Assembly (NCBI GenBank): GCA_022646745.1 | Contig: CP060262.1 | Coordinates: 1,751,149-1,815,148 of the forward strand | DNA length: 64,000 nucleotides | Source: Planctomycetales bacterium | GTDB taxonomy: Bacteria > 4484-113 > JAFGCY01 | Reading direction: 5' to 3' | Program-made: the position numbers and the translations under genes | Notes under the pieces: generated by a model | The model's database searches: none | Seen by the model: only the letters and a program-made list of their open reading frames with translations | What the model was told of the DNA's origin: nothing | In this document: one piece after another, positions 1 to 64,000 of the stretch | How positions within the stretch are numbered: the first letter of the stretch is position 1 | Layout of the letters: every line of letters starts with the position of its first letter

Positions 1-197
1 TCCAGCTTGTTCGTGATCTGGTCCTCCACCTCAAGCGCGGAGGCACCGGTGTAGCTGGTGCGCACGTTGTACTCGAGCGGGTCGACCTCGGGCTTGAGCT
101 GCACCGGGATCTGCATGTAGGCCAGCACGCTGAAGATCACGAGGATCATCACGCCGACGAACACGGCGTGCGGGTTGCCAATCGATGCGCGGATCAT
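1..197 (-). CDS. RND-family efflux permease (AcrB/CzcA-like), N-terminal fragment running off the window
   Basis: Reverse-strand translation from ATG 195-197 gives MIRASIGNPHAVFVGVMILVIFSVLAYMQIPVQLKPEVDPLEYNVRTSYTGASALEVEDQITNKL. This is the typical N-terminus and TM1 of HAE/HME RND pumps. The ATG overlaps the stop of the upstream adaptor gene (ATGA). Confidence 0.6.
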   Translation of the reverse strand, partial: MIRASIGNPHAVFVGVMILVIFSVLAYMQIPVQLKPEVDPLEYNVRTSYTGASALEVEDQITNKL

Positions 198-1537
198 TTC
201 GCCGCTTCACCGGAGCCAGGCGGGGACTGCTGCTGGATACGCAGCTTCGCGCCCTCGAACAGGCTCTCCTTGCCGCGGGTGACAAGCTGGTCACCGGCAC
301 TGAGATTGCCTTCCTCCAGCACCACCAGGCCGTCCACGCGCTCCCCGAGCACCACTGGAATGGTCTCGAAGCCCGGTGGATCCTCACCGCTGGACGGGGC
401 CACACGATAAACAACCTGGCCCATGCGGCTGTCGTAGGCGGCATCCTGGCTGAACAGCAGGCGCGGGGCCGGCTCGGTCAGCAGCAGGCGAGCGCGCACG
501 CTCATGCCGGGCAGCAGGCGCGCTTCGCTGGCAGTGACGCGCAGCGGGAACTGCCGGGTGCTGGGGTCAGCCGCGGCACTGATGCCGGCCACCGTGCCCA
601 GGAACACCTCATCCGGGATCGCATCGGCGCGCAGTTCGACCGCCGTGCCGTTGCCAATCACGTCGCGCTGCTGCTCCGGCAGGCTGAACCAGGCTTCCGC
701 CGGCTCACTGCTGACGAGCTCGGCAAGCGGGCTGCCGGCGTTGACATACTGGCCGACCTCCACCAGCAGCATTGTCACAGAGGCATCGAAATCGGCGGCG
801 ATGCTGCAGCGCTCAACATCAAGCGCGGCCAGCTCCTGCGCCCGGCGGGCGGATTCCACCCGGGCGGCTGCACTGTCAACCTGTTCCTGCCGCGTGCCGG
901 CCAGCAGGCGGTCCAGCACACGCTGTTCCTCTTCAAGCGCGGCCTGCGATTCACGCAGGGCATTGCGCGCCGTCACCAGCTCACTTTCGCTGACGACATT
1001 GCCGGCGCTGAGCTGCTCAAGGCGCGCCAGCCGGTCGGCGGCATCATCACGGCCGGCCTCGGCCTGCTGCACAGCGGCCTGCTGGGCGGCGATGTCCTCC
1101 GGGCGGGAGCCACTGCGGGCCTCAGCCAGCGCCAGCTCGGCCTCGTTCAGGTTTGCCTCCGCAATCGCCAGCCGGGCACGGTACTCACTGTCGTCAATCT
1201 GCACAAGCGCCCGGCCGGCGGACAGGTTGTCACCGACACGCGCGGTGATGCTGTCAATCCGGCCGCTCAGTTCGCTGGCGAGCGTCACCTTCTGCAGCGG
1301 GCGCATCTCGCCGATCAGTTCGATGGCGGGGGCGTAAGCCAGCTCCTGCACAGTCGTTGTCTTCACGTTGACAGGCGGAGGTCCGGATGATGCACCGCCA
1401 CCTCCTCCACCTGAAGAGGGTGCTGGATCCTCATTGCATGCAGTGGCCAGCAGGCAGGCAAGCATTGCCAGTACGGACAGGATTGGCAGCCGGGCATACC
1501 CGGGGGGGCATGCCGGCCGGATGCGTCGCATGCGCAT
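194..1537 (-). CDS. Efflux RND periplasmic adaptor subunit (HlyD/membrane-fusion protein family), probable lipoprotein
   Basis: 495-aa ORF in the track. The likely true start is MRMRRIRPAC... (ATG 1535-1537), followed by a hydrophobic signal (LAMLACLLATAC). Coiled-coil hairpin and beta-barrel/lipoyl-like segments are typical of membrane-fusion proteins. It lies immediately upstream of the RND pump. Confidence 0.75.
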   Translation of the reverse strand: MRMRRIRPACPPGYARLPILSVLAMLACLLATACNEDPAPSSGGGGGGASSGPPPVNVKTTTVQELAYAPAIELIGEMRPLQKVTLASELSGRIDSITARVGDNLSAGRALVQIDDSEYRARLAIAEANLNEAELALAEARSGSRPEDIAAQQAAVQQAEAGRDDAADRLARLEQLSAGNVVSESELVTARNALRESQAALEEEQRVLDRLLAGTRQEQVDSAAARVESARRAQELAALDVERCSIAADFDASVTMLLVEVGQYVNAGSPLAELVSSEPAEAWFSLPEQQRDVIGNGTAVELRADAIPDEVFLGTVAGISAAADPSTRQFPLRVTASEARLLPGMSVRARLLLTEPAPRLLFSQDAAYDSRMGQVVYRVAPSSGEDPPGFETIPVVLGERVDGLVVLEEGNLSAGDQLVTRGKESLFEGAKLRIQQQSPPGSGEAAK

Positions 1538-1733
1538 GGGCCTTCCTCGGGGCGGTGCGGGGAACTGCTGCACCGCGGACTCAACCAGTTGTATCAGCTG
1601 CATGTCCGGCCAGCAGCCAGGCAGCTGAGACTTGCCCGGGCTGGAATAGTCTGAGTATAGCCTGCTGTTGACTGGCGGCAATCACTGCGGCAGGGCGCAA
1701 ACTGTGTGATTTCTGTGGCGAAATGAGACTGGC

Positions 1734-2354
1734 TCAGCCCACCAGGCGCTGCCAGCAGGCCTGGTCCTGCGCGCCATACTCCCGCAGAAGTGCAATCACG
1801 TCATCGTCCGTTGCCAGCTGCAGTGGTGTGCGGCTGTGGTAAGCGCTGCCCTCCACCTGTGCACCATTGCGCAGCAGCAGTTCCACGATGCGGATGTCGC
1901 CATTGGCCGCCGAGACGGAAAGAGCGGTGTTGCCATCGTGGTCTGCGGTGTCAACCGGAGCTTCGTGCTCCAGCAGCAGTCGCACGATGGTTTCATTGCG
2001 CCGCATGGCCGCCAGCAGCAGCGGGCTGCGGCCCTCGCCGTCGCGTGATTCCACCATCCGCGGGCTGCGCACCAGCTGCCGCACCCGTGGCAGGTGCTCA
2101 ATCCAGACCATGATGTGCAGCACGCTGCCATCCTCATCCAGCACCTCGCCCAGTTCAGCGCCATGGTGCAAAAGGAAGCGGGCCGCCTTCGCGCAGTCGT
2201 GCAGCACGGCGGTCAGGAAGGGGGTCATGCCGGTGCGGTCCCGGCAATTGATGTCCACGCCGTTGCTGATCAGCTCGCGCAGCAGCGGCAGGTCGCCGGC
2301 AGCGCTGGCGGAGAACATGCGTTGTTGCAGGTCGAAATACAGCATATCCATCAC
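1734..2354 (-). CDS. Ankyrin-repeat protein (about 5 ANK repeats), no signal peptide
   Basis: Repeated G-TPLh-A...GH...V..LL..GA motifs (GMTPFLTAVLHDCAKAARFLLHHGA, GRSPLLLAAMRRNETIVRLLLEHEA, GNTALSVSAANGDIRIVELLLRNGA). Confidence 0.75.
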   Translation of the reverse strand: MMDMLYFDLQQRMFSASAAGDLPLLRELISNGVDINCRDRTGMTPFLTAVLHDCAKAARFLLHHGAELGEVLDEDGSVLHIMVWIEHLPRVRQLVRSPRMVESRDGEGRSPLLLAAMRRNETIVRLLLEHEAPVDTADHDGNTALSVSAANGDIRIVELLLRNGAQVEGSAYHSRTPLQLATDDDVIALLREYGAQDQACWQRLVG

Positions 2355-2714
2355 GGTCTCAACCCTCCGTTTGGAACTGCAGCCTGAGTTGAGTTGATTA
2401 TAACGTGATCAGTTTGATGAATCAGTGGGGATTCAGTTAAGGCCAGACCCTTCTGCATTCTCCGGAGTGCTGAATGTTTCCGCACCAATACATGCCGGGA
2501 TAGAGGTACATGTGCCTGCAGGATGGACACAGGCCCTGGAGTTCCTGCAGCTCATCCTGCATAGGAGTTGCAAATGTGAAGGCGGAAGCTCCGGTTGTAG
2601 TGAATGTAATCGGACTCATCAGGCCAAGCAGCAGGACCACAGTTGCTGTCCCCAGGCGCTGGCCGAGTCGACGATATGTCTGCATCAACTGGATTCTAAC
2701 ACTGCTGAGGTGGT

Positions 2715-3311
2715 TCAGCGTGGCGGGTAAGGCACATCCGGCCGGCTGCCGGCGCAGGCTGCACCCATTTTTGAGGGTGGATTGAGCTGCTCCAGTGGTT
2801 CATCGGGAGCTTTCGCGTCCAGCAGGCTGTCCGGGTCCAGCAGCGGCAGGCCCCCCGGTTCGATGCTCAGGCGCAATTGCCCTGTCAGCTCAACCCAGCG
2901 ATCCTGCTGCAGGCTGCCAGTGTCATCCGGCAAGGTTCCAAGGGCAATCACGGCCGGGACGCTGTGACCGGGGCAGCAGTCCACCACATAGCGGTACAGC
3001 ACGTAGTCGCCCGGCTGGGGTGCCCCGGCGGACTGGGGCAGCCATTGTTCGCTGCCGTCACAGCGGTGCAGGCGGCCGGTGATCCGTACATTGCGGGCCG
3101 GACCGACGGCAGACCAGGAGTAGACCGTTGCGAAACCGACATCGAGGTATTCAGCCTGCTGTCCCGAGTCAACAGCGGATACTGCATCGGTGGTATCCAC
3201 ACTTCCGTCAGCTTCCACGTTGTTGCGTGTACAGGCGGCACAAAGCAGGATGGCCAGTCCGACCAGGATGGCGGGTTTGATTCGATGCAGCAGGCTCGGT
3301 GACATATTCAT
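2715..3311 (-). CDS. Hypothetical lipoprotein (198 aa)
   Basis: Internal start MNMSPSLLHRIKPAILVGLAILLCAAC (ATG 3309-3311) with lipobox LLCAAC. The 405-aa track ORF 2715..3932 is an antisense 5' extension across the + strand gene at 3393. Confidence 0.55.
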   Translation of the reverse strand: MNMSPSLLHRIKPAILVGLAILLCAACTRNNVEADGSVDTTDAVSAVDSGQQAEYLDVGFATVYSWSAVGPARNVRITGRLHRCDGSEQWLPQSAGAPQPGDYVLYRYVVDCCPGHSVPAVIALGTLPDDTGSLQQDRWVELTGQLRLSIEPGGLPLLDPDSLLDAKAPDEPLEQLNPPSKMGAACAGSRPDVPYPPR

Positions 3312-3392
3312 TAATGTATCCGACCAGCCGCTGCACGCAGGCCACGGGGCAGGGCGGCGGTGATAAAATCGTGCCCTTAACGGAGGAAGGAA

Positions 3393-4061
3393 ATGCGTAT
3401 TCTCGCAAGCACACTGTTCATCCTGCTGCTGCTGGCCGGCAGCGCCATGGCCCAGATGTCCGACGACGACTATGTGGACCATTACTTCGGCACGCAGCTG
3501 CTGATCACCACCCAGGAGCGTCCCTACAACTATGACGCGGGAGAGTGGTGGGGCCAGTCCCTGCCCATGCAGCTGACTGACTACGACAACAGCTACCTGG
3601 CCGGCGTGGTGAATGCCGGCCGCATCGCCAAGGGCGACGAGAACCTGTTGAATGACCCAAACGGCGTCCTGTTGCTCGGCTACGAGATCGAGACGGAGGG
3701 CGGCTACCAGTACGACATCAGCTTCCGCGGCATCCGCCCGAGCGAGGTGAAGATCCTGCTCAAGGCGCTGTCCATGCCCGACAGCGTGCTGGCCGGAGCG
3801 CAGGTGGAGTACATGCCGCTGATGACCACCACCTTTGGCTACTACGGCAGCATGGAGGAGGAGCCGCAGATGATCACGATCGGTGACATGAGCTTCCCGC
3901 TTGAGCTGGACATGGCGGCCAGCGGCCTGCACGATACGTTCGTGGAGATGTTCAGGAAGAGCCTTGGCAAGGAAGTGATGATCGACATCTACTACGGCCA
4001 GAGCCTCGGACAGTATGGCAATTCCTGTGACCTGACCGTCACGGCGACCATTAACGAATAG
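3393..4061 (+). CDS. Secreted hypothetical protein (signal peptide MRILASTLFILLLLAGSAMA)
   Basis: RBS AGGAAG upstream, N-terminal signal peptide, protein-like composition. Tandem with the next gene (18-bp gap). Confidence 0.6.
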   Translation: MRILASTLFILLLLAGSAMAQMSDDDYVDHYFGTQLLITTQERPYNYDAGEWWGQSLPMQLTDYDNSYLAGVVNAGRIAKGDENLLNDPNGVLLLGYEIETEGGYQYDISFRGIRPSEVKILLKALSMPDSVLAGAQVEYMPLMTTTFGYYGSMEEEPQMITIGDMSFPLELDMAASGLHDTFVEMFRKSLGKEVMIDIYYGQSLGQYGNSCDLTVTATINE

Positions 4062-4079
4062 TCCCGGACTGGCTTCATT

Positions 4080-5291
4080 ATGAGCAAGAAGGAAAGCAAA
4101 GCGGCGCTGAAGCTCGCCCCGGAGGCCCTGTTCATCTTCGGGCTGGTGGCGGTCGTCGGCTGGTATGCGGCCTGGCGGATCTTCAACCCGCCCGTGAGCA
4201 CAGGTACCTCGCAGTCCGAGCAGCAGGCGGAGCAGGCGCTGAAGGACCTCGAGAAGCAGCTGGAGCAGAAGCCCGTGCTGGATTCCCCGGTGCGTGATGA
4301 ACTGGCTGAGTTCTACCAGCGCCTGGCTGAAGTCGCCCCGACCTATGTCACACGCGAGGCGCAGTGCCCGCTGGACAATTCACCGCTGGAGCTGCCGGTC
4401 TCGAAGATCAATGAGGCCGGCCAGCGGATGGACAACTCGGTCGGCGGCATCGCTTCGGACTTCATGAAGATCGCGGTCGGTCCGCCTGCAGGCAGCACTG
4501 CAATGCCGGATGTTCTGGTGCAGCAGTGGGAACAGCTGCCGGTGACCTGCCCGAGCTGCCTCAACACCTACCAGGAGCAGGACCTCAACAACCTGCGCTG
4601 GCCGGAACGCCTGGCGCAGCTGCGGGAGAACTGGGACCTTACGAAGCTCAGTCCTGCCCTCGCTGCCATTGACTCCACAGAGTGGACACCGGACCTGGTG
4701 CAGTTTGACCATTACCTCTCCACCAGTGCTGCAGGGACGGAGCATATCGAGCGCGGCTGGACCGCACTGAGCGGGGCCTACGCCTCGAACTTCTCCGTCT
4801 GGTCCGGTGAGCATGGCTATTACATCCCGGCGGCGGCCTTCTATGCGCTGGCTGCCTCGGAATTCCAGACAGCGATCGACCTTGACTGGGAGGGCCTGCC
4901 GGACAAGAGCAAGGCCGAGACCGTGATGGCGCTCCTGGTCTGCCAGCGCTTGCTGGGCCGCGCGGATGACGCCAGGGCAACGATCGAGCTGGCCCGGCAG
5001 GTGGTGCAGAACGAGCCTGCAATGCTGCCCGCGCTCGAGATGGAGGAGCAGTACCTGAACGAGGGCCGCTTCTCACTGGAGCGGGTCAACCTCGAGAACC
5101 GTCCGGCACCGCCGATCGGCTGGCAGCTCGACCTGATGCTGCCTGCGATGAACGGACATATCAGCGAGTTCCGCGAGCAGTGGGCCGTACTGCGCTCAAC
5201 TGACGAGATCGTGGCTGCAATCAACGAGCGGATTGCTGCGGTTGAGGCACAGAATTCAGGTTCCGGCGAGGACAAGGGCTGGAACCAGTAG
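4080..5291 (+). CDS. N-terminally membrane-anchored hypothetical protein (403 aa)
   Basis: N-terminal TM helix (ALFIFGLVAVVGWYAAW), then a coiled-coil segment and a large soluble domain. No recognised family. Confidence 0.6.
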   Translation: MSKKESKAALKLAPEALFIFGLVAVVGWYAAWRIFNPPVSTGTSQSEQQAEQALKDLEKQLEQKPVLDSPVRDELAEFYQRLAEVAPTYVTREAQCPLDNSPLELPVSKINEAGQRMDNSVGGIASDFMKIAVGPPAGSTAMPDVLVQQWEQLPVTCPSCLNTYQEQDLNNLRWPERLAQLRENWDLTKLSPALAAIDSTEWTPDLVQFDHYLSTSAAGTEHIERGWTALSGAYASNFSVWSGEHGYYIPAAAFYALAASEFQTAIDLDWEGLPDKSKAETVMALLVCQRLLGRADDARATIELARQVVQNEPAMLPALEMEEQYLNEGRFSLERVNLENRPAPPIGWQLDLMLPAMNGHISEFREQWAVLRSTDEIVAAINERIAAVEAQNSGSGEDKGWNQ

Positions 5292-5349
5292 GCACATGGC
5301 GGCCAGGCCGCTGGTGCTAGAATCGGATGTTCAGGAGGACTAGGAAGGC

Positions 5350-6396
5350 ATGAAATTTCTCAAGGCACTGTGCGAGACCCCCGGCATTCCCGGACGCGAG
5401 GAGCGCGTCCGCGAGCTGCTGCAGAAGCATACCGAGGGCTGGTGGGACAGCAGCGAGGTCGACCGCGTTGGCAACCTGTGGGGCCGCCTGAAGGCGTCCA
5501 CCCCCAACTGCGGTGACGAGAAGAGCGTCGTGATCGCCTGCCACATGGACCAGATCGGTTTCTATGTGCGCCACGTGGACGATGAGGGCTTCCTGCGCAT
5601 CCAGCAGGCCGGCGGTTTTGACACCCGCAACCTGTTCGCCCGCCGCGTGCTGGTGATGACCAGCAAGGGCGGTGACATCGTCGGCATCCTCAACCCGGCC
5701 ACCAAGCCGGTGCACGTCGCCTCTCCCGAGGAGCGCAAGAAGATCCCCGACGTTTCCGAGTTCGTGATCGACACCGGCCTCTCCAAGGAGAAGATAAAGG
5801 AAATCGTGCGCCCCGGTGACCCGGTGGTGCTGGAGCAGACCACGATCGAAATGGGCGACCACGTCTGCGGGCAGTGCATGGACAACCGCATCAGCCAGTG
5901 GGTCGCGCTCAACGCCATCGAGAAGGCGAAGGGCAAGACGGTGTATGACATCGACTGGGTGGGCACAGTGCAGGAGGAGGTCGGCCTGCGTGGCGCGACC
6001 GTCGCGGCCCAGACCAGCAAGGCCGATGTCGGCATCGCAATCGACGTCACGCTCGCCGTGGACACCCCCGGCATCAGCAAAGAGGAGGGCATCACCCGCC
6101 TCGGCAACGGCGTGGCCATCAAGGTGATGGACAGCTCGGCGATCAGCGACCGCTCACTGTTTGAAGAGTTCGTCGCACTTGCCGAAAGAAATAACATCAA
6201 GTACCAGTACGAGGTACTGCCGCTGGGTGGCACGGACGCCGCCGCCCTGCAGCGATTCGGACCGGGAAGGCGTGCGATATGCCTGTCAGTCCCCTGCCGC
6301 TACGTGCATACGGTGGTGGAAACCGTGCACAAGGATGACCTGAACGCGGCGGTGGACCTGCTGGCTGCATGGCTGACGACGGATTCCGGCCGCTGA
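5350..6396 (+). CDS. M42 family metallopeptidase (glutamyl aminopeptidase/FrvX/CelM-like)
   Basis: N-terminal MKFLKALCETPGIPGRE, a CHMDQIGF-type motif and GGTDA... metal-ligand segments characteristic of M42/M20 peptidases. Confidence 0.8.
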   Translation: MKFLKALCETPGIPGREERVRELLQKHTEGWWDSSEVDRVGNLWGRLKASTPNCGDEKSVVIACHMDQIGFYVRHVDDEGFLRIQQAGGFDTRNLFARRVLVMTSKGGDIVGILNPATKPVHVASPEERKKIPDVSEFVIDTGLSKEKIKEIVRPGDPVVLEQTTIEMGDHVCGQCMDNRISQWVALNAIEKAKGKTVYDIDWVGTVQEEVGLRGATVAAQTSKADVGIAIDVTLAVDTPGISKEEGITRLGNGVAIKVMDSSAISDRSLFEEFVALAERNNIKYQYEVLPLGGTDAAALQRFGPGRRAICLSVPCRYVHTVVETVHKDDLNAAVDLLAAWLTTDSGR

Positions 6397-6478
6397 TACT
6401 GAATGGAAACGGTGCGCGGCACCGTCTGGATTAGAGAGGAGGACCGCTGCCCACGGGTGGCGGAGCGAGGGCAACAAC

Positions 6479-8029
6479 ATGACAGGAAAGGAGCTGGCCT
6501 CCTATTACCGGGCTGCGGTAGAGTACATCGACCCGCGGCTGCGGGATGACTGTCCCGTCGAGGACATCTGTGCCGCCGCCAAGGCGCGCCAGCATGCGCT
6601 GCGCGCACATGACAGCGACACCGCCCGCCTGGAGCTCGAGAAGATTGAGGAGGCCCTGCAGTTCATCCAGCGTGTGCACCCGGATGTGGTCGATATCTGC
6701 CGGGAGCAGGTGACTGCGGAATATGCCGCAGAAGTTGAACCAGCGTTGGATCTTGCGCATATTGCCCAGTCTGAACCGGAAGTGCAGGATGCCAGCCAGC
6801 TGGTCGCGGATTTCCATGCGGAGGAAGCAATACAGCCTGCCGTGGAAACCGACGAGGCCTCCCTAGTTGACAACTCCGTTGCCGCGCCGGCTGAACGCGA
6901 TGACTACGCCGGTGTGCTGCTGAGCGGCACGACTGCGGATCCCGCGGAAGACGAAATGGTCGAGCTCGTGCTCGGTTCCGGCAGCCATTTCGAGGCGGCA
7001 GTGGAATCCGCAACTGAACTGGAGACAGCAACGGCGGATGAACCGGAACCGGAAGCCATCAGTATTGATTTCGCCGCTGAGCCGCAGGTCATCCAGCCGG
7101 AATCCGTGCTGGAAATTGACGACGCGATTGCTTCCAGTATTGACAACGAAGCTGAAGCAGAATCAGGCGATGCCGGCAGCGAGCTGGCCGCCGCCATGGC
7201 TGCCTCGCGTGAGCATGTGGAAGTGCCGAGCCGCCACCAGTTCATCGCTGAACTGCGAGAGCGCCGCCTCAGCAGCCAGCATGAACTGGCCGCAGAGGAA
7301 GCCGAGCAGGTCATTTCCGAACTGCGTGAGGAGCAGCACAGCGAGGAGCGCGTCAGCGAGCTGATCAGCCGCGTGCCTGATGTCAGTGAACGCATGGAAC
7401 AGGAGCTGCAGCAGGAAGAGCAGACCAGCCGCCCGCTGGACTTCCGCAGCCTGATGTCACGCGCCGGTGCCAACCCGTCGCTGAAGGTCCGCCCAGCCAG
7501 CCGTCCGCGCCTGAAGACCGAGGAAATCCTCGGGCGGGAGAGGCCGGCGCGCCGGATCCCGGAGGAACACGCTGCTCCGATCCTGCTTGGGATGCTCATG
7601 ATCCTGTGGCAATTCAGTGCTGCGCTGCTGGCCGGATTTGCGCTCAGCCGTGCACTGGTCTGGCATTTCGGCACAGCCTTCTCATCCATGACCCCAATCA
7701 AGGCATTATTCACCTGCCTGGTAGGCCTCGGTACGGCCGCCCTGATCGGCGCCGGATTCCGCTATTACCGCCTGCGCAGCCACCGGCTGTCCCTGCCGGT
7801 GCACGTCAGTGCGCTGTCCATCGTGATGCTGCTGCTGTCCTGGCAGTTCAGCGCGAATGCCAACGCCTATGCCAGCGGCCCGCCGTTATGGCTGTGGTGC
7901 ATGCTGTTCGCCGCCTGGCTGGTTGCCACAATCGCCGCCGGACTGCACGACCTGCGTGTGCCGCCTGTCTCTCGTGATCCGGAATCGGAAGTGGTAGCTG
8001 CCAAGCCTGCGGTACCGCTTGCCAACTGA
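6479..8029 (+). CDS. Acidic (E/A/D-rich) protein with C-terminal multi-TM anchor, hypothetical
   Basis: 516-aa ORF. The N-terminal ~350 aa are highly acidic and low-complexity. The C-terminal ~150 aa contain 3-4 hydrophobic helices (ILLGMLMILWQFSAALLAGFAL..., ALFTCLVGLGTAALIGAGF..., LSIVMLLLSWQF..., LWLWCMLFAAWLVATIAAGL). Confidence 0.6.
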   Translation: MTGKELASYYRAAVEYIDPRLRDDCPVEDICAAAKARQHALRAHDSDTARLELEKIEEALQFIQRVHPDVVDICREQVTAEYAAEVEPALDLAHIAQSEPEVQDASQLVADFHAEEAIQPAVETDEASLVDNSVAAPAERDDYAGVLLSGTTADPAEDEMVELVLGSGSHFEAAVESATELETATADEPEPEAISIDFAAEPQVIQPESVLEIDDAIASSIDNEAEAESGDAGSELAAAMAASREHVEVPSRHQFIAELRERRLSSQHELAAEEAEQVISELREEQHSEERVSELISRVPDVSERMEQELQQEEQTSRPLDFRSLMSRAGANPSLKVRPASRPRLKTEEILGRERPARRIPEEHAAPILLGMLMILWQFSAALLAGFALSRALVWHFGTAFSSMTPIKALFTCLVGLGTAALIGAGFRYYRLRSHRLSLPVHVSALSIVMLLLSWQFSANANAYASGPPLWLWCMLFAAWLVATIAAGLHDLRVPPVSRDPESEVVAAKPAVPLAN

Positions 8030-8526
8030 GATTTCCACCGATTCAACTGAGATATTCCGAAAATTCTCGAAATTTCTTTAGCCCTGTCCAGCACAGGGCT
8101 CAACGCATTCCGGTGCGGTGATTTTGCAGGATTTCGTTGCCATTTGGGGAACAAAGCAGCCAGGCTGCTCGTCTATCTGCCCGTGATGGGGTTCCTCCCC
8201 AGTCACGGAAAACAGAGTCGGATTGCCAAGTTATGCAACCGTATAGGAGGCAATGGATGACGGAGAAGGATGATAAGCCGCGAGAACCGCGCATGCTGCC
8301 AGGGAGCACTGGCAGCGACCGTGATCCGGGATGCGTCCCGTTGACACGGTACCCGGGCTGTACCAGCCAGGCCACACGCACCGACGGCCTGTAGCGACCA
8401 CGGACTGCAGCCCTGACCTGATTCACTGAACCACGGCCGTGCGTGCACGGCAAGCCACGGGCTCAGTGCATCCCATACCAAGCTTTGCAGCGGCGCTGCC
8501 GACTGTGGCCGCCGCGAGGAGGAAAC

Positions 8527-8610
8527 ATGCTGGTCATGCTCGCATTGATACTGACAACGCTCTGGGTCCTGGCAATGCTGCCTGGGACCGTGCCACAGAC
8601 ACGCTTCTGA
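8527..8610 (+). CDS. Candidate 27-aa hydrophobic micro-peptide (MLVMLALILTTLWVLAMLPGTVPQTRF)
   Basis: Near-consensus SD GAGGAGGAAAC sits immediately before the ATG. A single TM-like helix. Not in the ORF track because of its length. Confidence 0.25.
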   Translation: MLVMLALILTTLWVLAMLPGTVPQTRF

Positions 8611-8699
8611 TCCGGGACCACCGGGCAGGCACAGGAATCTCATTCATCCGGTGGCTGGATCACCGGAACAGGGACCGGTTTGGTCCACGGGAGGAAACA

Positions 8700-9116
8700 A
8701 TGTACTACCTTGACAACAACAACAATGACAACATCAACAGCTGGCAGAACCATGGCCTCGACAATGAGGACCGTGACGGCGCGCAGTTCGGAGAGGACGT
8801 GCGCTACAGCATTGACAACGGGCAGGAGAGCCTGGAGTCAGCCTGGAAGTCACGGATGGCCGAGATCGACGGCTACATCACCCAGTTCATGCATGAGGCC
8901 GATGAGCTCTCCGAGGAGATGATCGATGACCTCAGCCACAACTTCAGCGAGTGGTGGGAGAAGCAGCCGATGTCCGACAAGGTCCGTGCCGAGTGGCAGA
9001 AGGCCAGGGCAGACGGCAAGGTGGTGCGGGCCCGCATGGAGCAGCGCCTGACGCACCTGGTTGAGGATGGCAAGCTCAAGTGGAAGGAATGGACCCGCCG
9101 CAACGGCGCCGGATAG
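8700..9116 (+). CDS. Small soluble protein, paralog A of a 3-member family (138 aa)
   Basis: RBS GGGAGGAAACA before ATG 8700. The C-terminal region (RAEWQKARADGKVVRARMEQRLTHLVEDGKLKW) aligns with the proteins at 9763 and 10131. Confidence 0.6.
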   Translation: MYYLDNNNNDNINSWQNHGLDNEDRDGAQFGEDVRYSIDNGQESLESAWKSRMAEIDGYITQFMHEADELSEEMIDDLSHNFSEWWEKQPMSDKVRAEWQKARADGKVVRARMEQRLTHLVEDGKLKWKEWTRRNGAG

Positions 9117-9186
9117 GCGACCCCGCGCAGCATCCACTGACAAGCACTGACTGGGCGGCCGCCGTGCGACCGCCGGGAGAAATCCA

Positions 9187-9339
9187 ATGCTTTACACCAT
9201 CGCCGTAATCCTGATCATCCTCTGGCTGCTGGGACTCGTCGGGTTCCCGACCATCGGAGGCTTCATCCACATCCTGCTGGTGATCGCAATCATCATGATC
9301 CTCGTGAACATCATCAGTGGACGCCGCGCGATCCTCTAG
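9187..9339 (+). CDS. lmo0937-family micro-membrane protein (50 aa), copy 1
   Basis: MLYTIAVILIILWLLGLVGFPTIGGFIHILLVIAIIMILVNIISGRRAIL with RBS GGGAGA. Matches the widespread ~50-aa lmo0937-type two-helix peptide pattern (…ILWLLG…HILLVIAI…GRR). Confidence 0.7.
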   Translation: MLYTIAVILIILWLLGLVGFPTIGGFIHILLVIAIIMILVNIISGRRAIL

Positions 9340-9494
9340 GAACACCACTGCATTCCATCCTGTGCGGGAGGTGCCCACGGCCTGGTGGCCCCTCCCCCCA
9401 ATGATGCCAACGAACTACACCATCCGGTCCCGCTGCCCTGCAGCGGGGCCGGGAATAAACCAAACCAACCTGTCCGGTTGAAGTGAGGAGAACA

Positions 9495-9644
9495 ATGCTT
9501 TACACCATCGCCGTAATCCTGATCGTCCTGTGGCTGCTCGGATTCGTGGGATTCCACGTACTTGGCAACTTCATCCACATCCTGCTGGTGATTGCGATCA
9601 TCATGATCCTCGTGAACATCATCAGCGGCCGCAGGCCACTTTAG
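9495..9644 (+). CDS. lmo0937-family micro-membrane protein (49 aa), copy 2 (tandem duplicate)
   Basis: MLYTIAVILIVLWLLGFVGFHVLGNFIHILLVIAIIMILVNIISGRRPL with RBS GTGAGGAG. Identical to copy 1 except a 6-residue central loop and the last 2 aa. Confidence 0.7.
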   Translation: MLYTIAVILIVLWLLGFVGFHVLGNFIHILLVIAIIMILVNIISGRRPL

Positions 9645-9762
9645 GCAGTGGAATCGGGAACTTTTCCCGGCCTCCCTTCGTCTGTAAACTCGCAGGGGGC
9701 CGTGGGTGGACCCCTGCGAGTTGTCAGACTGCCACGGCACACTGCCGGATTCGGAGGCAAGT

Positions 9763-10083
9763 ATGACCATCAGAGAACAAAGCACCAGCGCCCAGGGCTG
9801 GCAGCGCGAATGGGAAGAGCGGACGGACCACATCGACACCCTTATCATGCGCTATACACGCCGCTGCGGTGAGCTGACATCCGACCGCGTGCAGCGCCTG
9901 ACCGACGAGCTCCGGCTCTGGTTTGACCAGGAAGTGCCCCACATCAACTACGACCCCGACTGGCAGCGCACGAAGTGCGATCCGCATTGCCTGCAGCAGC
10001 TGCTTGCCGGGCGCCTCAGCCACCTGCTGGCGGACAACCGCCTGTATATCTCGGTTGTCGAGGCCCCGGTTGTTGAGGAGTAG
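9763..10083 (+). CDS. Small soluble protein, paralog B (107 aa)
   Basis: RBS GGAGG 5 nt before ATG 9763. The W..W…ID and C-terminal RLSHLLADNRL motifs align with paralogs A and C. Confidence 0.6.
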   Translation: MTIREQSTSAQGWQREWEERTDHIDTLIMRYTRRCGELTSDRVQRLTDELRLWFDQEVPHINYDPDWQRTKCDPHCLQQLLAGRLSHLLADNRLYISVVEAPVVEE

Positions 10084-10130
10084 GCACAGGCTCCGGTTAT
10101 CCGTGCGGACACGCGGATGGGAGGCAAGCC

Positions 10131-10454
10131 ATGAATGTTGATTACCAGACTGAGACGGAGCAGTTCGGGGCCTGGGAGGCCGCCTGGAGCAAGCACTGTC
10201 CGGAGATCGACCGGCGCATCGTCCGCTTCATGGAGGACAGCCCAAGCTTCAGCCCCGAATCGCTGGCTATCCTGACCAGTGAGATCAGTGACTGGCTGGA
10301 TACGCGCCAGATCAACGGGGAAGCCTGGGTGGAGTGGCGCCGGATCAGGCTTGAGCCGGACTGGCTGCGGGCTCGCGTCGAGCAGCGCATTGCGCATCTC
10401 GTGGCGGACGGCAGCCTCAGGCTCAACATCTGGCGCGAGGGCTGGCACTACTAG
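10131..10454 (+). CDS. Small soluble protein, paralog C (107 aa)
   Basis: RBS GGGAGG before the ATG. The C-terminal RARVEQRIAHLVADGSLRL is nearly identical to the paralog A motif. Confidence 0.65.
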   Translation: MNVDYQTETEQFGAWEAAWSKHCPEIDRRIVRFMEDSPSFSPESLAILTSEISDWLDTRQINGEAWVEWRRIRLEPDWLRARVEQRIAHLVADGSLRLNIWREGWHY

Positions 10455-10515
10455 CCCTCTGTCCGCTGGGGTCCGCAGCAGCCGGATTTGAATTCAGCGC
10501 GCATTCTGGGCGATA

Positions 10516-11328
10516 ATGTTTCACGTGCTGAGGTTGAGATGTATCTACACAGGTATGCTGCTGGCGCTGCTGCAGCTTGGTGCTGCGCAGGCCCAGACGC
10601 ATGACCTGAATGAACTGTCCTGCAAGTCCTACCTGATCTTCGACCTGCAGAGTGAACGCATCGTGGCCCAGGGCAACCCGGACCGCAGCCAGCCGATTGC
10701 TTCCATCACGAAGCTGATGACGAGCATCCTGGCGGCCGAACGCCTGCGCTTCGATGGCCGCTACATCCTGACCGCGGAGGAACAGAAGACCTTCCACTGT
10801 GAGACGATGCGTGGGCAGAAGATGCTGGAGATGATGCTGATCCCGAGCAACAACAAGATGTGCAGCGTGGTGGCACGCATCATCAGCGGCTCCGACGACG
10901 CCTTCGTGAAGGAAATGAATGCCAAGGCGCAGCAGCTCGGGATGTACAACACACGTTTCGCGACCCCGAGCGGCCTGCCGCGGGACGGGCAGTACTCCAC
11001 GATGGAGGACGTGCTGCTGATGACCCGCGTGGCGCTGACCTACCCGCGAATCCGTGATGCGATGACCCGTGAAACGGTTGAACTCAACGGCGAGGTCTAC
11101 TCCGGTACCCTGCGCGACCTGTATGGCCGCCATCCGGGACTGATCGGTGGCAAGACCGGCTACACCAATGCGGCCGGGCGCTGCCTGACCCTGTGGTACC
11201 GCAGCGGCGGGCGCGACTACATCGTGATCACCCTGTGCAGCAAGGGCAGCAAGTCTAGCTTCCGCGACGCCGAGATCCTGCTGAGCAACTTCGGCCTGTG
11301 GGACGGCGAGGTCGGTGCCTGGGAATGA
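10516..11328 (+). CDS. D-alanyl-D-alanine carboxypeptidase (S11, low-molecular-weight PBP)
   Basis: Signal peptide, SxxK (SITKLMT), SxN (SNN) and KTG motifs in the canonical order and spacing. Confidence 0.8.
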   Translation: MFHVLRLRCIYTGMLLALLQLGAAQAQTHDLNELSCKSYLIFDLQSERIVAQGNPDRSQPIASITKLMTSILAAERLRFDGRYILTAEEQKTFHCETMRGQKMLEMMLIPSNNKMCSVVARIISGSDDAFVKEMNAKAQQLGMYNTRFATPSGLPRDGQYSTMEDVLLMTRVALTYPRIRDAMTRETVELNGEVYSGTLRDLYGRHPGLIGGKTGYTNAAGRCLTLWYRSGGRDYIVITLCSKGSKSSFRDAEILLSNFGLWDGEVGAWE

Positions 11329-12419
11329 CGCGCTGCCTGCCGCTCCTGCTGCTGGCGCTGGTGCTCTGTGCATCATGTGAACAGCTGCAGCGCGCGGCGA
11401 ACAAGCCCGGCGGCGTATTCGGGCCATCCGAGAAGGTGCTGCGGGAGTACCATGACTCGCGCTGGCAGGCCGTTGTCAATGCGGTGGCAGAGGGCAGTGA
11501 TGAAGTCGTGCTGCCGGATGAACCGGAAGTGCCGAAGGCACTGGAGAAGCTGAACCTCGAGCAGGGCTACCAGGCGCTGGCTGCCAACCGCACTTCCGAA
11601 GAGCTGAGCTGGCAGGCCCTGATAGAGCAGAGTGACCTCAGCATGCGCTTCTCGGCGGAGGTGCTGGACGTGCTGGAGCGCAATGACGCGGACAGCATCA
11701 GCCAGATCGTGCCGCAGATTGACGACTATGCCTCGCAGCAGGAGACGGCGATGTCCGACTGGCGCGCACTGCGCAGCCAGCTGCGCGGCAGCCTGGACTC
11801 CCTGCAGCAGGACTGGGACAGTGCCTGGCCGGACAACGAGTTCGACTTTGACCTGCTGGCCCAGGTGGAGCGCATCCAGGCGGACCAGCTCGGGCGGCTC
11901 AGCCCGGAACGGATCGCTGCGCTGACACACTACCATGACAACGAATTCTCACGGCTGGCAACGGACTACCTGGAGTATGAACCGGCGGAAGCTGAGGAGA
12001 TCAGCGCCGTGGCGCATGTGCCGGCGGACTGCGAGGGCATCAGTGATGCCACGCGCCGGCTGGAGGCCGCGCTGATCGTGCGCCATGCGCTGGACAGCGC
12101 GATCGTGCGTGACCGCGAGCTGGTGGAGAGCTACGTGCCGGGCGTGCTGGGCAAGGGCCCGATCAGCAATGTGAGCATCCCGGACACGCGCTACGGCAGC
12201 CACCGCGCGCGGCTGGCCGTTGCCAGGCTGGAGCTGTACAGCATGCTCGACGGGCTGGTGACGGATGTGCTGGACGTGATGATCTACGATGTCAACCGGG
12301 AGTGGACGCTGGCCTGGCCGGGCAATGAGCTGGAGAACAACATCTTCGCCTATGCCGGGGTGCAGCAGACGGTGCCGCGGCTGGAGGACCCCTACGAGGC
12401 CCCGGCGTCCAAGCCCTGA
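11325..12419 (+). CDS. Hypothetical lipoprotein (364 aa)
   Basis: MTRCLPLLLLALVLCASC lipobox start. The ATG overlaps the dac stop (ATGA). Acidic soluble domain. Confidence 0.6.
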   Translation: MTRCLPLLLLALVLCASCEQLQRAANKPGGVFGPSEKVLREYHDSRWQAVVNAVAEGSDEVVLPDEPEVPKALEKLNLEQGYQALAANRTSEELSWQALIEQSDLSMRFSAEVLDVLERNDADSISQIVPQIDDYASQQETAMSDWRALRSQLRGSLDSLQQDWDSAWPDNEFDFDLLAQVERIQADQLGRLSPERIAALTHYHDNEFSRLATDYLEYEPAEAEEISAVAHVPADCEGISDATRRLEAALIVRHALDSAIVRDRELVESYVPGVLGKGPISNVSIPDTRYGSHRARLAVARLELYSMLDGLVTDVLDVMIYDVNREWTLAWPGNELENNIFAYAGVQQTVPRLEDPYEAPASKP

Positions 12420-12679
12420 GCTGACAGTCGGTCCAATCCCGCTTAAGCCCCGGTGAACTCCCTGACAACCCACTTGGCCCCGGTGTTTCCATGCCTTAGG
12501 CTCTAGCCGTGGAAGACAAAGCAACAGTTGAGCAGCTGCAGCAGCGCGTCGAGCAGCTGGAGGCGCAGGTGGCGGGCCTGCTGGAATCAAACCGCAATAT
12601 CGTGGATGCCCTGCGCCAGATCGAGAGCTGGATCGTGAATGCCAGCAAGGTGCTGACAGCGCAGATCCAGCAGCAGGGT

Positions 12680-13516
12680 TCAGGCGAGCAGGGACAGTAG
12701 GTAGCGGCCCAGTTCCGCTTCGCCGTTGTCAGGCAGCACATGGCTTGCCAACGCCAGCGCCTGCGGATGGGAATGGCCCATTGCCACCGCCCTGCCGGCT
12801 GCTGCCAGCATCGGCAGGTCGTTGGCATCGTCGCCGACGGCCATGGTCTCACTTATGTCCAGCCCGAGCAGCTGCGCGAATCTCCCCAGCGCCCAGCCCT
12901 TGTTGCCATCGGGATGGAACACCTCCAGTGCGTGGCAGGGCATGCGCGGCCAGAGCACGCATTCGGCGAACACATCGTCGCCAAGCCCGGTTTCAAGGGT
13001 GCGCTTGCCTTCGAGCACGAGCTCCTCAGTGCCGGGCATGCTCAGCTGCAGCACCTGGCGCTCGGGCAGCTCTTCGAGTGATGCAATCGTGCCGCCGCGT
13101 GCGCCATACTCCGAGAAGTAACGTGTCTGCAGCACGGACTCGGCGCGCTTAAGCCAGGCGAAGTCCATCGGGTCCTCGTCATCCCATTCGAAGTAGAGGT
13201 TCAGCGAATGCGGCTCCAGCAGGGAGACGGCCTGCTCGACGAGGCGGTGCTCCAGCGGCTTGCTGGCCAGCCGGGTCCAGTCAGGCAGCTGCCAGAGCTG
13301 GGTGCCGGAGTTGCTGCTGGCGAGGATCGGCAGGCCGATCTGGTCCATGTAGGGTTCGAGGGTGGTGCGCCGCCGGCCGGTGATCACCGCCAGCGCCACG
13401 CCGGCTTCATGCAGCTCACGCAGGGCCCGCAGGTTGATCTCCGGGATGCGGTGGTCATCGACGGGCAGCAGCGTGCGGTCGAGGTCCAGGGCGATCAGCT
13501 TTGGCAGGGTGGGCAC
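12680..13516 (-). CDS. HAD-superfamily hydrolase, Cof-type (HAD-IIB)
   Basis: N-terminal LIALDLDRTLL (DxDxT motif I). Downstream GDDANDLPML motif IV. Confidence 0.8.
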   Translation of the reverse strand: MPTLPKLIALDLDRTLLPVDDHRIPEINLRALRELHEAGVALAVITGRRRTTLEPYMDQIGLPILASSNSGTQLWQLPDWTRLASKPLEHRLVEQAVSLLEPHSLNLYFEWDDEDPMDFAWLKRAESVLQTRYFSEYGARGGTIASLEELPERQVLQLSMPGTEELVLEGKRTLETGLGDDVFAECVLWPRMPCHALEVFHPDGNKGWALGRFAQLLGLDISETMAVGDDANDLPMLAAAGRAVAMGHSHPQALALASHVLPDNGEAELGRYLLSLLA

Positions 13517-13556
13517 GGAGGGATTATCGCAGGTGGGCGTGGAGGAAGTGTGGAGA

Positions 13557-13724
13557 AGAAGGGACCGGGGACCAGGGACCAGGGATCGGGTGGGAATGGT
13601 GATCAGGAATTAGCGGAAATACAAACAATGTACCGGTTATCCGTTTGATGCATAAACCCGATCCCTGCACCCTGAAACCGGATTCTGGTCCCCGGTCCCA
13701 GGTCCCCGGTCCCTGCTATATACT
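13557..13724. repeat. Long imperfect palindrome in divergent promoter region (GGGACCGGGGACCAGGGACCAGGGATCGGG … CCCGATCCCTG … CTGGTCCCCGGTCCCAGGTCCCCGGTCCC)
   Basis: Outer ~30-bp arms (13557-13589 and 13693-13724) plus a perfect 11-bp inner inverted repeat (13581-13591 / 13667-13677). Lies between the divergent HAD hydrolase and ABC exporter genes. TATATACT -10-like box at ~13726. Confidence 0.45.
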
Positions 13725-13797
13725 CAGCCCGTGGCACTTTACAGGTGTTGGGATGAAACTGCCAGTGCGTCCCGCAACGTAACTGTCACTGGAACAT

Positions 13798-15840
13798 ATG
13801 CCAACTGAGCAGAACAAGCCGGCCCCTCCAGCCGCGGAAAGCAGCCAGCAGAAGGCGCAGCGCACCAGCTTGCGCAACTCGCGGCGCTTCATCGCGCGCT
13901 GGATCATCATCTCGAGCGTGGTCTCGCTGCTGCTGGGTGGCCTGCTGCTCGTCTTCAATACAAAGATCAACACGCTGCTGGCGGACTTCGACTCGCTCGG
14001 CAGCATCGAGGGCGGCCCGCTGGCGGTATCCATCTTCATGCTGGCCGGCGGCTGCGGCCTGCTGCTCCTGCTGCCGGTGCTTGGCGGCGAGCGGCGCGAG
14101 TGGGAACGGATCATGCCGCTGATCTTCGAGCAGCGCGGCCACTTCTCGAAGATGCTGATGGGCAGCGCGATCTTCGTCGTGACCGAGATGTCATTGCCGG
14201 CCTTCATCGGCTACATGGTGAATGACATTGTCAACACACAGCGCAGCATGCCCGGGCTCTACATCGCGATCGGCGTGCTGCTGGCGGTGCTGGTGCTGCG
14301 CGCCGTCGGCGGCTACTTCCGCCAGAACCACGCACAGGCGCTGGCCTACAGCATCTCCGCCGACCTGCGCCAGAAGCTGTACTCGCACCTGCAGAAGATG
14401 AACTTCAGCTACTTTGACAAGGCCCGCCAGGGCGACCTGATGTCAACGCTGACGAACGACGTGGAGAAGCTGCAGTTCTTCCTGCTGAACTCCAGCGAGG
14501 ACTTCTTCGTGGCCCCGCTGAAGGTCTACATCGGCATCGCCTGCGTGATCTTCCTCAACTGGAAGCTGGCGGTGGTGATCATCCTGACGATGCCGCTGAT
14601 CTCGATCATGCTGAAGTTCGCCGGCGGGCGGCTCAGGCGCATCAACCGCGAGGCGCAGGACTGGGTGGCTAAACTGACGGCGGAGCTGGCGGAGGGCATC
14701 AACACCATCCGCCTGGCCCAGAGCTTCGGCCTCGAGCGCACCGAGCTGTCACGCTTCCAGCACACCAATGAGGAGACCCGGCGGCACCTGCTCGGGCATG
14801 CCCAGGTCAGCGCGGTGCTGCTGCCGATCGTCGAGGCGATCGGCTTCATCGGCCCGCTGGTGATCATCATCTCGCTGTGCTGGTGGGCGATCAGCGGCGG
14901 GGTGGACCTGAAGGCGGCGGAGATCCTCACACTGGCCGGCTACGGCGCGCTGATTGCCAACCCGCTTGGCAAGGTCAGCCGCCTGATGGTGACCCTGTCC
15001 CAGGGCGAGGCCGCCAGTTCCCGCATCAACGGCATCCTCGACACCGAGGCCGCGATCCACGACCTGCCGGATGCCAAGGAGATCGCCGAGGTGGACGGCC
15101 GGATCGAGTTTGACAACGTGACCCTGCAGTACGGCGCGAAGGATGCCTACGCCCTGCGCGAGGTCAACCTCGTGATCCAGCCCGGCACACTGACGGCATT
15201 CGTCGGCGAAAGCGGCAGCGGCAAGTCCAGCCTCGTGCACCTCGTGCCGCGCTTCTACGAGGTGAGCAGCGGGCGGGTGCTGCTGGACGGGCATGACGTG
15301 CGCGGCCTGAAGCTTGCCAACCTGCGCAGCCACATCGGGCTCGTCAGCCAGGACACGATCCTCGTGCATGGCACGATCGCCGAGAACATCGCCTACGGCA
15401 CGCCGGATGCGGACCATGTGGAGATCCTCGGCGCGGCCCAGAGTGCCAACGCCCACACCTTCATCATGGAGTTCCCGGATGGCTATGACACGGTGGTCGG
15501 CGAGAAGGGCGTGACCCTGTCCGGCGGCCAACGCCAGCGCATCGCGATTGCGCGCGCATTGCTGCGCGACCCGCGCATCCTGCTCTTGGATGAGGCCACG
15601 AGCGCACTCGACAGCGTGAGTGAGGCGATGGTGCAGGATGCGCTCAACAAGCTGATGTTCGGCCGCACCACGCTCCTCGTCGCACACCGCCTGTCAACGG
15701 TGCGCCATGCTGACAATATCGTGGTGCTGAAGGCCGGCCGCATCTTCGAACAGGGCAACCATGAGGCACTGATCGCGAAGGGTGGGGAGTACGCACGGCT
15801 CGTGAAGCTGCAGGGCATGGCGCGGGAAGAGTCCGGATAG
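13798..15840 (+). CDS. ABC transporter, fused permease/ATP-binding (MsbA/ABCB-type exporter)
   Basis: Six-TM domain followed by Walker A GESGSGKSS, signature LSGGQRQRIAIARAL and Walker B ILLLDEATSALD. Extra ~90-aa N-terminal extension. Confidence 0.85.
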   Translation: MPTEQNKPAPPAAESSQQKAQRTSLRNSRRFIARWIIISSVVSLLLGGLLLVFNTKINTLLADFDSLGSIEGGPLAVSIFMLAGGCGLLLLLPVLGGERREWERIMPLIFEQRGHFSKMLMGSAIFVVTEMSLPAFIGYMVNDIVNTQRSMPGLYIAIGVLLAVLVLRAVGGYFRQNHAQALAYSISADLRQKLYSHLQKMNFSYFDKARQGDLMSTLTNDVEKLQFFLLNSSEDFFVAPLKVYIGIACVIFLNWKLAVVIILTMPLISIMLKFAGGRLRRINREAQDWVAKLTAELAEGINTIRLAQSFGLERTELSRFQHTNEETRRHLLGHAQVSAVLLPIVEAIGFIGPLVIIISLCWWAISGGVDLKAAEILTLAGYGALIANPLGKVSRLMVTLSQGEAASSRINGILDTEAAIHDLPDAKEIAEVDGRIEFDNVTLQYGAKDAYALREVNLVIQPGTLTAFVGESGSGKSSLVHLVPRFYEVSSGRVLLDGHDVRGLKLANLRSHIGLVSQDTILVHGTIAENIAYGTPDADHVEILGAAQSANAHTFIMEFPDGYDTVVGEKGVTLSGGQRQRIAIARALLRDPRILLLDEATSALDSVSEAMVQDALNKLMFGRTTLLVAHRLSTVRHADNIVVLKAGRIFEQGNHEALIAKGGEYARLVKLQGMAREESG

Positions 15841-16250
15841 TGGAAGAAGTCTGAATAGTGGAAGAAGTGATTAGTGTTTAGTTCTTAGTAGCGGCGGCGC
15901 CCCCGCCGCTGGGGCAGGTTGGAGTGGGGAGTTTGGAGTTGGGAGGCGCGCAACTTGTTTGCGCGCAATTCGATGGTGAAGCAGTCCGAAGAGGGTAAGA
16001 AGTTGCTAGTGTTTAGTTCTGAGTAGCAGCGGCGCCCCCGCCGCTGAGGGATGTCAGACGAAAGTCTGGCAACAGTTAGCAAAGGGCAGTAGGCAGCGGG
16101 CAGTAGGCAGGATGAGAATGAGAAACAGAATGAGAAGCAGCAGATGCCTATGCTCCCCTACTTCTTTCACTTCCCCCACTATGCAGACTATCCAGACTAC
16201 CGCTGAAGCAGGTAGCTCCGCACATCCCTCATCCCGCATCCCCAGCCAGG
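15841..16250. repeat. Repeat-rich, low-GC intergenic region with two copies of a ~45-bp direct repeat, each carrying a GC hairpin
   Basis: GTGATTAGTGTTTAGTTCTTAGTAGCGGCGGCGCCCCCGCCGCTGG (15868-15913) recurs at 16003-16048. Hairpin AGCGGCGG-CGCC-CCGCCGCT and palindrome GCGCGCAA-CTTG-TTTGCGCGC. Direct repeats GGGCAGTAGGCAG x2 and GAATGAGAA x3. Convergent gene ends on both sides. Confidence 0.5.
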
Positions 16251-16251
16251 C

Positions 16252-16992
16252 TTACAGCCTGGCCTCCCGTTCCTCCCTGTCACGCAGCCGCACATGTTCG
16301 CGCAGCACACCCGTTCCGAGCGTGATCTCCAGCAGGTTGGCAAAGCCCCATTGCCAGAGTGGCGTGGAGAGGATGAGCATGCCCAGCGGTGTGAAGCTGG
16401 CGATGCTCTGCGCATCGTGCAGCAGCAGGTTGAGCGCGGAAAGGATCATCAGCGGGGCAAGGGCGATCGTGCTGATTGCAGTCGCTGCACCTGGCCTGCG
16501 ACGCAGCTCCAGCAGGTAGGGTAGCTGCATCCCCGCGGCCCGGGCCCGGCCGAAGCCCGTTGCCAGGTTGAGGTGGATATGGTCGAGCCGGGCAAGGTAT
16601 CCGCTAGCGTAGTCCTCCACCGGTGGGTAGTTGTCGTCGCTGAGCAGCCGCAGCAGCAGGTCAGAACCGGCAATGCGTCGGCGCAGCTCCACGAGTAGCA
16701 TCCCCAGCCGCAGCAGCTGGAACAGGCCGAAGCAGAATGAGAGGATGAAGCCCGCCATCAGCAGGCGGAAGGGTGGTGTCTGGCTCACGCTGCCAGCCAG
16801 CGGGTAGTCAGCCGCAAGTGAGTACACCACGCGCCAGCCGCAGATAAGGTAGAGCACTACGGGGATGATCACGAGGAACAGCCAGGCGGCAAGCATTGTC
16901 ATTTCCGGTCCCAGCACGCGGCCGGCCGGCAGCACGCGCTCTCCCTGCGGCGGGGTGAACAGGATGCGCTCGAAACTGTGCCGCTCAGGCAT
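16252..16992 (-). CDS. 4-TM membrane protein, member 1 of a tandem paralog triplet (operon-distal)
   Basis: Start MPERHSFERILF… (ATG 16990-16992) overlaps the upstream gene stop by 8 nt. Topology is TM-TM, ~70-aa loop, TM-TM. C-terminus LREHVRLRD. Confidence 0.6.
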   Translation of the reverse strand: MPERHSFERILFTPPQGERVLPAGRVLGPEMTMLAAWLFLVIIPVVLYLICGWRVVYSLAADYPLAGSVSQTPPFRLLMAGFILSFCFGLFQLLRLGMLLVELRRRIAGSDLLLRLLSDDNYPPVEDYASGYLARLDHIHLNLATGFGRARAAGMQLPYLLELRRRPGAATAISTIALAPLMILSALNLLLHDAQSIASFTPLGMLILSTPLWQWGFANLLEITLGTGVLREHVRLRDREEREARL

Positions 16993-17800
16993 CGGTTGTC
17001 TGTCCTGTGTCAGACGGCTGGTCGATGTGCAGTAGGCCGTTGTCAAGCTCGCGCAGGTGCTCACGCAGCAGGGATTGCTGTACAAGCTGGTACATCACCG
17101 GCAGGGCCAGCCAGGTGATGATTACGGCCAGCACAACCTGCGTGACAGCAATGATGAATGTCTCGTTACCGCTGCCGTTGGCCGGCGCATTGGACCGCAG
17201 ATGGCTCAGTGGAACCAGGACTGGAACTGAGAGGCACAACCAGATCAGCAGCAGGTTCACGATCAGGGGAGGCCAGGGGGATTTCCTCAGGCCAATGCAG
17301 TAATCAAGCTGGCGGAAAGCCTCGATGAAGTGGTTCATCATTGTCTCTTTGCGCAATGCCAGCAGTTCGAAGCTGCGCAGCCAGCCCGCCAGCGGGCCAT
17401 CGTGGTACTCCACCCGCCAGCCATGCATCAGCCGGACCGCGATGTCGGACTGCTTCAGCCGGCTGCGCACCCTGTCCAGATGCGCCCGGGCGCGGCTGGT
17501 GAGGAACAGTGTTGCCAGCACCGGGGCCAGTACCGCAAGCACAAGAGCTGCGATGGTGAGGCCGTCCAGCTGCGGGTTGCCCTGGCTCGAGCCCAGCGTT
17601 GCCATCATCATGTCCACTATCAGGGAGATTGCAACAAACAGCAGGCTGATCATTGGCGCAAGCGTCAGGCCCATTGCCATCACCATGTTGATGAAGGCAT
17701 CCGCAGAATCCATCCGGCTCAGGCCGAAGCTCCTGCGGTCCATCTCGCCGAACACCTGCTGCTCCAGGCTGGCCCTGGGAGTGTCGGACACATCAGCCAT
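16985..17800 (-). CDS. 4-TM membrane protein, member 2 of the triplet
   Basis: 271 aa with the same topology. Loop motif KQSDIAVRLMHGW. C-terminus LLREHLRELD. Start overlaps the upstream stop by 8 nt. Confidence 0.65.
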   Translation of the reverse strand: MADVSDTPRASLEQQVFGEMDRRSFGLSRMDSADAFINMVMAMGLTLAPMISLLFVAISLIVDMMMATLGSSQGNPQLDGLTIAALVLAVLAPVLATLFLTSRARAHLDRVRSRLKQSDIAVRLMHGWRVEYHDGPLAGWLRSFELLALRKETMMNHFIEAFRQLDYCIGLRKSPWPPLIVNLLLIWLCLSVPVLVPLSHLRSNAPANGSGNETFIIAVTQVVLAVIITWLALPVMYQLVQQSLLREHLRELDNGLLHIDQPSDTGQTTDA

Positions 17801-18542
17801 GCAACACCTCCACTGCCGCTGGCCGTTGGCTCACGCTGGATGCCTGCTTGTCAAGGTCGCGCAGGTGCTCGCGCAGCAGCAATGCTTCACAGCGCTGCGC
17901 AAGAAAGGCATGCAGGCAGACATGCGTTGCCAGCAGCAGGCATGCTTCAATGGCTGCATAATTCAGGAAACTGTAGAAGTTGACCGGGGCATTGAGCACA
18001 ATGGCAACCAGCAGGGCTGCAAGCATGGGCAGCATCAGGATTGAAGGCAGCCAGCGCTGTTTTTCTCGGCCCTGCATGAAGGACAGCTGCTGGAATACCA
18101 GCCGCAGCTGCAGCGCCAGATCCCTGCCGGAATCAGTTTGCATTCCCTGCTCAATCTCCCTCAGCAATGCCAGGAACGGTGCATCCGGGCTGTCGGGTTG
18201 CCAGCCGGTCATGACCCTCGCCACCAGGTCAGAACGTCTCAGCATGCGCCTGGCGACGGAGATCCTGCGTGCCAGCAGCAGCAGGTTCAGCAGGCTGAGC
18301 AGTACGGCACTGAGCGCGAGCGACCAGCCAATGGTCTCAATGTATTCGTAATCAAAGGCATGGCGCACACCGGGATTGATAGCCTTGATTGGAGCGAGCG
18401 TGTACTGTAACCATAGGAGCGGCGGCAGCAGCGAAGGCACGAGGATGGCCAGCGCAGGCCACAGGGGATAGAGGTAAGTGCTGCGTGGTTCGCGACTGGC
18501 GTGCTCGCCAAACACCCGGTTCTCAAAGCTGGCCGTCTGCAT
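17793..18542 (-). CDS. 4-TM membrane protein, member 3 of the triplet (operon-proximal)
   Basis: Start chosen at MQTASFENRVFGE (RBS AGAGGGGA). A TATAAT box sits ~35 nt upstream on the minus strand. Loop motif RRSDLVARVMTGW. C-terminus LLREHLRDLD. The track ORF extends to 18689 through the repeat element. Confidence 0.55.
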   Translation of the reverse strand: MQTASFENRVFGEHASREPRSTYLYPLWPALAILVPSLLPPLLWLQYTLAPIKAINPGVRHAFDYEYIETIGWSLALSAVLLSLLNLLLLARRISVARRMLRRSDLVARVMTGWQPDSPDAPFLALLREIEQGMQTDSGRDLALQLRLVFQQLSFMQGREKQRWLPSILMLPMLAALLVAIVLNAPVNFYSFLNYAAIEACLLLATHVCLHAFLAQRCEALLLREHLRDLDKQASSVSQRPAAVEVLHG

Positions 18543-18616
18543 CGTCCCCTCTGTATCAAGCATGTCCATTCCCATGGGGATTATACGCCTGCGGGCATGG
18601 CTGCGCCAGCCTTGAC

Positions 18617-18767
18617 AGCAATGAGCAATGAAGAGTGAGCAATGAGTAGGAAGCAATGAGTAGGGATCAATGAAGAATGATCCTATCAATGTTTAGCAGG
18701 ACTCGATGCAGGTTCAGTCTCATTGCTCACTCTTCAGTGCTCATTGCTCCCCACTCATTGCTCCCCC
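18617..18767. repeat. Palindromic GAGCAATGAG-repeat element, copy a
   Basis: Arm CAATGAGCAATGAAGAGTGAGCAATGAG (18619-18647) is an almost perfect inverted repeat of CTCATTGCTCACTCTTCAGTGCTCATTGC (18719-18747). Additional (A)GCAATGAG direct repeats flank it. Located in the divergent promoter region between triplet gene 3 and the lipoprotein gene at 18828. Confidence 0.55.
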
Positions 18768-18827
18768 GCTTGACCCGCAAGCCGCATCCGCGGATAATTG
18801 ACTGGTAGTCCATCCAAGGGGAATAGC

Positions 18828-19679
18828 ATGGGAACGCAGAAGGGTATCGGTTTCGCAGGCGTGCTCGCCATCAGCCTGGCCTCACTGGTCTTCGGGGCCT
18901 GCGGCGGCGGAGGGGGCAACATCACCGGCTACGTGGTGCCGGACAACCCCTATTACTACGGTGGCAACAACGGCCCCTACTACTCAGGTAACAGCGACTA
19001 CTACTACCAGAACGGCTACTACTACGACCAGTATGGCTACTATGACCAGTTCGGCTACTACGACGGTTATGGCAACCAGCTGTACAACTCGAATGACCCG
19101 GCCTACGTGAACATCGTCAACCGCAACGGACGTGGCAACGACCCCTTCATGCAGAACTATGCCAACATCAACGACCGCACGGTCTCGCAGTTCGTCAACT
19201 CAACCTACTCCGAGATGCTGGCGGACTTCGGCGGCAGCCTGCAGGACCTGCTGGTGCGCGTGGATGGCAACTCAGTTGACATCCCGCCCGGGGAGTACAC
19301 GCTGGCAAGCCGCAATGCGGTGCTCAGTGAGGACGGCGGCCTGGACAGCGCGATCACGCTCAACTCCAGCTATGACGGAGTCAGCCTCGTGACCTACACG
19401 CTCGAGGAGTTCTCCGGCTACGAGCAGCTGGCCAGCTTCGCCATCAACGGCACGGGCAGCTTCGGCAGTGGCGACCGCAACGGGGTGTACTTCGGCATCC
19501 GCCAGTACGGCGACCGTGACACCCGCTGGTACGGCCCCTACCGCAACGGGATGGAGTGGAAGGTGCGCCCGCTGCGCTGGGATGAGCGCTACCAGTCGCG
19601 CCACTGCTTCGTGACCGTGGCTGTGTTCGGTGGAGACAGCGTGACCGTGAACCACATGCGCGCTGAGGTCGTTTACTGA
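18828..19679 (+). CDS. Lipoprotein with Tyr/Gly-rich low-complexity segment and a C-terminal W-Y-G-P-Y domain
   Basis: MGTQKGIGFAGVLAISLASLVFGAC lipobox. YYYGGNNGPYYSGNSDYYYQNGYYYDQYGYYDQFGYYDGYGN low-complexity segment. C-terminal TRWYGPYRNGMEW…HCFVTVAVFGG resembles the domain in the 21312/22287 lipoproteins and the giant protein. Confidence 0.65.
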   Translation: MGTQKGIGFAGVLAISLASLVFGACGGGGGNITGYVVPDNPYYYGGNNGPYYSGNSDYYYQNGYYYDQYGYYDQFGYYDGYGNQLYNSNDPAYVNIVNRNGRGNDPFMQNYANINDRTVSQFVNSTYSEMLADFGGSLQDLLVRVDGNSVDIPPGEYTLASRNAVLSEDGGLDSAITLNSSYDGVSLVTYTLEEFSGYEQLASFAINGTGSFGSGDRNGVYFGIRQYGDRDTRWYGPYRNGMEWKVRPLRWDERYQSRHCFVTVAVFGGDSVTVNHMRAEVVY

Positions 19680-19723
19680 ATCGAGGACTGACGAGGCACT
19701 GAATCTCGTGCTGAGGGAATTCC

Positions 19724-20221
19724 ATGGAATCTCCACATTCCGGCATGCCTGCATTGCGCAGCCCGGGCTATAATCGCCCAGTGGCGAAAAGCTCAGTCTG
19801 GTTATGCATTGTATGCTTTGCACTGCTGCTGGCAGGTGCCTGCGGCAGTTCATCCACATATTCCTACCGCCTGCCGGCCGGCGTTGACAACAACCTGCGC
19901 ATCGTGCGCGCCGGTGACCCGAACTCGGTGCTGGCCGACACGCAGGACAAGGGGCGGATCACGATGCGGGTCGGCGAGACGCTGACGGTCTCGGCGATCT
20001 ACCGCTTCCGTTCTGCGATCTTCACCGGCACTGACGAAAAGGATGAATTCGTCACCGCGGACAGCAGCTGGCACTGGCTGGAGGCCGTGAATGACACACT
20101 CAGCTTTGACAACGGGGTGGTCACGGCACTCAAGCCAGGGGTGGACACGCTCAAGGCGGAGTACCGCGACAACGACATCTTCGAGGACTTCGACGCCAAG
20201 CTGGAAATCACCGTTGAATAG
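19724..20221 (+). CDS. Small lipoprotein, paralog 1 of a tandem pair (Ig-like/BIG-type fold suspected)
   Basis: LLLAGACGSS lipobox. Aligns along its length with the next gene (…LRIVRAGDPNSVLADTQDKGRITMRVGETLTVSAIYRFRSAI…). Confidence 0.65.
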   Translation: MESPHSGMPALRSPGYNRPVAKSSVWLCIVCFALLLAGACGSSSTYSYRLPAGVDNNLRIVRAGDPNSVLADTQDKGRITMRVGETLTVSAIYRFRSAIFTGTDEKDEFVTADSSWHWLEAVNDTLSFDNGVVTALKPGVDTLKAEYRDNDIFEDFDAKLEITVE

Positions 20222-20278
20222 GGGCACGGTACCGGGATGGGCAGACGGATCAGGAAACCACAGTTACAGGAGCTGGAA

Positions 20279-20713
20279 ATGACAATCAACAGGATGGCGG
20301 GGATCTTCCTCGCAATGGTGGCGATGCTGGCGCTGGCCGCCTGCGGCGGTGGCGGCAGCGAGTACATGCTGCCCACCGGCCAGGACTACAGCCTGCGCCT
20401 CGTGAAGGGCGGCGACCCGAATGACGTGCTGGCCTCCACCGAGCGCAAGGGCCACATCACGATGAATGTCGGCGAGACGCTGAATGTCACGACGATTTAC
20501 CGCTTCCGCTCGGCGATCGGCGACAAGGAGAAGGATGAGTTCGTCACGGCGACCTCGGCCTATGTCTGGCTGGAGGACGTGAATGACAAGCTGAGCTACA
20601 GCAACGGCAAGATCACCGCGGTCAAGGCCGGGCTGGACACCCTGCTCGTTAACTACGTTGACAACAATGCCAATGAGACCGTGTCCTGCCGGCTGGAGAT
20701 CACGGTCAACTGA
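20279..20713 (+). CDS. Small lipoprotein, paralog 2 of the tandem pair
   Basis: RBS AGGAG before MTINRMAGIFLAMVAMLALAAC. ~45% identical to the previous gene. Confidence 0.65.
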   Translation: MTINRMAGIFLAMVAMLALAACGGGGSEYMLPTGQDYSLRLVKGGDPNDVLASTERKGHITMNVGETLNVTTIYRFRSAIGDKEKDEFVTATSAYVWLEDVNDKLSYSNGKITAVKAGLDTLLVNYVDNNANETVSCRLEITVN

Positions 20714-20737
20714 TCTTCATCGGATTGATCCACAGTG

Positions 20738-20768
20738 GGCCCGCTTCGGCGGGCCCTTTCTGCTTTCT
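20738..20768 (+). terminator. Rho-independent terminator (GGGCCCGC-TTCG-GCGGGCCC + TTTCTGCTTTCT)
   Basis: Perfect 8-bp GC stem, UUCG tetraloop and T-rich tail directly after the 20713 stop. Confidence 0.55.
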
Positions 20769-20774
20769 GCTCCC

Positions 20775-20890
20775 TGGCTCCGCCTAACAATCTCCTTCTT
20801 CATTTACTTCTCCCACTTCTTCAACTATTCAGACTATCTACACTATTGCCAGACTCTCGTCTGGCCTCCTGCCCACTGCTTACTGATTAT
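20775..20890. repeat. Mosaic short-repeat segment related to 15841-16210
   Basis: CACTTCTTCAACTATTCAGACTATC is the reverse complement of AGTCTGAATAGTGGAAGAAGTG at 15849. TACTTCT..CACTTC..CAGACTATC.A.ACTA matches 16157-16200 in direct orientation. Hairpin GCCAGAC-TCTC-GTCTGGC (compare CAGAC-GAAA-GTCTG at 16058). CCTGCCCACTGCTTACTG is the reverse complement of the CAGTAGGCAGCGGGCAGG family. Confidence 0.45.
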
Positions 20891-20988
20891 TTAACTTTCA
20901 CTTAATCAAACTCCTGTTAGGGTTCCGCCCCCCTGCGGTAACACATCTGGTTTGTGAGAACCCCACCAAATTCCAAAGGAGGCAGACC

Positions 20989-21177
20989 ATGCGTTCAATG
21001 ATCTATGCAGTGGCGGCAGTGCTGCTGGTACTTGCAATGGCAGTGGTTCACATGCTGTCCTCTGCGGATGCCGCGGGCGGCAGCCGGGAGGGGCAGCGCA
21101 TCGGCATGGCCGTTGCAGGTGACCACACTGACGATGCTTATTGCCAGGTTTCTGACTGGCTGAGTGAACTGGACTGA
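20989..21177 (+). CDS. Small protein (62 aa) with N-terminal hydrophobic segment
   Basis: Consensus RBS AAAGGAGGCAGACC before the ATG. MRSMIYAVAAVLLVLAMAVVHMLSSADAAGG is signal- or TM-like. Confidence 0.45.
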   Translation: MRSMIYAVAAVLLVLAMAVVHMLSSADAAGGSREGQRIGMAVAGDHTDDAYCQVSDWLSELD

Positions 21178-21311
21178 TGCAGGTGTTGACTGCCTGATCG
21201 GTGGGGCCGGGAAACCGGCCCCTTTCCGTTTCTGTTTAGCGATTGCGCTGGGCGGGTAACGATAACGGTTCATCTGTGGAACCCCAAAATCCAAATCAGA
21301 GGCCCACAGAA

Positions 21312-22115
21312 ATGTATGGAAAGTCTTATACCGGGTTTGCCGGTATCATCGCAGGAAGCATCATGATCCTCGCAGCCAGCTGCTCCGGTGGCAACGGCAT
21401 GGCAGAGGTCCCCTCCCCGCAGGACAGCGCGCCTGTCATCGGGGAAGCGCTCACCATGGAAGGTGCCCCCAGCCTGGAGAAGATCTCCAGCGGCTGGCAG
21501 CAGTGGGGCGATTTCGAGCTCGGCTGGCTGGACCTGCACCAGAGCGTGCATGACGGCAGCAATGAGCTGGACGAGACCCGCATCTTCGCCAAGAGCGAGG
21601 GAGTCTACAACTTCGAGGACGGCGGCAAGGACTACATCAACTTCCCGGCCGCCGGAGTCGGCATGCACTACGCCGTGTTCGGCCTGAAGGACATCCCGGT
21701 CGGCTCGATCATCCGCGGCATCCGTTTCACCACGGACTTCAACAGCTCCGAGAGTGATGACGCCGAGTACTACGTTGCCTACAGCAACTACGAGACCGGT
21801 GTGTTCCAGTGGTACGGCCCCTACGCCGAGGGCGACATCGAGCTCTACAACCTGTTCACGAACAACGTCAGTGTCGGCCAGAAGGCCTACTTCACCATCG
21901 CGGTCACGGGGAACAACTACTACTCCGACGTGACGGACGTGGAAGTCAGCATCGGCAAGCCGCTGAAGGTTGATCTGCCGCTGCTCTACGAGCGCCAGCC
22001 GATCCCCAACGACTGGGTTCTCAATGAGTATGGCAAGGTGGACTGGGACCTGCTGTGGAAGCGTCCCGAGTTCCAGGAGATCATGATCATCGTCCGTCCG
22101 ATCCTGATCTTCTGA
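21312..22115 (+). CDS. Lipoprotein, tandem duplicate 1 (W-Y-G-P-Y domain family)
   Basis: MYGKSYTGFAGIIAGSIMILAASCSGG lipobox. ~60% identical to the next gene, including the upstream leader (GGTTCATCTGTGGAACCCCAAAATCCAAATC…CCCACAGAAATG). Confidence 0.7.
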   Translation: MYGKSYTGFAGIIAGSIMILAASCSGGNGMAEVPSPQDSAPVIGEALTMEGAPSLEKISSGWQQWGDFELGWLDLHQSVHDGSNELDETRIFAKSEGVYNFEDGGKDYINFPAAGVGMHYAVFGLKDIPVGSIIRGIRFTTDFNSSESDDAEYYVAYSNYETGVFQWYGPYAEGDIELYNLFTNNVSVGQKAYFTIAVTGNNYYSDVTDVEVSIGKPLKVDLPLLYERQPIPNDWVLNEYGKVDWDLLWKRPEFQEIMIIVRPILIF

Positions 22116-22129
22116 GCAGCAACAAGCTG

Positions 22130-22166
22130 TCCTGAACAGCGGGCCTGGCATCTGCCGGGCCCGTTT
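22130..22166 (+). terminator. Rho-independent terminator (CGGGCCTGGCA-TCT-GCCGGGCCCG + TTTTTGTTTTTCT)
   Basis: GC stem plus a long T-tract after the 22115 stop. Confidence 0.55.
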
Positions 22167-22286
22167 TTGTTTTTCTGCACGATCCTGTGCGCTTTCACTG
22201 CATTTGCTGTTTAGGTTTGGGAGGGGCCGGGTAACAAGAATGGTTCATCTGTGGAACCCCCAAATCCAAATCTAGGACCCACAGAA

Positions 22287-23129
22287 ATGTACGGAAAGTT
22301 CACTAACAGCATTGCAGGAATCATCATCAGCGGCGCCGCCATCATGGCAGCCAGCTGCTCCGGCGGAGCCGGGATGGATACAGCCAACCCGGGTAACACC
22401 GAAGTCGACCAGGCCGCCATCATTGAGCAGGCCATCACCACCGACGAGATGCCTTCCCTTGAGAAGCTCTCCAGCGGCTGGGAGCAGTGGACCGGCAGCG
22501 ACATCCTGATCGACTGGTACACCGTCTGGCTCAACAAGCACCAGAGCGTCGGCTACGGCGTGAACGACCTTGATGAGACAAAGCTGATCACCAAGAGTGA
22601 GGGCGTCTACAACTTCGAGGACGACGGCAAGGATTACCTCAACTTCCCGGCCACCGGCGGCGGCCTGAACTACGCCGTGTTCGGCGTCAAGGACGTTCCG
22701 CAGGGCGCGATCATGAAGGGCATCCGCTTCACCACGGACTTCAACTCCAGTGAGAGCCCGAACGCTGAGTACTACGTCTGCTACAGCAACTACGAAAGCG
22801 GTGTCTACCAGTGGTACGGCCCCTTCGCAGAGGGCGAGTACGAGGTCTACAACTTCTACACAAACAACATCAACGAGTACCAGCGTGGCTACTTCACCAT
22901 CGCCATCACCGGCAACAACTACTACAGCGATGTGACTGACGTGGAAGTGATCATCGGCGACCCGATCGACTTCAAGATCCCGGACCTCGTCGAGCACCAG
23001 CCGATCCCGAACTGGTGGCTGATGGACGACCTGGGCTTCGTGGACTGGGGCAAGCTGTTCGAGCTGCCCGCCGTCCAGCAGCTGAAGATCGCCCCGCAGT
23101 TCCAGTTCAGGACTGAGCTGGCCCGCTAG
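22287..23129 (+). CDS. Lipoprotein, tandem duplicate 2 (W-Y-G-P-Y domain family)
   Basis: MYGKFTNSIAGIIISGAAIMAASCSGG lipobox. Conserved blocks SEGVYNFED(D/G)GKDY(I/L)NFPA, IRFTTDFNSSES, QWYGP(Y/F)AEG, TGNNYYSDVTDVEV. Confidence 0.7.
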   Translation: MYGKFTNSIAGIIISGAAIMAASCSGGAGMDTANPGNTEVDQAAIIEQAITTDEMPSLEKLSSGWEQWTGSDILIDWYTVWLNKHQSVGYGVNDLDETKLITKSEGVYNFEDDGKDYLNFPATGGGLNYAVFGVKDVPQGAIMKGIRFTTDFNSSESPNAEYYVCYSNYESGVYQWYGPFAEGEYEVYNFYTNNINEYQRGYFTIAITGNNYYSDVTDVEVIIGDPIDFKIPDLVEHQPIPNWWLMDDLGFVDWGKLFELPAVQQLKIAPQFQFRTELAR

Positions 23130-23146
23130 GCAGACAGTCAGCAACA

Positions 23147-23180
23147 AGGAAACAGTGAGCCCCGCCACGGCGGGGCTCCT
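23147..23180 (+). terminator. Rho-independent terminator (GAGCCCCGCC-ACG-GCGGGGCTC + CTGCATTTTCT)
   Basis: Perfect 10-bp stem after the 23129 stop. Confidence 0.55.
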
Positions 23181-23245
23181 GCATTTTCTGTGGAGAAAGT
23201 ATCGCCATACGGGCAGCCCCGGAATCCCATAGTAGAATTCTGCCC

Positions 23246-23764
23246 GTGAGTGATATGCAGTTGCCCGATGGACTTGAAGTGATCGTGCTGCTTGGCAGCA
23301 TCAGCGACCGCGCGGTGGCGGAGGAGATGCTGCCCGTGTTCAGCGATTTCGGCGTCACCGCCCATGTGGCCGTGTGCAGCGCGCACCGCGACCATGAACG
23401 CCTCGCCCGGCTGATCCCCGAGGCTGAGTCGAAGGGCTGCGTGAGCGTGATTGCAGTGGCGGGCAAGAGCGCACACCTGCCGGGTGTCTGCGCCGCCCTG
23501 ACCACCATGCCGGTGATCGGCGTGCCCGCAGTCAACAGCGGGATCTGGCAGGATTCGCTGTACTCCATCGTGAACATGCCCCCGGGCATCCCGGTGGCCT
23601 GCGTCGGCATGGATGCGGGGCGCAACGCCGCCCTGCTGGCCGTGCAGCACGTTGCCATCGGCCGCAGTGAACTGCGTGGTAAGCTCAAGGACTTCAGGGA
23701 CAAGATGCGTGAAAGCAACCGGCGTGACAGTGCCAAACTGCAGCAGGAGCTGTCAGGAAAGTAG
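23246..23764 (+). CDS. purE: N5-carboxyaminoimidazole ribonucleotide mutase (AIR carboxylase catalytic subunit)
   Basis: VLLGSISD P-loop-like motif, …AHR…, AVAGKSAHLPGV and the overall 170-aa PurE layout. Confidence 0.9.
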   Translation: MSDMQLPDGLEVIVLLGSISDRAVAEEMLPVFSDFGVTAHVAVCSAHRDHERLARLIPEAESKGCVSVIAVAGKSAHLPGVCAALTTMPVIGVPAVNSGIWQDSLYSIVNMPPGIPVACVGMDAGRNAALLAVQHVAIGRSELRGKLKDFRDKMRESNRRDSAKLQQELSGK

Positions 23765-23858
23765 GCGCCACGCACTTCGCGTTCTGTTCCGCAATAAAAA
23801 ATAAAACTGTGCCGTGCGCGGCGGTGGGTGCCGTGCCCGGCTGCATCCGGAGCAATGG

Positions 23859-25703
23859 ATGATCGATCGCTACACGCGGCCGCCAATGGGCCGCCTGTTC
23901 ACGGCGAAGCATCGCTTTGACACCTGGCTGAAGGTTGAGCTGGCTGTCTGCGAGGCCTGGGCGGAGCGCGGGGAAATCCCGCAGGATGCCTGGAAGCGCA
24001 TCAGGAAGAATGCCAACTACAAGCTCAAGCGCATCAACGAGATTGAGGCGGCCGTGCACCATGACGTGATCGCCTTCAACACGGCGGTGGCGGACTACAT
24101 CGGCGAGGACAGCGCCTACTTCCACAAGGGGATGACCTCCAATGACGTGGTGGACACCGCGCAGTGCCTGATCCTCAAGGAGGCCGGGCAGCTGATCGAG
24201 GAGGGCCTGATCCGCCTGCGCAAGGCGCTCGGCGCCCGTGCGCTGGAGTACCGCCACACCCCGGTGATGGGCCGCACACACGGCGTGCATGCCGAGCCGA
24301 CCACCTTCGGGCTGAAGCTCCTGGTCTGGTATGACGAGCTCAACCGCCACGAGGAGCGGCTCGCGCTGGCGATTGACGGCCTGGCCGTCGGCAAGCTGTC
24401 CGGCGCCGTTGGCAACTTCGCGCACATCCCGCCGGACCTCGAGGAGCAGATCCTGCGAAAGCTCGGCCTGCAGAGTGCGCCGGTCTCCAACCAGGTGGTG
24501 CAGCGCGACCGGCATGCGCACTTCGTGATGGTGCTGGCCGGGCTGGCCTCCACGATGGAGAAGATCGCCGTCAACCTGCGCAGCTACCAGCGCACGGAGA
24601 TCGGCGAGGTGCAGGAACCCTTCGCCAAGGGCCAGAAGGGCTCCTCCGCGATGCCGCACAAGAAGAACCCGATCCTGCTCGAGCGCATCACCGGGCTGTC
24701 CCGTGTGATCCGCGGCTATGCCGTGACCGCGCTTGAGAACGTCGCGCTGTGGGACGAGCGTGACATTTCACACTCCGGCGCCGAGCGCGTGATCCTGCCG
24801 GACGCCTGCATCCTCGTTGACTACATGATGGACAAGCTGTCAACGGTGATCGGCGGGCTGGTCGTGCGCCCGGAGCAGATGAACCGCAACATCTACCTGA
24901 CGAAGGGCCTGATCTTCAGCCAGCGTGTGCTGCTGGCCCTGACCGAGGCCGGCGTCAGCCGCGAGGATGCCTACAGCATGGTGCAGCGCAATGCGATGCG
25001 CTGCTGGGAGGACCGCACCCCGCTGCTGGATGCTCTGCTCAATGACCGGGACGTGCGCAGCCACCTGGACACGGCGCAGATCTCCAGCCTGTTCACCATC
25101 GACCCGTTCCTGGAGCATGTCGACCGGCTGTTCGAGCGCGTCGGCCTCAGTGACGGCAAGAAGCACAGCTCAGACGACCCGAAGCCGGTGCAGGCCCCGC
25201 GCCGCGGCCGGGGACGCGGCCGGCGCAAGGATGACCGCATCATGCGCAGCGAACAGGGCAACATTGACAGCATTGCAGTGGACACCGGCGCGATCCAGAA
25301 CATCAGTGAGCGCGCCTCCGACTACTACGAGTCCGCCAGCGTGGTACTGAGCCGTACGAAGTCGGATGCACCGAAGGGTGATGACACGCTTGGCGAGGCG
25401 GAGCACCAGAAGAAGAAGGTGGCCAGTGAAGGTACCGGCAAGCCTGCCAGCGCCTCCCGCAGCCGCTCGCGCAGCAAGCCGCGCACTGACAAGGATAAGG
25501 ATAAAGTTGCCACTGAAGGCAAGGATAATGAGAAGCCTTCCGGGGTAGGAAGCAGCAAGCCCGCCCCTCCCGCCGACGCTTTGGCGTCCGCCGATGAGGA
25601 GAAGGCGGCGAAGCCACGCCGGCGCAGGCGTCGCAGCCCGTCGCGCAAGCCCGCAGAGGGTGGCACTGGTAATGGATCTGATACTAAGGAAAAGGGAGAA
25701 TAG
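23859..25703 (+). CDS. purB: Adenylosuccinate lyase with ~190-aa basic/Ser-rich low-complexity C-terminal extension
   Basis: N-terminus MIDRYTRPPMGRLF (compare B. subtilis-type PurB). Fumarate-lyase signature GSSAMPHKKNP. The catalytic core ends ~aa 440. The ORF continues uninterrupted through a K/R/S/D-rich tail (RRGRGRGRRKDD…RSRSRSKPRTDKDKDK…KPRRRRRRSPSRK) to 25703, 2 nt before purC. Confidence 0.85.
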   Translation: MIDRYTRPPMGRLFTAKHRFDTWLKVELAVCEAWAERGEIPQDAWKRIRKNANYKLKRINEIEAAVHHDVIAFNTAVADYIGEDSAYFHKGMTSNDVVDTAQCLILKEAGQLIEEGLIRLRKALGARALEYRHTPVMGRTHGVHAEPTTFGLKLLVWYDELNRHEERLALAIDGLAVGKLSGAVGNFAHIPPDLEEQILRKLGLQSAPVSNQVVQRDRHAHFVMVLAGLASTMEKIAVNLRSYQRTEIGEVQEPFAKGQKGSSAMPHKKNPILLERITGLSRVIRGYAVTALENVALWDERDISHSGAERVILPDACILVDYMMDKLSTVIGGLVVRPEQMNRNIYLTKGLIFSQRVLLALTEAGVSREDAYSMVQRNAMRCWEDRTPLLDALLNDRDVRSHLDTAQISSLFTIDPFLEHVDRLFERVGLSDGKKHSSDDPKPVQAPRRGRGRGRRKDDRIMRSEQGNIDSIAVDTGAIQNISERASDYYESASVVLSRTKSDAPKGDDTLGEAEHQKKKVASEGTGKPASASRSRSRSKPRTDKDKDKVATEGKDNEKPSGVGSSKPAPPADALASADEEKAAKPRRRRRRSPSRKPAEGGTGNGSDTKEKGE

Positions 25704-25705
25704 CC

Positions 25706-26443
25706 GTGAGTCACAGCAAGGGAGAGATGCTCTACGAAGGCAAGGCCAAGCGCCTGTACAGGACCGATGACCCGGACCTGCTGATCATGGAGTACAAGGA
25801 CGACCTGACCGCCTTCGACGCCACCAAGCGCGGCACCTCGCTTGGCAAGGGCGCGATCAACAATGCAGTCAGTGCGCTCCTGATGGGCCGCCTCAATGAC
25901 ATGCATGTCGAGACGAGCTTCCTGAACCTGATTGATGCCAACCACTCGCTGGTGCGCAACGTGAAGATCGTGCCGATCGAGGTGATCATCCGCTTCGAGG
26001 CGCACGGCAGCCTCTGCCGCCGCTATGGCATCGAGCCCGGCCTGGTCTGCGACCCGCCGCTGTACGAGATCTGCTACAAGAACGACGACCTGCATGACCC
26101 CTTCATCACCGACCAGATCGCGGTGCTGATGGGACTGGCGACATACGACGAGCTTGCCAAGATCAAGTACATGGCGCTCACCATCGGCCATACCCTGCGT
26201 GAGATCTACCTTGGCCAGGGCATCAAGCTGCTGGACTTCAAGCTTGAGTTCGGCCGCTACCAGCCGGCCGGCGAAAGCGAGGCGCGCATCATCCTTGCCG
26301 ACGAGATCACCCCCGATACCTGCCGCCTGGTGGATGCGCAGACCGGCGAGAAGCTGGACAAGGACCTGTTCCGCTTCGACATGGGCGACCTCGGCGAAGG
26401 CTACAGGAAGCTGCTCGACAAGCTGCAGGCCAGCGCCGGCTAG
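25706..26443 (+). CDS. purC: Phosphoribosylaminoimidazole-succinocarboxamide synthase (SAICAR synthetase)
   Basis: LYEGKAKRLY N-terminal motif, 245 aa short-form PurC, conserved LADEITPDTCRL region. Confidence 0.9.
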   Translation: MSHSKGEMLYEGKAKRLYRTDDPDLLIMEYKDDLTAFDATKRGTSLGKGAINNAVSALLMGRLNDMHVETSFLNLIDANHSLVRNVKIVPIEVIIRFEAHGSLCRRYGIEPGLVCDPPLYEICYKNDDLHDPFITDQIAVLMGLATYDELAKIKYMALTIGHTLREIYLGQGIKLLDFKLEFGRYQPAGESEARIILADEITPDTCRLVDAQTGEKLDKDLFRFDMGDLGEGYRKLLDKLQASAG

Positions 26444-26452
26444 GCCGGCTGG

Positions 26453-26911
26453 CTAGTCGGCCCAGACGATGTAGTCGGAATTGACGGCGGGACGGCCGCA
26501 GGCCTTCAGCGATGTGTTCACATACCCGCGGTGGAATGCCGAGTGCAGCACCATGTGCATCAGGATGTCATGCATGCTGCGCTCGCAGTTCTCCCCTTCA
26601 TGGCTTCGGTATCGCAGGCGCAGGCGCAGGTAGGTGTCGTCCATGTTTGAAAGGATGATCTGCAGGCGCAGCTGCGTTGCCAGGTCCATGTCGCGAATCT
26701 GGCGGATCAGCTTGTCCGGCCACATGTCCACGTGGTCCGAGTTGCCCTTGTCAATCCGCTCCAGCCAGCATGCCCGCCCGGCGATGATGTGCGCAGCCTG
26801 CCGCCGCGCCTCTTTCGCGTGTTCGCAGTCACCGGCACGTTCCACGGCGCCGATCACCTTTTCCGTCATTTCGAATTCGTAGGCGAACAGGCGCCTCAGT
26901 TGCGTGACCAT
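26453..26911 (-). CDS. DinB/YfiT-like (DinB_2 superfamily) metal-dependent protein
   Basis: Internal start MVTQLRRLFAYEFEMTEKV (ATG 26909-26911). C-terminal HSAFHRGY motif typical of the DinB four-helix-bundle family. The track ORF up to 27277 is a spurious 5' extension antisense to the next gene. Confidence 0.65.
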   Translation of the reverse strand: MVTQLRRLFAYEFEMTEKVIGAVERAGDCEHAKEARRQAAHIIAGRACWLERIDKGNSDHVDMWPDKLIRQIRDMDLATQLRLQIILSNMDDTYLRLRLRYRSHEGENCERSMHDILMHMVLHSAFHRGYVNTSLKACGRPAVNSDYIVWAD

Positions 26912-27043
26912 AGGAATAATGTAACAGAGCCGGGCATTGCTGGACAGCCCGCACAAAGGCCCGCAAGGTTTGTTTCCACCGCATTGACGGGGTACAATCA
27001 CAGCGGGAATCACCGGCTGAAACAGAATTCCCGGGAGTATGTT

Positions 27044-29026
27044 ATGAAGGGACGTAAGATCGCTTTTCTTCCCTGCGCCATCATCATCCTGCTGCTGCTT
27101 GGGGGCTGCGGTGGGAATGCCGGATCCGGCAATGGATCCACCGCACTGAATGATGCCGCCGGGAAAGACATGAAGCTCGAACAGCAGCTGCAGGCTGAGC
27201 TGCTTGGACTGCTGGCCGATCGGGGGATTGATGCGCAGCGCAGCGCCAGCCGCCCACCGCTCGGTGAAAGCAACCATGTGTTCTCCAGCCGGCTCACGGC
27301 GAATGAACCGGACGGGGCAGGTGATGACGGATCACTGCGCCTGCTGTTCGTGCCCCGGCTGGCCGGTGACTACGATGGCAACGGTGAGGTCGGACTGTCG
27401 GACGTCACACCGCTGGCCCAGAATTTCGGCAAGAGCGTGCTGTATGGCAAACCGGCGCTGCCCGGTGGCGCGGACAACCCGCCGGTTGGCGACCCCTACA
27501 GCGATGGGCATGCCAACTGGCTGCTGTCCCGCTGCGACGGGGATGGCAACGGGGTGATCAGCAGTGCCGACCTGACCGCGATCGCGCTGCACTTCGGCGA
27601 GCGCGCCGATGGCTGGCGCGTGGAATGGCGCAATGATGACTTCTCAGGATTCGCCCCGCTGGCGGACCCCAACGGGCTGCTCGATGGCTACAGCCTCGGC
27701 TGGCAGGACGGCCGGGTTTCCAACCTGGCCCAGGAGTTCATCCTGCCCTGGCCGCTGAGCGGACATGCCGAGGTGCGGCTGCGGGCCTGGGATGCCCGGA
27801 CCGGCAGCGGGGGCGAAGCCAGTGCCGTTCAGGTCTATGACGTGGCCTCCACTGACTGCGTCGCCGCCTTGCAGCTCATCGAGAATGAGCAGCCGGCCCC
27901 CTTCCTTGCACGCTTCACCGCGACCGGCAGCACGGTCGATGCGGACAGCTACGAGCTGGACTTCGGCGACGGCAGCAGCCAGCTGATTGCCAGCATCACT
28001 GAATTCCCGGTCGAGCATCTGTATGAAACCGGTGGCACTTCGCTTGCCACCCTGACCGTCAACTGCGGCCAGGACAGCGCACAGGCCGGCATCACAGCGG
28101 TTGCCACCCCGGTGCCGACAGCCAAGCAGGCCCACATCCTGGCCTTCAGCAATACGGGCTTCGCCCCGCAGACAGTGCATTTCTCCTACCAGTGGACTGA
28201 TGAGCCGGCGGTCAGCTACACGCTGGACTTCGGCGATGGCAGCGAGCCCATCAAGGTCGAGGAGTGGGCCACCCAGCTGCCGACGGAGCATGTCTACACC
28301 ACGGCCGGGGAATACACCGCCAGCCTGACGCTGGAGGCCCGTTACCTCGGGACTTCCGTTGCCAGCGTGCCGGTCACGATCCTGCAGGGTACGCCTGAGC
28401 TGAACCTGAGCATCGAGGCGGAGTACATTGACGCCGGCAATGACAGCATCATCTTCGACTTCAGTGGATCCTCCCCCGTCACCGCCGTGCTGTCACTTGG
28501 AGATGTATTTGCCCCGATAGAAATCGACCTCGGACTGGTCCAGCAGTACGCAATCACCAGCGAGCAGATCATGCAGCTGGACAAGGATGAGAAGGCTACG
28601 ATCAGCGTCGAGATTGCCGGTCAGACCTACAGCGATTCCGTGATGATCCCGCGAAAGAACATTGTCCTGACTCCCGGCGAGCTGGATGTGCTGCTGGTTT
28701 CCATGGACAATACTGGCAACATCCTCGAAACCTTCCCCGGAGTCGGATTCAGCCTGTTGCTCAGCCAGCATGCCAGCACCGGCTCACCGCTGGTCAACAA
28801 GTACACCACCGGCAGCGGCGGGTATTTCATGGTCAGAACCCAGCAGGACAAGCTCAGCAAACTGATCAATCCGGATGGGTCTGACCCGCTCGTACTGCTG
28901 CCGGACCCCGCTGACCGGGCCCTGCTGGAAGCGGACTACATCTGGCCTGAAGGGGACATCAGCCTTTCTCCGTTTGAACTTGTGTATGGAGGCACGCATT
29001 ACATCAGGCTGCGTCCGCGCAGCTGA
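27044..29026 (+). CDS. Surface lipoprotein with dockerin-like repeat pair and PKD-like domains, paralog 1 of 3
   Basis: MKGRKIAFLPCAIIILLLLGGCGG lipobox. Two dockerin type-I-like Ca-binding repeats (GDYDGNGEVGLSDVTPLAQNFG; CDGDGNGVISSADLTAIALHFG). PKD-type motifs YELDFGDGSS, YTLDFGDGSE. Confidence 0.75.
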   Translation: MKGRKIAFLPCAIIILLLLGGCGGNAGSGNGSTALNDAAGKDMKLEQQLQAELLGLLADRGIDAQRSASRPPLGESNHVFSSRLTANEPDGAGDDGSLRLLFVPRLAGDYDGNGEVGLSDVTPLAQNFGKSVLYGKPALPGGADNPPVGDPYSDGHANWLLSRCDGDGNGVISSADLTAIALHFGERADGWRVEWRNDDFSGFAPLADPNGLLDGYSLGWQDGRVSNLAQEFILPWPLSGHAEVRLRAWDARTGSGGEASAVQVYDVASTDCVAALQLIENEQPAPFLARFTATGSTVDADSYELDFGDGSSQLIASITEFPVEHLYETGGTSLATLTVNCGQDSAQAGITAVATPVPTAKQAHILAFSNTGFAPQTVHFSYQWTDEPAVSYTLDFGDGSEPIKVEEWATQLPTEHVYTTAGEYTASLTLEARYLGTSVASVPVTILQGTPELNLSIEAEYIDAGNDSIIFDFSGSSPVTAVLSLGDVFAPIEIDLGLVQQYAITSEQIMQLDKDEKATISVEIAGQTYSDSVMIPRKNIVLTPGELDVLLVSMDNTGNILETFPGVGFSLLLSQHASTGSPLVNKYTTGSGGYFMVRTQQDKLSKLINPDGSDPLVLLPDPADRALLEADYIWPEGDISLSPFELVYGGTHYIRLRPRS

Positions 29027-29134
29027 ACAGGCAGCGCAGCGGTCGGTCTCGCTTGCAAGCAGCTTGTGAGACACCGTATACTGCTAATGGCTGAATCATG
29101 AGCGGCGGGCCGTAACCGCTCCCAGGAGTAATGC

Positions 29135-31102
29135 ATGCGTCGACTGAGCGGATCATCCCGGTGGATACTGCTTGCCTGCCTGCTTTTGCTGACGGTGGGT
29201 TGTGCAGGCGGCGGAGGACAGAACACGGAGCAGCAGGCTGCCCTGCAGCAGCCTCCCGCAGCTGACCCGCAGCTGCTGGCTGAGCTGGAGGGCCTGCTGA
29301 TGGACGAGCTGGCCCGGCTGGGCAAGGACCCGCAGCGCACGACTTCAGCGCCACCCGCCGGGAATGGCAACGCCGTGTTCAACCTGCTGGTGGATGCCCG
29401 TCCGCCGGACGGCCTCGGCGGGCAGGGTGACTCGGAATTCCGCTTCTATCCCCGTATGGTCGGTGACTACGATGGCAATGGCGAGGTCGGCATCAGTGAC
29501 ATCACCCCGCTTGGGCAGTACTTCGGCGAGAGTGTGGTGTATGACGACCCGTTGGAGCACGGCGGGATCGCCTACTGGCCGAGCGGTGAACCGGACGGCG
29601 GCGGGCGCACCAACTGGCTGAAGGCCCGCGTCGACGGCGATGGCAACGGCGAGATCAACACGGCGGACATCACCCCGATCGCGATCCACTTCGGCGAGCA
29701 CTGCGATGGCTGGCGCATCGAGCGGCGCTTCGCTGCGGAGACCGGCTTCGAGATGCTGCCGCATGCTGACAATCCTGAGAGTGAGCTAAGCGTCGGCTGG
29801 AAGGAACTCGCCGAGAACAGCATCGGCTACCGCCTGCCCGGCGACTGGCCGGCCAGCGGTTACCTCGAGATGCGGGTGCAGGGCTGGGAATCGGCCAGTT
29901 CCAGTGGCGGTCCGATGAGCGACAGCAGTATCTATGAATTCACGGAAGGCAGTTGCGAGGCATTCCTGCAGGCCAGCCCAACGGTGGCTGACTTCCCCTT
30001 TGACGCGAGCTTCACGGCCGCGGGATCATCCGTGCTGGCCGACTCATACGTGATTGACTTTGGCGACGGCACGGATGCCACTCTGGGCAGCCTGGCCGAA
30101 TTCCCGCTGAGCCACCCGTACAACGAAGCGGGGATCTATGACGTGGTGTTCACGGTCAGCTGTGGCACGGATGTCGCCACGGACAGCTTCCAGATCATCG
30201 CCACCCCGCTGCCCTGTGAGCTGGAGGCGGTGCTTGGTGTCAACCCGATGGATGGCTTCGCCCCGCTCAAGGTGCTGTTCAGCCCGCTCGGCACCAGTCC
30301 CGGTGCGGCCGGCTATGAGCTGGACTTCGGCGATGGCAGCGAGGTCGCCAGCGGGGCCACGCCCTCTGAACTGGCAATCACCCATGAGTATACTGAGACC
30401 GGCAGCTACACCGCCACCCTGCGGGTGGTCTGCGAGAATGGTGGCAACGTCGAGACGACGGTCACGATAACCGTCGGCAACCCTGATGACGAGTGTGGCG
30501 TCAACCTGTCAGTCGATGACGACAGCCCGATCATCGGCACACCGACGGCATTCTTCTTCGGCGGCACCAGCGGTTCTGCTGCCCTGCTGGACCCCGGCGA
30601 CGGCAGTGACGTGCAGTTCATCAACCTGCAGGGGCCGGAGCCGGTGTTCTACACCTACCCGGAGATCGGCACCTACACCGCGGTGCTGTCCATCCTCTGC
30701 AATGACAGCATGCACAGCGACTCGGTGCTGGTGTTCGTACTGCCTGAACCGATCAACACTTTCGATGCGGCGGGCAAGGTCTACCAGTACGAGTCCAACC
30801 CGCCGATCGGCGGACCGGAGCCGGACAAGTTCGCGATGGTTGGCGCGGAGATGGAGATCTACAACTCGACTGACGACGTAGTGATGGGCACGACCACCAC
30901 GGATGCGTCAGGTGCATACTTCTTCGATGGTGACAGCCTGGGCCTTGATGTCAACAAGATCTACTTCGTGCGGCCGACTGATGCGGAACGGGCCAAGCAT
31001 GTCCCGCTGGACTGGTTCCCGGGCCAGGCCACGATCGCCGCACCGCCGGCTGACATGGTTTACACATGCACTGACATCAACCTGCTGGCAACGGAGGTCT
31101 GA
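29135..31102 (+). CDS. Surface lipoprotein with dockerin-like repeats, PKD-like domains and C-terminal Cna-B/CarboxypepD_reg-like domain, paralog 2 of 3
   Basis: Lipobox LLLTVGCAGG. GDYDGNGEVGISDITPLGQYFG and VDGDGNGEINTADITPIAIHFG. YVIDFGDGTD, YELDFGDGSE. C-terminal TTTDASGAYFFDGDS. Confidence 0.75.
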   Translation: MRRLSGSSRWILLACLLLLTVGCAGGGGQNTEQQAALQQPPAADPQLLAELEGLLMDELARLGKDPQRTTSAPPAGNGNAVFNLLVDARPPDGLGGQGDSEFRFYPRMVGDYDGNGEVGISDITPLGQYFGESVVYDDPLEHGGIAYWPSGEPDGGGRTNWLKARVDGDGNGEINTADITPIAIHFGEHCDGWRIERRFAAETGFEMLPHADNPESELSVGWKELAENSIGYRLPGDWPASGYLEMRVQGWESASSSGGPMSDSSIYEFTEGSCEAFLQASPTVADFPFDASFTAAGSSVLADSYVIDFGDGTDATLGSLAEFPLSHPYNEAGIYDVVFTVSCGTDVATDSFQIIATPLPCELEAVLGVNPMDGFAPLKVLFSPLGTSPGAAGYELDFGDGSEVASGATPSELAITHEYTETGSYTATLRVVCENGGNVETTVTITVGNPDDECGVNLSVDDDSPIIGTPTAFFFGGTSGSAALLDPGDGSDVQFINLQGPEPVFYTYPEIGTYTAVLSILCNDSMHSDSVLVFVLPEPINTFDAAGKVYQYESNPPIGGPEPDKFAMVGAEMEIYNSTDDVVMGTTTTDASGAYFFDGDSLGLDVNKIYFVRPTDAERAKHVPLDWFPGQATIAAPPADMVYTCTDINLLATEV

Positions 31103-31386
31103 CGGCAGGTGCAAAATGGACTCCCTGAAAACGGCATGAATTGAACCTTTTGCCACTATGCCTGTTCTGGCATAATCCGCATAGATGCAGGTCCCTGCAT
31201 GCCAGTCAGCTACTGCCGGCTGGAAAATGTGGATATGGACACGGTTACCATGTAACCAGGCTGTGTGCAAACCGGTGTGCAGGGCCTGCATTCCATTGAA
31301 GGTGCGTGCTGCTCTGCGGTTGATGGCAACGCAGTTTAGTGCCCCTGCGCTTGAAGCGCTCCCTCTTTGCGGTATACAGATATTGT

Positions 31387-32838
31387 ATGAACACCGCCAA
31401 GCGCAGATCCTCCGGCTGGATCACCCTGTTCTCCCTCCTGCTGGCAATCGCATTGCTGCCGTCCTGCTCGGCTGGCCTTGATGGCCGTCCAGTGCAGTCC
31501 GGGGCGGATCTCCAACGGGAGCTGGAAGGCCGCCTGCTTTCGGAACTGGCCCGCCTGGGCAAGGACCCCGATCGTGCGGTGGCCAGTGCACCGCAGGGTA
31601 GTGGCAACGCCGTATTCAACCTCACGGCGGAGCCCAATGACCCGGACGGGCCGGGCGGCCAGCCGCCACTGTCCGTTGAGCTGAGCTGGACGGCGCGCAT
31701 CGTGGGCGACTACGACCAGAACGGCGAGGTAGGGATTGCCGACATCACGCCGCTCGGGCAGTTCTTCAAGCAGTCCGTTGCCTATGACGACCCGCTGGAC
31801 CACGACGGCATCAGCTTCTGGCCGGCCGGCGACCCACTCGCGGATGGCAAGGCCAACTGGCGCAGCGCCGCCGTGGACGGCGATGCCAACGGTGAGATCA
31901 ACGCGGCCGACATCACCCCGATCGCGATCCACTTCGGTGAGCGGATTGATGGCTTCAATATCTACCTGAAGCAGACCGGCGAGACGGAGTTCAGCATCCT
32001 GCCGAACCTGCTCGACCCATTCGTCTCGGTCAGTGTTTCGCTGAAGGCCGCCGGAAACGGCCCGGCGAATTACACAGCGAGCATCCCCTGGCCATCCTCC
32101 GGGATGGCGGAGATCGCCGTGGCAGGGTACGACAGCCAGAGCAGCTCGGCCGCGCAGCTTTCCAACATAGTCAGCGTCAGCGGTGATCCCGGATCTCCGC
32201 CGGGCAGCTGTGTGGCGGAGCTGACGGTTGATGTCCCCTCTGGGCAGGCTCCACTTGGCGTGATGTTCGGGCTGGGCGGTTCCAGCACGGGTGATCCAGG
32301 CGACTACCGCTACGTGCTCGACAGCGGTGAGGGCGGGGCACGCTTCAGCTTTGAGGACAGTGCTTCCTTCCCGCTGGCCTATACATTCCTCAGCGGCGGG
32401 ACCTTCAATGCCGTGCTGGCCGTGGTCTGCCTGGCGGATGGCCAGGTGGCCTTCTCCGACCCGGTGAGTGTCACGGTCACGGATCCGGCTGGGCCCGGCC
32501 TCAACCTGAACGGCTTCGTCTGGCAGTACGAGAGCAACCCGGAACTGGGCGGGCAGGATGAACCTCCCAAGAACCCGCTGGAGGGTATCGAGGTCGAGGT
32601 TTACATCCTTGGCGAATCCACGCCGCTGGCCGTGACCACCACCGCGGCGAACGGCGAATATGTCTTCCCCAACCTGCAGATTGACGAGTCGGTGGAACTG
32701 CTGAACGTGAAGGTCAGCGATGCGCAGAAGGCCGAGCTGCTGCCGCTGACCTGGCTGCCCGGGGAGCGGATCCTGCTGCTGGACAGCCATGAGCAGTTCA
32801 CGGCAGCCGACATGAACCTGCTGGCCACCGCCGTCTAG
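31387..32838 (+). CDS. Surface lipoprotein with dockerin-like repeats and Cna-B-like C-terminus, paralog 3 of 3
   Basis: MNTAKRRSSGWITLFSLLLAIALLPSCSAG. GDYDQNGEVGIADITPLGQFF and VDGDANGEINAADITPIAIHFG. TTTAANGEYVFPNLQ. Confidence 0.75.
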   Translation: MNTAKRRSSGWITLFSLLLAIALLPSCSAGLDGRPVQSGADLQRELEGRLLSELARLGKDPDRAVASAPQGSGNAVFNLTAEPNDPDGPGGQPPLSVELSWTARIVGDYDQNGEVGIADITPLGQFFKQSVAYDDPLDHDGISFWPAGDPLADGKANWRSAAVDGDANGEINAADITPIAIHFGERIDGFNIYLKQTGETEFSILPNLLDPFVSVSVSLKAAGNGPANYTASIPWPSSGMAEIAVAGYDSQSSSAAQLSNIVSVSGDPGSPPGSCVAELTVDVPSGQAPLGVMFGLGGSSTGDPGDYRYVLDSGEGGARFSFEDSASFPLAYTFLSGGTFNAVLAVVCLADGQVAFSDPVSVTVTDPAGPGLNLNGFVWQYESNPELGGQDEPPKNPLEGIEVEVYILGESTPLAVTTTAANGEYVFPNLQIDESVELLNVKVSDAQKAELLPLTWLPGERILLLDSHEQFTAADMNLLATAV

Positions 32839-33119
32839 CCCAGGGACTGCGAATTCCTCATATGTGAACTCGCGCTTAAGCGCTGCAGTCGCGTGCGCGC
32901 GGGCCGATGAATAGCCTGCAGGGTGGATGGGCCCTGTTACCGGCAAACCTACATTGATATAGCCATTCCCCCCCCATTGCGGGAGGAGCCTCCGGGCTTC
33001 TCCCGTGCCTTTTTCCACAGCCAGCCAGTCCCGGACCGGGAATATCAACGAAAGCAAATCCCGGTTGATGGATTGTTGGCCTCCATCGGCCGATATACCT
33101 TATTAATGAACAGAGAATG

Positions 33120-33148
33120 TTTGACAAATTTTCTCTGGATAGGGTAGT
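33120..33148 (+). promoter_or_regulatory. Sigma70-like promoter TTGACA-N18-TAGTAT upstream of the OMP-like gene
   Basis: TGTTTGACAAATTTTCTCTGGATAGGGTAGTAT, ~55 nt upstream of ATG 33207. Confidence 0.4.
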
Positions 33149-33206
33149 ATCTTCGATCAGCAGGTGTCGTAAGATGCCAGCTAATGGAATATTCCGGGAG
33201 GAAGCG

Positions 33207-33740
33207 ATGAAAAAGCTGACGGCAATCCTTTGCTTTGTGGTTACCGTAATGTGGGCCAGCAGTGCATTCGCTCAGTACTCAGCTCTTGATGACCAGAACG
33301 AATTCGGTCCGGCAATCGGTATCGGTGGCCTGCTGCTCAGTGGTGACGACTCAGCTGGTAACAGCCAGAATGACTTCGTCCCGACCCTGAACCTCAGTGG
33401 CCTGTCCGACGTGCTTGCCTACCAGCTGTATTTCGGCCTGGACAGCGATGTTGACGTCTGGGGTCTCGACCTCGACTACGTCGTGGCGGACAACTTCGAC
33501 GAGTGCGCCCCCTGCGCCGGCGAGGGTGGTTCCTGGTGGTTCGGCGTTGGTGCCAGCTACATGGACTACAGCGACCTGTTCAACGACAGCGGTGCCGGTG
33601 TGAGTGGTGACGACTTCGGTCCGAACCTGGCCTTCGGTTACATCTGGGACGAGTGGAGCTTCAACCTCTACGCCCGCTACTTCATGGATGCTGAGGCCTT
33701 CAGCGTGATGGGCAGCATCAACTACTCCTTCGACAGCTAA
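33207..33740 (+). CDS. Small outer-membrane beta-barrel-like protein (177 aa) with signal peptide
   Basis: RBS GGGAGGAAGCG. MKKLTAILCFVVTVMWASSAFA signal. Alternating hydrophobic beta-strand pattern, aromatic-rich, ends …SINYSFDS. Confidence 0.55.
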   Translation: MKKLTAILCFVVTVMWASSAFAQYSALDDQNEFGPAIGIGGLLLSGDDSAGNSQNDFVPTLNLSGLSDVLAYQLYFGLDSDVDVWGLDLDYVVADNFDECAPCAGEGGSWWFGVGASYMDYSDLFNDSGAGVSGDDFGPNLAFGYIWDEWSFNLYARYFMDAEAFSVMGSINYSFDS

Positions 33741-33766
33741 GTCGGATCAGTCAGACCAAAGCCAGT

Positions 33767-33794
33767 CCCCGGGGCATGCCCCGGGGATTTTTTT
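33767..33794 (+). terminator. Rho-independent terminator (CCCCGGGG-CATG-CCCCGGGG + ATTTTTTT)
   Basis: Perfect 8-bp stem plus T7 tract, 27 nt after the stop. Confidence 0.65.
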
Positions 33795-33861
33795 GCGCAA
33801 TTTCCCAGGAAACACTTGGAACTTCCTGAATTTCTGCTAGTCTATATATTGCGTGTCCGCT

Positions 33862-33897
33862 CCGGCGGTCGAAAGACCGCCGGTTCTTTTATTTTCT
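33862..33897 (+). terminator. Second rho-independent terminator (CCGGCGGTC-GAAA-GACCGCCGG + TTCTTTTATTTTCT)
   Basis: Perfect 9-bp stem, GNRA loop and T-rich tail ~70 nt after the first terminator. May end a short independent transcript. Confidence 0.55.
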
Positions 33898-33961
33898 ATG
33901 CAGGTTTTTCGCCGAATCCCCACCAACACTGCCCTTAGCCCTGTTTTTGCGCGCTGTGGCT

Positions 33962-33990
33962 TTGACTGTGCCCCGGTAATACCTTAAAAT
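33962..33990 (+). promoter_or_regulatory. Sigma70-like promoter TTGACT-N17-TAAAAT
   Basis: Consensus-like hexamers with 17-bp spacing, ending 14 nt before ATG 34004 (short or leaderless mRNA). Confidence 0.4.
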
Positions 33991-34003
33991 ATCCAGTTCT
34001 GTA

Positions 34004-34756
34004 ATGCAGCTAGCATTGTTCACACCCGGGGCCTGCATCTGGCCAGTCCACAGGAACTTCGAAGCCTTCGTGGCCGAGCTCGGCGGCGCGGGCACCGATT
34101 CGGTGGACCTGCTGGATAGTGGCTGCTACCCGGTGCATGCCCGCAGTGAATCAGGCGTGCAGCAGCTCAGCGAGAGAATGGACTACCGCCTGTTCAAGCT
34201 GCACCAGGACCTATACAACTCGCTCCTGCGTCCCTCGGAATTCTTCCACGGCGAATCCCGCAGTTTCGCTGACCGCTTCTGGCCGGACCTGATTGGCACG
34301 CCGCCGGCTGACCTGCTCAGCGCGCTGGTGTTCCACTTCATCGAGCGACCCGCGGAGGACTGCTCCGTCAATGCAGGCCTGCGCGTGCTGCGCAGCATTT
34401 TCTTCCAGCATGAGATGGCGGACCCGAACCTCTGGGTCTGGAGTGCGCGCGAGAACCTCTCCAGCCTGCGTGGCGATTGGAGCTGGATTCCGCTGAGATT
34501 CAACGCCCCGGCCGCCAGCCGGCTGCACGACATCGAATTCACTGTACACGGCATGCGTGAGCGTCCGGCGGACAGCAGTGGCTGGTTCAGCGGGCAGATC
34601 CGCCGCAACGACCGGGGCGAATGCCGGGTCGCATTGCGCTGTGGCGCTGACCGCGGCATGCGCGAGCATGATCCGGCCCGCCTCAGCGAGGCCAGCCTGC
34701 AGGACTGCAAGCGCTATATGTCCGCGATCTTCGGCTGGCAGGGGGTGGCGGCGTGA
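34004..34756 (+). CDS. Hypothetical protein (250 aa) upstream of gmk
   Basis: Stop overlaps the gmk GTG (GTGA). Occupies the position usually held by yicC-type genes but lacks the YicC N-terminal motif. Confidence 0.55.
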   Translation: MQLALFTPGACIWPVHRNFEAFVAELGGAGTDSVDLLDSGCYPVHARSESGVQQLSERMDYRLFKLHQDLYNSLLRPSEFFHGESRSFADRFWPDLIGTPPADLLSALVFHFIERPAEDCSVNAGLRVLRSIFFQHEMADPNLWVWSARENLSSLRGDWSWIPLRFNAPAASRLHDIEFTVHGMRERPADSSGWFSGQIRRNDRGECRVALRCGADRGMREHDPARLSEASLQDCKRYMSAIFGWQGVAA

Positions 34757-35376
34757 GTTTCACCCCATCCTGCATCGTGGTGGCCGGTCCCAGCGGGGTC
34801 GGCAAGTCAACGCTGATTGCCAGGGCACTGGCCAAACTGCCGGAATGGATGCTTTCCGTTTCCGCCACAACGCGCGCGAAACGTGACGGTGAAGTGGACG
34901 GCGTGAACTATCATTACCACTCCCGCGAGCAGTTCGAGTCGCAGGTGGTGGCCGGCGGATTCCTGGAGTTCGCCCAGGTTTACGGCAATTACTACGGCAG
35001 CCCGGTATCCGAGATTGAGCGAGCAGCTCAGGCTGGCCGGAACCTCGTGTTCGAGGTGGACACGGTGGGCTGCCTGAGCATTCGGTCCCTGCGTCCGCAG
35101 TGGCCGCTGGTGGCGATCGTGCCCCCTGAACTGGCGGAGCTCAGGCGCCGTCTGGAGGGCCGCGGGACGGAGAGTGCGGAAAGCCTCGCGCTGCGCCTGG
35201 CCAACAGTGTGGCGGAACTGCAGCGGATGCGCGGTTTTGATTTCGTGATCGTGAATGATGACCTGGAGCGGGCCAGTGGCCAGCTCACTGAACTGATGTC
35301 CCTGGTAGGGGCGGGGCTGACGAGTGTCAGCCCGACTGTCGACAGTCTGCTTGAGAAAGCCGGAGGAACAAACTGA
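34753..35376 (+). CDS. gmk: Guanylate kinase
   Basis: P-loop VAGPSGVGKST, SATTRAKR(D)GE(V)DG(V)NYHY, Y.NYYG motifs. GTG start overlapping the upstream stop. Confidence 0.85.
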   Translation: MSFTPSCIVVAGPSGVGKSTLIARALAKLPEWMLSVSATTRAKRDGEVDGVNYHYHSREQFESQVVAGGFLEFAQVYGNYYGSPVSEIERAAQAGRNLVFEVDTVGCLSIRSLRPQWPLVAIVPPELAELRRRLEGRGTESAESLALRLANSVAELQRMRGFDFVIVNDDLERASGQLTELMSLVGAGLTSVSPTVDSLLEKAGGTN

Positions 35377-35819
35377 TGAAGTACAAGGAAGACTCCCTGA
35401 TCCAGCCCTCGCTAGAGGCGCTGCAGGAGCGGATTCCCAAGAAGTATGAGCTGGTGCTGACCGCCACCCGGCGCGCCAAGCAGATCATCCGCGACATGCG
35501 CCTGAACACCGTGGGCTACAGCGAGGATGACCTGCGCCGCAAGCCGCTCTCGATCGCGCTCAACGACATCGTCGAGGGCCGTGTCGACTCCACCACGCTG
35601 TCCACTCCGGACATCAACTTCACCGACTACGAAGAGGGCACCAGCGACCTGTTCACCGACATTGACAGCCTCGGGCCCCCCGAGGAGGGCGAGGCCGGGG
35701 ACGACTTCCCCGAGGCCAGCTTCCCCTCGATCCCGGACGATGCGGACCAGGAGGAGGAGGAGCCGGATTACATCGATGATGATGAGTTCGGCCTGTCCAT
35801 CGGCGAGGAAGACGACTAA
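35376..35819 (+). CDS. rpoZ: DNA-directed RNA polymerase omega subunit with ~70-aa acidic C-terminal extension
   Basis: Core KYELVLTATRRAKQI. Tail is D/E-rich (DADQEEEEPDYIDDDEF…EEDD). Conserved gmk-rpoZ-coaBC order. Confidence 0.8.
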   Translation: MKYKEDSLIQPSLEALQERIPKKYELVLTATRRAKQIIRDMRLNTVGYSEDDLRRKPLSIALNDIVEGRVDSTTLSTPDINFTDYEEGTSDLFTDIDSLGPPEEGEAGDDFPEASFPSIPDDADQEEEEPDYIDDDEFGLSIGEEDD

Positions 35820-35834
35820 CAGTCGCCTGATCGC

Positions 35835-37076
35835 ATGTCCGCCGGTAAACGCATCCTGCTGGGAGTCAGCGGCGGCATCGCCGCATATCGCGCCTGCGAG
35901 CTGACGCGCCTGTTCGTGCACAGCGGCTGCGAGGTGCAGGTCGTCCTCACTCCGGCAGCGGAGCAGTTCGTCTCCGCGATGACCTTCACCGCACTCAGCG
36001 GCCGCCGCGCACTTGTCACCGACGATTACGACGGTGGCAGCGAGGAGCTGTACGCGCATCTCAACCTGACCCGTGGGATTGATTGCATGGTGGTGGCCCC
36101 GGCCACCGCGGACTGCATCGCTGACATGGCCCATGGCCGCGCCGACCGCCTGCTGACCGCCTGCCATCTGAGCAACACCGCCCCGCTGGTCGTCGCCCCC
36201 GCGATGAACGTACGGATGTGGGAGCATCCCGCCGTGCAGGCCAATGTGCGCCTGCTGCGTGAGCGCCGTGCTCATGTGATCGGCCCCGCCAGCGGCAGCC
36301 TGGCCTGTGGCGACGTCGGCAGCGGCCGGATGTCCGAGCCGGAGGAGATCCACGACTTTGTATTCGACGTGATCGCCTCCACTCCCTCTGACTTCAGCAG
36401 CGGCGAGCTGGCTGGCCGGCACATCATCGTCACCGCCGGCGGCACCCGAGAATACATTGACCCCGTACGCTACATCACGAACGCCAGCACCGGCACCCTC
36501 GGCCTCGAAATTGCCGCTGCCCTGCTTGATGCGGGGGCCACGGTGGAACTGCTGGAAACCGGCATTGAGCTGCGTCCTGAGATGCTTGAACGGCTCAGCG
36601 AGGTGACCCGAGTGCGCACGGCCTACGACCTGCAGGGAGAGCTGGCGCGCAGGCTACCGGATGCCGACGGCCTGGTTATGCTGGCCGCGGTGGCTGACTA
36701 CGGCCCGGCGCAGTACATCTCCTCCAAGCGCAAGAAGGACGGCGACAGCTGGATGCTTGCGCTGTCAGAGACCCCGGACGTGCTGGCCTCGATGCAGCAG
36801 CTGCGCCGCCCGGACCAGGTGATCTGTGGCGTTTCGCTGGAGGACAGCGACTGGCTTGAACGGGCCAAGGACAAGGCCCGTCGCAAGGGTGCGGACATGC
36901 TGCTTGCCGTCGAGCTCGGTGGCGACCTGCCATTCGGGCGCTCCAAGTTAAACTGCGCGATGGTCACCGGCGATAGTGTTATTGCCGAACCGGGCTGGAG
37001 GGAGAAGCATGAGCTGGCGGCGCTGACCGCCCAGTGGATTGCCGGACGACTCGGTGAGGCAGGCGCCGGGCACTGA
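35835..37076 (+). CDS. coaBC: Bifunctional phosphopantothenoylcysteine decarboxylase / phosphopantothenate-cysteine ligase
   Basis: N-terminal flavoprotein motif LLGVSGGIAAYRA, PAMN…MW. C-terminal CoaB ligase domain. Confidence 0.9.
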   Translation: MSAGKRILLGVSGGIAAYRACELTRLFVHSGCEVQVVLTPAAEQFVSAMTFTALSGRRALVTDDYDGGSEELYAHLNLTRGIDCMVVAPATADCIADMAHGRADRLLTACHLSNTAPLVVAPAMNVRMWEHPAVQANVRLLRERRAHVIGPASGSLACGDVGSGRMSEPEEIHDFVFDVIASTPSDFSSGELAGRHIIVTAGGTREYIDPVRYITNASTGTLGLEIAAALLDAGATVELLETGIELRPEMLERLSEVTRVRTAYDLQGELARRLPDADGLVMLAAVADYGPAQYISSKRKKDGDSWMLALSETPDVLASMQQLRRPDQVICGVSLEDSDWLERAKDKARRKGADMLLAVELGGDLPFGRSKLNCAMVTGDSVIAEPGWREKHELAALTAQWIAGRLGEAGAGH

Positions 37077-37113
37077 CCGGTTCCATTCCAGTAATTAGCC
37101 TCAGGAGACCCAG

Positions 37114-38010
37114 GTGAGAACAACCGCCACCGCCATCTTGCTTTCAATGCTCGTGCTGCTCTGTGCGGCACCGGCCAGCGCTGCGGGCAACAGCCCGGTT
37201 GCCAGCAAGGACGGCGTTACCTTCACGCTTGACGACCTCAACATCTACTGGCTGCGTAACCTCGGCAAGGATGGCCTGCTGGATTTCTTCCAGACGATGG
37301 TCGTCTACCAGGAGGGCCTCAAGCAGGGCCTGCGCCCGACCCAGCAGGAGATGACGGACTTCGTGGACAACACGATGGGCCGCGATGTCTACAACCAGTT
37401 CAAGCTGCTGTACAGCGAGAAGAACGTCAACCAGCTGATCGAGTACACCATCGTCACCGCCAAGTACGAGACCTGGCTGCGTGACAAGATCAGCCGTGAG
37501 AAGAACATCAAGGTCACCGAGGATGAGGCCAACAAGTTCTTCCTCGAGAACATCGAGCAGTTCCACCTGCCGGAGGGTGCGCACCTGTCGATCATCTCCG
37601 TCGACAACGAGGCCGCCGCCAACACGGTGCTCTCGCGGCTTGGCAAGGGCGAGAACTTCGGGGACATCGCCGCCGAGGTGAACATGGACCCGGAGATGCG
37701 CGCGGTGCGCGGCGAGCTGGGCTCCTACCGCCGCGGCGAGGGCCTGCCAAAGCCGCTGGAGGATGCGGCGTTCTCCCTGCAGGAAGGCCAGTACAGCGGC
37801 ATCATCAAGGGCAGCAATTACCACATCGTGTACTGCCACCGGCGCTACCCGGAGGTCAGCCCGACCTTCGAGCAGATCAAGGAGCAGCTGATGGTCGACC
37901 TGCGCGAGGCCAAGATCGACCCCTATTACCTTGATGCGCTGAACGACCTGATGAGCGACCAGCTGCCCAAGTTCAACATCGACGCGGAGCTCTTCCGACC
38001 GGAGGAGTGA
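37114..38010 (+). CDS. Periplasmic peptidyl-prolyl isomerase, SurA/PrsA-like (parvulin domain)
   Basis: Signal peptide MRTTATAILLSMLVLLCAAPASA. Chaperone-like N-terminal domain. Parvulin core HLSIISVDNE…GELGSYRRGEGLPKPLEDAAFSLQEGQYSG…HIVY. Confidence 0.75.
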   Translation: MRTTATAILLSMLVLLCAAPASAAGNSPVASKDGVTFTLDDLNIYWLRNLGKDGLLDFFQTMVVYQEGLKQGLRPTQQEMTDFVDNTMGRDVYNQFKLLYSEKNVNQLIEYTIVTAKYETWLRDKISREKNIKVTEDEANKFFLENIEQFHLPEGAHLSIISVDNEAAANTVLSRLGKGENFGDIAAEVNMDPEMRAVRGELGSYRRGEGLPKPLEDAAFSLQEGQYSGIIKGSNYHIVYCHRRYPEVSPTFEQIKEQLMVDLREAKIDPYYLDALNDLMSDQLPKFNIDAELFRPEE

Positions 38011-38030
38011 GCCAAAAGGCAACGCAAAAC

Positions 38031-38060
38031 GGGGCGTGGCAGGGATGCCGCGCCCTTTTC
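38031..38060 (+). terminator. Probable rho-independent terminator after the PPIase gene
   Basis: GGGCG-(13-nt loop)-CGCCC followed by TTTTC. Confidence 0.4.
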
Positions 38061-38304
38061 ACTTTCTGCTGCCAGCCGGACTGTCTGTCAATGCCAGAAT
38101 CTCCGCGAGCCTCCCGGCTGGCAGCGCGGGATGGCAGCCCGGGGGGCCAGGATGTCGGTCCAAACAGTGGCTGGCGATCCAAGTCCGAGCCAAGGCTGAG
38201 CTGCAATCGTGCCAATCCCGTGGGCAGTGCCCGGGGAGCCGGTTTGAAAACGCTTCTGCGTTGCCTGCCGGACGGCCTGCCAACAGTTAACCGTTTCCAG
38301 CGCC

Positions 38305-38470
38305 TGAACCTGCCAATTCTTCGGGGGGCCGGGTGCCAACGATTCCGGCAACGCCGGAAAATGCCAACAATTGGCCGGATTTCACCGGAAATTCGCCAAA
38401 AACGCCCCATTTCTGGCAATATTCCGGGCAAAAGGGCTTGACTTGCGCTAATATTGCCAATAGTACTTCT
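38305..38470 (+). promoter_or_regulatory. Array of ~6 TGCCAA-N2-4-ATTCCGG-like direct repeats plus a TTGACT..TAGTAC promoter upstream of the SRPBCC-H1 gene
   Basis: TGCCAATTCTTCGGGG, TGCCAACGATTCCGGC, TGCCAACAATTGGCCGG, CGCCAAAAACGCC, TGGCAATATTCCGGG, TTGCCAATAGTAC spaced ~20-30 bp apart. CTTGACTTGCGCTAATATTGCCAATAGTACT contains -35/-10-like boxes. Confidence 0.35.
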
Positions 38471-38486
38471 CTAAGGAGTAGACAAA

Positions 38487-39074
38487 ATGGCAAGGAAAAC
38501 CACTTACAGAAGTCGCATTCAGCGCACCATCGATGCTCCCGCCGCCAAGGCGTTCGATGCGTGGGTTGATGCGAAGACGAATGCCAAATGGTATGCGTCC
38601 AGTGCAAACCACGACGCCAAGGTCGGTGGTGCATACAGCAACAGCAACGGTGACAAGGGCCAGTTCCTTGAGGTCTCCAAGGGCAAGAAGCTCCGCTACA
38701 CCTGGGAGAACCCGAAGAACGCCCCCGGCACCGTCGTCACCGTCAACTTCCGTCCCTTCGGCCGCAACAAGTGCAAGGTCCAGGTGACCCACTCCAAGCT
38801 GCCCAAGAAGACCGACATCGACAAGTTCCAGGAGTACTGGAACTGGGCGACTGACAGCCTCAAGAGCTTCATTGACAGCGGGCGCCGCATGACCATGGAT
38901 GCATGGAAGAAGGCCCAGGCTGCCGAAGCGAAGGCCGCTGCCGCTGCCAAGGCCGCCCCGAAGAAGGCTGCCGCCAAGAAGGCCGCTCCGGCCAAGAAGG
39001 CCGCCCCGGCCAAGAAGGCTGCCCCGGCCCGCAAGCCGGCTGCCAAGAAGGCCGCTCCGGCACGCAAGAAGTAG
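38487..39074 (+). CDS. SRPBCC (AHSA1/Aha1-like START-fold) domain fused to a histone-H1-like AKKAAP repeat tail
   Basis: RBS AAGGAG. N-terminal ~150 aa match the activator-of-Hsp90-ATPase-homolog/SRPBCC pattern (…RTIDAPAAKAFDAWVD…KW…). C-terminal ~45 aa are AAKAAPKKAAAKKAAPAKKAAPAKKAAPARKPAAKKAAPARKK. Confidence 0.7.
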   Translation: MARKTTYRSRIQRTIDAPAAKAFDAWVDAKTNAKWYASSANHDAKVGGAYSNSNGDKGQFLEVSKGKKLRYTWENPKNAPGTVVTVNFRPFGRNKCKVQVTHSKLPKKTDIDKFQEYWNWATDSLKSFIDSGRRMTMDAWKKAQAAEAKAAAAAKAAPKKAAAKKAAPAKKAAPAKKAAPARKPAAKKAAPARKK

Positions 39075-39146
39075 TCAATCCGGCAAGCCGGATTCACCGG
39101 GGCAGGGCCATTGCGGTCCTGCCCCGCTCTTTTTTCTTGACAGCCC

Positions 39147-39758
39147 ATGGCCGTTGACGACAGTTTCGCCGAGTTCTGGGACAGGATGTACCGCAACGGC
39201 AGTTACCTCGAACTGTGGGAAGAGCAGGAGCCTGACCCGCAGGTTGGCAGGATGCTGGCTAGCCTTGTGCTGCCGGCCGGCAGCCGGGTGCTGGACCTGG
39301 GCTGCGGCACCGGGCTGGAAGCATGCGCGATGGCCGCGCTGGGCTGGAGTGCCAGTGGGATAGACATCAGCCCGGCAGCAGTCAGCATGGCCCGGGAGCG
39401 CAGCGCAGTGCTCGGCCTCGGGATTGACTGGCGCGTTGGCAGCGTACTTGAACTCCCCTGGGATGACGACTCCTTCGAGCTGCTCACCGACCGCGGCTGC
39501 CTGCACCTGCTTCCACACTCCAAGTGGCCGCTGTATGCCGCCGAGGCCCGCCGCGTACTGCGCCCGGCTGGCCGGCTGCTTGTGCGGGGCTGCAGCGACT
39601 GTGGCAACCCGGACTTCAGCTGCCTGTCACTGGCAATGCTGGAGGAATTGCTGCTGCCAGCCGGCTTCAGGCTGCTCGAATGCGCCCCCCTGCAGCTTGC
39701 CAACAGCCGCGGCGGCCTGCCGGCCCTGTTGTGTCTGCTAGAATCCGCCCATGCCTGA
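39147..39758 (+). CDS. Class I SAM-dependent methyltransferase
   Basis: Motif I VLDLGCGTG. Acidic motif II (…SASGIDIS), …WDDDSFELL…. Confidence 0.75.
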   Translation: MAVDDSFAEFWDRMYRNGSYLELWEEQEPDPQVGRMLASLVLPAGSRVLDLGCGTGLEACAMAALGWSASGIDISPAAVSMARERSAVLGLGIDWRVGSVLELPWDDDSFELLTDRGCLHLLPHSKWPLYAAEARRVLRPAGRLLVRGCSDCGNPDFSCLSLAMLEELLLPAGFRLLECAPLQLANSRGGLPALLCLLESAHA

Positions 39759-40134
39759 GGGCGAAGACAGCTGGGCCGGACAGGATCCGCAGGTGCACTC
39801 CAGTGGACATGCCCGTCGCATGCGCGAACTGGAGGAGGAGCTAGAGGTGGCGCGCCGCCAGGCTGAGATCGAAAAGGCCCGCGCCGAAGCCGTCGTCAGC
39901 CACCTCGTGGTCGAGAACCATGAGCTGCGCCGCCAGGGCACAGCCATCCCCTCGCAGCAGCCACAGCAGAAGCCACGTCGCAACACCGGCTGGATGCTTG
40001 CCGGCAGGCTGGCAGCCAGTGTCAGCTCAATGCTGCTGGGGCTGCTGAGCTGTGTGACCTTTCTCCTGTTCGCAGTGCTGGTCTGGGCTTACTGGCCGGA
40101 AATCTCCGGCCTCATCTTCCCGCCGGGCCAGTAA
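39751..40134 (+). CDS. Small coiled-coil protein with C-terminal TM anchor (127 aa)
   Basis: ELEEELEVARRQAEIEKARAEA heptad segment. C-terminal WMLAGRLAASVSSMLLGLLSCVTFLLFAVLVWAY. Overlaps the previous gene by 8 nt. Confidence 0.5.
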   Translation: MPEGEDSWAGQDPQVHSSGHARRMRELEEELEVARRQAEIEKARAEAVVSHLVVENHELRRQGTAIPSQQPQQKPRRNTGWMLAGRLAASVSSMLLGLLSCVTFLLFAVLVWAYWPEISGLIFPPGQ

Positions 40135-40319
40135 CCGCTTGCTGCCTTAAGCCTGCAAGGTTGTTTGCTTTAATTGACTGGACATCAGCAGGCTCTGCAA
40201 TTCTCACCGGTCGGATCCGGGATCATCAAATCATTTGCCAATATCCCGCGTCCTGTATCAGTGCGGATTTACATGTACGGACGGTACTCCGAATATTCTA
40301 TGTACGCATTGGTGCTTTC

Positions 40320-41468
40320 GTGAGCAGGCATTACGACAGAGTGGATCCCGGGCCGCACAGTCCGGAGGCTGAACGCAGGCGCAACCTGCAGTTCCTGCTC
40401 GCCTCGATCCTGCTCAACGTGCTCGTGATCCTGCTGCTGCCGGCGCTGAGCCGCCAGGTGGACCTGCCGCTGGTGTTCCAGGTTGAGCTGATTGACCCGG
40501 CGGACCCGCCCAGGCCGAAGCCGCAGGTGCCGCTGATCGTGCCGACGGAGGAAGGGCTGACCGCCCAGGCCGCCGGGGCACAGTCCAATGCCGCCGCCCT
40601 GCAGAACATGCAGCAGGCCCCCAGCAACAGCAGTGCGCCGACCCAGGCATCCAGCCCCTCGAACCTCAAGCCCTCCACCGATCCGCGCGATGCAGGGGCA
40701 ACACCGCAGCCGGGCCAGGCCAGCAACAGCTCGAGCATGACCCAGGTGCCGCAGACCAATGCCGACAACCCGAACAGCTCGACGGTGGTTGACACCAAGC
40801 GGCCGGTCAAGACCCAGCAGTCACCGGAGAAGGTCAAGCCCTCCGGCGAGAGCAGCCCGAGCAACAAGGACGCCAAGCCCTCGCAGCAGCAGGACAAGCC
40901 CGCCACCAACGAACCCGCTGTCAACGTCAACTCCAATGCGCCGGCCAGGCCCGTGCAGGATGCGACCCAACCCGCCACCAAACCAGCTGAGGAGCAGCAC
41001 AGCCCGGACGTGAAGGTGCCGGACAAGCCGGCCGAGAAGCAGAATGAACCCTCGGTGACGGTATCCCCAGAGAACAACCCGCAGGTGAATGTCAGCGCTG
41101 ACAAGCCTGACAGCAACACCACCGGCTCCGTGGACCCGGGACCGCCCGCGGCCCCGCCGGGCCCGAGCCAGGCCGAGCTGAACATCCTCGGTGACTACGG
41201 CGATGCGGCACGCAAGAAGATCCGCCGACTGGTGCGCACCCCGGAACGTGCGCGCGAGCGTGACATCAAGGGCCCCGTGACCTTCGAGTTCGAGCTTGAC
41301 CGCAATGGCAACCTGCTTAGCGTGAAGGCCATCGAGAGCCCGCACAAGATCCTCGAGCAGGAATGCTTCGAGGCCACACGTGTCGCGGCACCCTTCGGCA
41401 AGTTCCCGCCGGAGATCACTGTCAAGAGCTGGAAGTTCCGCATGAAGCTCGAATTCCCGATCGTCTGA
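40320..41468 (+). CDS. tonB: TonB-family energy transducer (start uncertain: GTG 40320 or ATG 40161)
   Basis: Single N-terminal TM (LLASILLNVLVILLLPAL). Pro/Gln/Ala-rich spacer. C-terminal TonB domain (…IKGPVTFEFELDRNGNLLSVKAIESP…). Lower-GC sequence 40140-40320 looks non-coding and contains a weak Fur-box-like GATCATCAAATCATTTGCC. Confidence 0.6.
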   Translation: MSRHYDRVDPGPHSPEAERRRNLQFLLASILLNVLVILLLPALSRQVDLPLVFQVELIDPADPPRPKPQVPLIVPTEEGLTAQAAGAQSNAAALQNMQQAPSNSSAPTQASSPSNLKPSTDPRDAGATPQPGQASNSSSMTQVPQTNADNPNSSTVVDTKRPVKTQQSPEKVKPSGESSPSNKDAKPSQQQDKPATNEPAVNVNSNAPARPVQDATQPATKPAEEQHSPDVKVPDKPAEKQNEPSVTVSPENNPQVNVSADKPDSNTTGSVDPGPPAAPPGPSQAELNILGDYGDAARKKIRRLVRTPERARERDIKGPVTFEFELDRNGNLLSVKAIESPHKILEQECFEATRVAAPFGKFPPEITVKSWKFRMKLEFPIV

Positions 41469-41492
41469 GGCCCCGTTGGGCAAGGAGCGTCT

Positions 41493-42116
41493 GTGATCCT
41501 GGTGATTAACGGTCTTGAATGGTTCAGCAAGGGTGGCTGGGCGATGTACCCGCTCGCGGTCATATCGCTGTACACCGTGTTCGTGATCCTCAACCGGCTG
41601 TATTTCTTCACGCGGTTCATCCCGGAAACCGACACTGAACTGGAGAACGTGCTGCGCGGCACGGCCCTGTTGCCGGAGCGCCTGAATGGCGAACTGGCAC
41701 CGTTGCTGGCCCGTGGCATGCAGGATGGACGGATTGACCGCCGCCGGGCGGAACTGGCCGTCGAGCAGGAGCTGCTGGAGGGAATGCAGTTCCTCAACTC
41801 ACTGGACACCGTCACCCAGGTGGCGCCGATGTTCGGCCTGATCGGCACCGTGACCGGCATGGTGCAGACCTTCCGTACCGTGGCTGAACTGCAGGGCCAG
41901 GTCAACCCCTCGGTGCTGGCCGGCGGCATCTGGGAGGCACTGTTGACAACGGTGGCCGGCCTGATGATCGCCATCCCGGCCGTGATTGCGTTCCGCTACT
42001 TCCGCAGCCGGCTGCTGCGCTGGCAGAACCACCTGAACACGATTGTTGACGACTGCGTGAAGATCACCGCCGAGCGTGGCCCGGTGCGTGTTGCCGTGGA
42101 AGGCGGTGAAGGCTGA
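41493..42116 (+). CDS. exbB: MotA/TolQ/ExbB proton-channel protein
   Basis: GTG start with RBS AAGGAG. Three TMs. Conserved PMFGLIGTVTGM and …GGIWEALLTTVAGL… motifs. Adjacent to tonB. Confidence 0.8.
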   Translation: MILVINGLEWFSKGGWAMYPLAVISLYTVFVILNRLYFFTRFIPETDTELENVLRGTALLPERLNGELAPLLARGMQDGRIDRRRAELAVEQELLEGMQFLNSLDTVTQVAPMFGLIGTVTGMVQTFRTVAELQGQVNPSVLAGGIWEALLTTVAGLMIAIPAVIAFRYFRSRLLRWQNHLNTIVDDCVKITAERGPVRVAVEGGEG

Positions 42117-42523
42117 TGAAGGTCAGCCAGATGCTGGAAAGCGGGGGAGGGCTACCGTTTGCGCCGATGCTGGACGTGATCTTCCTGCTCTTGATCTTCT
42201 TCATGCTGATCACGCGCTACCTGCCGCCCTCGCTGTCCGTCACCCTGCCGGAGGCGGACTCTGCGGCGGTTGACGACAAGCCCTCCGTGATGATATCGAT
42301 AGACGAGGCCGGACTGCTGGCGGTGGATGGCGTGGAGTACCAGTGGGAGGCCCTGCCACGCCTGTTCGAGGGCAGCGACCCGGAGACCAGCGTGCGCATT
42401 GCGGCTGACCGCGGCACGGACTACGAGCTGGTGGTGCGTGCGATGGATGCCGCCGGGCAGGCCGGGCTGACGCATATCGCGCTGGAGACCGCGCCAGGTG
42501 CGCTGTCCGGTGCAACGAACTGA
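42116..42523 (+). CDS. exbD: ExbD/TolR biopolymer transport protein
   Basis: 1-nt overlap with exbB. N-terminal PMLDVIFLLLIFFM TM. Periplasmic domain …ISIDEAGLLAVDG…. Confidence 0.8.
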   Translation: MKVSQMLESGGGLPFAPMLDVIFLLLIFFMLITRYLPPSLSVTLPEADSAAVDDKPSVMISIDEAGLLAVDGVEYQWEALPRLFEGSDPETSVRIAADRGTDYELVVRAMDAAGQAGLTHIALETAPGALSGATN

Positions 42524-42576
42524 CAACACAAACCTAACAGGCCCGTGGATGACGCGGGCGAGATGGAGGATGCAAG

Positions 42577-44055
42577 GTGGGATACGGTCCCGGCTCCTAC
42601 AACGGGAAACAGGACTTGCTGGAACAGCTCAGGGCCAAGCGCCGCAAGCGCCAGGCCCGGCTGCTGGCATTCTCGATCCTGGCTACCGCCGGCTTGCTGG
42701 TGCTTGTCGTGCTGGTCATCGGCCTGAAGAGCTGCATCTCCGGCCCGGGGGCCGGTCCGCAGCAGCTGGACCAGGCGCAGCTGCCACCGGAAGTGCAGAC
42801 CACGGCTGCCAGCGAGGCCGGCCAGATCGACTTCCGCCCGGAGCCGCTGTTCACGGCGCTCGGCAGCGATCTGCTGCTAAGTGCCAACGCCGGCATGGTG
42901 GACGGCCAGCCCTCCTCCGGCCTGGTGGAGAAGCTGGTGGCGCATTCGATCAGTGATGGCAAGCTGGCCTGGGAACGGCCCGTCAATGACATCCTGTCCG
43001 GCATGCTGGTCAGCGGTGGCAACCTGGTGGTGCACCGCGAGGACGACCACGGCTTCAGTGCGCAGGCATTCAGCCTGGCGGATGGCAGCCCGGTGTGGGA
43101 CTTCAGTATCGACGGCGCGCAGAACATCAGCATCGCGAATGACAACGCCCGGCTGGCAGTGGCCTACAACCTGGCTGACGGCTACCGCGTGGCGATCTAC
43201 GACACGGTGAAGGGCGTGAAGGGCAGCGGCAGGATGCTGCAGGGTGCCAACAGCACGATGCTGGATGTCAGCCGGATGAACATGCGCTTCATCGGAACCC
43301 AGCTGCTGTACACGGTCGACCGCACGGTCGGCATGATTGACTTCGAACAGGGCAGTGCCTGGGCCGAGACCGGCAGCACCCAGGTGATCATCGCCAGCCC
43401 GGACCCGGCCAACCGGCAGGTCTATGTGCTGAGCTGGGGGAACGGTGCCGACAGCCTTGTGCTCTATGTGCGCGGATTCGGGGATGGCAAGGGCAAGGAA
43501 CTGGACCGCTTCGAGACCACCGCTGAATGGCCCGTGATGGTGGCTGACGACGGCTACCTGCTGCTGGCCTGCTCGGACCGGCGCGCTGACGGGAAGTTCG
43601 ACACGACCGTGCGCCTGTTCCGCAAAGACTCGCGCGACACCTATGTGCGCGAGACGCTGGAGGGCGTGGTCGTCGAGGACGCGATGCCACTGGCCAGCGG
43701 GCTGTTCGTGCTGGGCACCAACCGCAGCACCGGCAATCCTGACAACCCGGCCAGCGGCGGGCAGCTGCACCTTGTCAATGCCGAGGACGGCAGTGTGACC
43801 GAGTTCGAGGGCATGCGCGAGAACGTGGAGTACACCATCCGCTTCGGTGAGGACCGGCTGGTGCTGCTTGACAACGGCGACATCCGCCGCATCGAACTCG
43901 GGGACTCCCGTGCGGTAAAAGTGCGCCGCGCCGCCTACCCGATGCTCAGGCCGCTGTTCAGCCCTGACATGGACGTGCTCGGCGTGCTCAGCACCCAGCC
44001 GGAGTCAGTGCCGGGCAGTGCCGGCAGCCGCATGCAGGCCGTGATCTTCCGCTAG
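42577..44055 (+). CDS. Membrane-anchored PQQ-like beta-propeller repeat protein
   Basis: GTG start with RBS GGAGGA. N-terminal TM (LLAFSILATAGLLVLVVLVIGL). Repeated …G.L.W…(D/N)G.(V/L)W… blades similar to BamB/PQQ repeats. Directly follows exbD. Confidence 0.6.
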   Translation: MGYGPGSYNGKQDLLEQLRAKRRKRQARLLAFSILATAGLLVLVVLVIGLKSCISGPGAGPQQLDQAQLPPEVQTTAASEAGQIDFRPEPLFTALGSDLLLSANAGMVDGQPSSGLVEKLVAHSISDGKLAWERPVNDILSGMLVSGGNLVVHREDDHGFSAQAFSLADGSPVWDFSIDGAQNISIANDNARLAVAYNLADGYRVAIYDTVKGVKGSGRMLQGANSTMLDVSRMNMRFIGTQLLYTVDRTVGMIDFEQGSAWAETGSTQVIIASPDPANRQVYVLSWGNGADSLVLYVRGFGDGKGKELDRFETTAEWPVMVADDGYLLLACSDRRADGKFDTTVRLFRKDSRDTYVRETLEGVVVEDAMPLASGLFVLGTNRSTGNPDNPASGGQLHLVNAEDGSVTEFEGMRENVEYTIRFGEDRLVLLDNGDIRRIELGDSRAVKVRRAAYPMLRPLFSPDMDVLGVLSTQPESVPGSAGSRMQAVIFR

Positions 44056-44057
44056 GC

Positions 44058-45302
44058 TCAGGCGCGGCGGAACAGAAGCACGGCATTCTGGCCACCGAAG
44101 CCGAAGGTGTTGCACATCGTGTAGTCGCCATGGAAGGGCACTGCCTCGTTCGGCACGTAGTCCAGGTCGCAGTCCGGGTCCGCTTCCTCGTAGTTGATCG
44201 TCGGCGGCAGCTCATTGCGCTCGAAGGCCTTGATGCTGAGGATGCCCTCGATTGCGGCCGCGGCGCCGAGCAGGTGGCCGTGCATGGACTTCGTTGACGA
44301 CACCTTCAGCTTGTAGGCCAGGTCGCCGAACACGGCCTTGATCGCGGCGGTCTCCGCGCGGTCGTTCAGGGGAGTGCTGGTGCCATGCGCGTTGACGTAG
44401 GTCACTTCCTCGCGCTTGACGCCGGCATCCTCCATCGCCCACTTCATCGCCAGCTGTGCACCGGCGCCGTCATCCGGCGGGGCCGTGACGTGGTAGGCAT
44501 CCGCACTGGCGCCATAGCCGACGACCTCGGCGTAGATCTTCGCATTGCGGGCCACGGCGTGCTCCCATTCCTCGAGGATCATCACGCCGCTGCCCTCGCC
44601 CATCACGAAGCCGCTGCGGCGCTTCTCGAACGGGCGGCTGCCCTTCTCGGGCTCGTCATTGAAGTCGAATGTCAGCGCCTTCAGGGTGGAGAAGCCGCCG
44701 ATGCCGACCTGGTTCAGTGCACTCTCGGTACCGCCCGCGATCATCACGTCCGTGCGGCCGTGGCGGATCGCCAGCGCGGCCTCGCCGATGCTGTGGCCAC
44801 TGGTGGCGCAAGCGCTGGTCACGCAGAAGCAGGGGCCATGCACGCCCCATTCCTTGGCGACGACGCCAGCCGGCATATTGGCAATCGCGTTGATGATGAA
44901 GAACGGCGAGATGCGCTCAGCGCCCTTCTCGGCGGAGCGCATGATCTGCTCCTCGAGGGTGCGCAGGCCGCCGATGCCGCTGCCGATGAACACGCCGGTG
45001 CGGGTCTTTAAGTCACCCTCGAAGCTGATGCCGCTGTCCAGCACGGCCATCTTCGCCGCCGCCGTGGCCTGCAGGATGCTCTGCTCCAGCCGGCGCGCGT
45101 CACGCGGCTCGACGAAGTAGGACGGGGCGTCGAAGTCCGGGCATTCCGCGCCGATCTGGCAGGGGAAGTTGGCCGGGTCGAAGCCGCTGATCCGGCGCAC
45201 GCAGCTCTTCCCGGCGAACACGCTGTCGGTGAGCACGTCCACGCCGGCGCCGAATCCGCTGACGGCACCCATTCCGGTAACTGCAACTCTGCGTCGTTCC
45301 AT
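44058..45302 (-). CDS. fabF: 3-oxoacyl-ACP synthase II
   Basis: Active-site Cys region CVTSACATSGHSIG. His-His motifs (YVNAHGTST…, HGHLLGAAAAIE). C-terminal NTFGFGGQNAVL. Confidence 0.9.
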   Translation of the reverse strand: MERRRVAVTGMGAVSGFGAGVDVLTDSVFAGKSCVRRISGFDPANFPCQIGAECPDFDAPSYFVEPRDARRLEQSILQATAAAKMAVLDSGISFEGDLKTRTGVFIGSGIGGLRTLEEQIMRSAEKGAERISPFFIINAIANMPAGVVAKEWGVHGPCFCVTSACATSGHSIGEAALAIRHGRTDVMIAGGTESALNQVGIGGFSTLKALTFDFNDEPEKGSRPFEKRRSGFVMGEGSGVMILEEWEHAVARNAKIYAEVVGYGASADAYHVTAPPDDGAGAQLAMKWAMEDAGVKREEVTYVNAHGTSTPLNDRAETAAIKAVFGDLAYKLKVSSTKSMHGHLLGAAAAIEGILSIKAFERNELPPTINYEEADPDCDLDYVPNEAVPFHGDYTMCNTFGFGGQNAVLLFRRA

Positions 45303-45319
45303 GTGTTTCTCCTCTCCTC

Positions 45320-46072
45320 TCAGGCCGGGTAGCCGCCGCCATTCACGTGCAGGCAGGCCCCGGATACATATGACGCCGCCGGTCCCGCGAGGAACAGCAC
45401 CGCTGCCGCGATCTCCTCCGGTGTGCCGAAGCGGGCCAGCGGGATGCGGCTGACGAAGTCAGCGCGCAGCTCATCGCTGAGGTTCTCGGTCATGCCTGTG
45501 TCCACCAGGCCGGGCACGATGCAGTTCACGCGGATGGCCTTCGGGCCGTACTCCAGCGCGAGGCTGCGGGTCAGGCTGACGACGCCGCCCTTGGCAGCGC
45601 TGTAGTTCGCCTGTCCGGCGCTGCCCGCGAAGGCGGCAACGCTTGCGATGTTCACGATCGACCCGCCGCCCTTGCGCATCATTGCGATCGCGGAGCGGCA
45701 GCAGTAGAACACGCCGTCCAGGTTGACGGCAAGCGAGTCACGCCACTGCTCGTCCTTCATCAGCAGCGCCAGGCCGTCCAGCCTCGCGCCGGCATTGTTG
45801 ACGAGGATGTCCAGCCGGCCGCAGCGCTGCTTGACCTCGGCGAAGCCGGCGTTCACGGCCGCGCTGTCGCTCACGTCGAACTGCAGCGTCCAGGCCGTGC
45901 CTCCCGCTGCCACGATCTCTGCTGCGACGGCCTCGGCGGCCTCGGCGCTGTCCAGGTAGTTGACAACCACCTGGGCACCCTGCGCCGCCAGGGCACGGGC
46001 GCAGGCGGCACCGATTCCGGTGCCTCCGCCGGTCACCAGCGCGACCATTCCTTCAAGCGGGCGGCTGCTCAT
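45320..46072 (-). CDS. fabG: 3-oxoacyl-ACP reductase (SDR)
   Basis: TGGGTGIG Rossmann motif, NNAG, catalytic YSAAK. Located between fabD and fabF. Confidence 0.85.
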   Translation of the reverse strand: MSSRPLEGMVALVTGGGTGIGAACARALAAQGAQVVVNYLDSAEAAEAVAAEIVAAGGTAWTLQFDVSDSAAVNAGFAEVKQRCGRLDILVNNAGARLDGLALLMKDEQWRDSLAVNLDGVFYCCRSAIAMMRKGGGSIVNIASVAAFAGSAGQANYSAAKGGVVSLTRSLALEYGPKAIRVNCIVPGLVDTGMTENLSDELRADFVSRIPLARFGTPEEIAAAVLFLAGPAASYVSGACLHVNGGGYPA

Positions 46073-47016
46073 GACAGCTCCTCCAGCCAGGCCGCCAGGC
46101 CTTCGGCATCACTGCGGGCATCCACGTTGTAGGTGCGGATGTCACGGTTGGTCTTCACGGTCAGCATCCGCAGCACCTTGCCCGGGCCGATTTCCAGCAG
46201 GTCCGTCACGCCACTGGCGGCAAACCACGCGATGGTGTCGGTCCAGCGCACGGGGTTGAAGATCTGCGCATGCAGGTGCATCGCATACTGCATCGGGTCC
46301 GTCGGGTAGGGCTGCACGGTCAGGTTGGCAACCACCGGCAGCTCTGTCGTGGCGAAGGCCGTGCCGTCAAGCATCGGCTTCAGGGCATCCGCCGCGGGGG
46401 TCATCAGTTCACAGTGGAAGGGTGCGCTGACCGGCAGCTCGACCACGCGCTTGGCACCGGCACTGGAGTACTGCTCCATCGCCGCGTGCACCGCATCGGC
46501 ATGGCCGCTGACAACGGTCTGCTCCGGGCTGTTGAAGTTGGCCTCGGCCAGCACCCGTCCGGGCAGTGACTTGCGCACTTCCGCATCGATGCTGCGGATC
46601 TGCTCCGCCTCCATCCCGATCACGGCGGCCATCGCGCCCGTGCCCTGCGGCACCGCTTCCTGCATCAGCTCACCACGCCGGTTGACGATGCGTACCGCGT
46701 CGGCAAAGTCGAGCGCGCCACTGGCAACCAGTCCGCTGTACTCGCCGAGGCTGTGCCCGGCCATGCAGGCCACCTCCGGCAGCTGGCCCTGCAGGGCGCG
46801 CCAGATCGCGATCGAAGCCGTCAGGATGGCGGGCTGCTGGTTGCTGGTCAGGCGCAGCTGCTCCTCCGGGCCGTTGAAGCACAGCTCCGAAAGGGGGAAG
46901 CCCAGCGCTGCATCAGCCTCGGCAAAGGTCTGCGCCACCGCGGGGACGTCCATCCAGTCCTGGCACATCCCGACGCGCTGGCTGCCCTGTCCCGGGAATA
47001 CCACTGCCAGACTCAT
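46069..47016 (-). CDS. fabD: Malonyl-CoA:ACP transacylase
   Basis: VFPGQGSQ and GHSLGEY active-site motifs. Confidence 0.9.
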   Translation of the reverse strand: MSLAVVFPGQGSQRVGMCQDWMDVPAVAQTFAEADAALGFPLSELCFNGPEEQLRLTSNQQPAILTASIAIWRALQGQLPEVACMAGHSLGEYSGLVASGALDFADAVRIVNRRGELMQEAVPQGTGAMAAVIGMEAEQIRSIDAEVRKSLPGRVLAEANFNSPEQTVVSGHADAVHAAMEQYSSAGAKRVVELPVSAPFHCELMTPAADALKPMLDGTAFATTELPVVANLTVQPYPTDPMQYAMHLHAQIFNPVRWTDTIAWFAASGVTDLLEIGPGKVLRMLTVKTNRDIRTYNVDARSDAEGLAAWLEELS

Positions 47017-47073
47017 CCGCCGACTCCTGAGATTGATTGCATCACCTGTGCGTATATCATCCTTCCCACCGGA

Positions 47074-48093
47074 TTATCCATTCCCTGCCAGCGGGTCGCC
47101 CCATACGAGGTAGGTCGCACCCCAGGTGAAGCCCGCGCCGAAGGTCATCAGCACGACCTTCTGGCCCACCGCCAGCTTGTTGTCAGTGTACAGTTCATCG
47201 ATCCCGATCGGGATCGTGCCGGAGGTGGTGTTGCCATAACGGTCAATGTTGACCACAAAGCGCTCTTCCGGCATCTTCAGGCGCTCGCGCACGCTGTCAA
47301 TGATGCGCTTGTTGGCCTGGTGCGGCACGAACCAGTCGATCTGGTCCGGCGTCAACCCGGCCTTGGCGATCACTTCCTCGACGATCGCGTTCATCGTGCG
47401 CACCGCATTCGTGTAGACCTCGCGGCCGGACATGTGGATGTAGTGCCCATGGCGCGCCAGGCTGTCCGGGTTCGGCGGGTTGACGCTGCCGCCGTCCGGC
47501 TGCCAGAGCTTGTAGGCCAGCGAGCCATCCGAGCCCAGCACGAACTCGCGCAGGCCGAAGCCCTGCGGGTTGTCCGCCGGGTCGACGGCCTCCAGCAGCA
47601 GCGCCCCGGCACCGTCGCCGAACAGCACGCAGGTGGCGCGGTCGGTGAAGTCGAGGATCGAGGTCATCTTTTCGCTGCCGATCACCAGCGCACGCTTGTT
47701 CACACCGCTTGCCAGCATGCCGTAGGCCAGGCTGAGCGCATAGACAAAGCCGCCGCAGGCCGCATTCACATCGAACGACCAGGCGGTGCGGTTGCCGAGG
47801 TTCTCCTGGATGAAGTTCGCCGTGGCTGGGAAAATCCGGTCACCTGTCACGGTGGCGCAGATGATCAGGTCCACTTCAGAGGTATCGACACCGGCGCGCT
47901 CAAGGCACTGCTGGGCAGCCTTGGTGCCCATGTCGGAGTTGCGCTCATCCGGGGCCGCAAAGCGGCGCTCACGGATGCCCGTGCGATCGCGGATCCACTC
48001 GTCACTGGTGTCGAGGATCGTGGCGAAATGGTCATTTGTAATGACCTTCTCAGGCAGGTAGCGGCCTGAGCTGCGTATGACCACATCTTTCAT
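47074..48093 (-). CDS. fabH: 3-oxoacyl-ACP synthase III
   Basis: Start MKDVVIRSSGRYLPEKVITNDHF (ATG 48091-48093). Active site FDVNAACGGFVYAL. C-terminal …GFTWGATYLVW. The 555-aa track ORF is a spurious 5' extension across plsX. Confidence 0.85.
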   Translation of the reverse strand: MKDVVIRSSGRYLPEKVITNDHFATILDTSDEWIRDRTGIRERRFAAPDERNSDMGTKAAQQCLERAGVDTSEVDLIICATVTGDRIFPATANFIQENLGNRTAWSFDVNAACGGFVYALSLAYGMLASGVNKRALVIGSEKMTSILDFTDRATCVLFGDGAGALLLEAVDPADNPQGFGLREFVLGSDGSLAYKLWQPDGGSVNPPNPDSLARHGHYIHMSGREVYTNAVRTMNAIVEEVIAKAGLTPDQIDWFVPHQANKRIIDSVRERLKMPEERFVVNIDRYGNTTSGTIPIGIDELYTDNKLAVGQKVVLMTFGAGFTWGATYLVWGDPLAGNG

Positions 48094-48134
48094 AACGTGG
48101 GGAACATTATGACACCAGTGTGCTGCCGGCAGCG

Positions 48135-49190
48135 CTATTCGGCCGCGCTGGGGGCGTAGCCCTCCATCACTTCCTCGACGCGGTGCACGAGGTCCTTGCT
48201 GCTCAGTTCGTAACCGACCTTGAGTGCATTGCGGATCGCCAGCGCATTGCTGCGCCCGTGGCAGATGATCACGTTCCCCTTCAGACCGAGCAGCGGCGCT
48301 CCACCCCACTGGGCGTAGTCCGTGCGGTTGCGGATCTCTTTCAGGGCCGGGCCGAGGAACAGCTTGGCCACCAGCGCATTGAACATGTTGCGCTTCAGCG
48401 CAGAGCGCATGGTGTCGGCCATGAATGTGCCGACGCCTTCCGCCAGCTTGAGCGTGATGTTGCCGAGGAAGCCGTCGCAGACCATGATGTCCACATTGCC
48501 GTCGAACAGGGAATGCCCCTCCACGTAACCGACGCAGTTCAGATTCGGGTCCGCCTCGATCAGGGCACGGGCTTCCTTCACTAGGGTGTTGCCCTTGTAA
48601 TCCTCGGTGCCGTTGCTCAAGAGCGCGATGCGCGGGCTCTGCTTGTTGTAGAGCGTGCGCACGAACTGGTTGGCTAGCACGGCGAACTGGTGCAGGTGCA
48701 CCGGCTTGCAGTCGACGTTGCTGCCGCCGTCCACGAACCACATGTCGCCTTTGTGGGTGGGCAGCGGGGTGCCGATCGGCGGGCGGTCGATGCCCTTCTC
48801 GCGGCCCAGCGTGAACAGTCCGGCGGTCATCACGAGCCCGGTCGTGCCGGGGCTGATCACCGCGCTCTGCGGATGCTGCTTCGCAATCTCCATCGAGCGG
48901 CGGATGCTGCTGTCCGGGTACTTCTTGTAGGCATCCACCGGGCTGGTGAATTCCTTGGGCAGCACATCCTTCGCATGCTCGAAGCGCACGCTGAAGTCCG
49001 GGCTGTTGCTGCTGTCCAGCGCGATCTGCCGCCGCAGGTCCTCGATCTCGTCCGGTGCGCTGTGCACCACCACGATATCGAACTCGCGGCCGCGCATCAC
49101 GTCACAGAAATCAGCCACGCCGCGCAGCATCTCAGCGACACCCTGGTCACTGCCCATCACGTCCATGATCAGTGTCGGCCGTTTTGCCAT
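48135..49190 (-). CDS. plsX: Phosphate:acyl-ACP acyltransferase
   Basis: 351 aa with PlsX-type layout (…ALLSNGTEDYKG…, …GFLGNITLKLAEG…). Heads the plsX-fabHDGF operon. Confidence 0.85.
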   Translation of the reverse strand: MAKRPTLIMDVMGSDQGVAEMLRGVADFCDVMRGREFDIVVVHSAPDEIEDLRRQIALDSSNSPDFSVRFEHAKDVLPKEFTSPVDAYKKYPDSSIRRSMEIAKQHPQSAVISPGTTGLVMTAGLFTLGREKGIDRPPIGTPLPTHKGDMWFVDGGSNVDCKPVHLHQFAVLANQFVRTLYNKQSPRIALLSNGTEDYKGNTLVKEARALIEADPNLNCVGYVEGHSLFDGNVDIMVCDGFLGNITLKLAEGVGTFMADTMRSALKRNMFNALVAKLFLGPALKEIRNRTDYAQWGGAPLLGLKGNVIICHGRSNALAIRNALKVGYELSSKDLVHRVEEVMEGYAPSAAE

Positions 49191-49214
49191 CAGGCACCTA
49201 TTATATAAACCGTA

Positions 49215-50162
49215 ATGCTCAGATTGATATACAGCCTGCTGGCCCTGCTGCTGCTGTTCCCCACCACTGCATGGTGCCAGGAGGAACAGCTGCTCAGCCG
49301 CGAGCAGTTGCTGGAGCTATACGGTGACTCAACTGACGAGCTTAATGAGACTGAAGCGAATGCCCTGCTGCTGGACCTCGTGAACCACGAGCGTGAGCAG
49401 GCCGGCCTGCCCAAGCTGGCCCCACTGGACCTGGCGGCCTTCATGGCCCGTCGACACGCTTCAGACATGGCGCGCGATGGATACAGCGCTCACTACGATA
49501 CGGACGGACGCAACCCGGTGGAACGCTACAACCGGCTCGGTGGCACGGACTATGTGCAGGAGAACCTGATCCTGCTGGAGATTGACTGGCCGCTACTGCT
49601 GACCGAGCGGCTCGTACGCTCATTCCACCGCGAGTGGATGGCCAGTCCGGAGCACCGGCGCACCCTGCTCAGTCCTCAGGCCACGCACTACGGCAGTTCC
49701 TTCGAGCTGTTCCGGGTGGGAGGCCTGTACCGCATGGGAGCGGTGCAGGAATTCGTCTGCGAGCGCGGGGACTACAGCCGCCTGCCGCAGCTGATGTCCG
49801 TCGGTGAGCGCCTGCAGCTGGGCGGACAGTTCCAGCAGGGCGTGGAGCCGGGCTACATCGGCATCGGGCTGCAGCCGACAGCCGCAGGCCTCAGTCCGGC
49901 ACAGCTCAATGCCATGCCGAAGTACTACACCCTGCCTGAGGAGAGTTTCCAGCTGCCGCTTGACCCGCAGCTGATCGAACAGGCGATGCAACTGCCCTCG
50001 GCACGCGCATCCTACGATGCCCAGGCCAGCAGCTTCAGCCTTGAACTGGAAATCCCTGCGGACTGGGCGGGCCGGACCGCCTACTTCTACATCTTCGCCC
50101 AGCCACCGGGAGACACTGAACTGCGCTGCATTTCCTGCCAGACCGTATCAATCGAAAGTTAA
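49215..50162 (+). CDS. Secreted CAP/SCP/PR-1-like (YkwD-type) domain protein
   Basis: Signal peptide MLRLIYSLLALLLLFPTTAWC. CAP signature region LVNHEREQAGLPKL…HYDTDGRNPVERYN…HREWMASPEHRRTLLSPQATHYG. Confidence 0.7.
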   Translation: MLRLIYSLLALLLLFPTTAWCQEEQLLSREQLLELYGDSTDELNETEANALLLDLVNHEREQAGLPKLAPLDLAAFMARRHASDMARDGYSAHYDTDGRNPVERYNRLGGTDYVQENLILLEIDWPLLLTERLVRSFHREWMASPEHRRTLLSPQATHYGSSFELFRVGGLYRMGAVQEFVCERGDYSRLPQLMSVGERLQLGGQFQQGVEPGYIGIGLQPTAAGLSPAQLNAMPKYYTLPEESFQLPLDPQLIEQAMQLPSARASYDAQASSFSLELEIPADWAGRTAYFYIFAQPPGDTELRCISCQTVSIES

Positions 50163-50217
50163 ATCCCGGTTAAGTGGACAAGTCCTGTGCAAGCATGAGA
50201 ATGCAGTGGGCAAGTAA

Positions 50218-51102
50218 ATGCCATATAATCCTCATGTGGAACACGCATTGGACTGGAGCAAACTGGCTGAGTTGCTCCCACAGCTCGGCAGGGAGTATGC
50301 CCGACTGGCGGCCCGCTACCGCATCGTCCTGACCGTGCTTGCCATGCTTCCGCCACTCCTTATCCCGCTGGAAGCTGCCAAGTGGTTCTCAAGGAACCCC
50401 GCCGTCATCACGACTTTCGTCTGCATCTACCTGCTGATTGCCGCCGCGATTTTCGTCTACACCACACGCTGGGTGGAGAACGTGCGCAGCTTCGGCCAGC
50501 GGCGGATCATGGAGGACCGGCTCTGTTCCCGTACACTGGACCGCATCGAGCGCGACCATGGCAAGAGCGGCGAAATGAGCTTCGAGGAGATCTACCTGAC
50601 GGATGGCAGCGGGCTTGAGCGCCGCACCCGCAAGCAGATCATCTACTCCGAGAACGACATTGAAGTCAACATGGACCGCGGCCAGAAGCTGTTTGCCAAC
50701 AACAATGTCCCGCTGATGATCAACACCGCGATCGTGGCGGCCTACTGCCTGTTCACGATCATCGGCGGCTTCGTGCTGCCCTATGACGCGATCCAGGGGC
50801 AGGGCAAGCTGATGGTCGTGCAGGGCGTGATGCTGGTCTGTGTGCCGGCAGCAATCTTCGTGATCCAGGGCAGTTACCGCCAGCACCTGCTGAACCTCGT
50901 GATTGCGGAGCAGCTGCTGGAATACATCACGGATGACGACGCACGCGAGGCGATGGATTCATTCGTGCCCCAGCTTCCCGCGGAGGAAGCTGGCAACGAA
51001 GAGTACGCTGAAGAGAGCACCGGCGTGGAAAGCCTGCAGGCGGCCACCGGCGGGGATTCCTCCGAAGACCCGGGTGACGAGGGCGTGCAGGCCCAGGCCT
51101 AG
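50218..51102 (+). CDS. 4-TM membrane protein, possibly a distant member of the triplet family
   Basis: Topology TM-TM, ~85-aa loop, TM-TM. C-terminal amphipathic RQHLLNLVIAEQLLEYI followed by an acidic tail. Confidence 0.55.
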   Translation: MPYNPHVEHALDWSKLAELLPQLGREYARLAARYRIVLTVLAMLPPLLIPLEAAKWFSRNPAVITTFVCIYLLIAAAIFVYTTRWVENVRSFGQRRIMEDRLCSRTLDRIERDHGKSGEMSFEEIYLTDGSGLERRTRKQIIYSENDIEVNMDRGQKLFANNNVPLMINTAIVAAYCLFTIIGGFVLPYDAIQGQGKLMVVQGVMLVCVPAAIFVIQGSYRQHLLNLVIAEQLLEYITDDDAREAMDSFVPQLPAEEAGNEEYAEESTGVESLQAATGGDSSEDPGDEGVQAQA

Positions 51103-52316
51103 GCCGCGTCCGGCGGGAACTGCAGCAGGATCTCCTCGTCCAGCTGCGGCAGTGAATCCCAGTACAGCTCGGTGATCTCGCCGGGCCGGATCTCCACCAT
51201 CGTCTGGCGGTTGTCAACCGCCGCATCCGTGCTGACGACGAATGTGCCGAGCCCGAGGGTGATGCGTGCCTTGCCCTGGCTGTCCAGCTTGACCCGTGCG
51301 ATCTGGCGCAGGGCACCGAAGTTGAACACATGCACCGTCACATGCGCCTCCTCACTGCCGGCTGCCGTCGGCACCTCGACCGTCAGCAGGCCGGTGTCAC
51401 GGTAGAAGGCGGTGGAGTTGAAGCGGGTGTAGCGCGCGCCGACGGTCTCCTCAACCTCCAGCACCGTCTCGTCACGCGTGTCGGGGATGCCGAATGCCAT
51501 CGAGCAGACCAGCGGGGCGTTCTTCACCGCACCGTTGAACCAGGCGTCGTCAAGCTGGTCCTGCGGCTCGCAGCCGCCGGTGTAGTGCCACAGCCCGTCG
51601 CTGCCGAACACCTCCACCCAGGCATGGTTGTTGTCAGACACCGCCCAGTAGGGGCAGTAGGCCATCCGCGCCGGGATGCCGACCGCGCGGCAGGCATCGA
51701 CGTAGAAGATCACCATCTCCTCGCAGCGCCCGTAGCCGCTGGCCAGCGTTGCCAGCGGGCCCTGGTCGCGGCGCTGGGTCTGCCTGAAACCCACGCGCTG
51801 CCCGCACCACTTGTTGACGAGCACGGCCGCTTCCTCCAGCGTGGTGGCACCATCAAGCTCATTGCCAAGCTCGGCAAGGAAGAAGCGCCGCCAGTCCGAC
51901 AGCGGTTCCTGGCTGACGCGCGGCGGCAGCACGAAGTGCGCCCAGGTCGCCAAATCGCAGTCATCACCCCAGGCAAAGTCATTGCGGGCTGCCAGCGCCA
52001 TGTCCAGGTTTCCTGTCAGTTCCGCGCTGGAAATGCTGCCAAGGTCGCAGGTCGGCAGGCTGGCCACGGTGAAGCGCATCGCATTGCGGCGCAGCATGTC
52101 GCCATCCGACTGCGCAAGCGCATCCTCGAGCTGGGCCCGGTTGCTGCCGGACAGCGCCAGCGCCTGCTCGATGTCGGCATCACTCACAGCGGGGATTCCG
52201 GCAGCGGATGCCATGGCAGGGATTGCCAGGATGGCGGCGGCCAGCAGGCAGCAGCACAAAAGGGTCGGGGTCAGTAGCCTTCTCACGGCACGATTATACT
52301 TGTGCACCATGCCCAC
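51099..52316 (-). CDS. Secreted transglutaminase-like (papain-fold Cys-His-Asp) domain protein
   Basis: Signal peptide. GYGRCEEMVIFYVDACRAVGIPARMAY…NHAWVEVF…DGLW core typical of the transglutaminase-like superfamily. Confidence 0.7.
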   Translation of the reverse strand: MGMVHKYNRAVRRLLTPTLLCCCLLAAAILAIPAMASAAGIPAVSDADIEQALALSGSNRAQLEDALAQSDGDMLRRNAMRFTVASLPTCDLGSISSAELTGNLDMALAARNDFAWGDDCDLATWAHFVLPPRVSQEPLSDWRRFFLAELGNELDGATTLEEAAVLVNKWCGQRVGFRQTQRRDQGPLATLASGYGRCEEMVIFYVDACRAVGIPARMAYCPYWAVSDNNHAWVEVFGSDGLWHYTGGCEPQDQLDDAWFNGAVKNAPLVCSMAFGIPDTRDETVLEVEETVGARYTRFNSTAFYRDTGLLTVEVPTAAGSEEAHVTVHVFNFGALRQIARVKLDSQGKARITLGLGTFVVSTDAAVDNRQTMVEIRPGEITELYWDSLPQLDEEILLQFPPDAA

Positions 52317-52947
52317 CGGCGCTGAAACCTACGCATCCCTGCTGCAGTCTATGGACAGCCCACTCGATGCCGCCCAGTGTGGCCAGCTCGGCAAGTGGCT
52401 GATGCTCGTCGAACAGGCCGGCAAGGTGATGAACCTGACCGGTCTGCGTGAGCCGCATGAGATGGCCGCGGAGCTCGTGCTGGAATCACTGCGACTGCTC
52501 GGTGACAGCACATTCGTGGAAGGCAGCCGTGTGCTGGACATCGGCAGCGGCAATGGCGCACCGGTGGTCCCGCTGGCCGTGGCCTGCCCGCAGGCCAGCT
52601 TCACCGCTGTCGAGGCCCGCAGCCGGCGAACGGACTTCCTGCAGTTCGCCATGCGCCAGATGAAGCTCACGAACCTGCAGGTGATCTGCAGCCGGGTCGA
52701 GGAACTGCCAGCCGTGCAGCGCGGGCCATACGACTGCATCATAAGCCGCGCCTTCGCCTCGCCACAACTGTTCATCAGTATCTCCAGCGGACTGCTGGCT
52801 GAATCAGGCGGGATCCGCGGCATCTGTGGGGACAGCGAGGAAGAAGTCCGGCAGGCGGCGCTGGAACATGGAATGAACGTTGAAGCGCTGGAGCGCTATG
52901 AGCATGGCGGTCGGATGCGCATCTCATACCGGCTCAGCAGGTCCTGA
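52309..52947 (+). CDS. rsmG: 16S rRNA (guanine527-N7)-methyltransferase
   Basis: Start MPTGAETY (ATG 52309). …MNLTGLREP… and VLDIGSGNGAPVVPLAV SAM motif. 212 aa. Confidence 0.8.
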   Translation: MPTGAETYASLLQSMDSPLDAAQCGQLGKWLMLVEQAGKVMNLTGLREPHEMAAELVLESLRLLGDSTFVEGSRVLDIGSGNGAPVVPLAVACPQASFTAVEARSRRTDFLQFAMRQMKLTNLQVICSRVEELPAVQRGPYDCIISRAFASPQLFISISSGLLAESGGIRGICGDSEEEVRQAALEHGMNVEALERYEHGGRMRISYRLSRS

Positions 52948-52959
52948 TGGTCCAGCGGA

Positions 52960-53072
52960 TTCCTCTTACCTTAAGATAATTAATTACTTGATTAAGATAA
53001 TTGAATTACTTGCAGGTAATTCGTTCAATCATTCACAAAAGCCTTGACATATCGAAAAGGAATTGATAATAT
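52960..53072 (+). promoter_or_regulatory. AT-rich UP-like element with direct repeats followed by a consensus sigma70 promoter TTGACA-N17-TAATAT
   Basis: CTTAAGATAATTAATTACTTG / ATTAAGATAATTGAATTACTTG direct repeats (52962-53006). -35 TTGACA 53044-53049, -10 TAATAT 53067-53072. Confidence 0.5.
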
Positions 53073-53213
53073 CTTCCTGTAAGTGAATGGACGTGGATAG
53101 GAGATCCACGCAATATCCGAGGGCGTCTGGGCATCGGACCGAAGTGCCAGGGGGCACTGAACGCTAGGGAGCACTTCCACTGGAAGGGTCTCCCGAGACG
53201 ATGGGACGATGCA

Positions 53214-53729
53214 ATGGACGGACTCGGTTTCTTCTACGGTTCGAGGATACTCGGACGCTCCCCGGCCTTCTGGCCGCTGGTGCTGATCACCCTGGTGCTG
53301 ACCTTCAGCACCTACGACTCAGGCAAGGGCCTGCGCAGCATCTTCCTCGGGACCTGGCACGGCATCCCGGTGATCCTGCTGATCTTGCTGGCAATGGGAC
53401 TGACATTCTGGCTGGATCACTACCTGGAGAAGAGCACCCGCGAGGAGCTGGGCCAGGAGATCGAGAAGAACGAAGCCGCATTCACGGCAGCGCACCGCCC
53501 GGGTGGCTGGAAGCAGTACTACGGCATCGAGGAGCAGCAGCAGCCTGAAGTGCTGCTGGTACCGGACAGGCTGCGCCGGCAGGGCTGGCGGGCCAGCTAC
53601 GGTGAGGCTGGTGACCGGCTGGCGGATATGGCCCAGCGGTACCGCGAGGAGCAGGAGAAGCTGCGCCGCCAGGCTGACAACCTGGACTGGGTGCGAGGGC
53701 GCAGCGGAGACGGGAACGGATCACTCTGA
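53214..53729 (+). CDS. Small membrane protein (171 aa, 2 TM)
   Basis: PAFWPLVLITLVLTFSTY and IPVILLILLAMGLTFWL helices, then a charged coiled-coil-like tail. Preceded by a ~130-nt structured leader. Confidence 0.5.
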   Translation: MDGLGFFYGSRILGRSPAFWPLVLITLVLTFSTYDSGKGLRSIFLGTWHGIPVILLILLAMGLTFWLDHYLEKSTREELGQEIEKNEAAFTAAHRPGGWKQYYGIEEQQQPEVLLVPDRLRRQGWRASYGEAGDRLADMAQRYREEQEKLRRQADNLDWVRGRSGDGNGSL

Positions 53730-53881
53730 CACAAGCACAGCATCCACGGCCATCCGGGTGGACGGCCGGCGGGCCGGACAGTCCCGCCGGGGGGACAGGT
53801 GGGGACCGATGGATGCACAGGGACAGTAGGGGCCACGGGAGGCGTTGGATACAACCGCGCCTCCCTTGGGCGTTTCTGTCC

Positions 53882-56800
53882 CTACTCGATGCAGATCGCG
53901 AGACCCATTCCTCCAGTGGTGGTTGTTCCTGCAACATCATTTCCGATCATCATCGCGTTTGGTTTGCGGGAGATGGTCGGCCCGCTAGTGACAGGTAGCC
54001 AGCTGCTGCCGTTGACATCCAGCCCACGCTGCAGGCTTGTGGTGAAGGGGCATTCATATATCCTGGGCAGGCCACTGCGATCCAGCAGTTGCGGGTAGTT
54101 GCCATAGGTGTTGGCTGTTGCGCCCAGTAGGTACTCGGTGCCGGACCAGCTGCTGCCATCCGCATTGTCAGACCGGATGTAGTAGAGCTGGTTCCAATTG
54201 AACAGCGCCATTGCCGGATAGCCGTCGATGATGGCCAGGTCGGGCCTGGAACGGAACTGCGCTACTGCAATCGGGGCGTTCCATGAACTGCCATCCGCAC
54301 TGCTGGCACGCAGGTACCAGATATAGCCCACTGACTCATCTGCATATGTGATGGCCGGATTGCCGTTCACGATGATCATGTCAGTGTCATGACCCGTGTC
54401 AGCCGTGCTGTCCAGCACCTGCACGCTGCCCCAGCTCGTGCCCTGTGCATCAAGCGCCCGGATGAAACACAGTCTGTTGGCAAGGTCATCCTGGAAGGAG
54501 AGGGCCGGATAACCGTCAACGATTGCCCCGCTGGAAAACACCACGCCGAGCCCGGTTGGGATGTCCACCGGTGCACTGGTCCAGCTGCTGCCGGAGGCAT
54601 CGTCAGCCCGGATGATCCTGAGCGTGTCAACCACATTGCGGCTGTAGATCACGGCCGGGTGTCCGTCCGCCTCAATCAGCTGCAGGCTGAGAATCGTGCC
54701 GCTGCCCACGATCTGGACCGGTGTGCTCCAGGCCCGGCCATCCGCCTGGCTGGCAATCGCAAAGCGGATTCCGGAACCGGATGGAGCAGTCGAGTAAGCC
54801 ACGGCGGGCATGCCGCCGATCAGCTCCAGGTCCTGGTAGTCCCCGACATTCACGCTGCTGTCAATTGGCACCAGCAGCGGGTTGCAGTCGATCGTCAGGC
54901 TGTCCGTGTGCACATGACCATCGTTGTCAGTCACCTGCATCACCACTGTGTAGTCACCGATGCCGAAGTCATGGGAGACGGTCGGGTCCGTGCCGCTTGC
55001 CTCGTCATAGCTTCCATCGCCGTCCCAGTCCCAGGAGTAGTCGACAATGCTGCCATCCACATCGAATGACTGGCTGGCATCGAAGTTCACCGTCAGGATG
55101 CATTCACCTGCTGTCACGTCGCTGGTGAGGATGGCGTAGGGCCAGTATTCACCATCCCCTCCCAGGGCAAGTAACTGGCCATCCACGGGTAGATAGGTAG
55201 TCCCGTCAGTGCCGATCACGGGCTGGTAGGTTGCGGGGGCATCGTCCTGCAGGGCATAAACCCAGTCTGACAGCCCGGTGGAACTGGCAATCCCACGAGC
55301 GTCGTCATTGGTGCCGCAGATTATTGAATCGGAGGCATCCACTGTCGGATTGTGAAAGATGCTGAACGAATTCAGGAAGTTCCAGTTCTGGTTGCCGGCC
55401 GGGTCATATGAACGAATGCTGCTGTTCTTGTAGGCAATGATGTTGCCGGCATTGTCTACCCCGAAATGGCCGACTCCCCCGAAGAACAGATCCTGCCAGT
55501 CAAGAGTTCCGTCAGGCAGGTAGCTGTACACATGTGTGAATCCCACGATGATGTTCCCTGTGGGGGTGACCAATGGTGCCACATCGGGAGAGGAGGGCAC
55601 CTTCCACTGGAAATTGCCGTCAGGATCCACACAGTAGACAAAGTCATTAGTCGGGAAGATGATGTTGCCGGACAGGTCAAAGCAGCTGGCCTGGCTGACA
55701 TCGTAGTTCTTTCCTGTGCTGTATTCCCAGAGGAAATTGCCGTCTGGATCATGGCACACAAGACGGGCGGGGGATTCGGTGGAATAGTAGATATTGCCGT
55801 TCGGTCCGATGCTGGCCGTGGTGTACATCTCCGCAGTGTGGCCCGATTTCCAAAGGAAGTTGCCATTGAAGTCGATCTTCTCCAGCTGGGCATCGCTCGC
55901 ACTCGACGTGAGGATGCCGTCCACCGCCAGACACGGGCCGATTACCGGCCCCCAGGTCGGGTAGGTCCACAGCTCCTGGCTGTCCTGGCTGATCGCGCGC
56001 AGAAGCGCTCCATCATTCAGCAGCACAACATCATCGGGTGTGATTACCAGGTTACGTGGAGAGTTGCTGAAGTGCAGGTACCATCGCCTGTCCGGATCCG
56101 GGTCTGCAATGTTCATTGACTGACCGTTGCCCCTGGAATTTCCATTGGCCGTCCACCACACATCATCGCCGGGCGGGCTGGGGGCGGTGCAGATCTCCAT
56201 CGTGCGCGTACTGAAGACACCTGAGTCGTCATAGGCATAACAGACAACCACATGCCGCAGGGTACCGGACAGGGTCGTCCCCGTTGTCGGCGAACTGCCC
56301 GTCTCATCCATCACACCGTCGCCATCGAAGTCCCAGCGGTATTCCACGATGGAGCCGTCGGGGTCGTAGGAAGCCGAGGCGTCGAAGCTGACCGACAGGG
56401 GGCTGGCCCCGCTGTAGGCACTGGCGGTGCACAGCACCACCGGCAACTGGTTTGCAGCGCTGACGGTCACCTGCAGGCTGTCGTTGTCCTGCAGCCCGTC
56501 GTTGTCAGTCACGCGCAGGGTGACGGTGAATTCACCGGCGTCATTGAAGGTCCAGTCAACGGTATCGCCGGCATCGGTCAGGTCCCAGACACCGTCCGTG
56601 TTGAAGTCGTAGTCGTAGCTGACGATGCTGCCGTCCGGGTCGCTGGAGCCTGTGGCGTCGAAGTTCACCTGCAGCGGGGCTTCGCCGGAATTCAAATCAG
56701 AAGCCAGCACGGCAATCGGTGGCGTACCTTCAATGGGCGGGTTGCCGATGCAGCTCAGCATGCCGTTTGGCATCACGATCAGCACCCTGCCGTCAGCCCC

Positions 56801-59494
56801 GATCACCGGGCCGTGGAAGGTGCCAGTGCCCATGTCCTGGTCAAAGAACAGATTGCCATTGGCATCGAATGCCATCACCCAGCCGCTTGAGTCATTGAAG
56901 TAAGTGTTGTCCTGTGAGTCGATTGCCACACCACGGATGCCGTAGATATGTGGCTTGACATGCCAGTCAACCGAGCCATCGGAGGGATCAACCTGGTAGA
57001 TGTCACCGGAGCTGGTTCCGATGCGCAGCTTGCCATCGCGGGACTCAGCGCTGATCACGTGGTTGTCCGCCAGCGGAACTGACCACTGCTCCTGCAGCTG
57101 GCTGTCATAGGCGACGAGATTCGCATCGGTGTCGCCGACCATCAGCAAACCATCCCGGTTCAGCATCGCGATGCCCCGTGCACCGAGCATATCCTCAGTC
57201 AGTGCTGCATCAATTGAGGTCCAGCTGTACCAGCCGATGCCACTGCCGTAGACGACGCCCCGTGCCCCGTCAATCATCGGCATTGTCAGGCCGCCCTGCG
57301 TCGGCAGGTCCAGCTGCCAGAAGGTATTCCCGCTGCCGTCGATCAGTGCGACCTTGTCCGTGCCGACCAGCAGCGCGCGGTCCAGGGCATGGCTGTAGGT
57401 GGCACTGAGCACTGGGTCCGTCAGTCCGCTGGTCTGCCAGACCTGCGCTCCGCTGGCATCCAGGCAGACCGCGCCGCCGGCCGTGGATGGCACCAGCAGG
57501 TGGTCATCGTCAATCACGCTGATCTCGGGGGCACCGCTGATCGGCTTGTCCCAGTTCAGCCCGCCGTCCTTGTCCAGGCTGAACATCACGTTGTCAGTGG
57601 TGGCGAAGTAGATGTTGCCGGCGCTGTCAACCACGGGAATATGGTGGATCGTGCCCGGTGCCGGTGCATCGTAGGTCCACAGCACTTCCGCTCCGGCAGT
57701 GAATCCGGGCGAGGGACTGCGCCGCGTGTTCCAGGCGGTTGCCCCCGGCACGGGCCAGCTCGAGTGGAAGATGTGCACCGCCGCACTTGTGCTGTCCTGG
57801 AATCCGTTGTTGTCAGTCACCCGCAGCCTGACGCGGTAGCTGCCGGGGCTGTTGAACTGGTGCGTCAGCGTATCCTCGCTGCCCTGCTGGTCATAGCTGC
57901 CGTCACCGTCAAAGTCCCATTCATACAGTTCGATTGTGCCGTCAGGGTCCATGCTGGCACTGCCGTCAAGCTGGACCAGGGCGCCGGCAAAGCCGTCGCT
58001 CTCGGGATACGCAAGGACCGCAACCGGTGGTTCTCCGGATGCCGCAACACTGATCTGCAGCTCATCGGTGTCAACTGCCCCGTTGTCATCAATCACCCGG
58101 AAACGGGCGGTGAACTCCCCGGGCTGCATGTAGACATGCACATACGGCGTGATCGGGTCGGGGCCGGAGATGTCGTAGAAGCCGTCACCGTCATAGTCAA
58201 GCGCATAATCCACGATGTAGCCGTCAGGGTCCGAAGCCGTGCTGCTGAAGCCGACGGACAGCGGCGCATCACCGGAAAGCACATCTGCCGCGGCTGCGAC
58301 CTGTGGCGGCTGGTTGTCAGTTACCAGCACGCAGCAGGCTGCCAGCCGAACCGCCTGCTGGTCCGCCGTACGCGAGAGGATGCCGGGACGCATGAAGCCT
58401 GCTGGCTGAGCCACGGTCGTGAAGCTGCCCAGCACCTGTCCGGTCTGCTCGAAGCTGCCGTCACCGTTGCCATCGAGGTCATAGCTCTCCGCTCCGACCA
58501 CATCAACATCCAGTAGCGTATCGGTCTTTGGCTCATTTGAGTCCGGCAGCAGCAGTGGAATGGAGGCGGTACCGATGCCGGGCTCAAACTGCAGCACATC
58601 ACTAAGCAGGCCCTGATTGCCAGCGAAGTCGACGGCTGTCAGGGCAGCCCAGCCACCGCCGGGCATTTCCAGCTGGCAGAGCGGGCCGGCAAACAGGAAC
58701 TCGTGCAGGGTCACACCCGGGTCCCCCGTCCCGCTGAACTGGCTGGACGATGTATAGAGCCGGTAACCGGCGATCGAGGGATCCGCAAGCCTTGTCCAGC
58801 CTGCCAGGATGCCGCCGGCAGCCGGCTGCACGAAGAAGTCCTCCACCGCATCGGGCGAAGTGAAGTCCTCAGTATCAAGCATGTTGACGGAACAGTTGAC
58901 CACATCCAGCCGAGCGCCCTGGCTGGCAACCACGGCGACGAATGTGTTGCCAAGCGAACTCGTGTAGTCTGTGGCATTGTCGAACAGCGGAATGCGCAGC
59001 TGGCTGTCGTGGATCGGGCCGAACCAGTCCCAGCGGCCTGTGGTGTAGTTCGCCAGCCCGACCGAATAGCTGCTGGCCTTGCCTTTCGAGTCCTCCAGCG
59101 GATTGATGTCAAGGCTCACTACCGCCGGGCTGCCACCATGGTTGTCAATCCGGTAGATGCACGATGCACTGGAATCTGCGGATGCGCCGCCGGTAAGCCT
59201 GGCTGCAATGCCCATCCGTATCACATCACCACTGCGCCGGAACCAGTCAAATCCAAGTACGACTTCAGACTGGTCATTGATTGCCAACGGACTGCGCTGG
59301 TTGAACTGTGATTGCGGATCCAGTTCCCAGGCATGCGGCCTGTCCTGCGGAATCACGGTAAACGGGTCAGGGCTTGCGGCTAATGTTCCAGCCGGCTCAA
59401 GGCCGGATTGCTGGCCGAACTGTCCGCCCCCACAGGATATGCAAATCATTGCAAGCAAGACGGTTGAGCTGAGCAATGAAAGTAGAGATTTCAT
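53882..59494 (-). CDS. Giant (1870 aa) cell-surface lipoprotein: W-G-P domain + multiple PKD domains + PQQ-like beta-propeller + C-terminal BNR/Asp-box propeller
   Basis: Start MKSLLSLLSSTVLLAMICISCGG (ATG 59492-59494). N-terminal domain …NYTTGRWDWFGPIHD… homologous to the 21312/22287 lipoproteins. At least 5 PKD motifs (YALDYDGDGFYD, YEWDFDGDGSYD, YDYDFNTDGVWD, YRWDFDGDGVMD, YSWDWDGDGSYD). PQQ-like repeats (…GNIYFATTDNVMFSLDKDGGLNW…). Six C-terminal SxDxGxxW Asp-box repeats (SADGSSW, NADGSSW, DASGSSW, DAQGTSW, QADGRAW, DVNGSSW). Confidence 0.8.
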   Translation of the reverse strand: MKSLLSLLSSTVLLAMICISCGGGQFGQQSGLEPAGTLAASPDPFTVIPQDRPHAWELDPQSQFNQRSPLAINDQSEVVLGFDWFRRSGDVIRMGIAARLTGGASADSSASCIYRIDNHGGSPAVVSLDINPLEDSKGKASSYSVGLANYTTGRWDWFGPIHDSQLRIPLFDNATDYTSSLGNTFVAVVASQGARLDVVNCSVNMLDTEDFTSPDAVEDFFVQPAAGGILAGWTRLADPSIAGYRLYTSSSQFSGTGDPGVTLHEFLFAGPLCQLEMPGGGWAALTAVDFAGNQGLLSDVLQFEPGIGTASIPLLLPDSNEPKTDTLLDVDVVGAESYDLDGNGDGSFEQTGQVLGSFTTVAQPAGFMRPGILSRTADQQAVRLAACCVLVTDNQPPQVAAAADVLSGDAPLSVGFSSTASDPDGYIVDYALDYDGDGFYDISGPDPITPYVHVYMQPGEFTARFRVIDDNGAVDTDELQISVAASGEPPVAVLAYPESDGFAGALVQLDGSASMDPDGTIELYEWDFDGDGSYDQQGSEDTLTHQFNSPGSYRVRLRVTDNNGFQDSTSAAVHIFHSSWPVPGATAWNTRRSPSPGFTAGAEVLWTYDAPAPGTIHHIPVVDSAGNIYFATTDNVMFSLDKDGGLNWDKPISGAPEISVIDDDHLLVPSTAGGAVCLDASGAQVWQTSGLTDPVLSATYSHALDRALLVGTDKVALIDGSGNTFWQLDLPTQGGLTMPMIDGARGVVYGSGIGWYSWTSIDAALTEDMLGARGIAMLNRDGLLMVGDTDANLVAYDSQLQEQWSVPLADNHVISAESRDGKLRIGTSSGDIYQVDPSDGSVDWHVKPHIYGIRGVAIDSQDNTYFNDSSGWVMAFDANGNLFFDQDMGTGTFHGPVIGADGRVLIVMPNGMLSCIGNPPIEGTPPIAVLASDLNSGEAPLQVNFDATGSSDPDGSIVSYDYDFNTDGVWDLTDAGDTVDWTFNDAGEFTVTLRVTDNDGLQDNDSLQVTVSAANQLPVVLCTASAYSGASPLSVSFDASASYDPDGSIVEYRWDFDGDGVMDETGSSPTTGTTLSGTLRHVVVCYAYDDSGVFSTRTMEICTAPSPPGDDVWWTANGNSRGNGQSMNIADPDPDRRWYLHFSNSPRNLVITPDDVVLLNDGALLRAISQDSQELWTYPTWGPVIGPCLAVDGILTSSASDAQLEKIDFNGNFLWKSGHTAEMYTTASIGPNGNIYYSTESPARLVCHDPDGNFLWEYSTGKNYDVSQASCFDLSGNIIFPTNDFVYCVDPDGNFQWKVPSSPDVAPLVTPTGNIIVGFTHVYSYLPDGTLDWQDLFFGGVGHFGVDNAGNIIAYKNSSIRSYDPAGNQNWNFLNSFSIFHNPTVDASDSIICGTNDDARGIASSTGLSDWVYALQDDAPATYQPVIGTDGTTYLPVDGQLLALGGDGEYWPYAILTSDVTAGECILTVNFDASQSFDVDGSIVDYSWDWDGDGSYDEASGTDPTVSHDFGIGDYTVVMQVTDNDGHVHTDSLTIDCNPLLVPIDSSVNVGDYQDLELIGGMPAVAYSTAPSGSGIRFAIASQADGRAWSTPVQIVGSGTILSLQLIEADGHPAVIYSRNVVDTLRIIRADDASGSSWTSAPVDIPTGLGVVFSSGAIVDGYPALSFQDDLANRLCFIRALDAQGTSWGSVQVLDSTADTGHDTDMIIVNGNPAITYADESVGYIWYLRASSADGSSWNAPIAVAQFRSRPDLAIIDGYPAMALFNWNQLYYIRSDNADGSSWSGTEYLLGATANTYGNYPQLLDRSGLPRIYECPFTTSLQRGLDVNGSSWLPVTSGPTISRKPNAMMIGNDVAGTTTTGGMGLAICIE

Positions 59495-59578
59495 GAACTG
59501 TCCGCCATATCGGAATAAGCAAGACTGTATCAAAATCTCCTATGCACATGCAATATGCAGCCAAATCAGTCGCCGGGT

Positions 59579-59604
59579 AACAAAAAGGCCCGCCGGAGCG
59601 GGCC
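59579..59604 (-). terminator. Rho-independent terminator for the Cys-rich lipoprotein gene (GGCCCGC-TCCG-GCGGGCC + TTTTTGT on minus strand)
   Basis: Perfect 7-bp GC stem with a T5 tail when read on the minus strand, ~70 nt after the 59672 stop. Confidence 0.6.
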
Positions 59605-59671
59605 TCTAAGTTGTTCAGGTTCCAGCCTGCAGCCGGCTCTCACCGCCTGCATTGCCCGAATGGCGAAGGGC

Positions 59672-60196
59672 TTAACCCTTGGTGCCGGTCTCGGTGCTGG
59701 CAGTGTCGTCCTTCTCCGTGGACTTCTCCTTGCCTTCGCAGTCACCGCAGTCCTTGCCATCGCAGTCGCCGCAGTCCTTGCCTTCCTTGCCCTCGCAGCC
59801 TTCCTTGCCCTCACAGCCTTCCTTACCGCAGCAGTCCTTCTCGCCTTCGCCGCCCATGCTGGCGTCGGTGGTCACGATGCCTTCCTTGGCCTCGGCGGCG
59901 CAATGCTCACAGGTGCCACCCTCGGCAGCAGCGCACTCAGCGCAGGCTTCCTTGGAAGCAGCCTCGGTCGCCTTGTCACCGGCACAACCGGCGCAGCTGC
60001 TGCAGCCGCCTTCAGCGGCCTCAGCGCCACAGGGGTTGGCAGCCGGGGGAGCCACACCGGTGTCGGTGCTGGCGTTGACGGTCTCGACGGCCTTGCCGTT
60101 GTCGGCGGCATCCGCGCTGTAGTTGCTGTCATTACAGCCGGCTGCCACCAGGATGGCCGCCAGCGCAAGAAGAAGCATTGCAATTCTGAATTTCAT
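59672..60196 (-). CDS. Cys-rich repetitive lipoprotein (174 aa), metal-binding-like C(G/E)(K/D)(E/D)GC repeats
   Basis: RBS AAGGAGAT. MKFRIAMLLLALAAILVAAGCNDS lipobox. C-terminal CCGKEGCEGKEGCEGKEGKDCGDCDGKDCGDCEGKE. Many CxxC and CAEC pairs. Confidence 0.65.
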   Translation of the reverse strand: MKFRIAMLLLALAAILVAAGCNDSNYSADAADNGKAVETVNASTDTGVAPPAANPCGAEAAEGGCSSCAGCAGDKATEAASKEACAECAAAEGGTCEHCAAEAKEGIVTTDASMGGEGEKDCCGKEGCEGKEGCEGKEGKDCGDCDGKDCGDCEGKEKSTEKDDTASTETGTKG

Positions 60197-60340
60197 CGTT
60201 TGATCTCCTTGGTACTGTGCTCGCCGGCCATCAGACGGACCGGCTGCTACCGCAGCTTGAACGTGCAGACTATATAACATGGCTGCACGACCCTTGCGCA
60301 AATGATCGCAAGACACTGCTCTGACGCAAAACGGCGCGGA

Positions 60341-61069
60341 TTATTCGATTCCGGCATTTGATTCACCTGCTTCATCCTCTGGATCTTCCCTGCTGAAGCG
60401 TGATTCCAGTTCCTCGAGGATCAGCAAAAGCTCGATCCGGCGCCTGAGCATCTCCGGCAGCATGCTGATGAACACCATTCCCATCAGGATCCCGAAGCTC
60501 GGCACATAGGCAAGCTGCGGCAGCTCCAGCAGCTGCCCGATGATCACGATCCCGAGCAGCCCGTACACCGTCCAGCAGGCATATGCGTACCTGCGCAGCG
60601 GGTCACTCTTCCGCGGTGGATGGGTCAGCACGAAGCGGTTTGCGATCAGGTGCTTTGAGGCATAGTGCAGCCAGCCGCGCAGGTCCTGGCCCTGCTGCAC
60701 CCAGGCCTCAAGGGAATTGTCGCGCAGGATGAGCGTGCCGTGCGGCACCTCGCGCTGGTCCATGTGGATGATCATGCGGGTGGCGAACTGCTGCACGGCC
60801 TGGCTGTCCTGCAGCAGCGGCCGGAAACTGTCCATCAGCATCCGGCTCAGGCGGCAGGCCAGCAGGTAGCACAGCCCCCAGCCGGGCAGCAGCATGGCGA
60901 GGCCGAGCAGGATTGGGTTGGGCAACCAGTCCGGTGCGGTCAGGTAGAAATCCAGCGCCAGCATCAGGTTGAAGTACAGCGCGGGCAGCAGCGAGAAGAA
61001 GAACAGCGTATAACCCAGCATCTCATGCTGCACCCGGGCCCGCTCCTTCAGTTCGTGGCCGATGTCCAT
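60341..61069 (-). CDS. 4-TM membrane protein, second triplet, member 1 (operon-distal)
   Basis: 242 aa. TM-TM, loop, TM-TM. C-terminal EMLRRRIELLLILEELE amphipathic helix and an acidic tail. Confidence 0.6.
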   Translation of the reverse strand: MDIGHELKERARVQHEMLGYTLFFFSLLPALYFNLMLALDFYLTAPDWLPNPILLGLAMLLPGWGLCYLLACRLSRMLMDSFRPLLQDSQAVQQFATRMIIHMDQREVPHGTLILRDNSLEAWVQQGQDLRGWLHYASKHLIANRFVLTHPPRKSDPLRRYAYACWTVYGLLGIVIIGQLLELPQLAYVPSFGILMGMVFISMLPEMLRRRIELLLILEELESRFSREDPEDEAGESNAGIE

Positions 61070-61120
61070 CGCGCGCTGATTATAGGGGGATGCCGAAATC
61101 TAGTGGCGTCGCCCCGTCGC

Positions 61121-61864
61121 CTAGGCCCTCAGCCTCCTGATCACTTCCTCGGGCAGCAGGTAGCGCCAGACATTGTTGCGGATAAAGTTTCCACTCAAGA
61201 AAATCAGCAACACAATTTGCATCAGGAACGGATGAGTCAGTTTCACAATATCCAAAACGACGAAAACCATGACAAATGCAACGATTGGAATCATGAAGGA
61301 TGTGATTTTCGCTCCCCTTTTGGAGTCATTGTCCACAGTAAGCGATTCCAGGAATTGCATCCTGTGTCCTAACCAGTTTATCCAGTCCGCTGTTTCCATT
61401 TCAGTGCGAGCTGACTCGCTGAATTTAGTCCCGCCGAAGGTCAGGCAGCCCAGTGCCGGCATTTTCTGCAATTTCTCTTCAGGAATCTGATGTGTCATGA
61501 TCTGCCAGACAGCATCGCCATCCTGAATCCGGGACTTTCCGCTGTTCTCATATTTGGCAACCTGACCGTGAATCCATTTGTCCACCACATATCTTGCAAG
61601 GATTGCCAGACCCAGAGCGACGCAAAACAGGCCCACCTGCCATTTCCATCCGGGGGGAAGTAGTGAATAAACAGGCGGAACCAGCAGATATGGAATGGAC
61701 AGTACCGCGAAAGCGGTTAACCATGTAAAGCCAAAAATCCAGGATGCGAGCATCCGGCGTGCATAATCCGCCTGTCGTTTGAGTTGGATCAACAGGCGTT
61801 CGTGCTCTATCTGGCGAGTCGCCGTTTCCGGTACTGCGTTGCCAGAAGAATCATGTGCACTCAA
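61121..61864 (-). CDS. 4-TM membrane protein, second triplet, member 2
   Basis: C-terminus RYLLPEEVIRRLRA. Start overlaps the upstream stop (ATGA). Confidence 0.6.
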   Translation of the reverse strand: MSAHDSSGNAVPETATRQIEHERLLIQLKRQADYARRMLASWIFGFTWLTAFAVLSIPYLLVPPVYSLLPPGWKWQVGLFCVALGLAILARYVVDKWIHGQVAKYENSGKSRIQDGDAVWQIMTHQIPEEKLQKMPALGCLTFGGTKFSESARTEMETADWINWLGHRMQFLESLTVDNDSKRGAKITSFMIPIVAFVMVFVVLDIVKLTHPFLMQIVLLIFLSGNFIRNNVWRYLLPEEVIRRLRA

Positions 61865-62550
61865 GCCCTCAGTCTCCTCAGCACTTCCTCTGGCAGCAGA
61901 TAGCGCAGCATCTGGGTCCGCATTTGCCCGTCAACCGAGCCGAAGGGTACTAGCATGAAAACCAGTAGCAGTGAAAAGGGTTGCAGCTCCAGGGCAATGC
62001 CACGGGCTTGCAATAGATAAAGTGATATGGATGCAGCCAGCAGAAGTATCATTGCAACGAAGCCTCCATATGGCTGCAACCGCAGATTGGGAAGTTCCTT
62101 TTCAACACGGTGCAACTGGCCCAGCAACCACGTACTCAAATCTTGCCCGTCCTTCAGTTCCACGAACCTGTTCTTCTCCAGCGACGGTTCGCCCTGGAGA
62201 TTGTCAAGGTTGATCCTCCATTCACCTGTCGTACCGGTCATGATGTTGCGCACAGCATCGCTGCCGGCAAGATGCCTGGCCGTTTTGATTCCGATTATCC
62301 GCAGCCGATGATTCAGATACATCCAATAAACTGCTCCAGAAACAATGCCGGCCATGCAACCGGTTTCCCAGGGAATATTGGGGTCATAGGTGATGCCTGG
62401 CAGCTGCTCCTGGATATCTCCGGCAATGGAACCGGCGATCAATCCGCAGAACACGGCCAGTCCGGCGGCCAGGGCGAATATATAAAAGGTCATGCAGCGC
62501 CGCTCGAAGCTGATCGTCTTCTCAAGCCTGTCCGTATAGCTCCCCGTCAC
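61861..62550 (-). CDS. 4-TM membrane protein, second triplet, member 3 (operon-proximal)
   Basis: N-terminal TISFERR motif and loop motif AGSDAVRNIMTGTTGEW, as in triplet 1. C-terminus RYLLPEEVLRRLRA. Confidence 0.6.
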   Translation of the reverse strand: MTGSYTDRLEKTISFERRCMTFYIFALAAGLAVFCGLIAGSIAGDIQEQLPGITYDPNIPWETGCMAGIVSGAVYWMYLNHRLRIIGIKTARHLAGSDAVRNIMTGTTGEWRINLDNLQGEPSLEKNRFVELKDGQDLSTWLLGQLHRVEKELPNLRLQPYGGFVAMILLLAASISLYLLQARGIALELQPFSLLLVFMLVPFGSVDGQMRTQMLRYLLPEEVLRRLRA

Positions 62551-62629
62551 ATCCCAGATTCTACATTGACTTCCATTGCAGCTTACATGGACATCCCGTA
62601 TCTATAATGGATGCGAGGAGCAATGCACC

Positions 62630-63655
62630 ATGCACACCCGTTTATTCCTGCCTGCCATCGCGGCCCTGCTGGCCGCCCAAGCCATGACTAGCCCCGCGCG
62701 CGCTGATCAGCCGGCGGGTGATGACCCGCTGCGCATCTATGCGCTGGATGAGGAACGCAGCCTGTTCGACAGCGGCATCGTGAGCTGGGAGAGATTCATC
62801 TCCGACCTTGCCGCTGCTGACGTCGTGTTCCTCGGCGAGTACCACGACGATGACGCCAGCCACCGCGTGCAGCTCAGGGTGCTTGACGAACTGGCCTGGC
62901 GCCACGACATGCAGCTCAGCCTGGCGATGGAACAGTTCGAGCGCGATGTGCAGCAGGTGCTTGACGCCTACCTCAGGGGCGAGATTGACGAGGAGGCCTT
63001 CCTCGCGGACAGCCGCCCCTGGCCGAACTACCCGGAGCATTACCGGCCGCTGATCGAATACTGCCGCGAGTACGGCATCCCGGTGCGCGCCGGCAACATC
63101 CCGCGGCGCTTCGCGAGCAAGGTTGCCAAGAGCAGCCTGCCGGAGATGTACGGGGAACTGACGGAGGAGGAGCGGCCCTGGGTCGCGGGGGCCACCGTCA
63201 ATGAGCACAATGCCTACTATGACAACTTCGTGAACGCGATGGGCGGGCACGGCAGCGGCATGAGCGACGAGACCTTCGCGAAGTTCTATGAGGCGCAGTG
63301 CATCAAGGATGACACGATGGCCGAGAGCATCGCCATGATCCGCGATGCCGGGCCGGACAGGCCGGTGCTGCACGTGAACGGCAGCTTCCACAGCGACTAC
63401 GGGCTGGGCACGGTGGAGCGCCTCATTCAGCGCCGCCCGGCTGACAATGTGGTGGTGGTCGCGCTGCGCCCCGTCGACAGTTTCACGGGACTGATGCCCT
63501 TTGAGGACCGCGAGCTGGCGGACTACATCGTCTATGTGCCGGGCCCGCAGTGGGGAATGTGGAAGAAGGAAACGATGGCCCGCGAGGCGGCAGCCGCAGA
63601 AGCCGCGGCAGCGGAAGAAGCAGCCGCTGAAGAAGCAATGAGCAATGAAGAATGA
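62630..63655 (+). CDS. ChaN-family (haem-binding uptake, Tiki/TraB superfamily) periplasmic protein
   Basis: Signal peptide MHTRLFLPAIAALLAAQAMTSPARA. DVVFLGEYHDD… and …HVNGSFHSDYG motifs typical of ChaN/PF04187. The C-terminal A/E-rich tail is encoded by the repeat element. Confidence 0.6.
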   Translation: MHTRLFLPAIAALLAAQAMTSPARADQPAGDDPLRIYALDEERSLFDSGIVSWERFISDLAAADVVFLGEYHDDDASHRVQLRVLDELAWRHDMQLSLAMEQFERDVQQVLDAYLRGEIDEEAFLADSRPWPNYPEHYRPLIEYCREYGIPVRAGNIPRRFASKVAKSSLPEMYGELTEEERPWVAGATVNEHNAYYDNFVNAMGGHGSGMSDETFAKFYEAQCIKDDTMAESIAMIRDAGPDRPVLHVNGSFHSDYGLGTVERLIQRRPADNVVVVALRPVDSFTGLMPFEDRELADYIVYVPGPQWGMWKKETMAREAAAAEAAAAEEAAAEEAMSNEE

Positions 63656-63770
63656 GCAATGATTTTTGAGTGATGAGAAGTGAGTAATGAGCAATGAGTT
63701 CAACTCACTGTGACGTCACCTCGTTGCCTGTCAGGCTCATTGCTCACTCTTCATCACTCATTGCTCCTCA
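63636..63770. repeat. Palindromic GAGCAATGAG-repeat element, copy b
   Basis: GCAATGAGCAATGAAGAATGAGCAATGA … GTGATGAGAAGTGAGTAATGAGCAATGAG, then a spacer containing the perfect palindrome GTGACGTCAC, then the inverse arm GCTCATTGCTCACTCTTCATCACTCATTGCTCC. Shares the exact 17-mer TCATTGCTCACTCTTCA with copy a. Confidence 0.55.
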
Positions 63771-64000
63771 AACCTCCTCACTCCAAACTCCCCCTGATTT
63801 TTCAGCCATTTTGTGAACAATGACCGATCCGGGCGGTCTATGTAGGCGGGGAAGCACAGCGCTTGGGGAAGCGCGGACGCCGAAAAACACGTCAGCGTGA
63901 CAGGGGATGGAACCACATGCAAGTCCTGTGCAATTCTGCGCGCAAATCAATATCTGCAAGTCCCTTTTCAGGATTGTCAATCAATTGCGCTTGCCAATTT

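Follow-up and report, generated by a model that had tools for sequence, protein, structure and literature searches.

The window, that is, the whole 64-kb stretch of DNA that was analysed, carries a gene coding for a protein of approximately 21 kDa and pI 10.4, in which an AHSA1-type SRPBCC domain is followed by an additional helix and by a C-terminal tail rich in lysine, alanine and proline (Table 1; gene and product are called here the SRPBCC-tail gene and the SRPBCC-tail protein). This domain-plus-tail architecture is itself practically certain. A PpiC-type PPIase gene precedes the SRPBCC-tail gene and a gene for a SAM-dependent methyltransferase follows it. The PPIase gene is set apart by the terminator-like hairpin at its end. 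Because a strong terminator starts 24 nt past its own stop codon, the SRPBCC-tail gene is monocistronic; this terminator is kept in two of the related loci described below (L001 and L002). The AGGAG core of the Shine-Dalgarno sequence is invariant in all four aligned loci, one of which (L003) reads CAGGAG where the window has AAGGAG. The genomic surroundings are of the housekeeping type (gmk, rpoZ, coaBC, purB, the PPIase and methyltransferase genes, tonB-exbBD, fab genes and genes for PKD-domain proteins), and the locus is neither a mobile nor a biosynthetic island. No functional link for the SRPBCC-tail protein is offered by its neighbours (coaBC, PPIase, methyltransferase, TonB-ExbBD). As a separate observation, the relatives of the FabF protein encoded in the window drop, after an identical match, to 68% identity.

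Table 1. Features of the SRPBCC-tail locus; positions are those of the window
Feature	Position	Strand	Basis or description
PpiC-type PPIase gene, upstream neighbour	37114-38010	+	Pfam
Hairpin, intrinsic-terminator-like, ending the PPIase gene	38031..38056	+	11-pair stem, 8 GC pairs, T-rich tail
Six exact same-strand TGCCAA hexamers	38210, 38278, 38311, 38334, 38362, 38455 (region 38210..38460)	+	Motif count
Degenerate TGCCAA-like copies	CGCCAA ~38394; inverted-type TGGCAAT 38414		Motif inspection
Perfect 10-nt inverted repeat, TGGCAATATT / AATATTGCCA	38414..38459	+	Arms 100% complementary, 26 nt apart
TTGACT, -35-like, between the arms of the inverted repeat	38438-38443	+	Conserved
Shine-Dalgarno sequence AAGGAG	38473..38478	+	8 nt before the ATG; read from sequence
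SRPBCC-tail gene	38487..39074	+	ORF of 195 aa, ATG start, TAG stop
AHSA1-type SRPBCC (helix-grip) domain, residues 1-131	38487..38879	+	Pfam, AF2, Foldseek
Ala-rich alpha-helix, residues 137-156, MDAWKKAQAAEAKAAAAAKA, linking domain and tail	38895..38954	+	AF2 secondary structure
Disordered polycationic AKKAAP-type tail, residues 157-195	38955..39071	+	AF2, composition, TRF
Strong intrinsic terminator, then CTCTTTTTTC	39098..39136	+	12-pair stem (39098-39126), 10 GC pairs
SAM-dependent methyltransferase gene, downstream neighbour	39147-39758		TPMT/Methyltransf_25-like (Pfam)

The N-terminal part of the protein is an AHSA1-type SRPBCC domain, as the original prediction had assumed for the first approximately 150 residues. 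The Pfam family AHSA1 (PF08327) matched residues 16-128 with E=1e-19 and 71.4 bits, well above the gathering cut-off of 22.1, and the match covered positions 1-123 of the 125 positions of the profile. The other Pfam matches at E<=1 were Polyketide_cyc2 and, weakly, MDHAR3. Among proteins of known structure the sequence matched the Aha1-like protein of Plasmodium (3ni8, 4e-6) and CV1439 (1z94, 7e-5). An AlphaFold2 (AF2) model, built on 59 sequences, had a mean pLDDT of 88.9, with values above 94 over residues ~11-150. It shows a strand (residues 7-15), two helices (19-27 and 29-35), six strands and a long helix (109-131), which is the topology of the helix-grip fold. When the model was compared with the PDB by Foldseek, 252 matches had E<=1e-3, and those at the head of the list belonged without exception to the AHSA1/START type. 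The best matches, with a probability of 1.0, were CalU16 (4fpw, E=1.3e-9), MLL2253 (3q63) and the C-terminal domain of human Aha1 (8z3h); CV1439 was also among the leading ones. A failure to match SRPBCC profiles, named beforehand as grounds for refuting the prediction, did not occur. The predicted fold thus stood, whereas its predicted extent did not: the domain reaches only to about residue 131, and what follows is a separate helix, modelled with a block-mean pLDDT of ~97 up to residue 150 and of 86 for residues 151-160.

The residues conserved in the subfamily (W35, G47, G48, G58, W73, V84, W118, G132 and W140) are all present, and W140, which lies in the extra helix, is near-invariant across the subfamily. 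The domain is under purifying selection; its dN/dS against the orthologue L003 was 0.11-0.14, compared with 0.09 for the neighbouring PPIase. A property on which the original prediction was silent is the strongly basic character of the domain. Residues 1-142 have a net charge of +15 and a pI of 10.1, and for the 148 nearest family representatives, in which the core charge ranges from -16 to +15, this is the joint maximum. AHSA1-type SRPBCC domains in bacteria bind hydrophobic small molecules, and the domain described here would be expected to do the same. Neither a signal peptide nor a transmembrane segment was found in the sequence of the SRPBCC-tail protein, and a soluble, cytoplasmic location is the best explanation of this sequence.

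The last 45 residues (151-195, nt 38937-39071) read AAAAKAAPKKAAAKKAAPAKKAAPAKKAAPARKPAAKKAAPARKK and consist of A, K, P and R only, as expected from the prediction of a pure, H1-like A/K/P repeat at this end of the protein. Residues 143-195 (53 aa) comprise 28 A, 15 K, 6 P, 2 R, 1 Q and 1 E and carry a net charge of +16. Tandem Repeats Finder (TRF) detected 5.1 copies of an imperfect 18-nt repeat between positions 38973 and 39061, each 6-aa unit of which contributes a charge of about +2. Disorder is predicted for the tail: the model shows no secondary structure from residue 157 onwards, and the block-mean pLDDT falls to 52-64 for residues 161-195. In a scan of all six frames this proved to be the sole K/A/P-rich segment of the window. 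No curated H1 or Hc2 profile matched the tail of the window protein in Pfam at E<=1.

Five distinct orthologous proteins were collected, counting the window's own, each encoded between genes for a PpiC-type PPIase and a SAM-methyltransferase. In order of length these are L001 (GCA_020440645.1, 179 aa), the window protein (195 aa, with exact copies in L004 and L005, two independent contigs from metagenomes), L002 (GCA_020440665.1, 258 aa), L006 (MAG 'UBP7 HKST-UBA03', 273 aa) and L003 (JGI metagenome, 315 aa). Their database labels say no more than 'SRPBCC domain-containing protein' or 'YndB with AHSA1/START domain'. L006 comes from a GTDB representative genome, and its label is that of the uncultured candidate phylum UBP7.

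The frame of the tail in related genomes had been named beforehand as a point on which the fusion could fail. The tail was in frame in every relative found (L001, L002, L003 and L006, as well as the exact copies L004 and L005). The K/A/P frame is open to the stop codon in 5/5 orthologues, and in 4/5 of them the C-terminal end reads ...AAPARKK. Tail length, in contrast, changes fast: beyond the domain the proteins of 179, 195, 258, 273 and 315 aa extend by 37, 53, 116, 131 and 173 aa, respectively. Between the window and L001 or L002 the tails differ by indels of 48 and 189 nt, respectively, with conserved tail edges, and all resolved tail indels are multiples of 3. The length differences could in part be due to assembly problems in the repeats. 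L002 is a mosaic, produced either by recombination or by chimeric assembly. In L003, where the flanking genome is only ~75% identical to the window, the tail consists of V-rich sequence variants but the charge is kept (+60 over 173 residues), indicating that the composition rather than the sequence of the tail is conserved. The frame thus persists through large changes of length, which excludes a chance occurrence; the tail is translated, and selection acts on its composition and charge, whereas its length changes rapidly.

The non-coding stretch between the terminator region of the PPIase gene and the SRPBCC-tail gene is 476 nt long. Repeats had been predicted upstream of the gene in the form of an array. 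They do exist, as six partly conserved TGCCAA hexamers, but these are dispersed and do not constitute a tandem array. Six copies in 250 nt compare with ~0.3 expected (41.8 expected per 64 kb, both strands). Among the 6-mers of the intergenic region TGCCAA ranks first, and in dinucleotide shuffles at least six copies of any 6-mer were reached in 2% of the cases (P ~0.02). Four of the six sites occupy identical alignment columns in L003. In the whole window 71 copies were observed against 42 expected, an excess that probably reflects GCC-AAG codon pairs. Two other clusters of the hexamer (7858-8224 and 14955-15444) were considered as comparable arrays and rejected, since they lie mainly in coding sequence. 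Judged by sequence, the upstream hexamers are candidate sites for a regulator protein, through which expression of the SRPBCC-tail gene may be regulated.

The best conserved part of the intergenic region is the block made up of the inverted repeat and the enclosed TTGACT, which is kept in 4/4 aligned loci. This block (38414..38459) is presumably the core promoter/operator. A consensus scan detected no full sigma-70 consensus promoter upstream of the gene, and TTGACT...TAGTAC could serve as the promoter pair. An Rfam scan of the 476-nt upstream region and of the whole window yielded nothing credible, the two sub-threshold matches overlapping the terminator, and therefore no known riboswitch or leader is present.

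A first homologue search returned four AHSA1 proteins (P0005-P0008), 22-30% identical, that end in AKKAAP-like tails; this search was biased to shared tail words. A word-index search with the N-domain alone gave two near-identical proteins only. An exhaustive HMMER search that was free of this bias, having only the domain as its query, produced 609 matches at E<=1e-3, in which the nearest non-orthologous relatives were at most 41% identical. Basic extensions were defined as those containing, outside the domain, a 25-residue window with a net charge of at least +8 and at least 80% A/K/R/P/S/T/G. Such low-complexity extensions, N- or C-terminal, were present in 11 of the 148 nearest representatives (7%, a figure that stands without a matched background rate). 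The tailed architecture thus recurs, also in distant AHSA1 lineages, and is not unique to this locus, which answers the database search proposed with the original prediction. The sequences indicate that this AHSA1 subfamily gained basic extensions on many independent occasions. The distant tail-bearing AHSA1 genes have no neighbourhood in common with the window locus, and the tail-bearing relatives obtained in cluster look-ups were from metagenome sources only.

Other kinds of extension also occur among the relatives. In a few of them a GNAT, DinB_2/MST or glyoxalase/bleomycin-resistance domain is joined to the protein, and these fusions hint at small-molecule chemistry. A conserved N-terminal extension of ~75 aa, weakly DUF4287-like, was found in 19 of the 148 nearest relatives (E<=1e-3) and was considered as a possible DNA-binding domain. 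AF2 predicted a four-helix bundle for it (pLDDT 78). Foldseek gave nothing significant for this extension (best E=2.4; weakly homeodomain-like), no sequence match was obtained in the PDB and no useful literature was found. The DUF4287-like extension offers no functional lead.

Bacterial AHSA1/START-like proteins are very numerous and, to our knowledge, almost all of them are without a known function. PhaF is a cargo-binding module joined to an H1-like tail. No paper describing the fusion of an SRPBCC domain with an H1-like K/A/P tail was found in the literature, and tails of this kind go unmentioned in a review of bacterial START proteins from 2026. As lysine-rich tails are accessories that turn up repeatedly, the finding is no more than moderately surprising. 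The repeated polycationic extensions and the basic domain suggest that some AHSA1 proteins act on or near nucleic acids. If the tail tethers the domain to the nucleoid, the cargo principle of MLDS, PhaF and AlgP would extend to a small-molecule-binding fold, and the uncultured phylum UBP7 would have in the SRPBCC-tail protein a candidate for a nucleoid-associated protein. Tail length, which is hypervariable between strains but always in frame, would then offer a natural series of avidity variants. If the tail is merely a solubility aid, the finding is ordinary.

The reading we favour, that the tail anchors the SRPBCC domain to DNA or the nucleoid, was reached by analogy and has close to an even chance of being correct. 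The tail would act as an electrostatic anchor without sequence specificity, on a polyanion that is most probably chromosomal DNA. Anchoring would concentrate the SRPBCC domain on the nucleoid, and repeat slippage, by altering tail length among strains, would tune the avidity. The analogy comes from PAKKA/KPAA tails that have been tested (PMC5504291, PMC3553676, PMC9239181). The PAKKA motifs of MLDS from Rhodococcus bind DNA non-specifically, lose this binding when K is changed to E, and link lipid droplets to the chromosome (PMC5504291). The PAKKA tail of Ku contacts DNA, and its authors concluded that evolution has repeatedly added tails of this type to proteins that are not related (PMC3553676). 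START domains coupled to folded DNA-binding domains, as in Rv0576, are a further precedent (PMC13525633). By the example of MLDS, lysine-dependent, non-specific DNA binding might be expected of the tail described here.

DNA is not the only polyanion that polycationic tails bind; RNA, ribosomes, polyphosphate and acidic membranes are bound as well, and the in vivo partner may therefore be other than DNA. In one alternative the basic surface of the SRPBCC domain and the tail together dock on rRNA or on polyphosphate (polyP) granules, so that the partner is RNA, the ribosome or polyphosphate. RatA, an SRPBCC protein of E. coli, binds 50S subunits, and basic tails are known on translation factors. 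In agreement with this alternative, the whole protein and not the tail alone is polycationic; the same kind of tail is borne by P0009, a protein resembling the ribosome-silencing factor (PF02410); and the only NCBIfam match of the tail is to the tail part of the valine-tRNA ligase model. AlgP, which associates with polyP granules, is a precedent for the polyphosphate version; its authors speculated that the granules are tethered to the chromosome (PMC9239181). However, no ppk, ppx or ribosomal gene lies next to the SRPBCC-tail gene, there is no specific tie to translation or polyphosphate, and the experimentally tested PAKKA/KPAA tails cited here all bind DNA. An RNA or polyphosphate partner is thus not very likely.

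The variability of the tail raises another alternative, namely that it is a tolerated slippage expansion of GC-rich GCC-AAG repeats, an entropic bristle, a solubility tag or a condensate region, and that the SRPBCC domain does an ordinary small-molecule job in the cytosol. Length varies four- to five-fold in close relatives, as slippage-prone repeats would, and ~93% of the family representatives work without such a tail. On the other hand, despite the high indel rate, relatives down to ~75% genome identity (L003) have kept the reading frame together with the K/A/P composition, the net positive charge and the C-terminal end. The other two frames would give R/P-rich or Q/E/G-rich sequence, and these were never seen. 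Together with the independent gains of basic extensions in the subfamily, this makes a tail without an anchoring function unlikely.

The anchoring reading can be carried one step further. Held by its H1-like tail, the protein might cover the nucleoid and there sequester hydrophobic DNA-damaging compounds or intercept them sacrificially, or it might alter compaction or transcription when its ligand binds and so be a nucleoid-associated protein that senses a ligand; strain-level tail length would then tune the affinity for chromatin. We regard this extended version as decidedly unlikely. Its model is provided by CalC, CalU16 and CalU19, enediyne self-resistance proteins of the SRPBCC type that intercept a DNA-damaging small molecule. 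CalU16 (4fpw) was the top structural match of the AF2 model, yet it is only 17-18% identical and is without a basic tail. No enediyne biosynthetic cluster was found around the SRPBCC-tail gene, where the neighbours are housekeeping genes, and a CalC-like protective role is a matter of speculation.

It is highly improbable that the protein is a surface adhesin acting, like mycobacterial HBHA or laminin-binding Hlp, on a polyanionic matrix, with tail lysines that might be methylated by the adjacent methyltransferase: a methyltransferase gene does lie directly downstream in every syntenic locus, and HBHA offers a parallel in its Lys-rich, methylated C-terminal tail and its missing signal peptide (PMC8467707, PMC10665949), but the SRPBCC-tail protein has neither a signal peptide nor a membrane segment, and HBHA has itself turned out to be a nucleoid-associated protein (PMC10665949). 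HBHA-style modification of the tail by the adjacent methyltransferase was rejected as well, since a strong terminator separates the two genes, the TPMT/Methyltransf_25-like enzyme is of the small-molecule type, and no methyltransferase gene lies beside the distant AHSA1 genes that bear a tail.

Compared with known systems, the SRPBCC-tail protein shares its domain family and helix-grip fold with the AHSA1/YndB-type proteins (B. subtilis YndB, CV1439 (1z94), MLL2253 (3q63) and the P. aeruginosa Aha1-domain protein 8es5). These are, however, single-domain proteins of ~140-160 aa, usually acidic to neutral, whereas the protein described here carries a charge of +15 on its domain and continues into an additional helix and a polycationic tail of 39 residues. 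Its domain is a homologue of the C-terminal domain of Aha1, but the N-terminal domain of Aha1 is missing (no Pfam match of Aha1_N at E<=1). Similarly, the composition of the tail resembles that of the C-terminal domain of histone H1, but the winged-helix globular domain is absent (no Pfam match of linker_histone at E<=1). HC2 (PF07382) did not match the window protein at E<=1. It did match the orthologue P0004, which has a 173-aa tail, with 63.2 bits against a cut-off of 40; this match is regarded as compositional and not homologous.

Coupling of START-like domains to DNA has been described for proteins in which the partner is a folded DNA-binding domain, such as the ArsR-type Rv0576 of M. tuberculosis and the plant HD-Zip III/IV proteins (PMC13525633). 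Those proteins read specific operators by a wHTH or a homeodomain, whereas in the SRPBCC-tail protein the putative DNA contact is a non-specific, disordered tail, and a chromatin-associated rather than an operator-specific role would therefore be expected. An N-terminal wHTH like that of the ArsR-AHSA1 regulators was not detected by Pfam or AF2, the AHSA1 domain beginning at the first residues. One close subfamily relative, P0019, starts like the end of an ArsR-type HTH, as read from its sequence; it gave no Pfam match at E<=0.01. Classification as a linker histone, as Hc2, as an Aha1 Hsp90 co-chaperone, as an ArsR-AHSA1 regulator or as a cluster-encoded resistance protein of the CalC type was rejected, because in each case a defining feature was looked for and not found.

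The tail is alike in composition, repeat style, terminal position and predicted disorder to those of the mycobacterial Hlp/MDP1 and Ku (PAKKA), MLDS, P. aeruginosa AlgP (KPAA), HBHA and chlamydial Hc2. As in the PAKKA/KPAA-type tails, there is a terminal, highly charged K/A/P run (45 residues, +16 over residues 143-195), and disorder is predicted. These K/A/P-tailed proteins are from Actinobacteria, Pseudomonas and Chlamydia, whereas the SRPBCC-tail protein is from UBP7, has an SRPBCC domain as its module, and is a putative DNA-binding protein by analogy. In MLDS the tail ties an N-terminal module that targets lipid droplets, and does not itself bind DNA, to the DNA (PMC5504291); the same logic is proposed here for the SRPBCC domain, and the same kind of tethering was proposed for the polyP granules of AlgP (PMC9239181). 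The SRPBCC-tail protein most resembles these proteins, MLDS and AlgP, in which a cargo module is joined to an H1-like tail, the module being in this case the SRPBCC domain.

Sequence comparison showed that the window and the syntenic locus L002 (GCA_020440665.1) are identical across the PPIase gene, the 476-nt intergenic region and the 600 nt past the stop codon, with two mismatches in the 6078 nt downstream. Within the SRPBCC domain 28 positions differ between the two. The segments compared were window 38487-38912, L002:6001-6426 and L006:3001-3426, the last from the orthologous locus of the MAG 'UBP7 HKST-UBA03'. The L002 segment was 100% identical to that of L006, a locus whose flanks share only ~78-84% identity with the window, and the window allele was close to that of another syntenic locus, L001 (6 differences). 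When the window, L002 and L006 are compared, the SRPBCC-domain segment is a mosaic allele. The mosaic arose in one of two ways: co-resident populations recently underwent gene conversion, or the L002 MAG contains a de Bruijn-graph chimera.

The 195-aa allele of the window was found, exact, in two independent metagenome assemblies (L004 and L005, 100% identity to the window). Both contigs end inside the upstream TGCCAA region, which is consistent with strain heterogeneity or with repeat-induced assembly breaks at the SRPBCC locus. The near-identical protein P0001 (174 aa, encoded on a 797-nt ENA contig) diverges from the window sequence midway in the tail and terminates in ...KKAAPKKDDKK; a contig end or an assembly error, not true variation, probably accounts for this ending. 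The label 'Planctomycetales bacterium' is carried by an identical FabF, and UBP7 by the GTDB representative with an orthologue; the lineage labels of these two records are in conflict.

Coordinates of the contigs and features described in the text
Feature	Window position	Strand	Remarks
L004 contig	38136-40180		2045 nt
L005 contig	38373-40084		1712 nt
Six TGCCAA hexamers plus inverted copy	38210-38460		hexamers on one strand
Conserved 127-aa ORF	39751-40134	+	overlaps methyltransferase stop
TonB-like protein	40161-41468	+	after 127-aa ORF; long P/S/Q/K-rich linker
PKD-domain protein	26732-29026	+	
PKD-domain protein	29135-31102	+	
1883-aa protein	53882-59533	-	multiple PKD domains, PQQ/beta-propeller region

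The exact TGCCAA copies are unevenly spaced (68, 33, 23, 28 and 93 nt apart), and four of the six are kept in L003, the syntenic locus from a JGI metagenome. No comparable intergenic cluster was found elsewhere within the 64-kb window. An Rfam search of positions 1-64000 gave no family at the gathering threshold and so revealed no tRNA, rRNA or riboswitch families.

A hydrophobic segment is predicted in the C-terminal part of the 127-aa ORF. The TonB-like gene is followed by ExbB and then ExbD, and the order from the 127-aa ORF to ExbD is kept in L001-L003. The three PKD-domain proteins are probably large surface or secreted proteins.

Ahead of the AHSA1 domain, a conserved N-terminal module of 70-80 residues is common among the closest relatives of the window SRPBCC protein (P0012, P0022, P0026, P0032 and ~30 others). 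Its consensus is ..SD..V...TGK.W..WF..LD..G...KGH...A..L...HGV..WW.Q..TV.YE..RGLR. No significant PDB match was found for this module; the structure model predicts a four-helix bundle, and the module weakly resembles DUF4287.

Follow-up and report, generated by a model that had tools for sequence, protein, structure and literature searches.

A predicted four-pass membrane protein family, apparently private to one candidate-phylum lineage, in tandem arrays of variable copy number

The window, i.e., the whole stretch of 64,000 nucleotides that was analyzed, harbors at 60341-62550 a run of three minus-strand genes for proteins of 242, 247 and 229 amino acids, exactly where the original prediction had placed them. 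The first gene of this array, T2A (61861-62550, GTG start), codes for a predicted four-pass membrane protein of 229 amino acids and is followed by its 247-aa paralog T2B (61121-61864, TTG start) and the divergent 242-aa paralog T2C (60341-61069, ATG start), all three on the minus strand. Gene callers use an ATG at codon 20 of T2A, resulting in a protein of 210 amino acids; as residues 2-10 are conserved in the T2A allele of a close relative (locus L001), the GTG start is favored. The stop codon of T2A lies within a 4-nt overlap (TTGA) with the TTG start of T2B, which suggests translational coupling, and the T2A copy of a C-terminal motif described below contains an AGGAGA sequence located about 9 nt ahead of that start. 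T2B and T2C are separated by a spacer of 51 nt, and in L001 an oppositely oriented transposase-like gene is situated between the T2A allele and T2C; T2C therefore need not be co-expressed with T2A and T2B. A scan of 59500-62750 for promoter and terminator consensus sites yielded no more sites than shuffled sequences. The three open reading frames are real genes under purifying selection, as judged from dN/dS values against close relatives of 0.08 for T2C and, in a second array, of 0.27 for T1B and 0.18 for T1C.

This second array, triplet 1, is likewise located on the minus strand and consists of T1A (17793-18575, about 260 aa, with the start taken at MGMDML, as a longer open reading frame extends into a repeat element), T1B (16985-17800, 271 aa) and T1C (16252-16992, 246 aa, the same protein as P0008). 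T1B matches T1A in BLASTP (E=3e-10), and the profiles of T1A/B and T1C match at 4.8e-12. Both junctions are 8-nt overlaps, ATGGCTGA between T1A and T1B and ATGCCTGA between T1B and T1C, the latter being kept at all four junctions of the orthologous locus L020. The overlaps of 4-8 nt between adjacent genes suggest that their products are made together. In addition, a solitary gene on the plus strand, S7 (50218-51102), codes for a putative four-pass protein of 294 amino acids and is single-copy and syntenic in relatives.

Hydropathy analysis showed that all six array proteins and S7 share the originally proposed layout of two transmembrane (TM) segments, a loop of 71-94 amino acids and two further TM segments, with TM2 of T2A and TM4 of T1C falling below the hydropathy cut-off. 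TM2 of T2A is helical in the AF2 model (pLDDT 81.8, pTM 0.75), and the helices of T2A and T1B (pLDDT 84.8, pTM 0.81), the two proteins that were modeled, agree with the four-helix layout. Lysine and arginine are enriched at the N-terminus, in the central loop and at the C-terminus (counts for 13 members), and the family is predicted to consist of four-pass inner-membrane proteins with both termini and the central loop in the cytoplasm and two TM hairpins. MotA is built as TM1-TM2, a cytoplasmic loop of 70-90 amino acids and TM3-TM4 with cytoplasmic termini. The family resembles MotA/ExbB/TolQ proteins (PF01618) in this topology, in TM helices that extend into the cytoplasm and in a conserved proline at the start of TM3; a profile match to PF01618 together with an adjacent MotB/ExbD/TolR-type partner, which would mark membership, was not found.

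Within triplet 2, T2A and T2B match each other in BLASTP (E=6e-7) and in hhalign (4.6e-8, rounded to P=5e-8), and the T2A/B profile matches that of T2C and protein L013_233 at P=2.3e-7; by these scores the three proteins are paralogs of one family. Two motifs recur among them. T2A carries TISFERR at residues 12-18 and, following TM2 on the cytoplasmic side, LAGSDAVRNIMTGTTGEW at residues 94-111 (62218-62271, minus strand), and in the alignment both share their columns with the triplet-1 motifs to which they had been compared, as do the C-terminal tails described below. Equivalents of the post-TM2 motif are present on the minus strand in T2B (61478-61528), T2C (60770-60817), T1A (18201-18242), T1B (17417-17458) and T1C (16633-16674), and also in S7 (50500-50547). 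The second motif lies in a C-terminal helix following TM4, RYLLPEEVLRRLRA in T2A (61864-61905), with a copy in T2B (61124-61165) and a diverged version in T2C (60395-60454), all on the minus strand. In general form, R..L..[SD][DPEQ].V.[RQ].M.G after TM2 and LL.E..[LV].R after TM4, at collinear positions, both motifs are found in T2A, T2B, T2C (diverged), T1A-C and the further family member P0024, and loosely in S7.

The tails of T2A and T2B had been described as nearly identical and that of T2C as different, a 2+1 pattern common to both triplets and taken as the sign of a three-gene module. The first part was borne out: T2A and T2B end in RYLLPEEV(L/I)RRLRA, and the likeness extends to the DNA, where a 42-nt repeat is identical at 37/42 positions (the T1A/T1B counterpart is a 32-nt repeat with 30/32 identical). 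However, the T2C tail LLLILEELESRF aligns to the LLxEE..R motif and hence represents a diverged version rather than a different tail, and the T1C tail also carries the triplet-1 motif (VLREHVR), so that the contrast is softer than described. As the near-identical tails represent a motif conserved throughout the subfamily, also in other species, they do not mark a triplet.

Conservation in the family is strikingly uneven. In the T1B-like set, 32/128 columns within four conserved cytoplasmic segments (34/143 including the C tail) were at least 85% conserved vs 2/128 in the TM helices and periplasmic loops; in the T2A/B-like set, the corresponding numbers were 19/117 and 1/112. E222 and R225 (T2A numbering) were at least 90% conserved in alignments A3 and A4 (20-21 sequences). 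From this distribution, we infer that nearly all conservation resides in two cytoplasmic juxtamembrane helices, the TM2 extension (R..L..SD.V.R.M.G) and the post-TM4 helix (LL.E..R), and that the TM helices and periplasmic loops are probably free to vary.

Whether the two triplets and S7 belong together depended on the depth of the comparison. Pairwise BLASTP between the T1, T2 and S7 groups yielded no significant match, and profiles built from the window only gave P values of 0.06-0.1 for triplet 1 against triplet 2, the level of the reversed control, which by the standard set in the original prediction would have spoken against it. Addition of homologs from other genomes rendered the match significant, at P values of 5e-5 to 3e-3 vs about 0.05-0.1 for reversed controls. 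The best hhalign result spanned 135 collinear columns at 5e-5 (reversed control 0.089), a value that depends on the alignment, as another MAFFT mode gave 2.8e-3. The N-terminal halves alone matched at P=6e-4, exactly over the post-TM2 motif region, and T1-T2 matches always fell on one and the same stretch of motifs, in unchanged order. P0024 matches both groups (1.8e-4 and 7e-4). A jackhmmer search seeded with T2C converged on T2, S7 and T1A/B-like proteins, leaving out the T1C-like clade, and picked up no reversed decoy among 1067 sequences; background ORFs were never included in any iterative search. The order of helices is identical in the AF2 models of T2A and T1B, which is not independent evidence, as both were built from one mixed alignment. 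Altogether, triplet 1 is probably a remote homolog of triplet 2. S7, suspected to be a seventh relative, is joined by the transitive jackhmmer link through T2C, but direct hhalign comparison (P 0.01-0.03) was not significant and profile comparisons with either group ranged from 0.01 to 0.09; it is plausibly a remote family member, connected only transitively.

The alternative, that T1, T2 and S7 are non-homologous and that layout and short motifs reflect convergence or the composition of small helical membrane proteins, would account for the silent BLASTP comparisons, for shallow profile scores no better than reversed controls and for the weak S7 values. Moreover, iterative searches with TM proteins can drift, and a run seeded with T1B drew in locally shuffled decoys in which the TM layout was preserved. 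This alternative does not readily explain the collinear match of the deeper profiles, its constant location on one motif region with the order preserved, the bridging position of P0024 or the consistent exclusion of reversed decoys and background ORFs, and one narrow lineage is the only place where the T1, T2 and S7 groups occur together. We therefore regard non-homology as rather unlikely.

A different question is whether triplet 2 arose as a copy of triplet 1, as had been proposed together with an obligate assembly of three subunits. Under such a scenario, a three-gene operon for a hetero-trimeric A-B-C membrane complex would have been duplicated as a block, in line with three genes at both loci of the window, with genes 1 and 2 being more alike than gene 3 at each locus, and with gene overlaps that suggest coupled translation. 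The neighbor-joining tree argues strongly against it: the proteins grouped by locus, all T1 proteins forming one clade in 91/100 bootstrap replicates, while the positional clades T1A+T2A and T1C+T2C were each recovered in 0/100. No member-to-member likeness across the triplets appeared in BLASTP or window-only profiles. Of the proposed relationship between the triplets, the remote homology is probable, but the duplication as a unit is not supported.

The gene content of related genomes is also difficult to reconcile with an obligate trio. Three syntenic chromosomal places per genome hold the family: the stable single-copy gene of the probable member S7, the T1 array, which is variable and adjoins an ABC exporter, always the same one, and the T2 array, which is variable and lies between a ChaN-like gene and a gene for a Cys-rich lipoprotein. 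The T2 locus contains two genes (L001, L016) or three (the window, L013), and the T1 locus two (L024), three (the window, L009) or four (L020, L021, L022), with the order B-A-C in L023; compositions at orthologous loci include B-B, B-B-B-B, a-B-c-C and B-A-C. L009 has a further gene (302 aa) between T1C and the ABC exporter, which was considered as a fourth paralog and rejected, as its product is soluble and unrelated. L016 lacks a T2C-type gene, and L001, although a close relative with a T2C 97% identical to that of the window, lacks T2B. Copy number, order and content thus differ between relatives, and 'three' is the state of this genome rather than a design rule. The obligate A-B-C complex duplicated as a block is, in our assessment, very improbable.

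The close relative also points to old variation at one slot. T2A has diverged to 46% identity in genomes that share 92-99% identity in the flanking proteins, and its dS is 1.4 vs 0.2-0.3 in the flanks. The 5' end of the single L001 gene resembles T2A, and its 3' end together with the downstream region resembles T2B. A simple T2A/T2B recombinant was nevertheless rejected, as its central part aligns at about 71% identity or not at all; a distinct old allele combined with the loss of one gene is favored by this pattern. Gene content and tree show that each array has expanded and contracted on its own, through tandem duplication, gene loss and the replacement of alleles.

With respect to known proteins, the family stands isolated. 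Among 1.84e9 (1.84 billion) proteins, 21 family representatives were identified at E<=1e-3, and the family occurred in 2/185,579 species genomes; pattern scans of JGI metagenomes with the T2 and T1B motifs gave no match. The family is apparently confined to one uncultured candidate-phylum lineage, the bins of which are labeled UBP7 or 4484-113. Searches of the seven proteins and 20 family members against Pfam, NCBIfam, PADLOC, PHROGs and PDB sequence profiles found nothing above the cut-offs: PADLOC-DB 2.0 returned no family for any of 10 members at E<=1, the best PHROGs hit was a holin at E=0.031 for T1B only, and the best PDB sequence match was to a phage tail assembly protein at E=0.019 and was dismissed as spurious. 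Fold searches of PDB and BFVD gave no match either (best BFVD Foldseek E=1.9). The family is thus without detectable relative in any of these resources.

Some resemblance exists to SLATT two-TM effector domains (PF18181; NF033634), which share the arrangement of helix, TM hairpin and helix. Sub-threshold SLATT matches occurred for S7 (E=0.064) and for 1/20 family members (E=0.12), the best score being 13.2 bits vs a curated cut-off of 41. The T1B-like set hinted at a repeat of such a module within the proteins, in that their two halves matched each other, over 12 columns only (P=5e-4); profile comparison of the halves in the T2 set found no repeat. Unlike SLATT proteins, the family has four TM helices instead of two, no PADLOC match and no SMODS/SLOG or other nucleotide-signaling gene nearby.

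The explanation that we favor, with modest confidence, is that this is a lineage-private four-pass family maintained in arrays that turn over, whose members can stand in for one another as protomers of a membrane oligomer that exposes an interaction surface to the cytoplasm. Paralogy, apparent coupling and the conservation pattern suggest a homo- or hetero-oligomeric assembly that would be anchored and packed through its TM hairpins and would use the conserved helices on the cytoplasmic side as its functional surface, be it for partner binding or for gating.

The rapid turnover and the old allele at the T2A slot are no less compatible with a role in conflict than with a structural complex. The arrays might represent diversifying immunity or exclusion determinants, e.g., against toxins that act on membranes or phage proteins that enter the inner membrane, with variable TM hairpins providing specificity and arrays of paralogs widening the range. 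Polytopic immunity proteins encoded in tandem arrays include those to pore-forming colicins and to membrane-targeting CDI or T6SS toxins. As in such arrays, small multi-pass inner-membrane paralogs occur here in tandem, copy number and alleles vary between strains, and the TM regions diverge fast. The turnover of copy number between close relatives, the anciently diverged T2A allele and the loss of T2B in a near-identical background, the position of the fastest-evolving parts in TM helices and periplasmic loops, dN/dS values of 0.18-0.27 exceeding those of neighbors (0.04 for the ABC exporter), the restriction to one lineage and transposase-like Y1 genes in or beside arrays in two genomes are all consistent with this role. 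However, no toxin, delivery, secretion-system or defense gene was adjacent at any locus examined, no immunity family was matched in Pfam or PADLOC, and the loci occupy conserved chromosomal positions in syntenic housekeeping neighborhoods (plsX, fabH, rsmG, purE) rather than islands. Strong conservation of cytoplasmic motifs would be unexpected for simple intramembrane immunity proteins, and fast TM divergence is common in families without conflict. We consider a conflict role unlikely.

Finally, the proteins may be dedicated membrane partners of the adjoining ABC exporter or of the exported proteins encoded nearby, for which they would provide anchoring, sorting, assembly or signal relay. A gene for an exported protein adjoins every locus: one for the Cys-rich lipoprotein after the T2 arrays (4/4 loci), one for a CAP-domain protein before S7, one for a Tyr/Gly-rich lipoprotein beside the T1 arrays and one for a PKD protein after the solitary P0024, and the ABC exporter beside the T1 arrays is the same one in every case. 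Type IV ABC exporter TM domains (PF00664; CydDC, Atm1, MsbA) also share with the family long TM helices that run on as cytoplasmic helical hairpins, and such exporters were the top Foldseek matches in PDB, at insignificant values (E>=0.28, TM-score <=0.26); the NCBIfam match of T1B to CydC reached 17 bits vs a cut-off of 329. In contrast to these exporters, the family has four helices instead of six and no nucleotide-binding domain, and its T2 and S7 loci adjoin no ABC gene. The exported neighbors, moreover, are not related among themselves, and they are periplasmic or secreted whereas the conserved surfaces are predicted to be cytoplasmic. As gene order is broadly conserved in the lineage, adjacency is weak evidence, and we hold such a partnership to be quite improbable.

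What is new here is the protein family and its fold, not a mechanism. The arrays provide a clean example of a lineage-private membrane family that undergoes tandem-array turnover at fixed chromosomal sites, one slot of which holds deeply diverged alleles in otherwise near-identical genomes, and they caution against taking the copy number of one genome as stoichiometry. A further-reaching reading, which we consider doubtful, is that of a previously undescribed diversifying inner-membrane system private to the candidate phylum, in which interchangeable four-pass protomers would combine hypervariable membrane-embedded faces with a constant module in the cytoplasm and would be reshuffled as genes are duplicated, lost or replaced by other alleles. 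If true, specificity would be tuned in conflict (toxin or phage exclusion) or in the recognition of variable partners, and fold and mode of action would both be new. Should the variable membrane faces not be specificity determinants, the family would be one of many uncharacterized lineage-specific expansions, useful mainly for annotation as a new DUF-type family; if they are, a phylum without cultured members would have yielded a new module for conflict or recognition.

Triplet 2 consists of three minus-strand ORFs, named in gene order T2A (61861-62550, 229 aa, GTG start), T2B (61121-61864, 247 aa, TTG start) and T2C (60341-61069, 242 aa, ATG start), whose coordinates match the original prediction exactly. 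T2A and T2B overlap by 4 nt (TTGA), and a gap of 51 nt separates T2B from T2C. The likewise minus-strand genes of triplet 1, T1A (17793-18575), T1B (16985-17800) and T1C (16252-16992), overlap successively by 8 nt, with ATGGCTGA at the T1A/T1B and ATGCCTGA (16985-16992) at the T1B/T1C junction; a solitary four-pass ORF, S7, lies on the plus strand (50218-51102). The ATGCCTGA stop/start overlap (..D-A-stop / M-P-E..) is kept at T1B-type junctions of different genomes, e.g., at 1713, 2524, 3323 and 4194 in the homologous locus L020, and its conservation accounts for the 'DA' and 'MPE' that T1B-type proteins conserve at their C- and N-termini, respectively. Overlapping genes would be co-translated. 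The end of T2A includes AGGAGA about 9 nt upstream of the T2B start. A perfect TATAAT (61079-61084, minus strand) precedes the T2C ATG by 9 nt, and the stretch between them lacks a Shine-Dalgarno sequence. The TATAAT is kept in the relative L001, where an opposing gene lies between T2C and T2A; T2C may be transcribed from a promoter of its own, as a leaderless or near-leaderless message. The dN/dS values against close relatives (T2C 0.08, T1B 0.27, T1C 0.18) show that the triplet genes are real genes. The proposed TM-TM, loop, TM-TM layout was confirmed by Kyte-Doolittle analysis, which identified two hydrophobic hairpins in 7 of 7 proteins around a loop of 71-94 aa, with 2 of the 28 helices below threshold. 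Lys and Arg are concentrated at the N-terminus (3-6), central loop (9-15) and C-terminus (2-5), with 0-2 in the short hairpin loops, and therefore an N-in/C-in topology is predicted, exposing 3-31 residues per loop to the periplasm.

All motifs and tails originally quoted were found in the triplet 2 proteins. BLASTP yielded significant pairs only for T2A-T2B (E=6e-7, full length) and T1A-T1B (3e-10), and HMMER on about 700 window ORFs ranked other family members merely as top non-self matches (E about 0.1). With profiles built from the window only, cross-triplet similarity (P=0.06-0.1) was no better than reversed-sequence controls (0.12-0.13); taken by itself, this evidence would have refuted the proposed relationship of the two triplets. 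When 1.84 billion representatives were searched exhaustively by HMMER with a nine-sequence profile, only 21 proteins reached E<=1e-3; BLASTP sorted these as T1A-, T1B-, T1C-, T2A-, T2B- or S7-like, with P0024 as the single intermediate. With these homologs added, the deeper profiles connected T1A/B with T1C (4.8e-12) and T2A/B with T2C (9e-4 over 205 collinear columns; 2.3e-7 once the positional ortholog L013_233 was added). All T1 against all T2 reached 5e-5 over 135 collinear columns in one alignment mode (reversed control 0.089) and 2.8e-3 in another, and P0024 matched both groups (1.8e-4 and 7e-4). In a jackhmmer database of 1067 sequences comprising family members, about 870 background ORFs, and reversed and locally shuffled decoys, a T2C seed recruited in succession the T2 and S7 groups, P0024, T1B-like and then T1A-like proteins, and never reversed decoys or background ORFs. 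A T1B seed drew in layout-preserving shuffles, and iterative searches are therefore not fully safe for TM proteins. T2A, T2B and T2C certainly form one family, and triplet 2 is probably homologous to triplet 1. S7, proposed as a seventh relative, was reached by the T2C seed but gave direct profile P values of only 0.01-0.09; its membership is plausible and somewhat favored. In relatives S7 is single-copy and better conserved (54-61% identity); its ortholog P0028, on a JGI 129-kb contig of L024, bears the source name 'MFS family permease', which no profile search made here backed.

The phylogeny contradicted the proposal that the triplets duplicated as a block. In a neighbor-joining tree of 28 members (243 columns, 100 bootstraps), the positional pairs T1A+T2A and T1C+T2C occurred in 0/100 replicates, while an all-T1 clade was recovered in 91/100 and T1A+T1B-like in 86/100. 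Each locus therefore expanded its array independently. An obligate three-subunit assembly is likewise at odds with orthologous loci, which hold two, three or four genes in differing order. At the T2 locus, between a ChaN-like gene and a Cys-rich lipoprotein gene, three genes are present in the window and in L013 (191, 236 and 233 aa), and two in L001/L002 and in L016 (both T2B-like, without a T2C-type gene). At the T1 locus, between a lipoprotein gene and an ABC exporter, we found two genes in L024 (both T1B-like), three in the window and L009 (A-B-C), the order B-A-C in L023, and four in L021 and L022 (a-B-c-C) and in L020 (all T1B-like, with ATGCCTGA as successive overlaps). The '2+1' pattern, taken as a module signature, results incidentally from duplication age and is not kept in other genomes. 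The common T2A/T2B tail, also a 42-nt DNA repeat (37/42 identical), is a C-terminal motif (RYLLPEE[VI]LRRL) conserved in other species throughout the T2A/B-like subfamily, and the T1A/T1B tails have 30/32 nt in common. The original observation is confirmed and its interpretation partly supported, with a paralog family probably common to both triplets, and neither block duplication nor a fixed trimer. Since neither copy number nor order is constant, fixed A, B and C subunits are a less likely role for the paralogs than interchangeable protomers of a homo- or hetero-oligomer. A rather improbable reading, for which adjacency is the sole argument in a lineage whose gene order is generally conserved, makes them partners of the adjacent exported proteins or of the ABC exporter. 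The lipoprotein gene at 59672-60196 (start MKFRIAML) encodes a lipobox and numerous CxxC / C-x-G-K-E-G-C repeats and had no Pfam match; its product may bind metal. In 4/4 loci examined, a same-strand homolog lies 3' of the T2 array. Adjoining the T2 locus, 53882-59533 encodes a secreted protein of 1883 aa that contains PKD-like and beta-propeller-like repeat segments and is missing at the syntenic position in L001 and L013, indicating a large indel between close relatives.

AlphaFold2 models of T2A (pLDDT 81.8, pTM 0.75) and T1B (pLDDT 84.8, pTM 0.81) displayed an identical element order: an N-terminal helix continuing into TM1, a TM2 whose cytoplasmic extension measures about 15-20 residues, three to five short helices in the loop, TM3, and TM4 continuing into a C-terminal helix. 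This likeness is non-independent support, as one mixed alignment was used for both. Conserved columns (>=85%) are almost confined to cytoplasmic segments, with 7/26 in the TM2 extension, 12/20 in the post-TM4 helix and 2/128 in TM helices and periplasmic loops of the T1B-like set, and 6/30, 10/21 and 1/112, respectively, of the T2A/B-like set. Two residues of the C-terminal helix, a Glu and an Arg (E222 and R225 in T2A), are at least 90% conserved among the 20-21 sequences of the family alignments A3 and A4. The two juxtamembrane helices and small loop helices would form the functional cytoplasmic module, and the hairpins would serve as membrane anchors and packing surfaces tolerant of rapid change. 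The TM helices lack conserved polar or charged residues, which makes a selective channel or transporter unlikely.

Comparison with L001 showed the T2A slot to be hypervariable. Between L001 and the window, identity is about 89-92% for flanking DNA, 92-99% for flanking proteins, 97% for T2C and 99% for S7, whereas the counterpart of T2A is only 46% identical. The dS of T2A is 1.4 against 0.2-0.3 for its neighbors; the two T2A alleles therefore long predate the divergence of the genomes, which points to allele replacement or a long-maintained polymorphism. The L001 gene in this slot resembles T2A at its 5' end and T2B at its 3' end and downstream, and its middle matches neither. T2B is absent from L001; in its place within the array is an opposite-strand Y1 (IS200/RAYT-like) transposase-like gene (L001 10828-11283, also in L002), flanked by several GC-rich hairpins of GGCGAC...GTCGCC type. 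A degenerate copy of such a hairpin occurs in the T2B-T2C spacer of the window (61085-61120). Another Y1 gene, whose product is only 26% identical, lies directly 3' of the four-gene T1 array of L020 (4491-5141). Between the window and L009 (GCA_020440645.1), dS is 0.015 for T1A, 0.17-0.25 for T1B and T1C, and 0.11 for the ABC exporter; this mosaic divergence boundary within 16252-18575 suggests recombination inside the triplet 1 array. The main rival reading is a role in conflict, in which the variable membrane faces would determine specificity; turnover of the arrays and the old T2A allele support it, but no toxin or defence gene occurs in any neighborhood examined. AGCAATG-based tandem repeats of 7/14/21 nt are found at 18617-18766 and 63634-63698; those upstream of T1A make up a long, imperfect inverted repeat whose arms (18617-18680 and 18714-18766) reach up to 97% complementarity over 30 nt. 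A comparable run of 9 heptamer copies lies just 3' of the ChaN-like gene, and the corresponding L001 segment is 76% identical to the T1A-upstream element over 140 nt. Two identical GC-rich palindromes, GCGGCGGGGGCGCCGC (15894-15909 and 16029-16044), lie inside a direct repeat of about 135 nt in the T1C-ABC exporter spacer; in L009 this spacer holds an extra gene for a 302-aa soluble protein unrelated to the family.

Word-indexed searches of 5.8 billion proteins returned 4 (T2A), 6 (family profile) and 7 (S7) clusters, and scanning 185,579 species genomes by pattern gave two matches, 'MAG: bacterium isolate UBP7 HKST-UBA03' (JAGRNT01) and 'AC1.30' (JAWLAZ01). GCA_020440645.1 (JAGRNR01) holds a near-identical triplet 1, and homolog-bearing ENA bins are labeled 'Bacteria_4484_113_JAFGCY01'. 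A study of saline activated sludge described three UBP7 MAGs (PMC8495973), and we infer that the HKST isolates derive from it. As gene neighborhoods are common to all loci, the family seems restricted to a single uncultured lineage.

Searches of Pfam, NCBIfam, PADLOC and PHROGs gave no match above threshold, and the best PDB sequence profile match (E=0.019) was judged spurious. Foldseek gave at best E=0.28 against PDB (TM<=0.26, ABC-exporter TM domains) and E=1.9 against BFVD. The four-pass topology is like that of MotA, matches to SLATT remained sub-threshold, and the long helices recall ABC exporters, but these are resemblances only, and membership tests placed the family in none of the three. 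That the arrays constitute a new diversifying membrane module is rather improbable, and nothing yet shows a new mechanism; what they represent is a family unclassified by sequence and by fold, far from known kinds.
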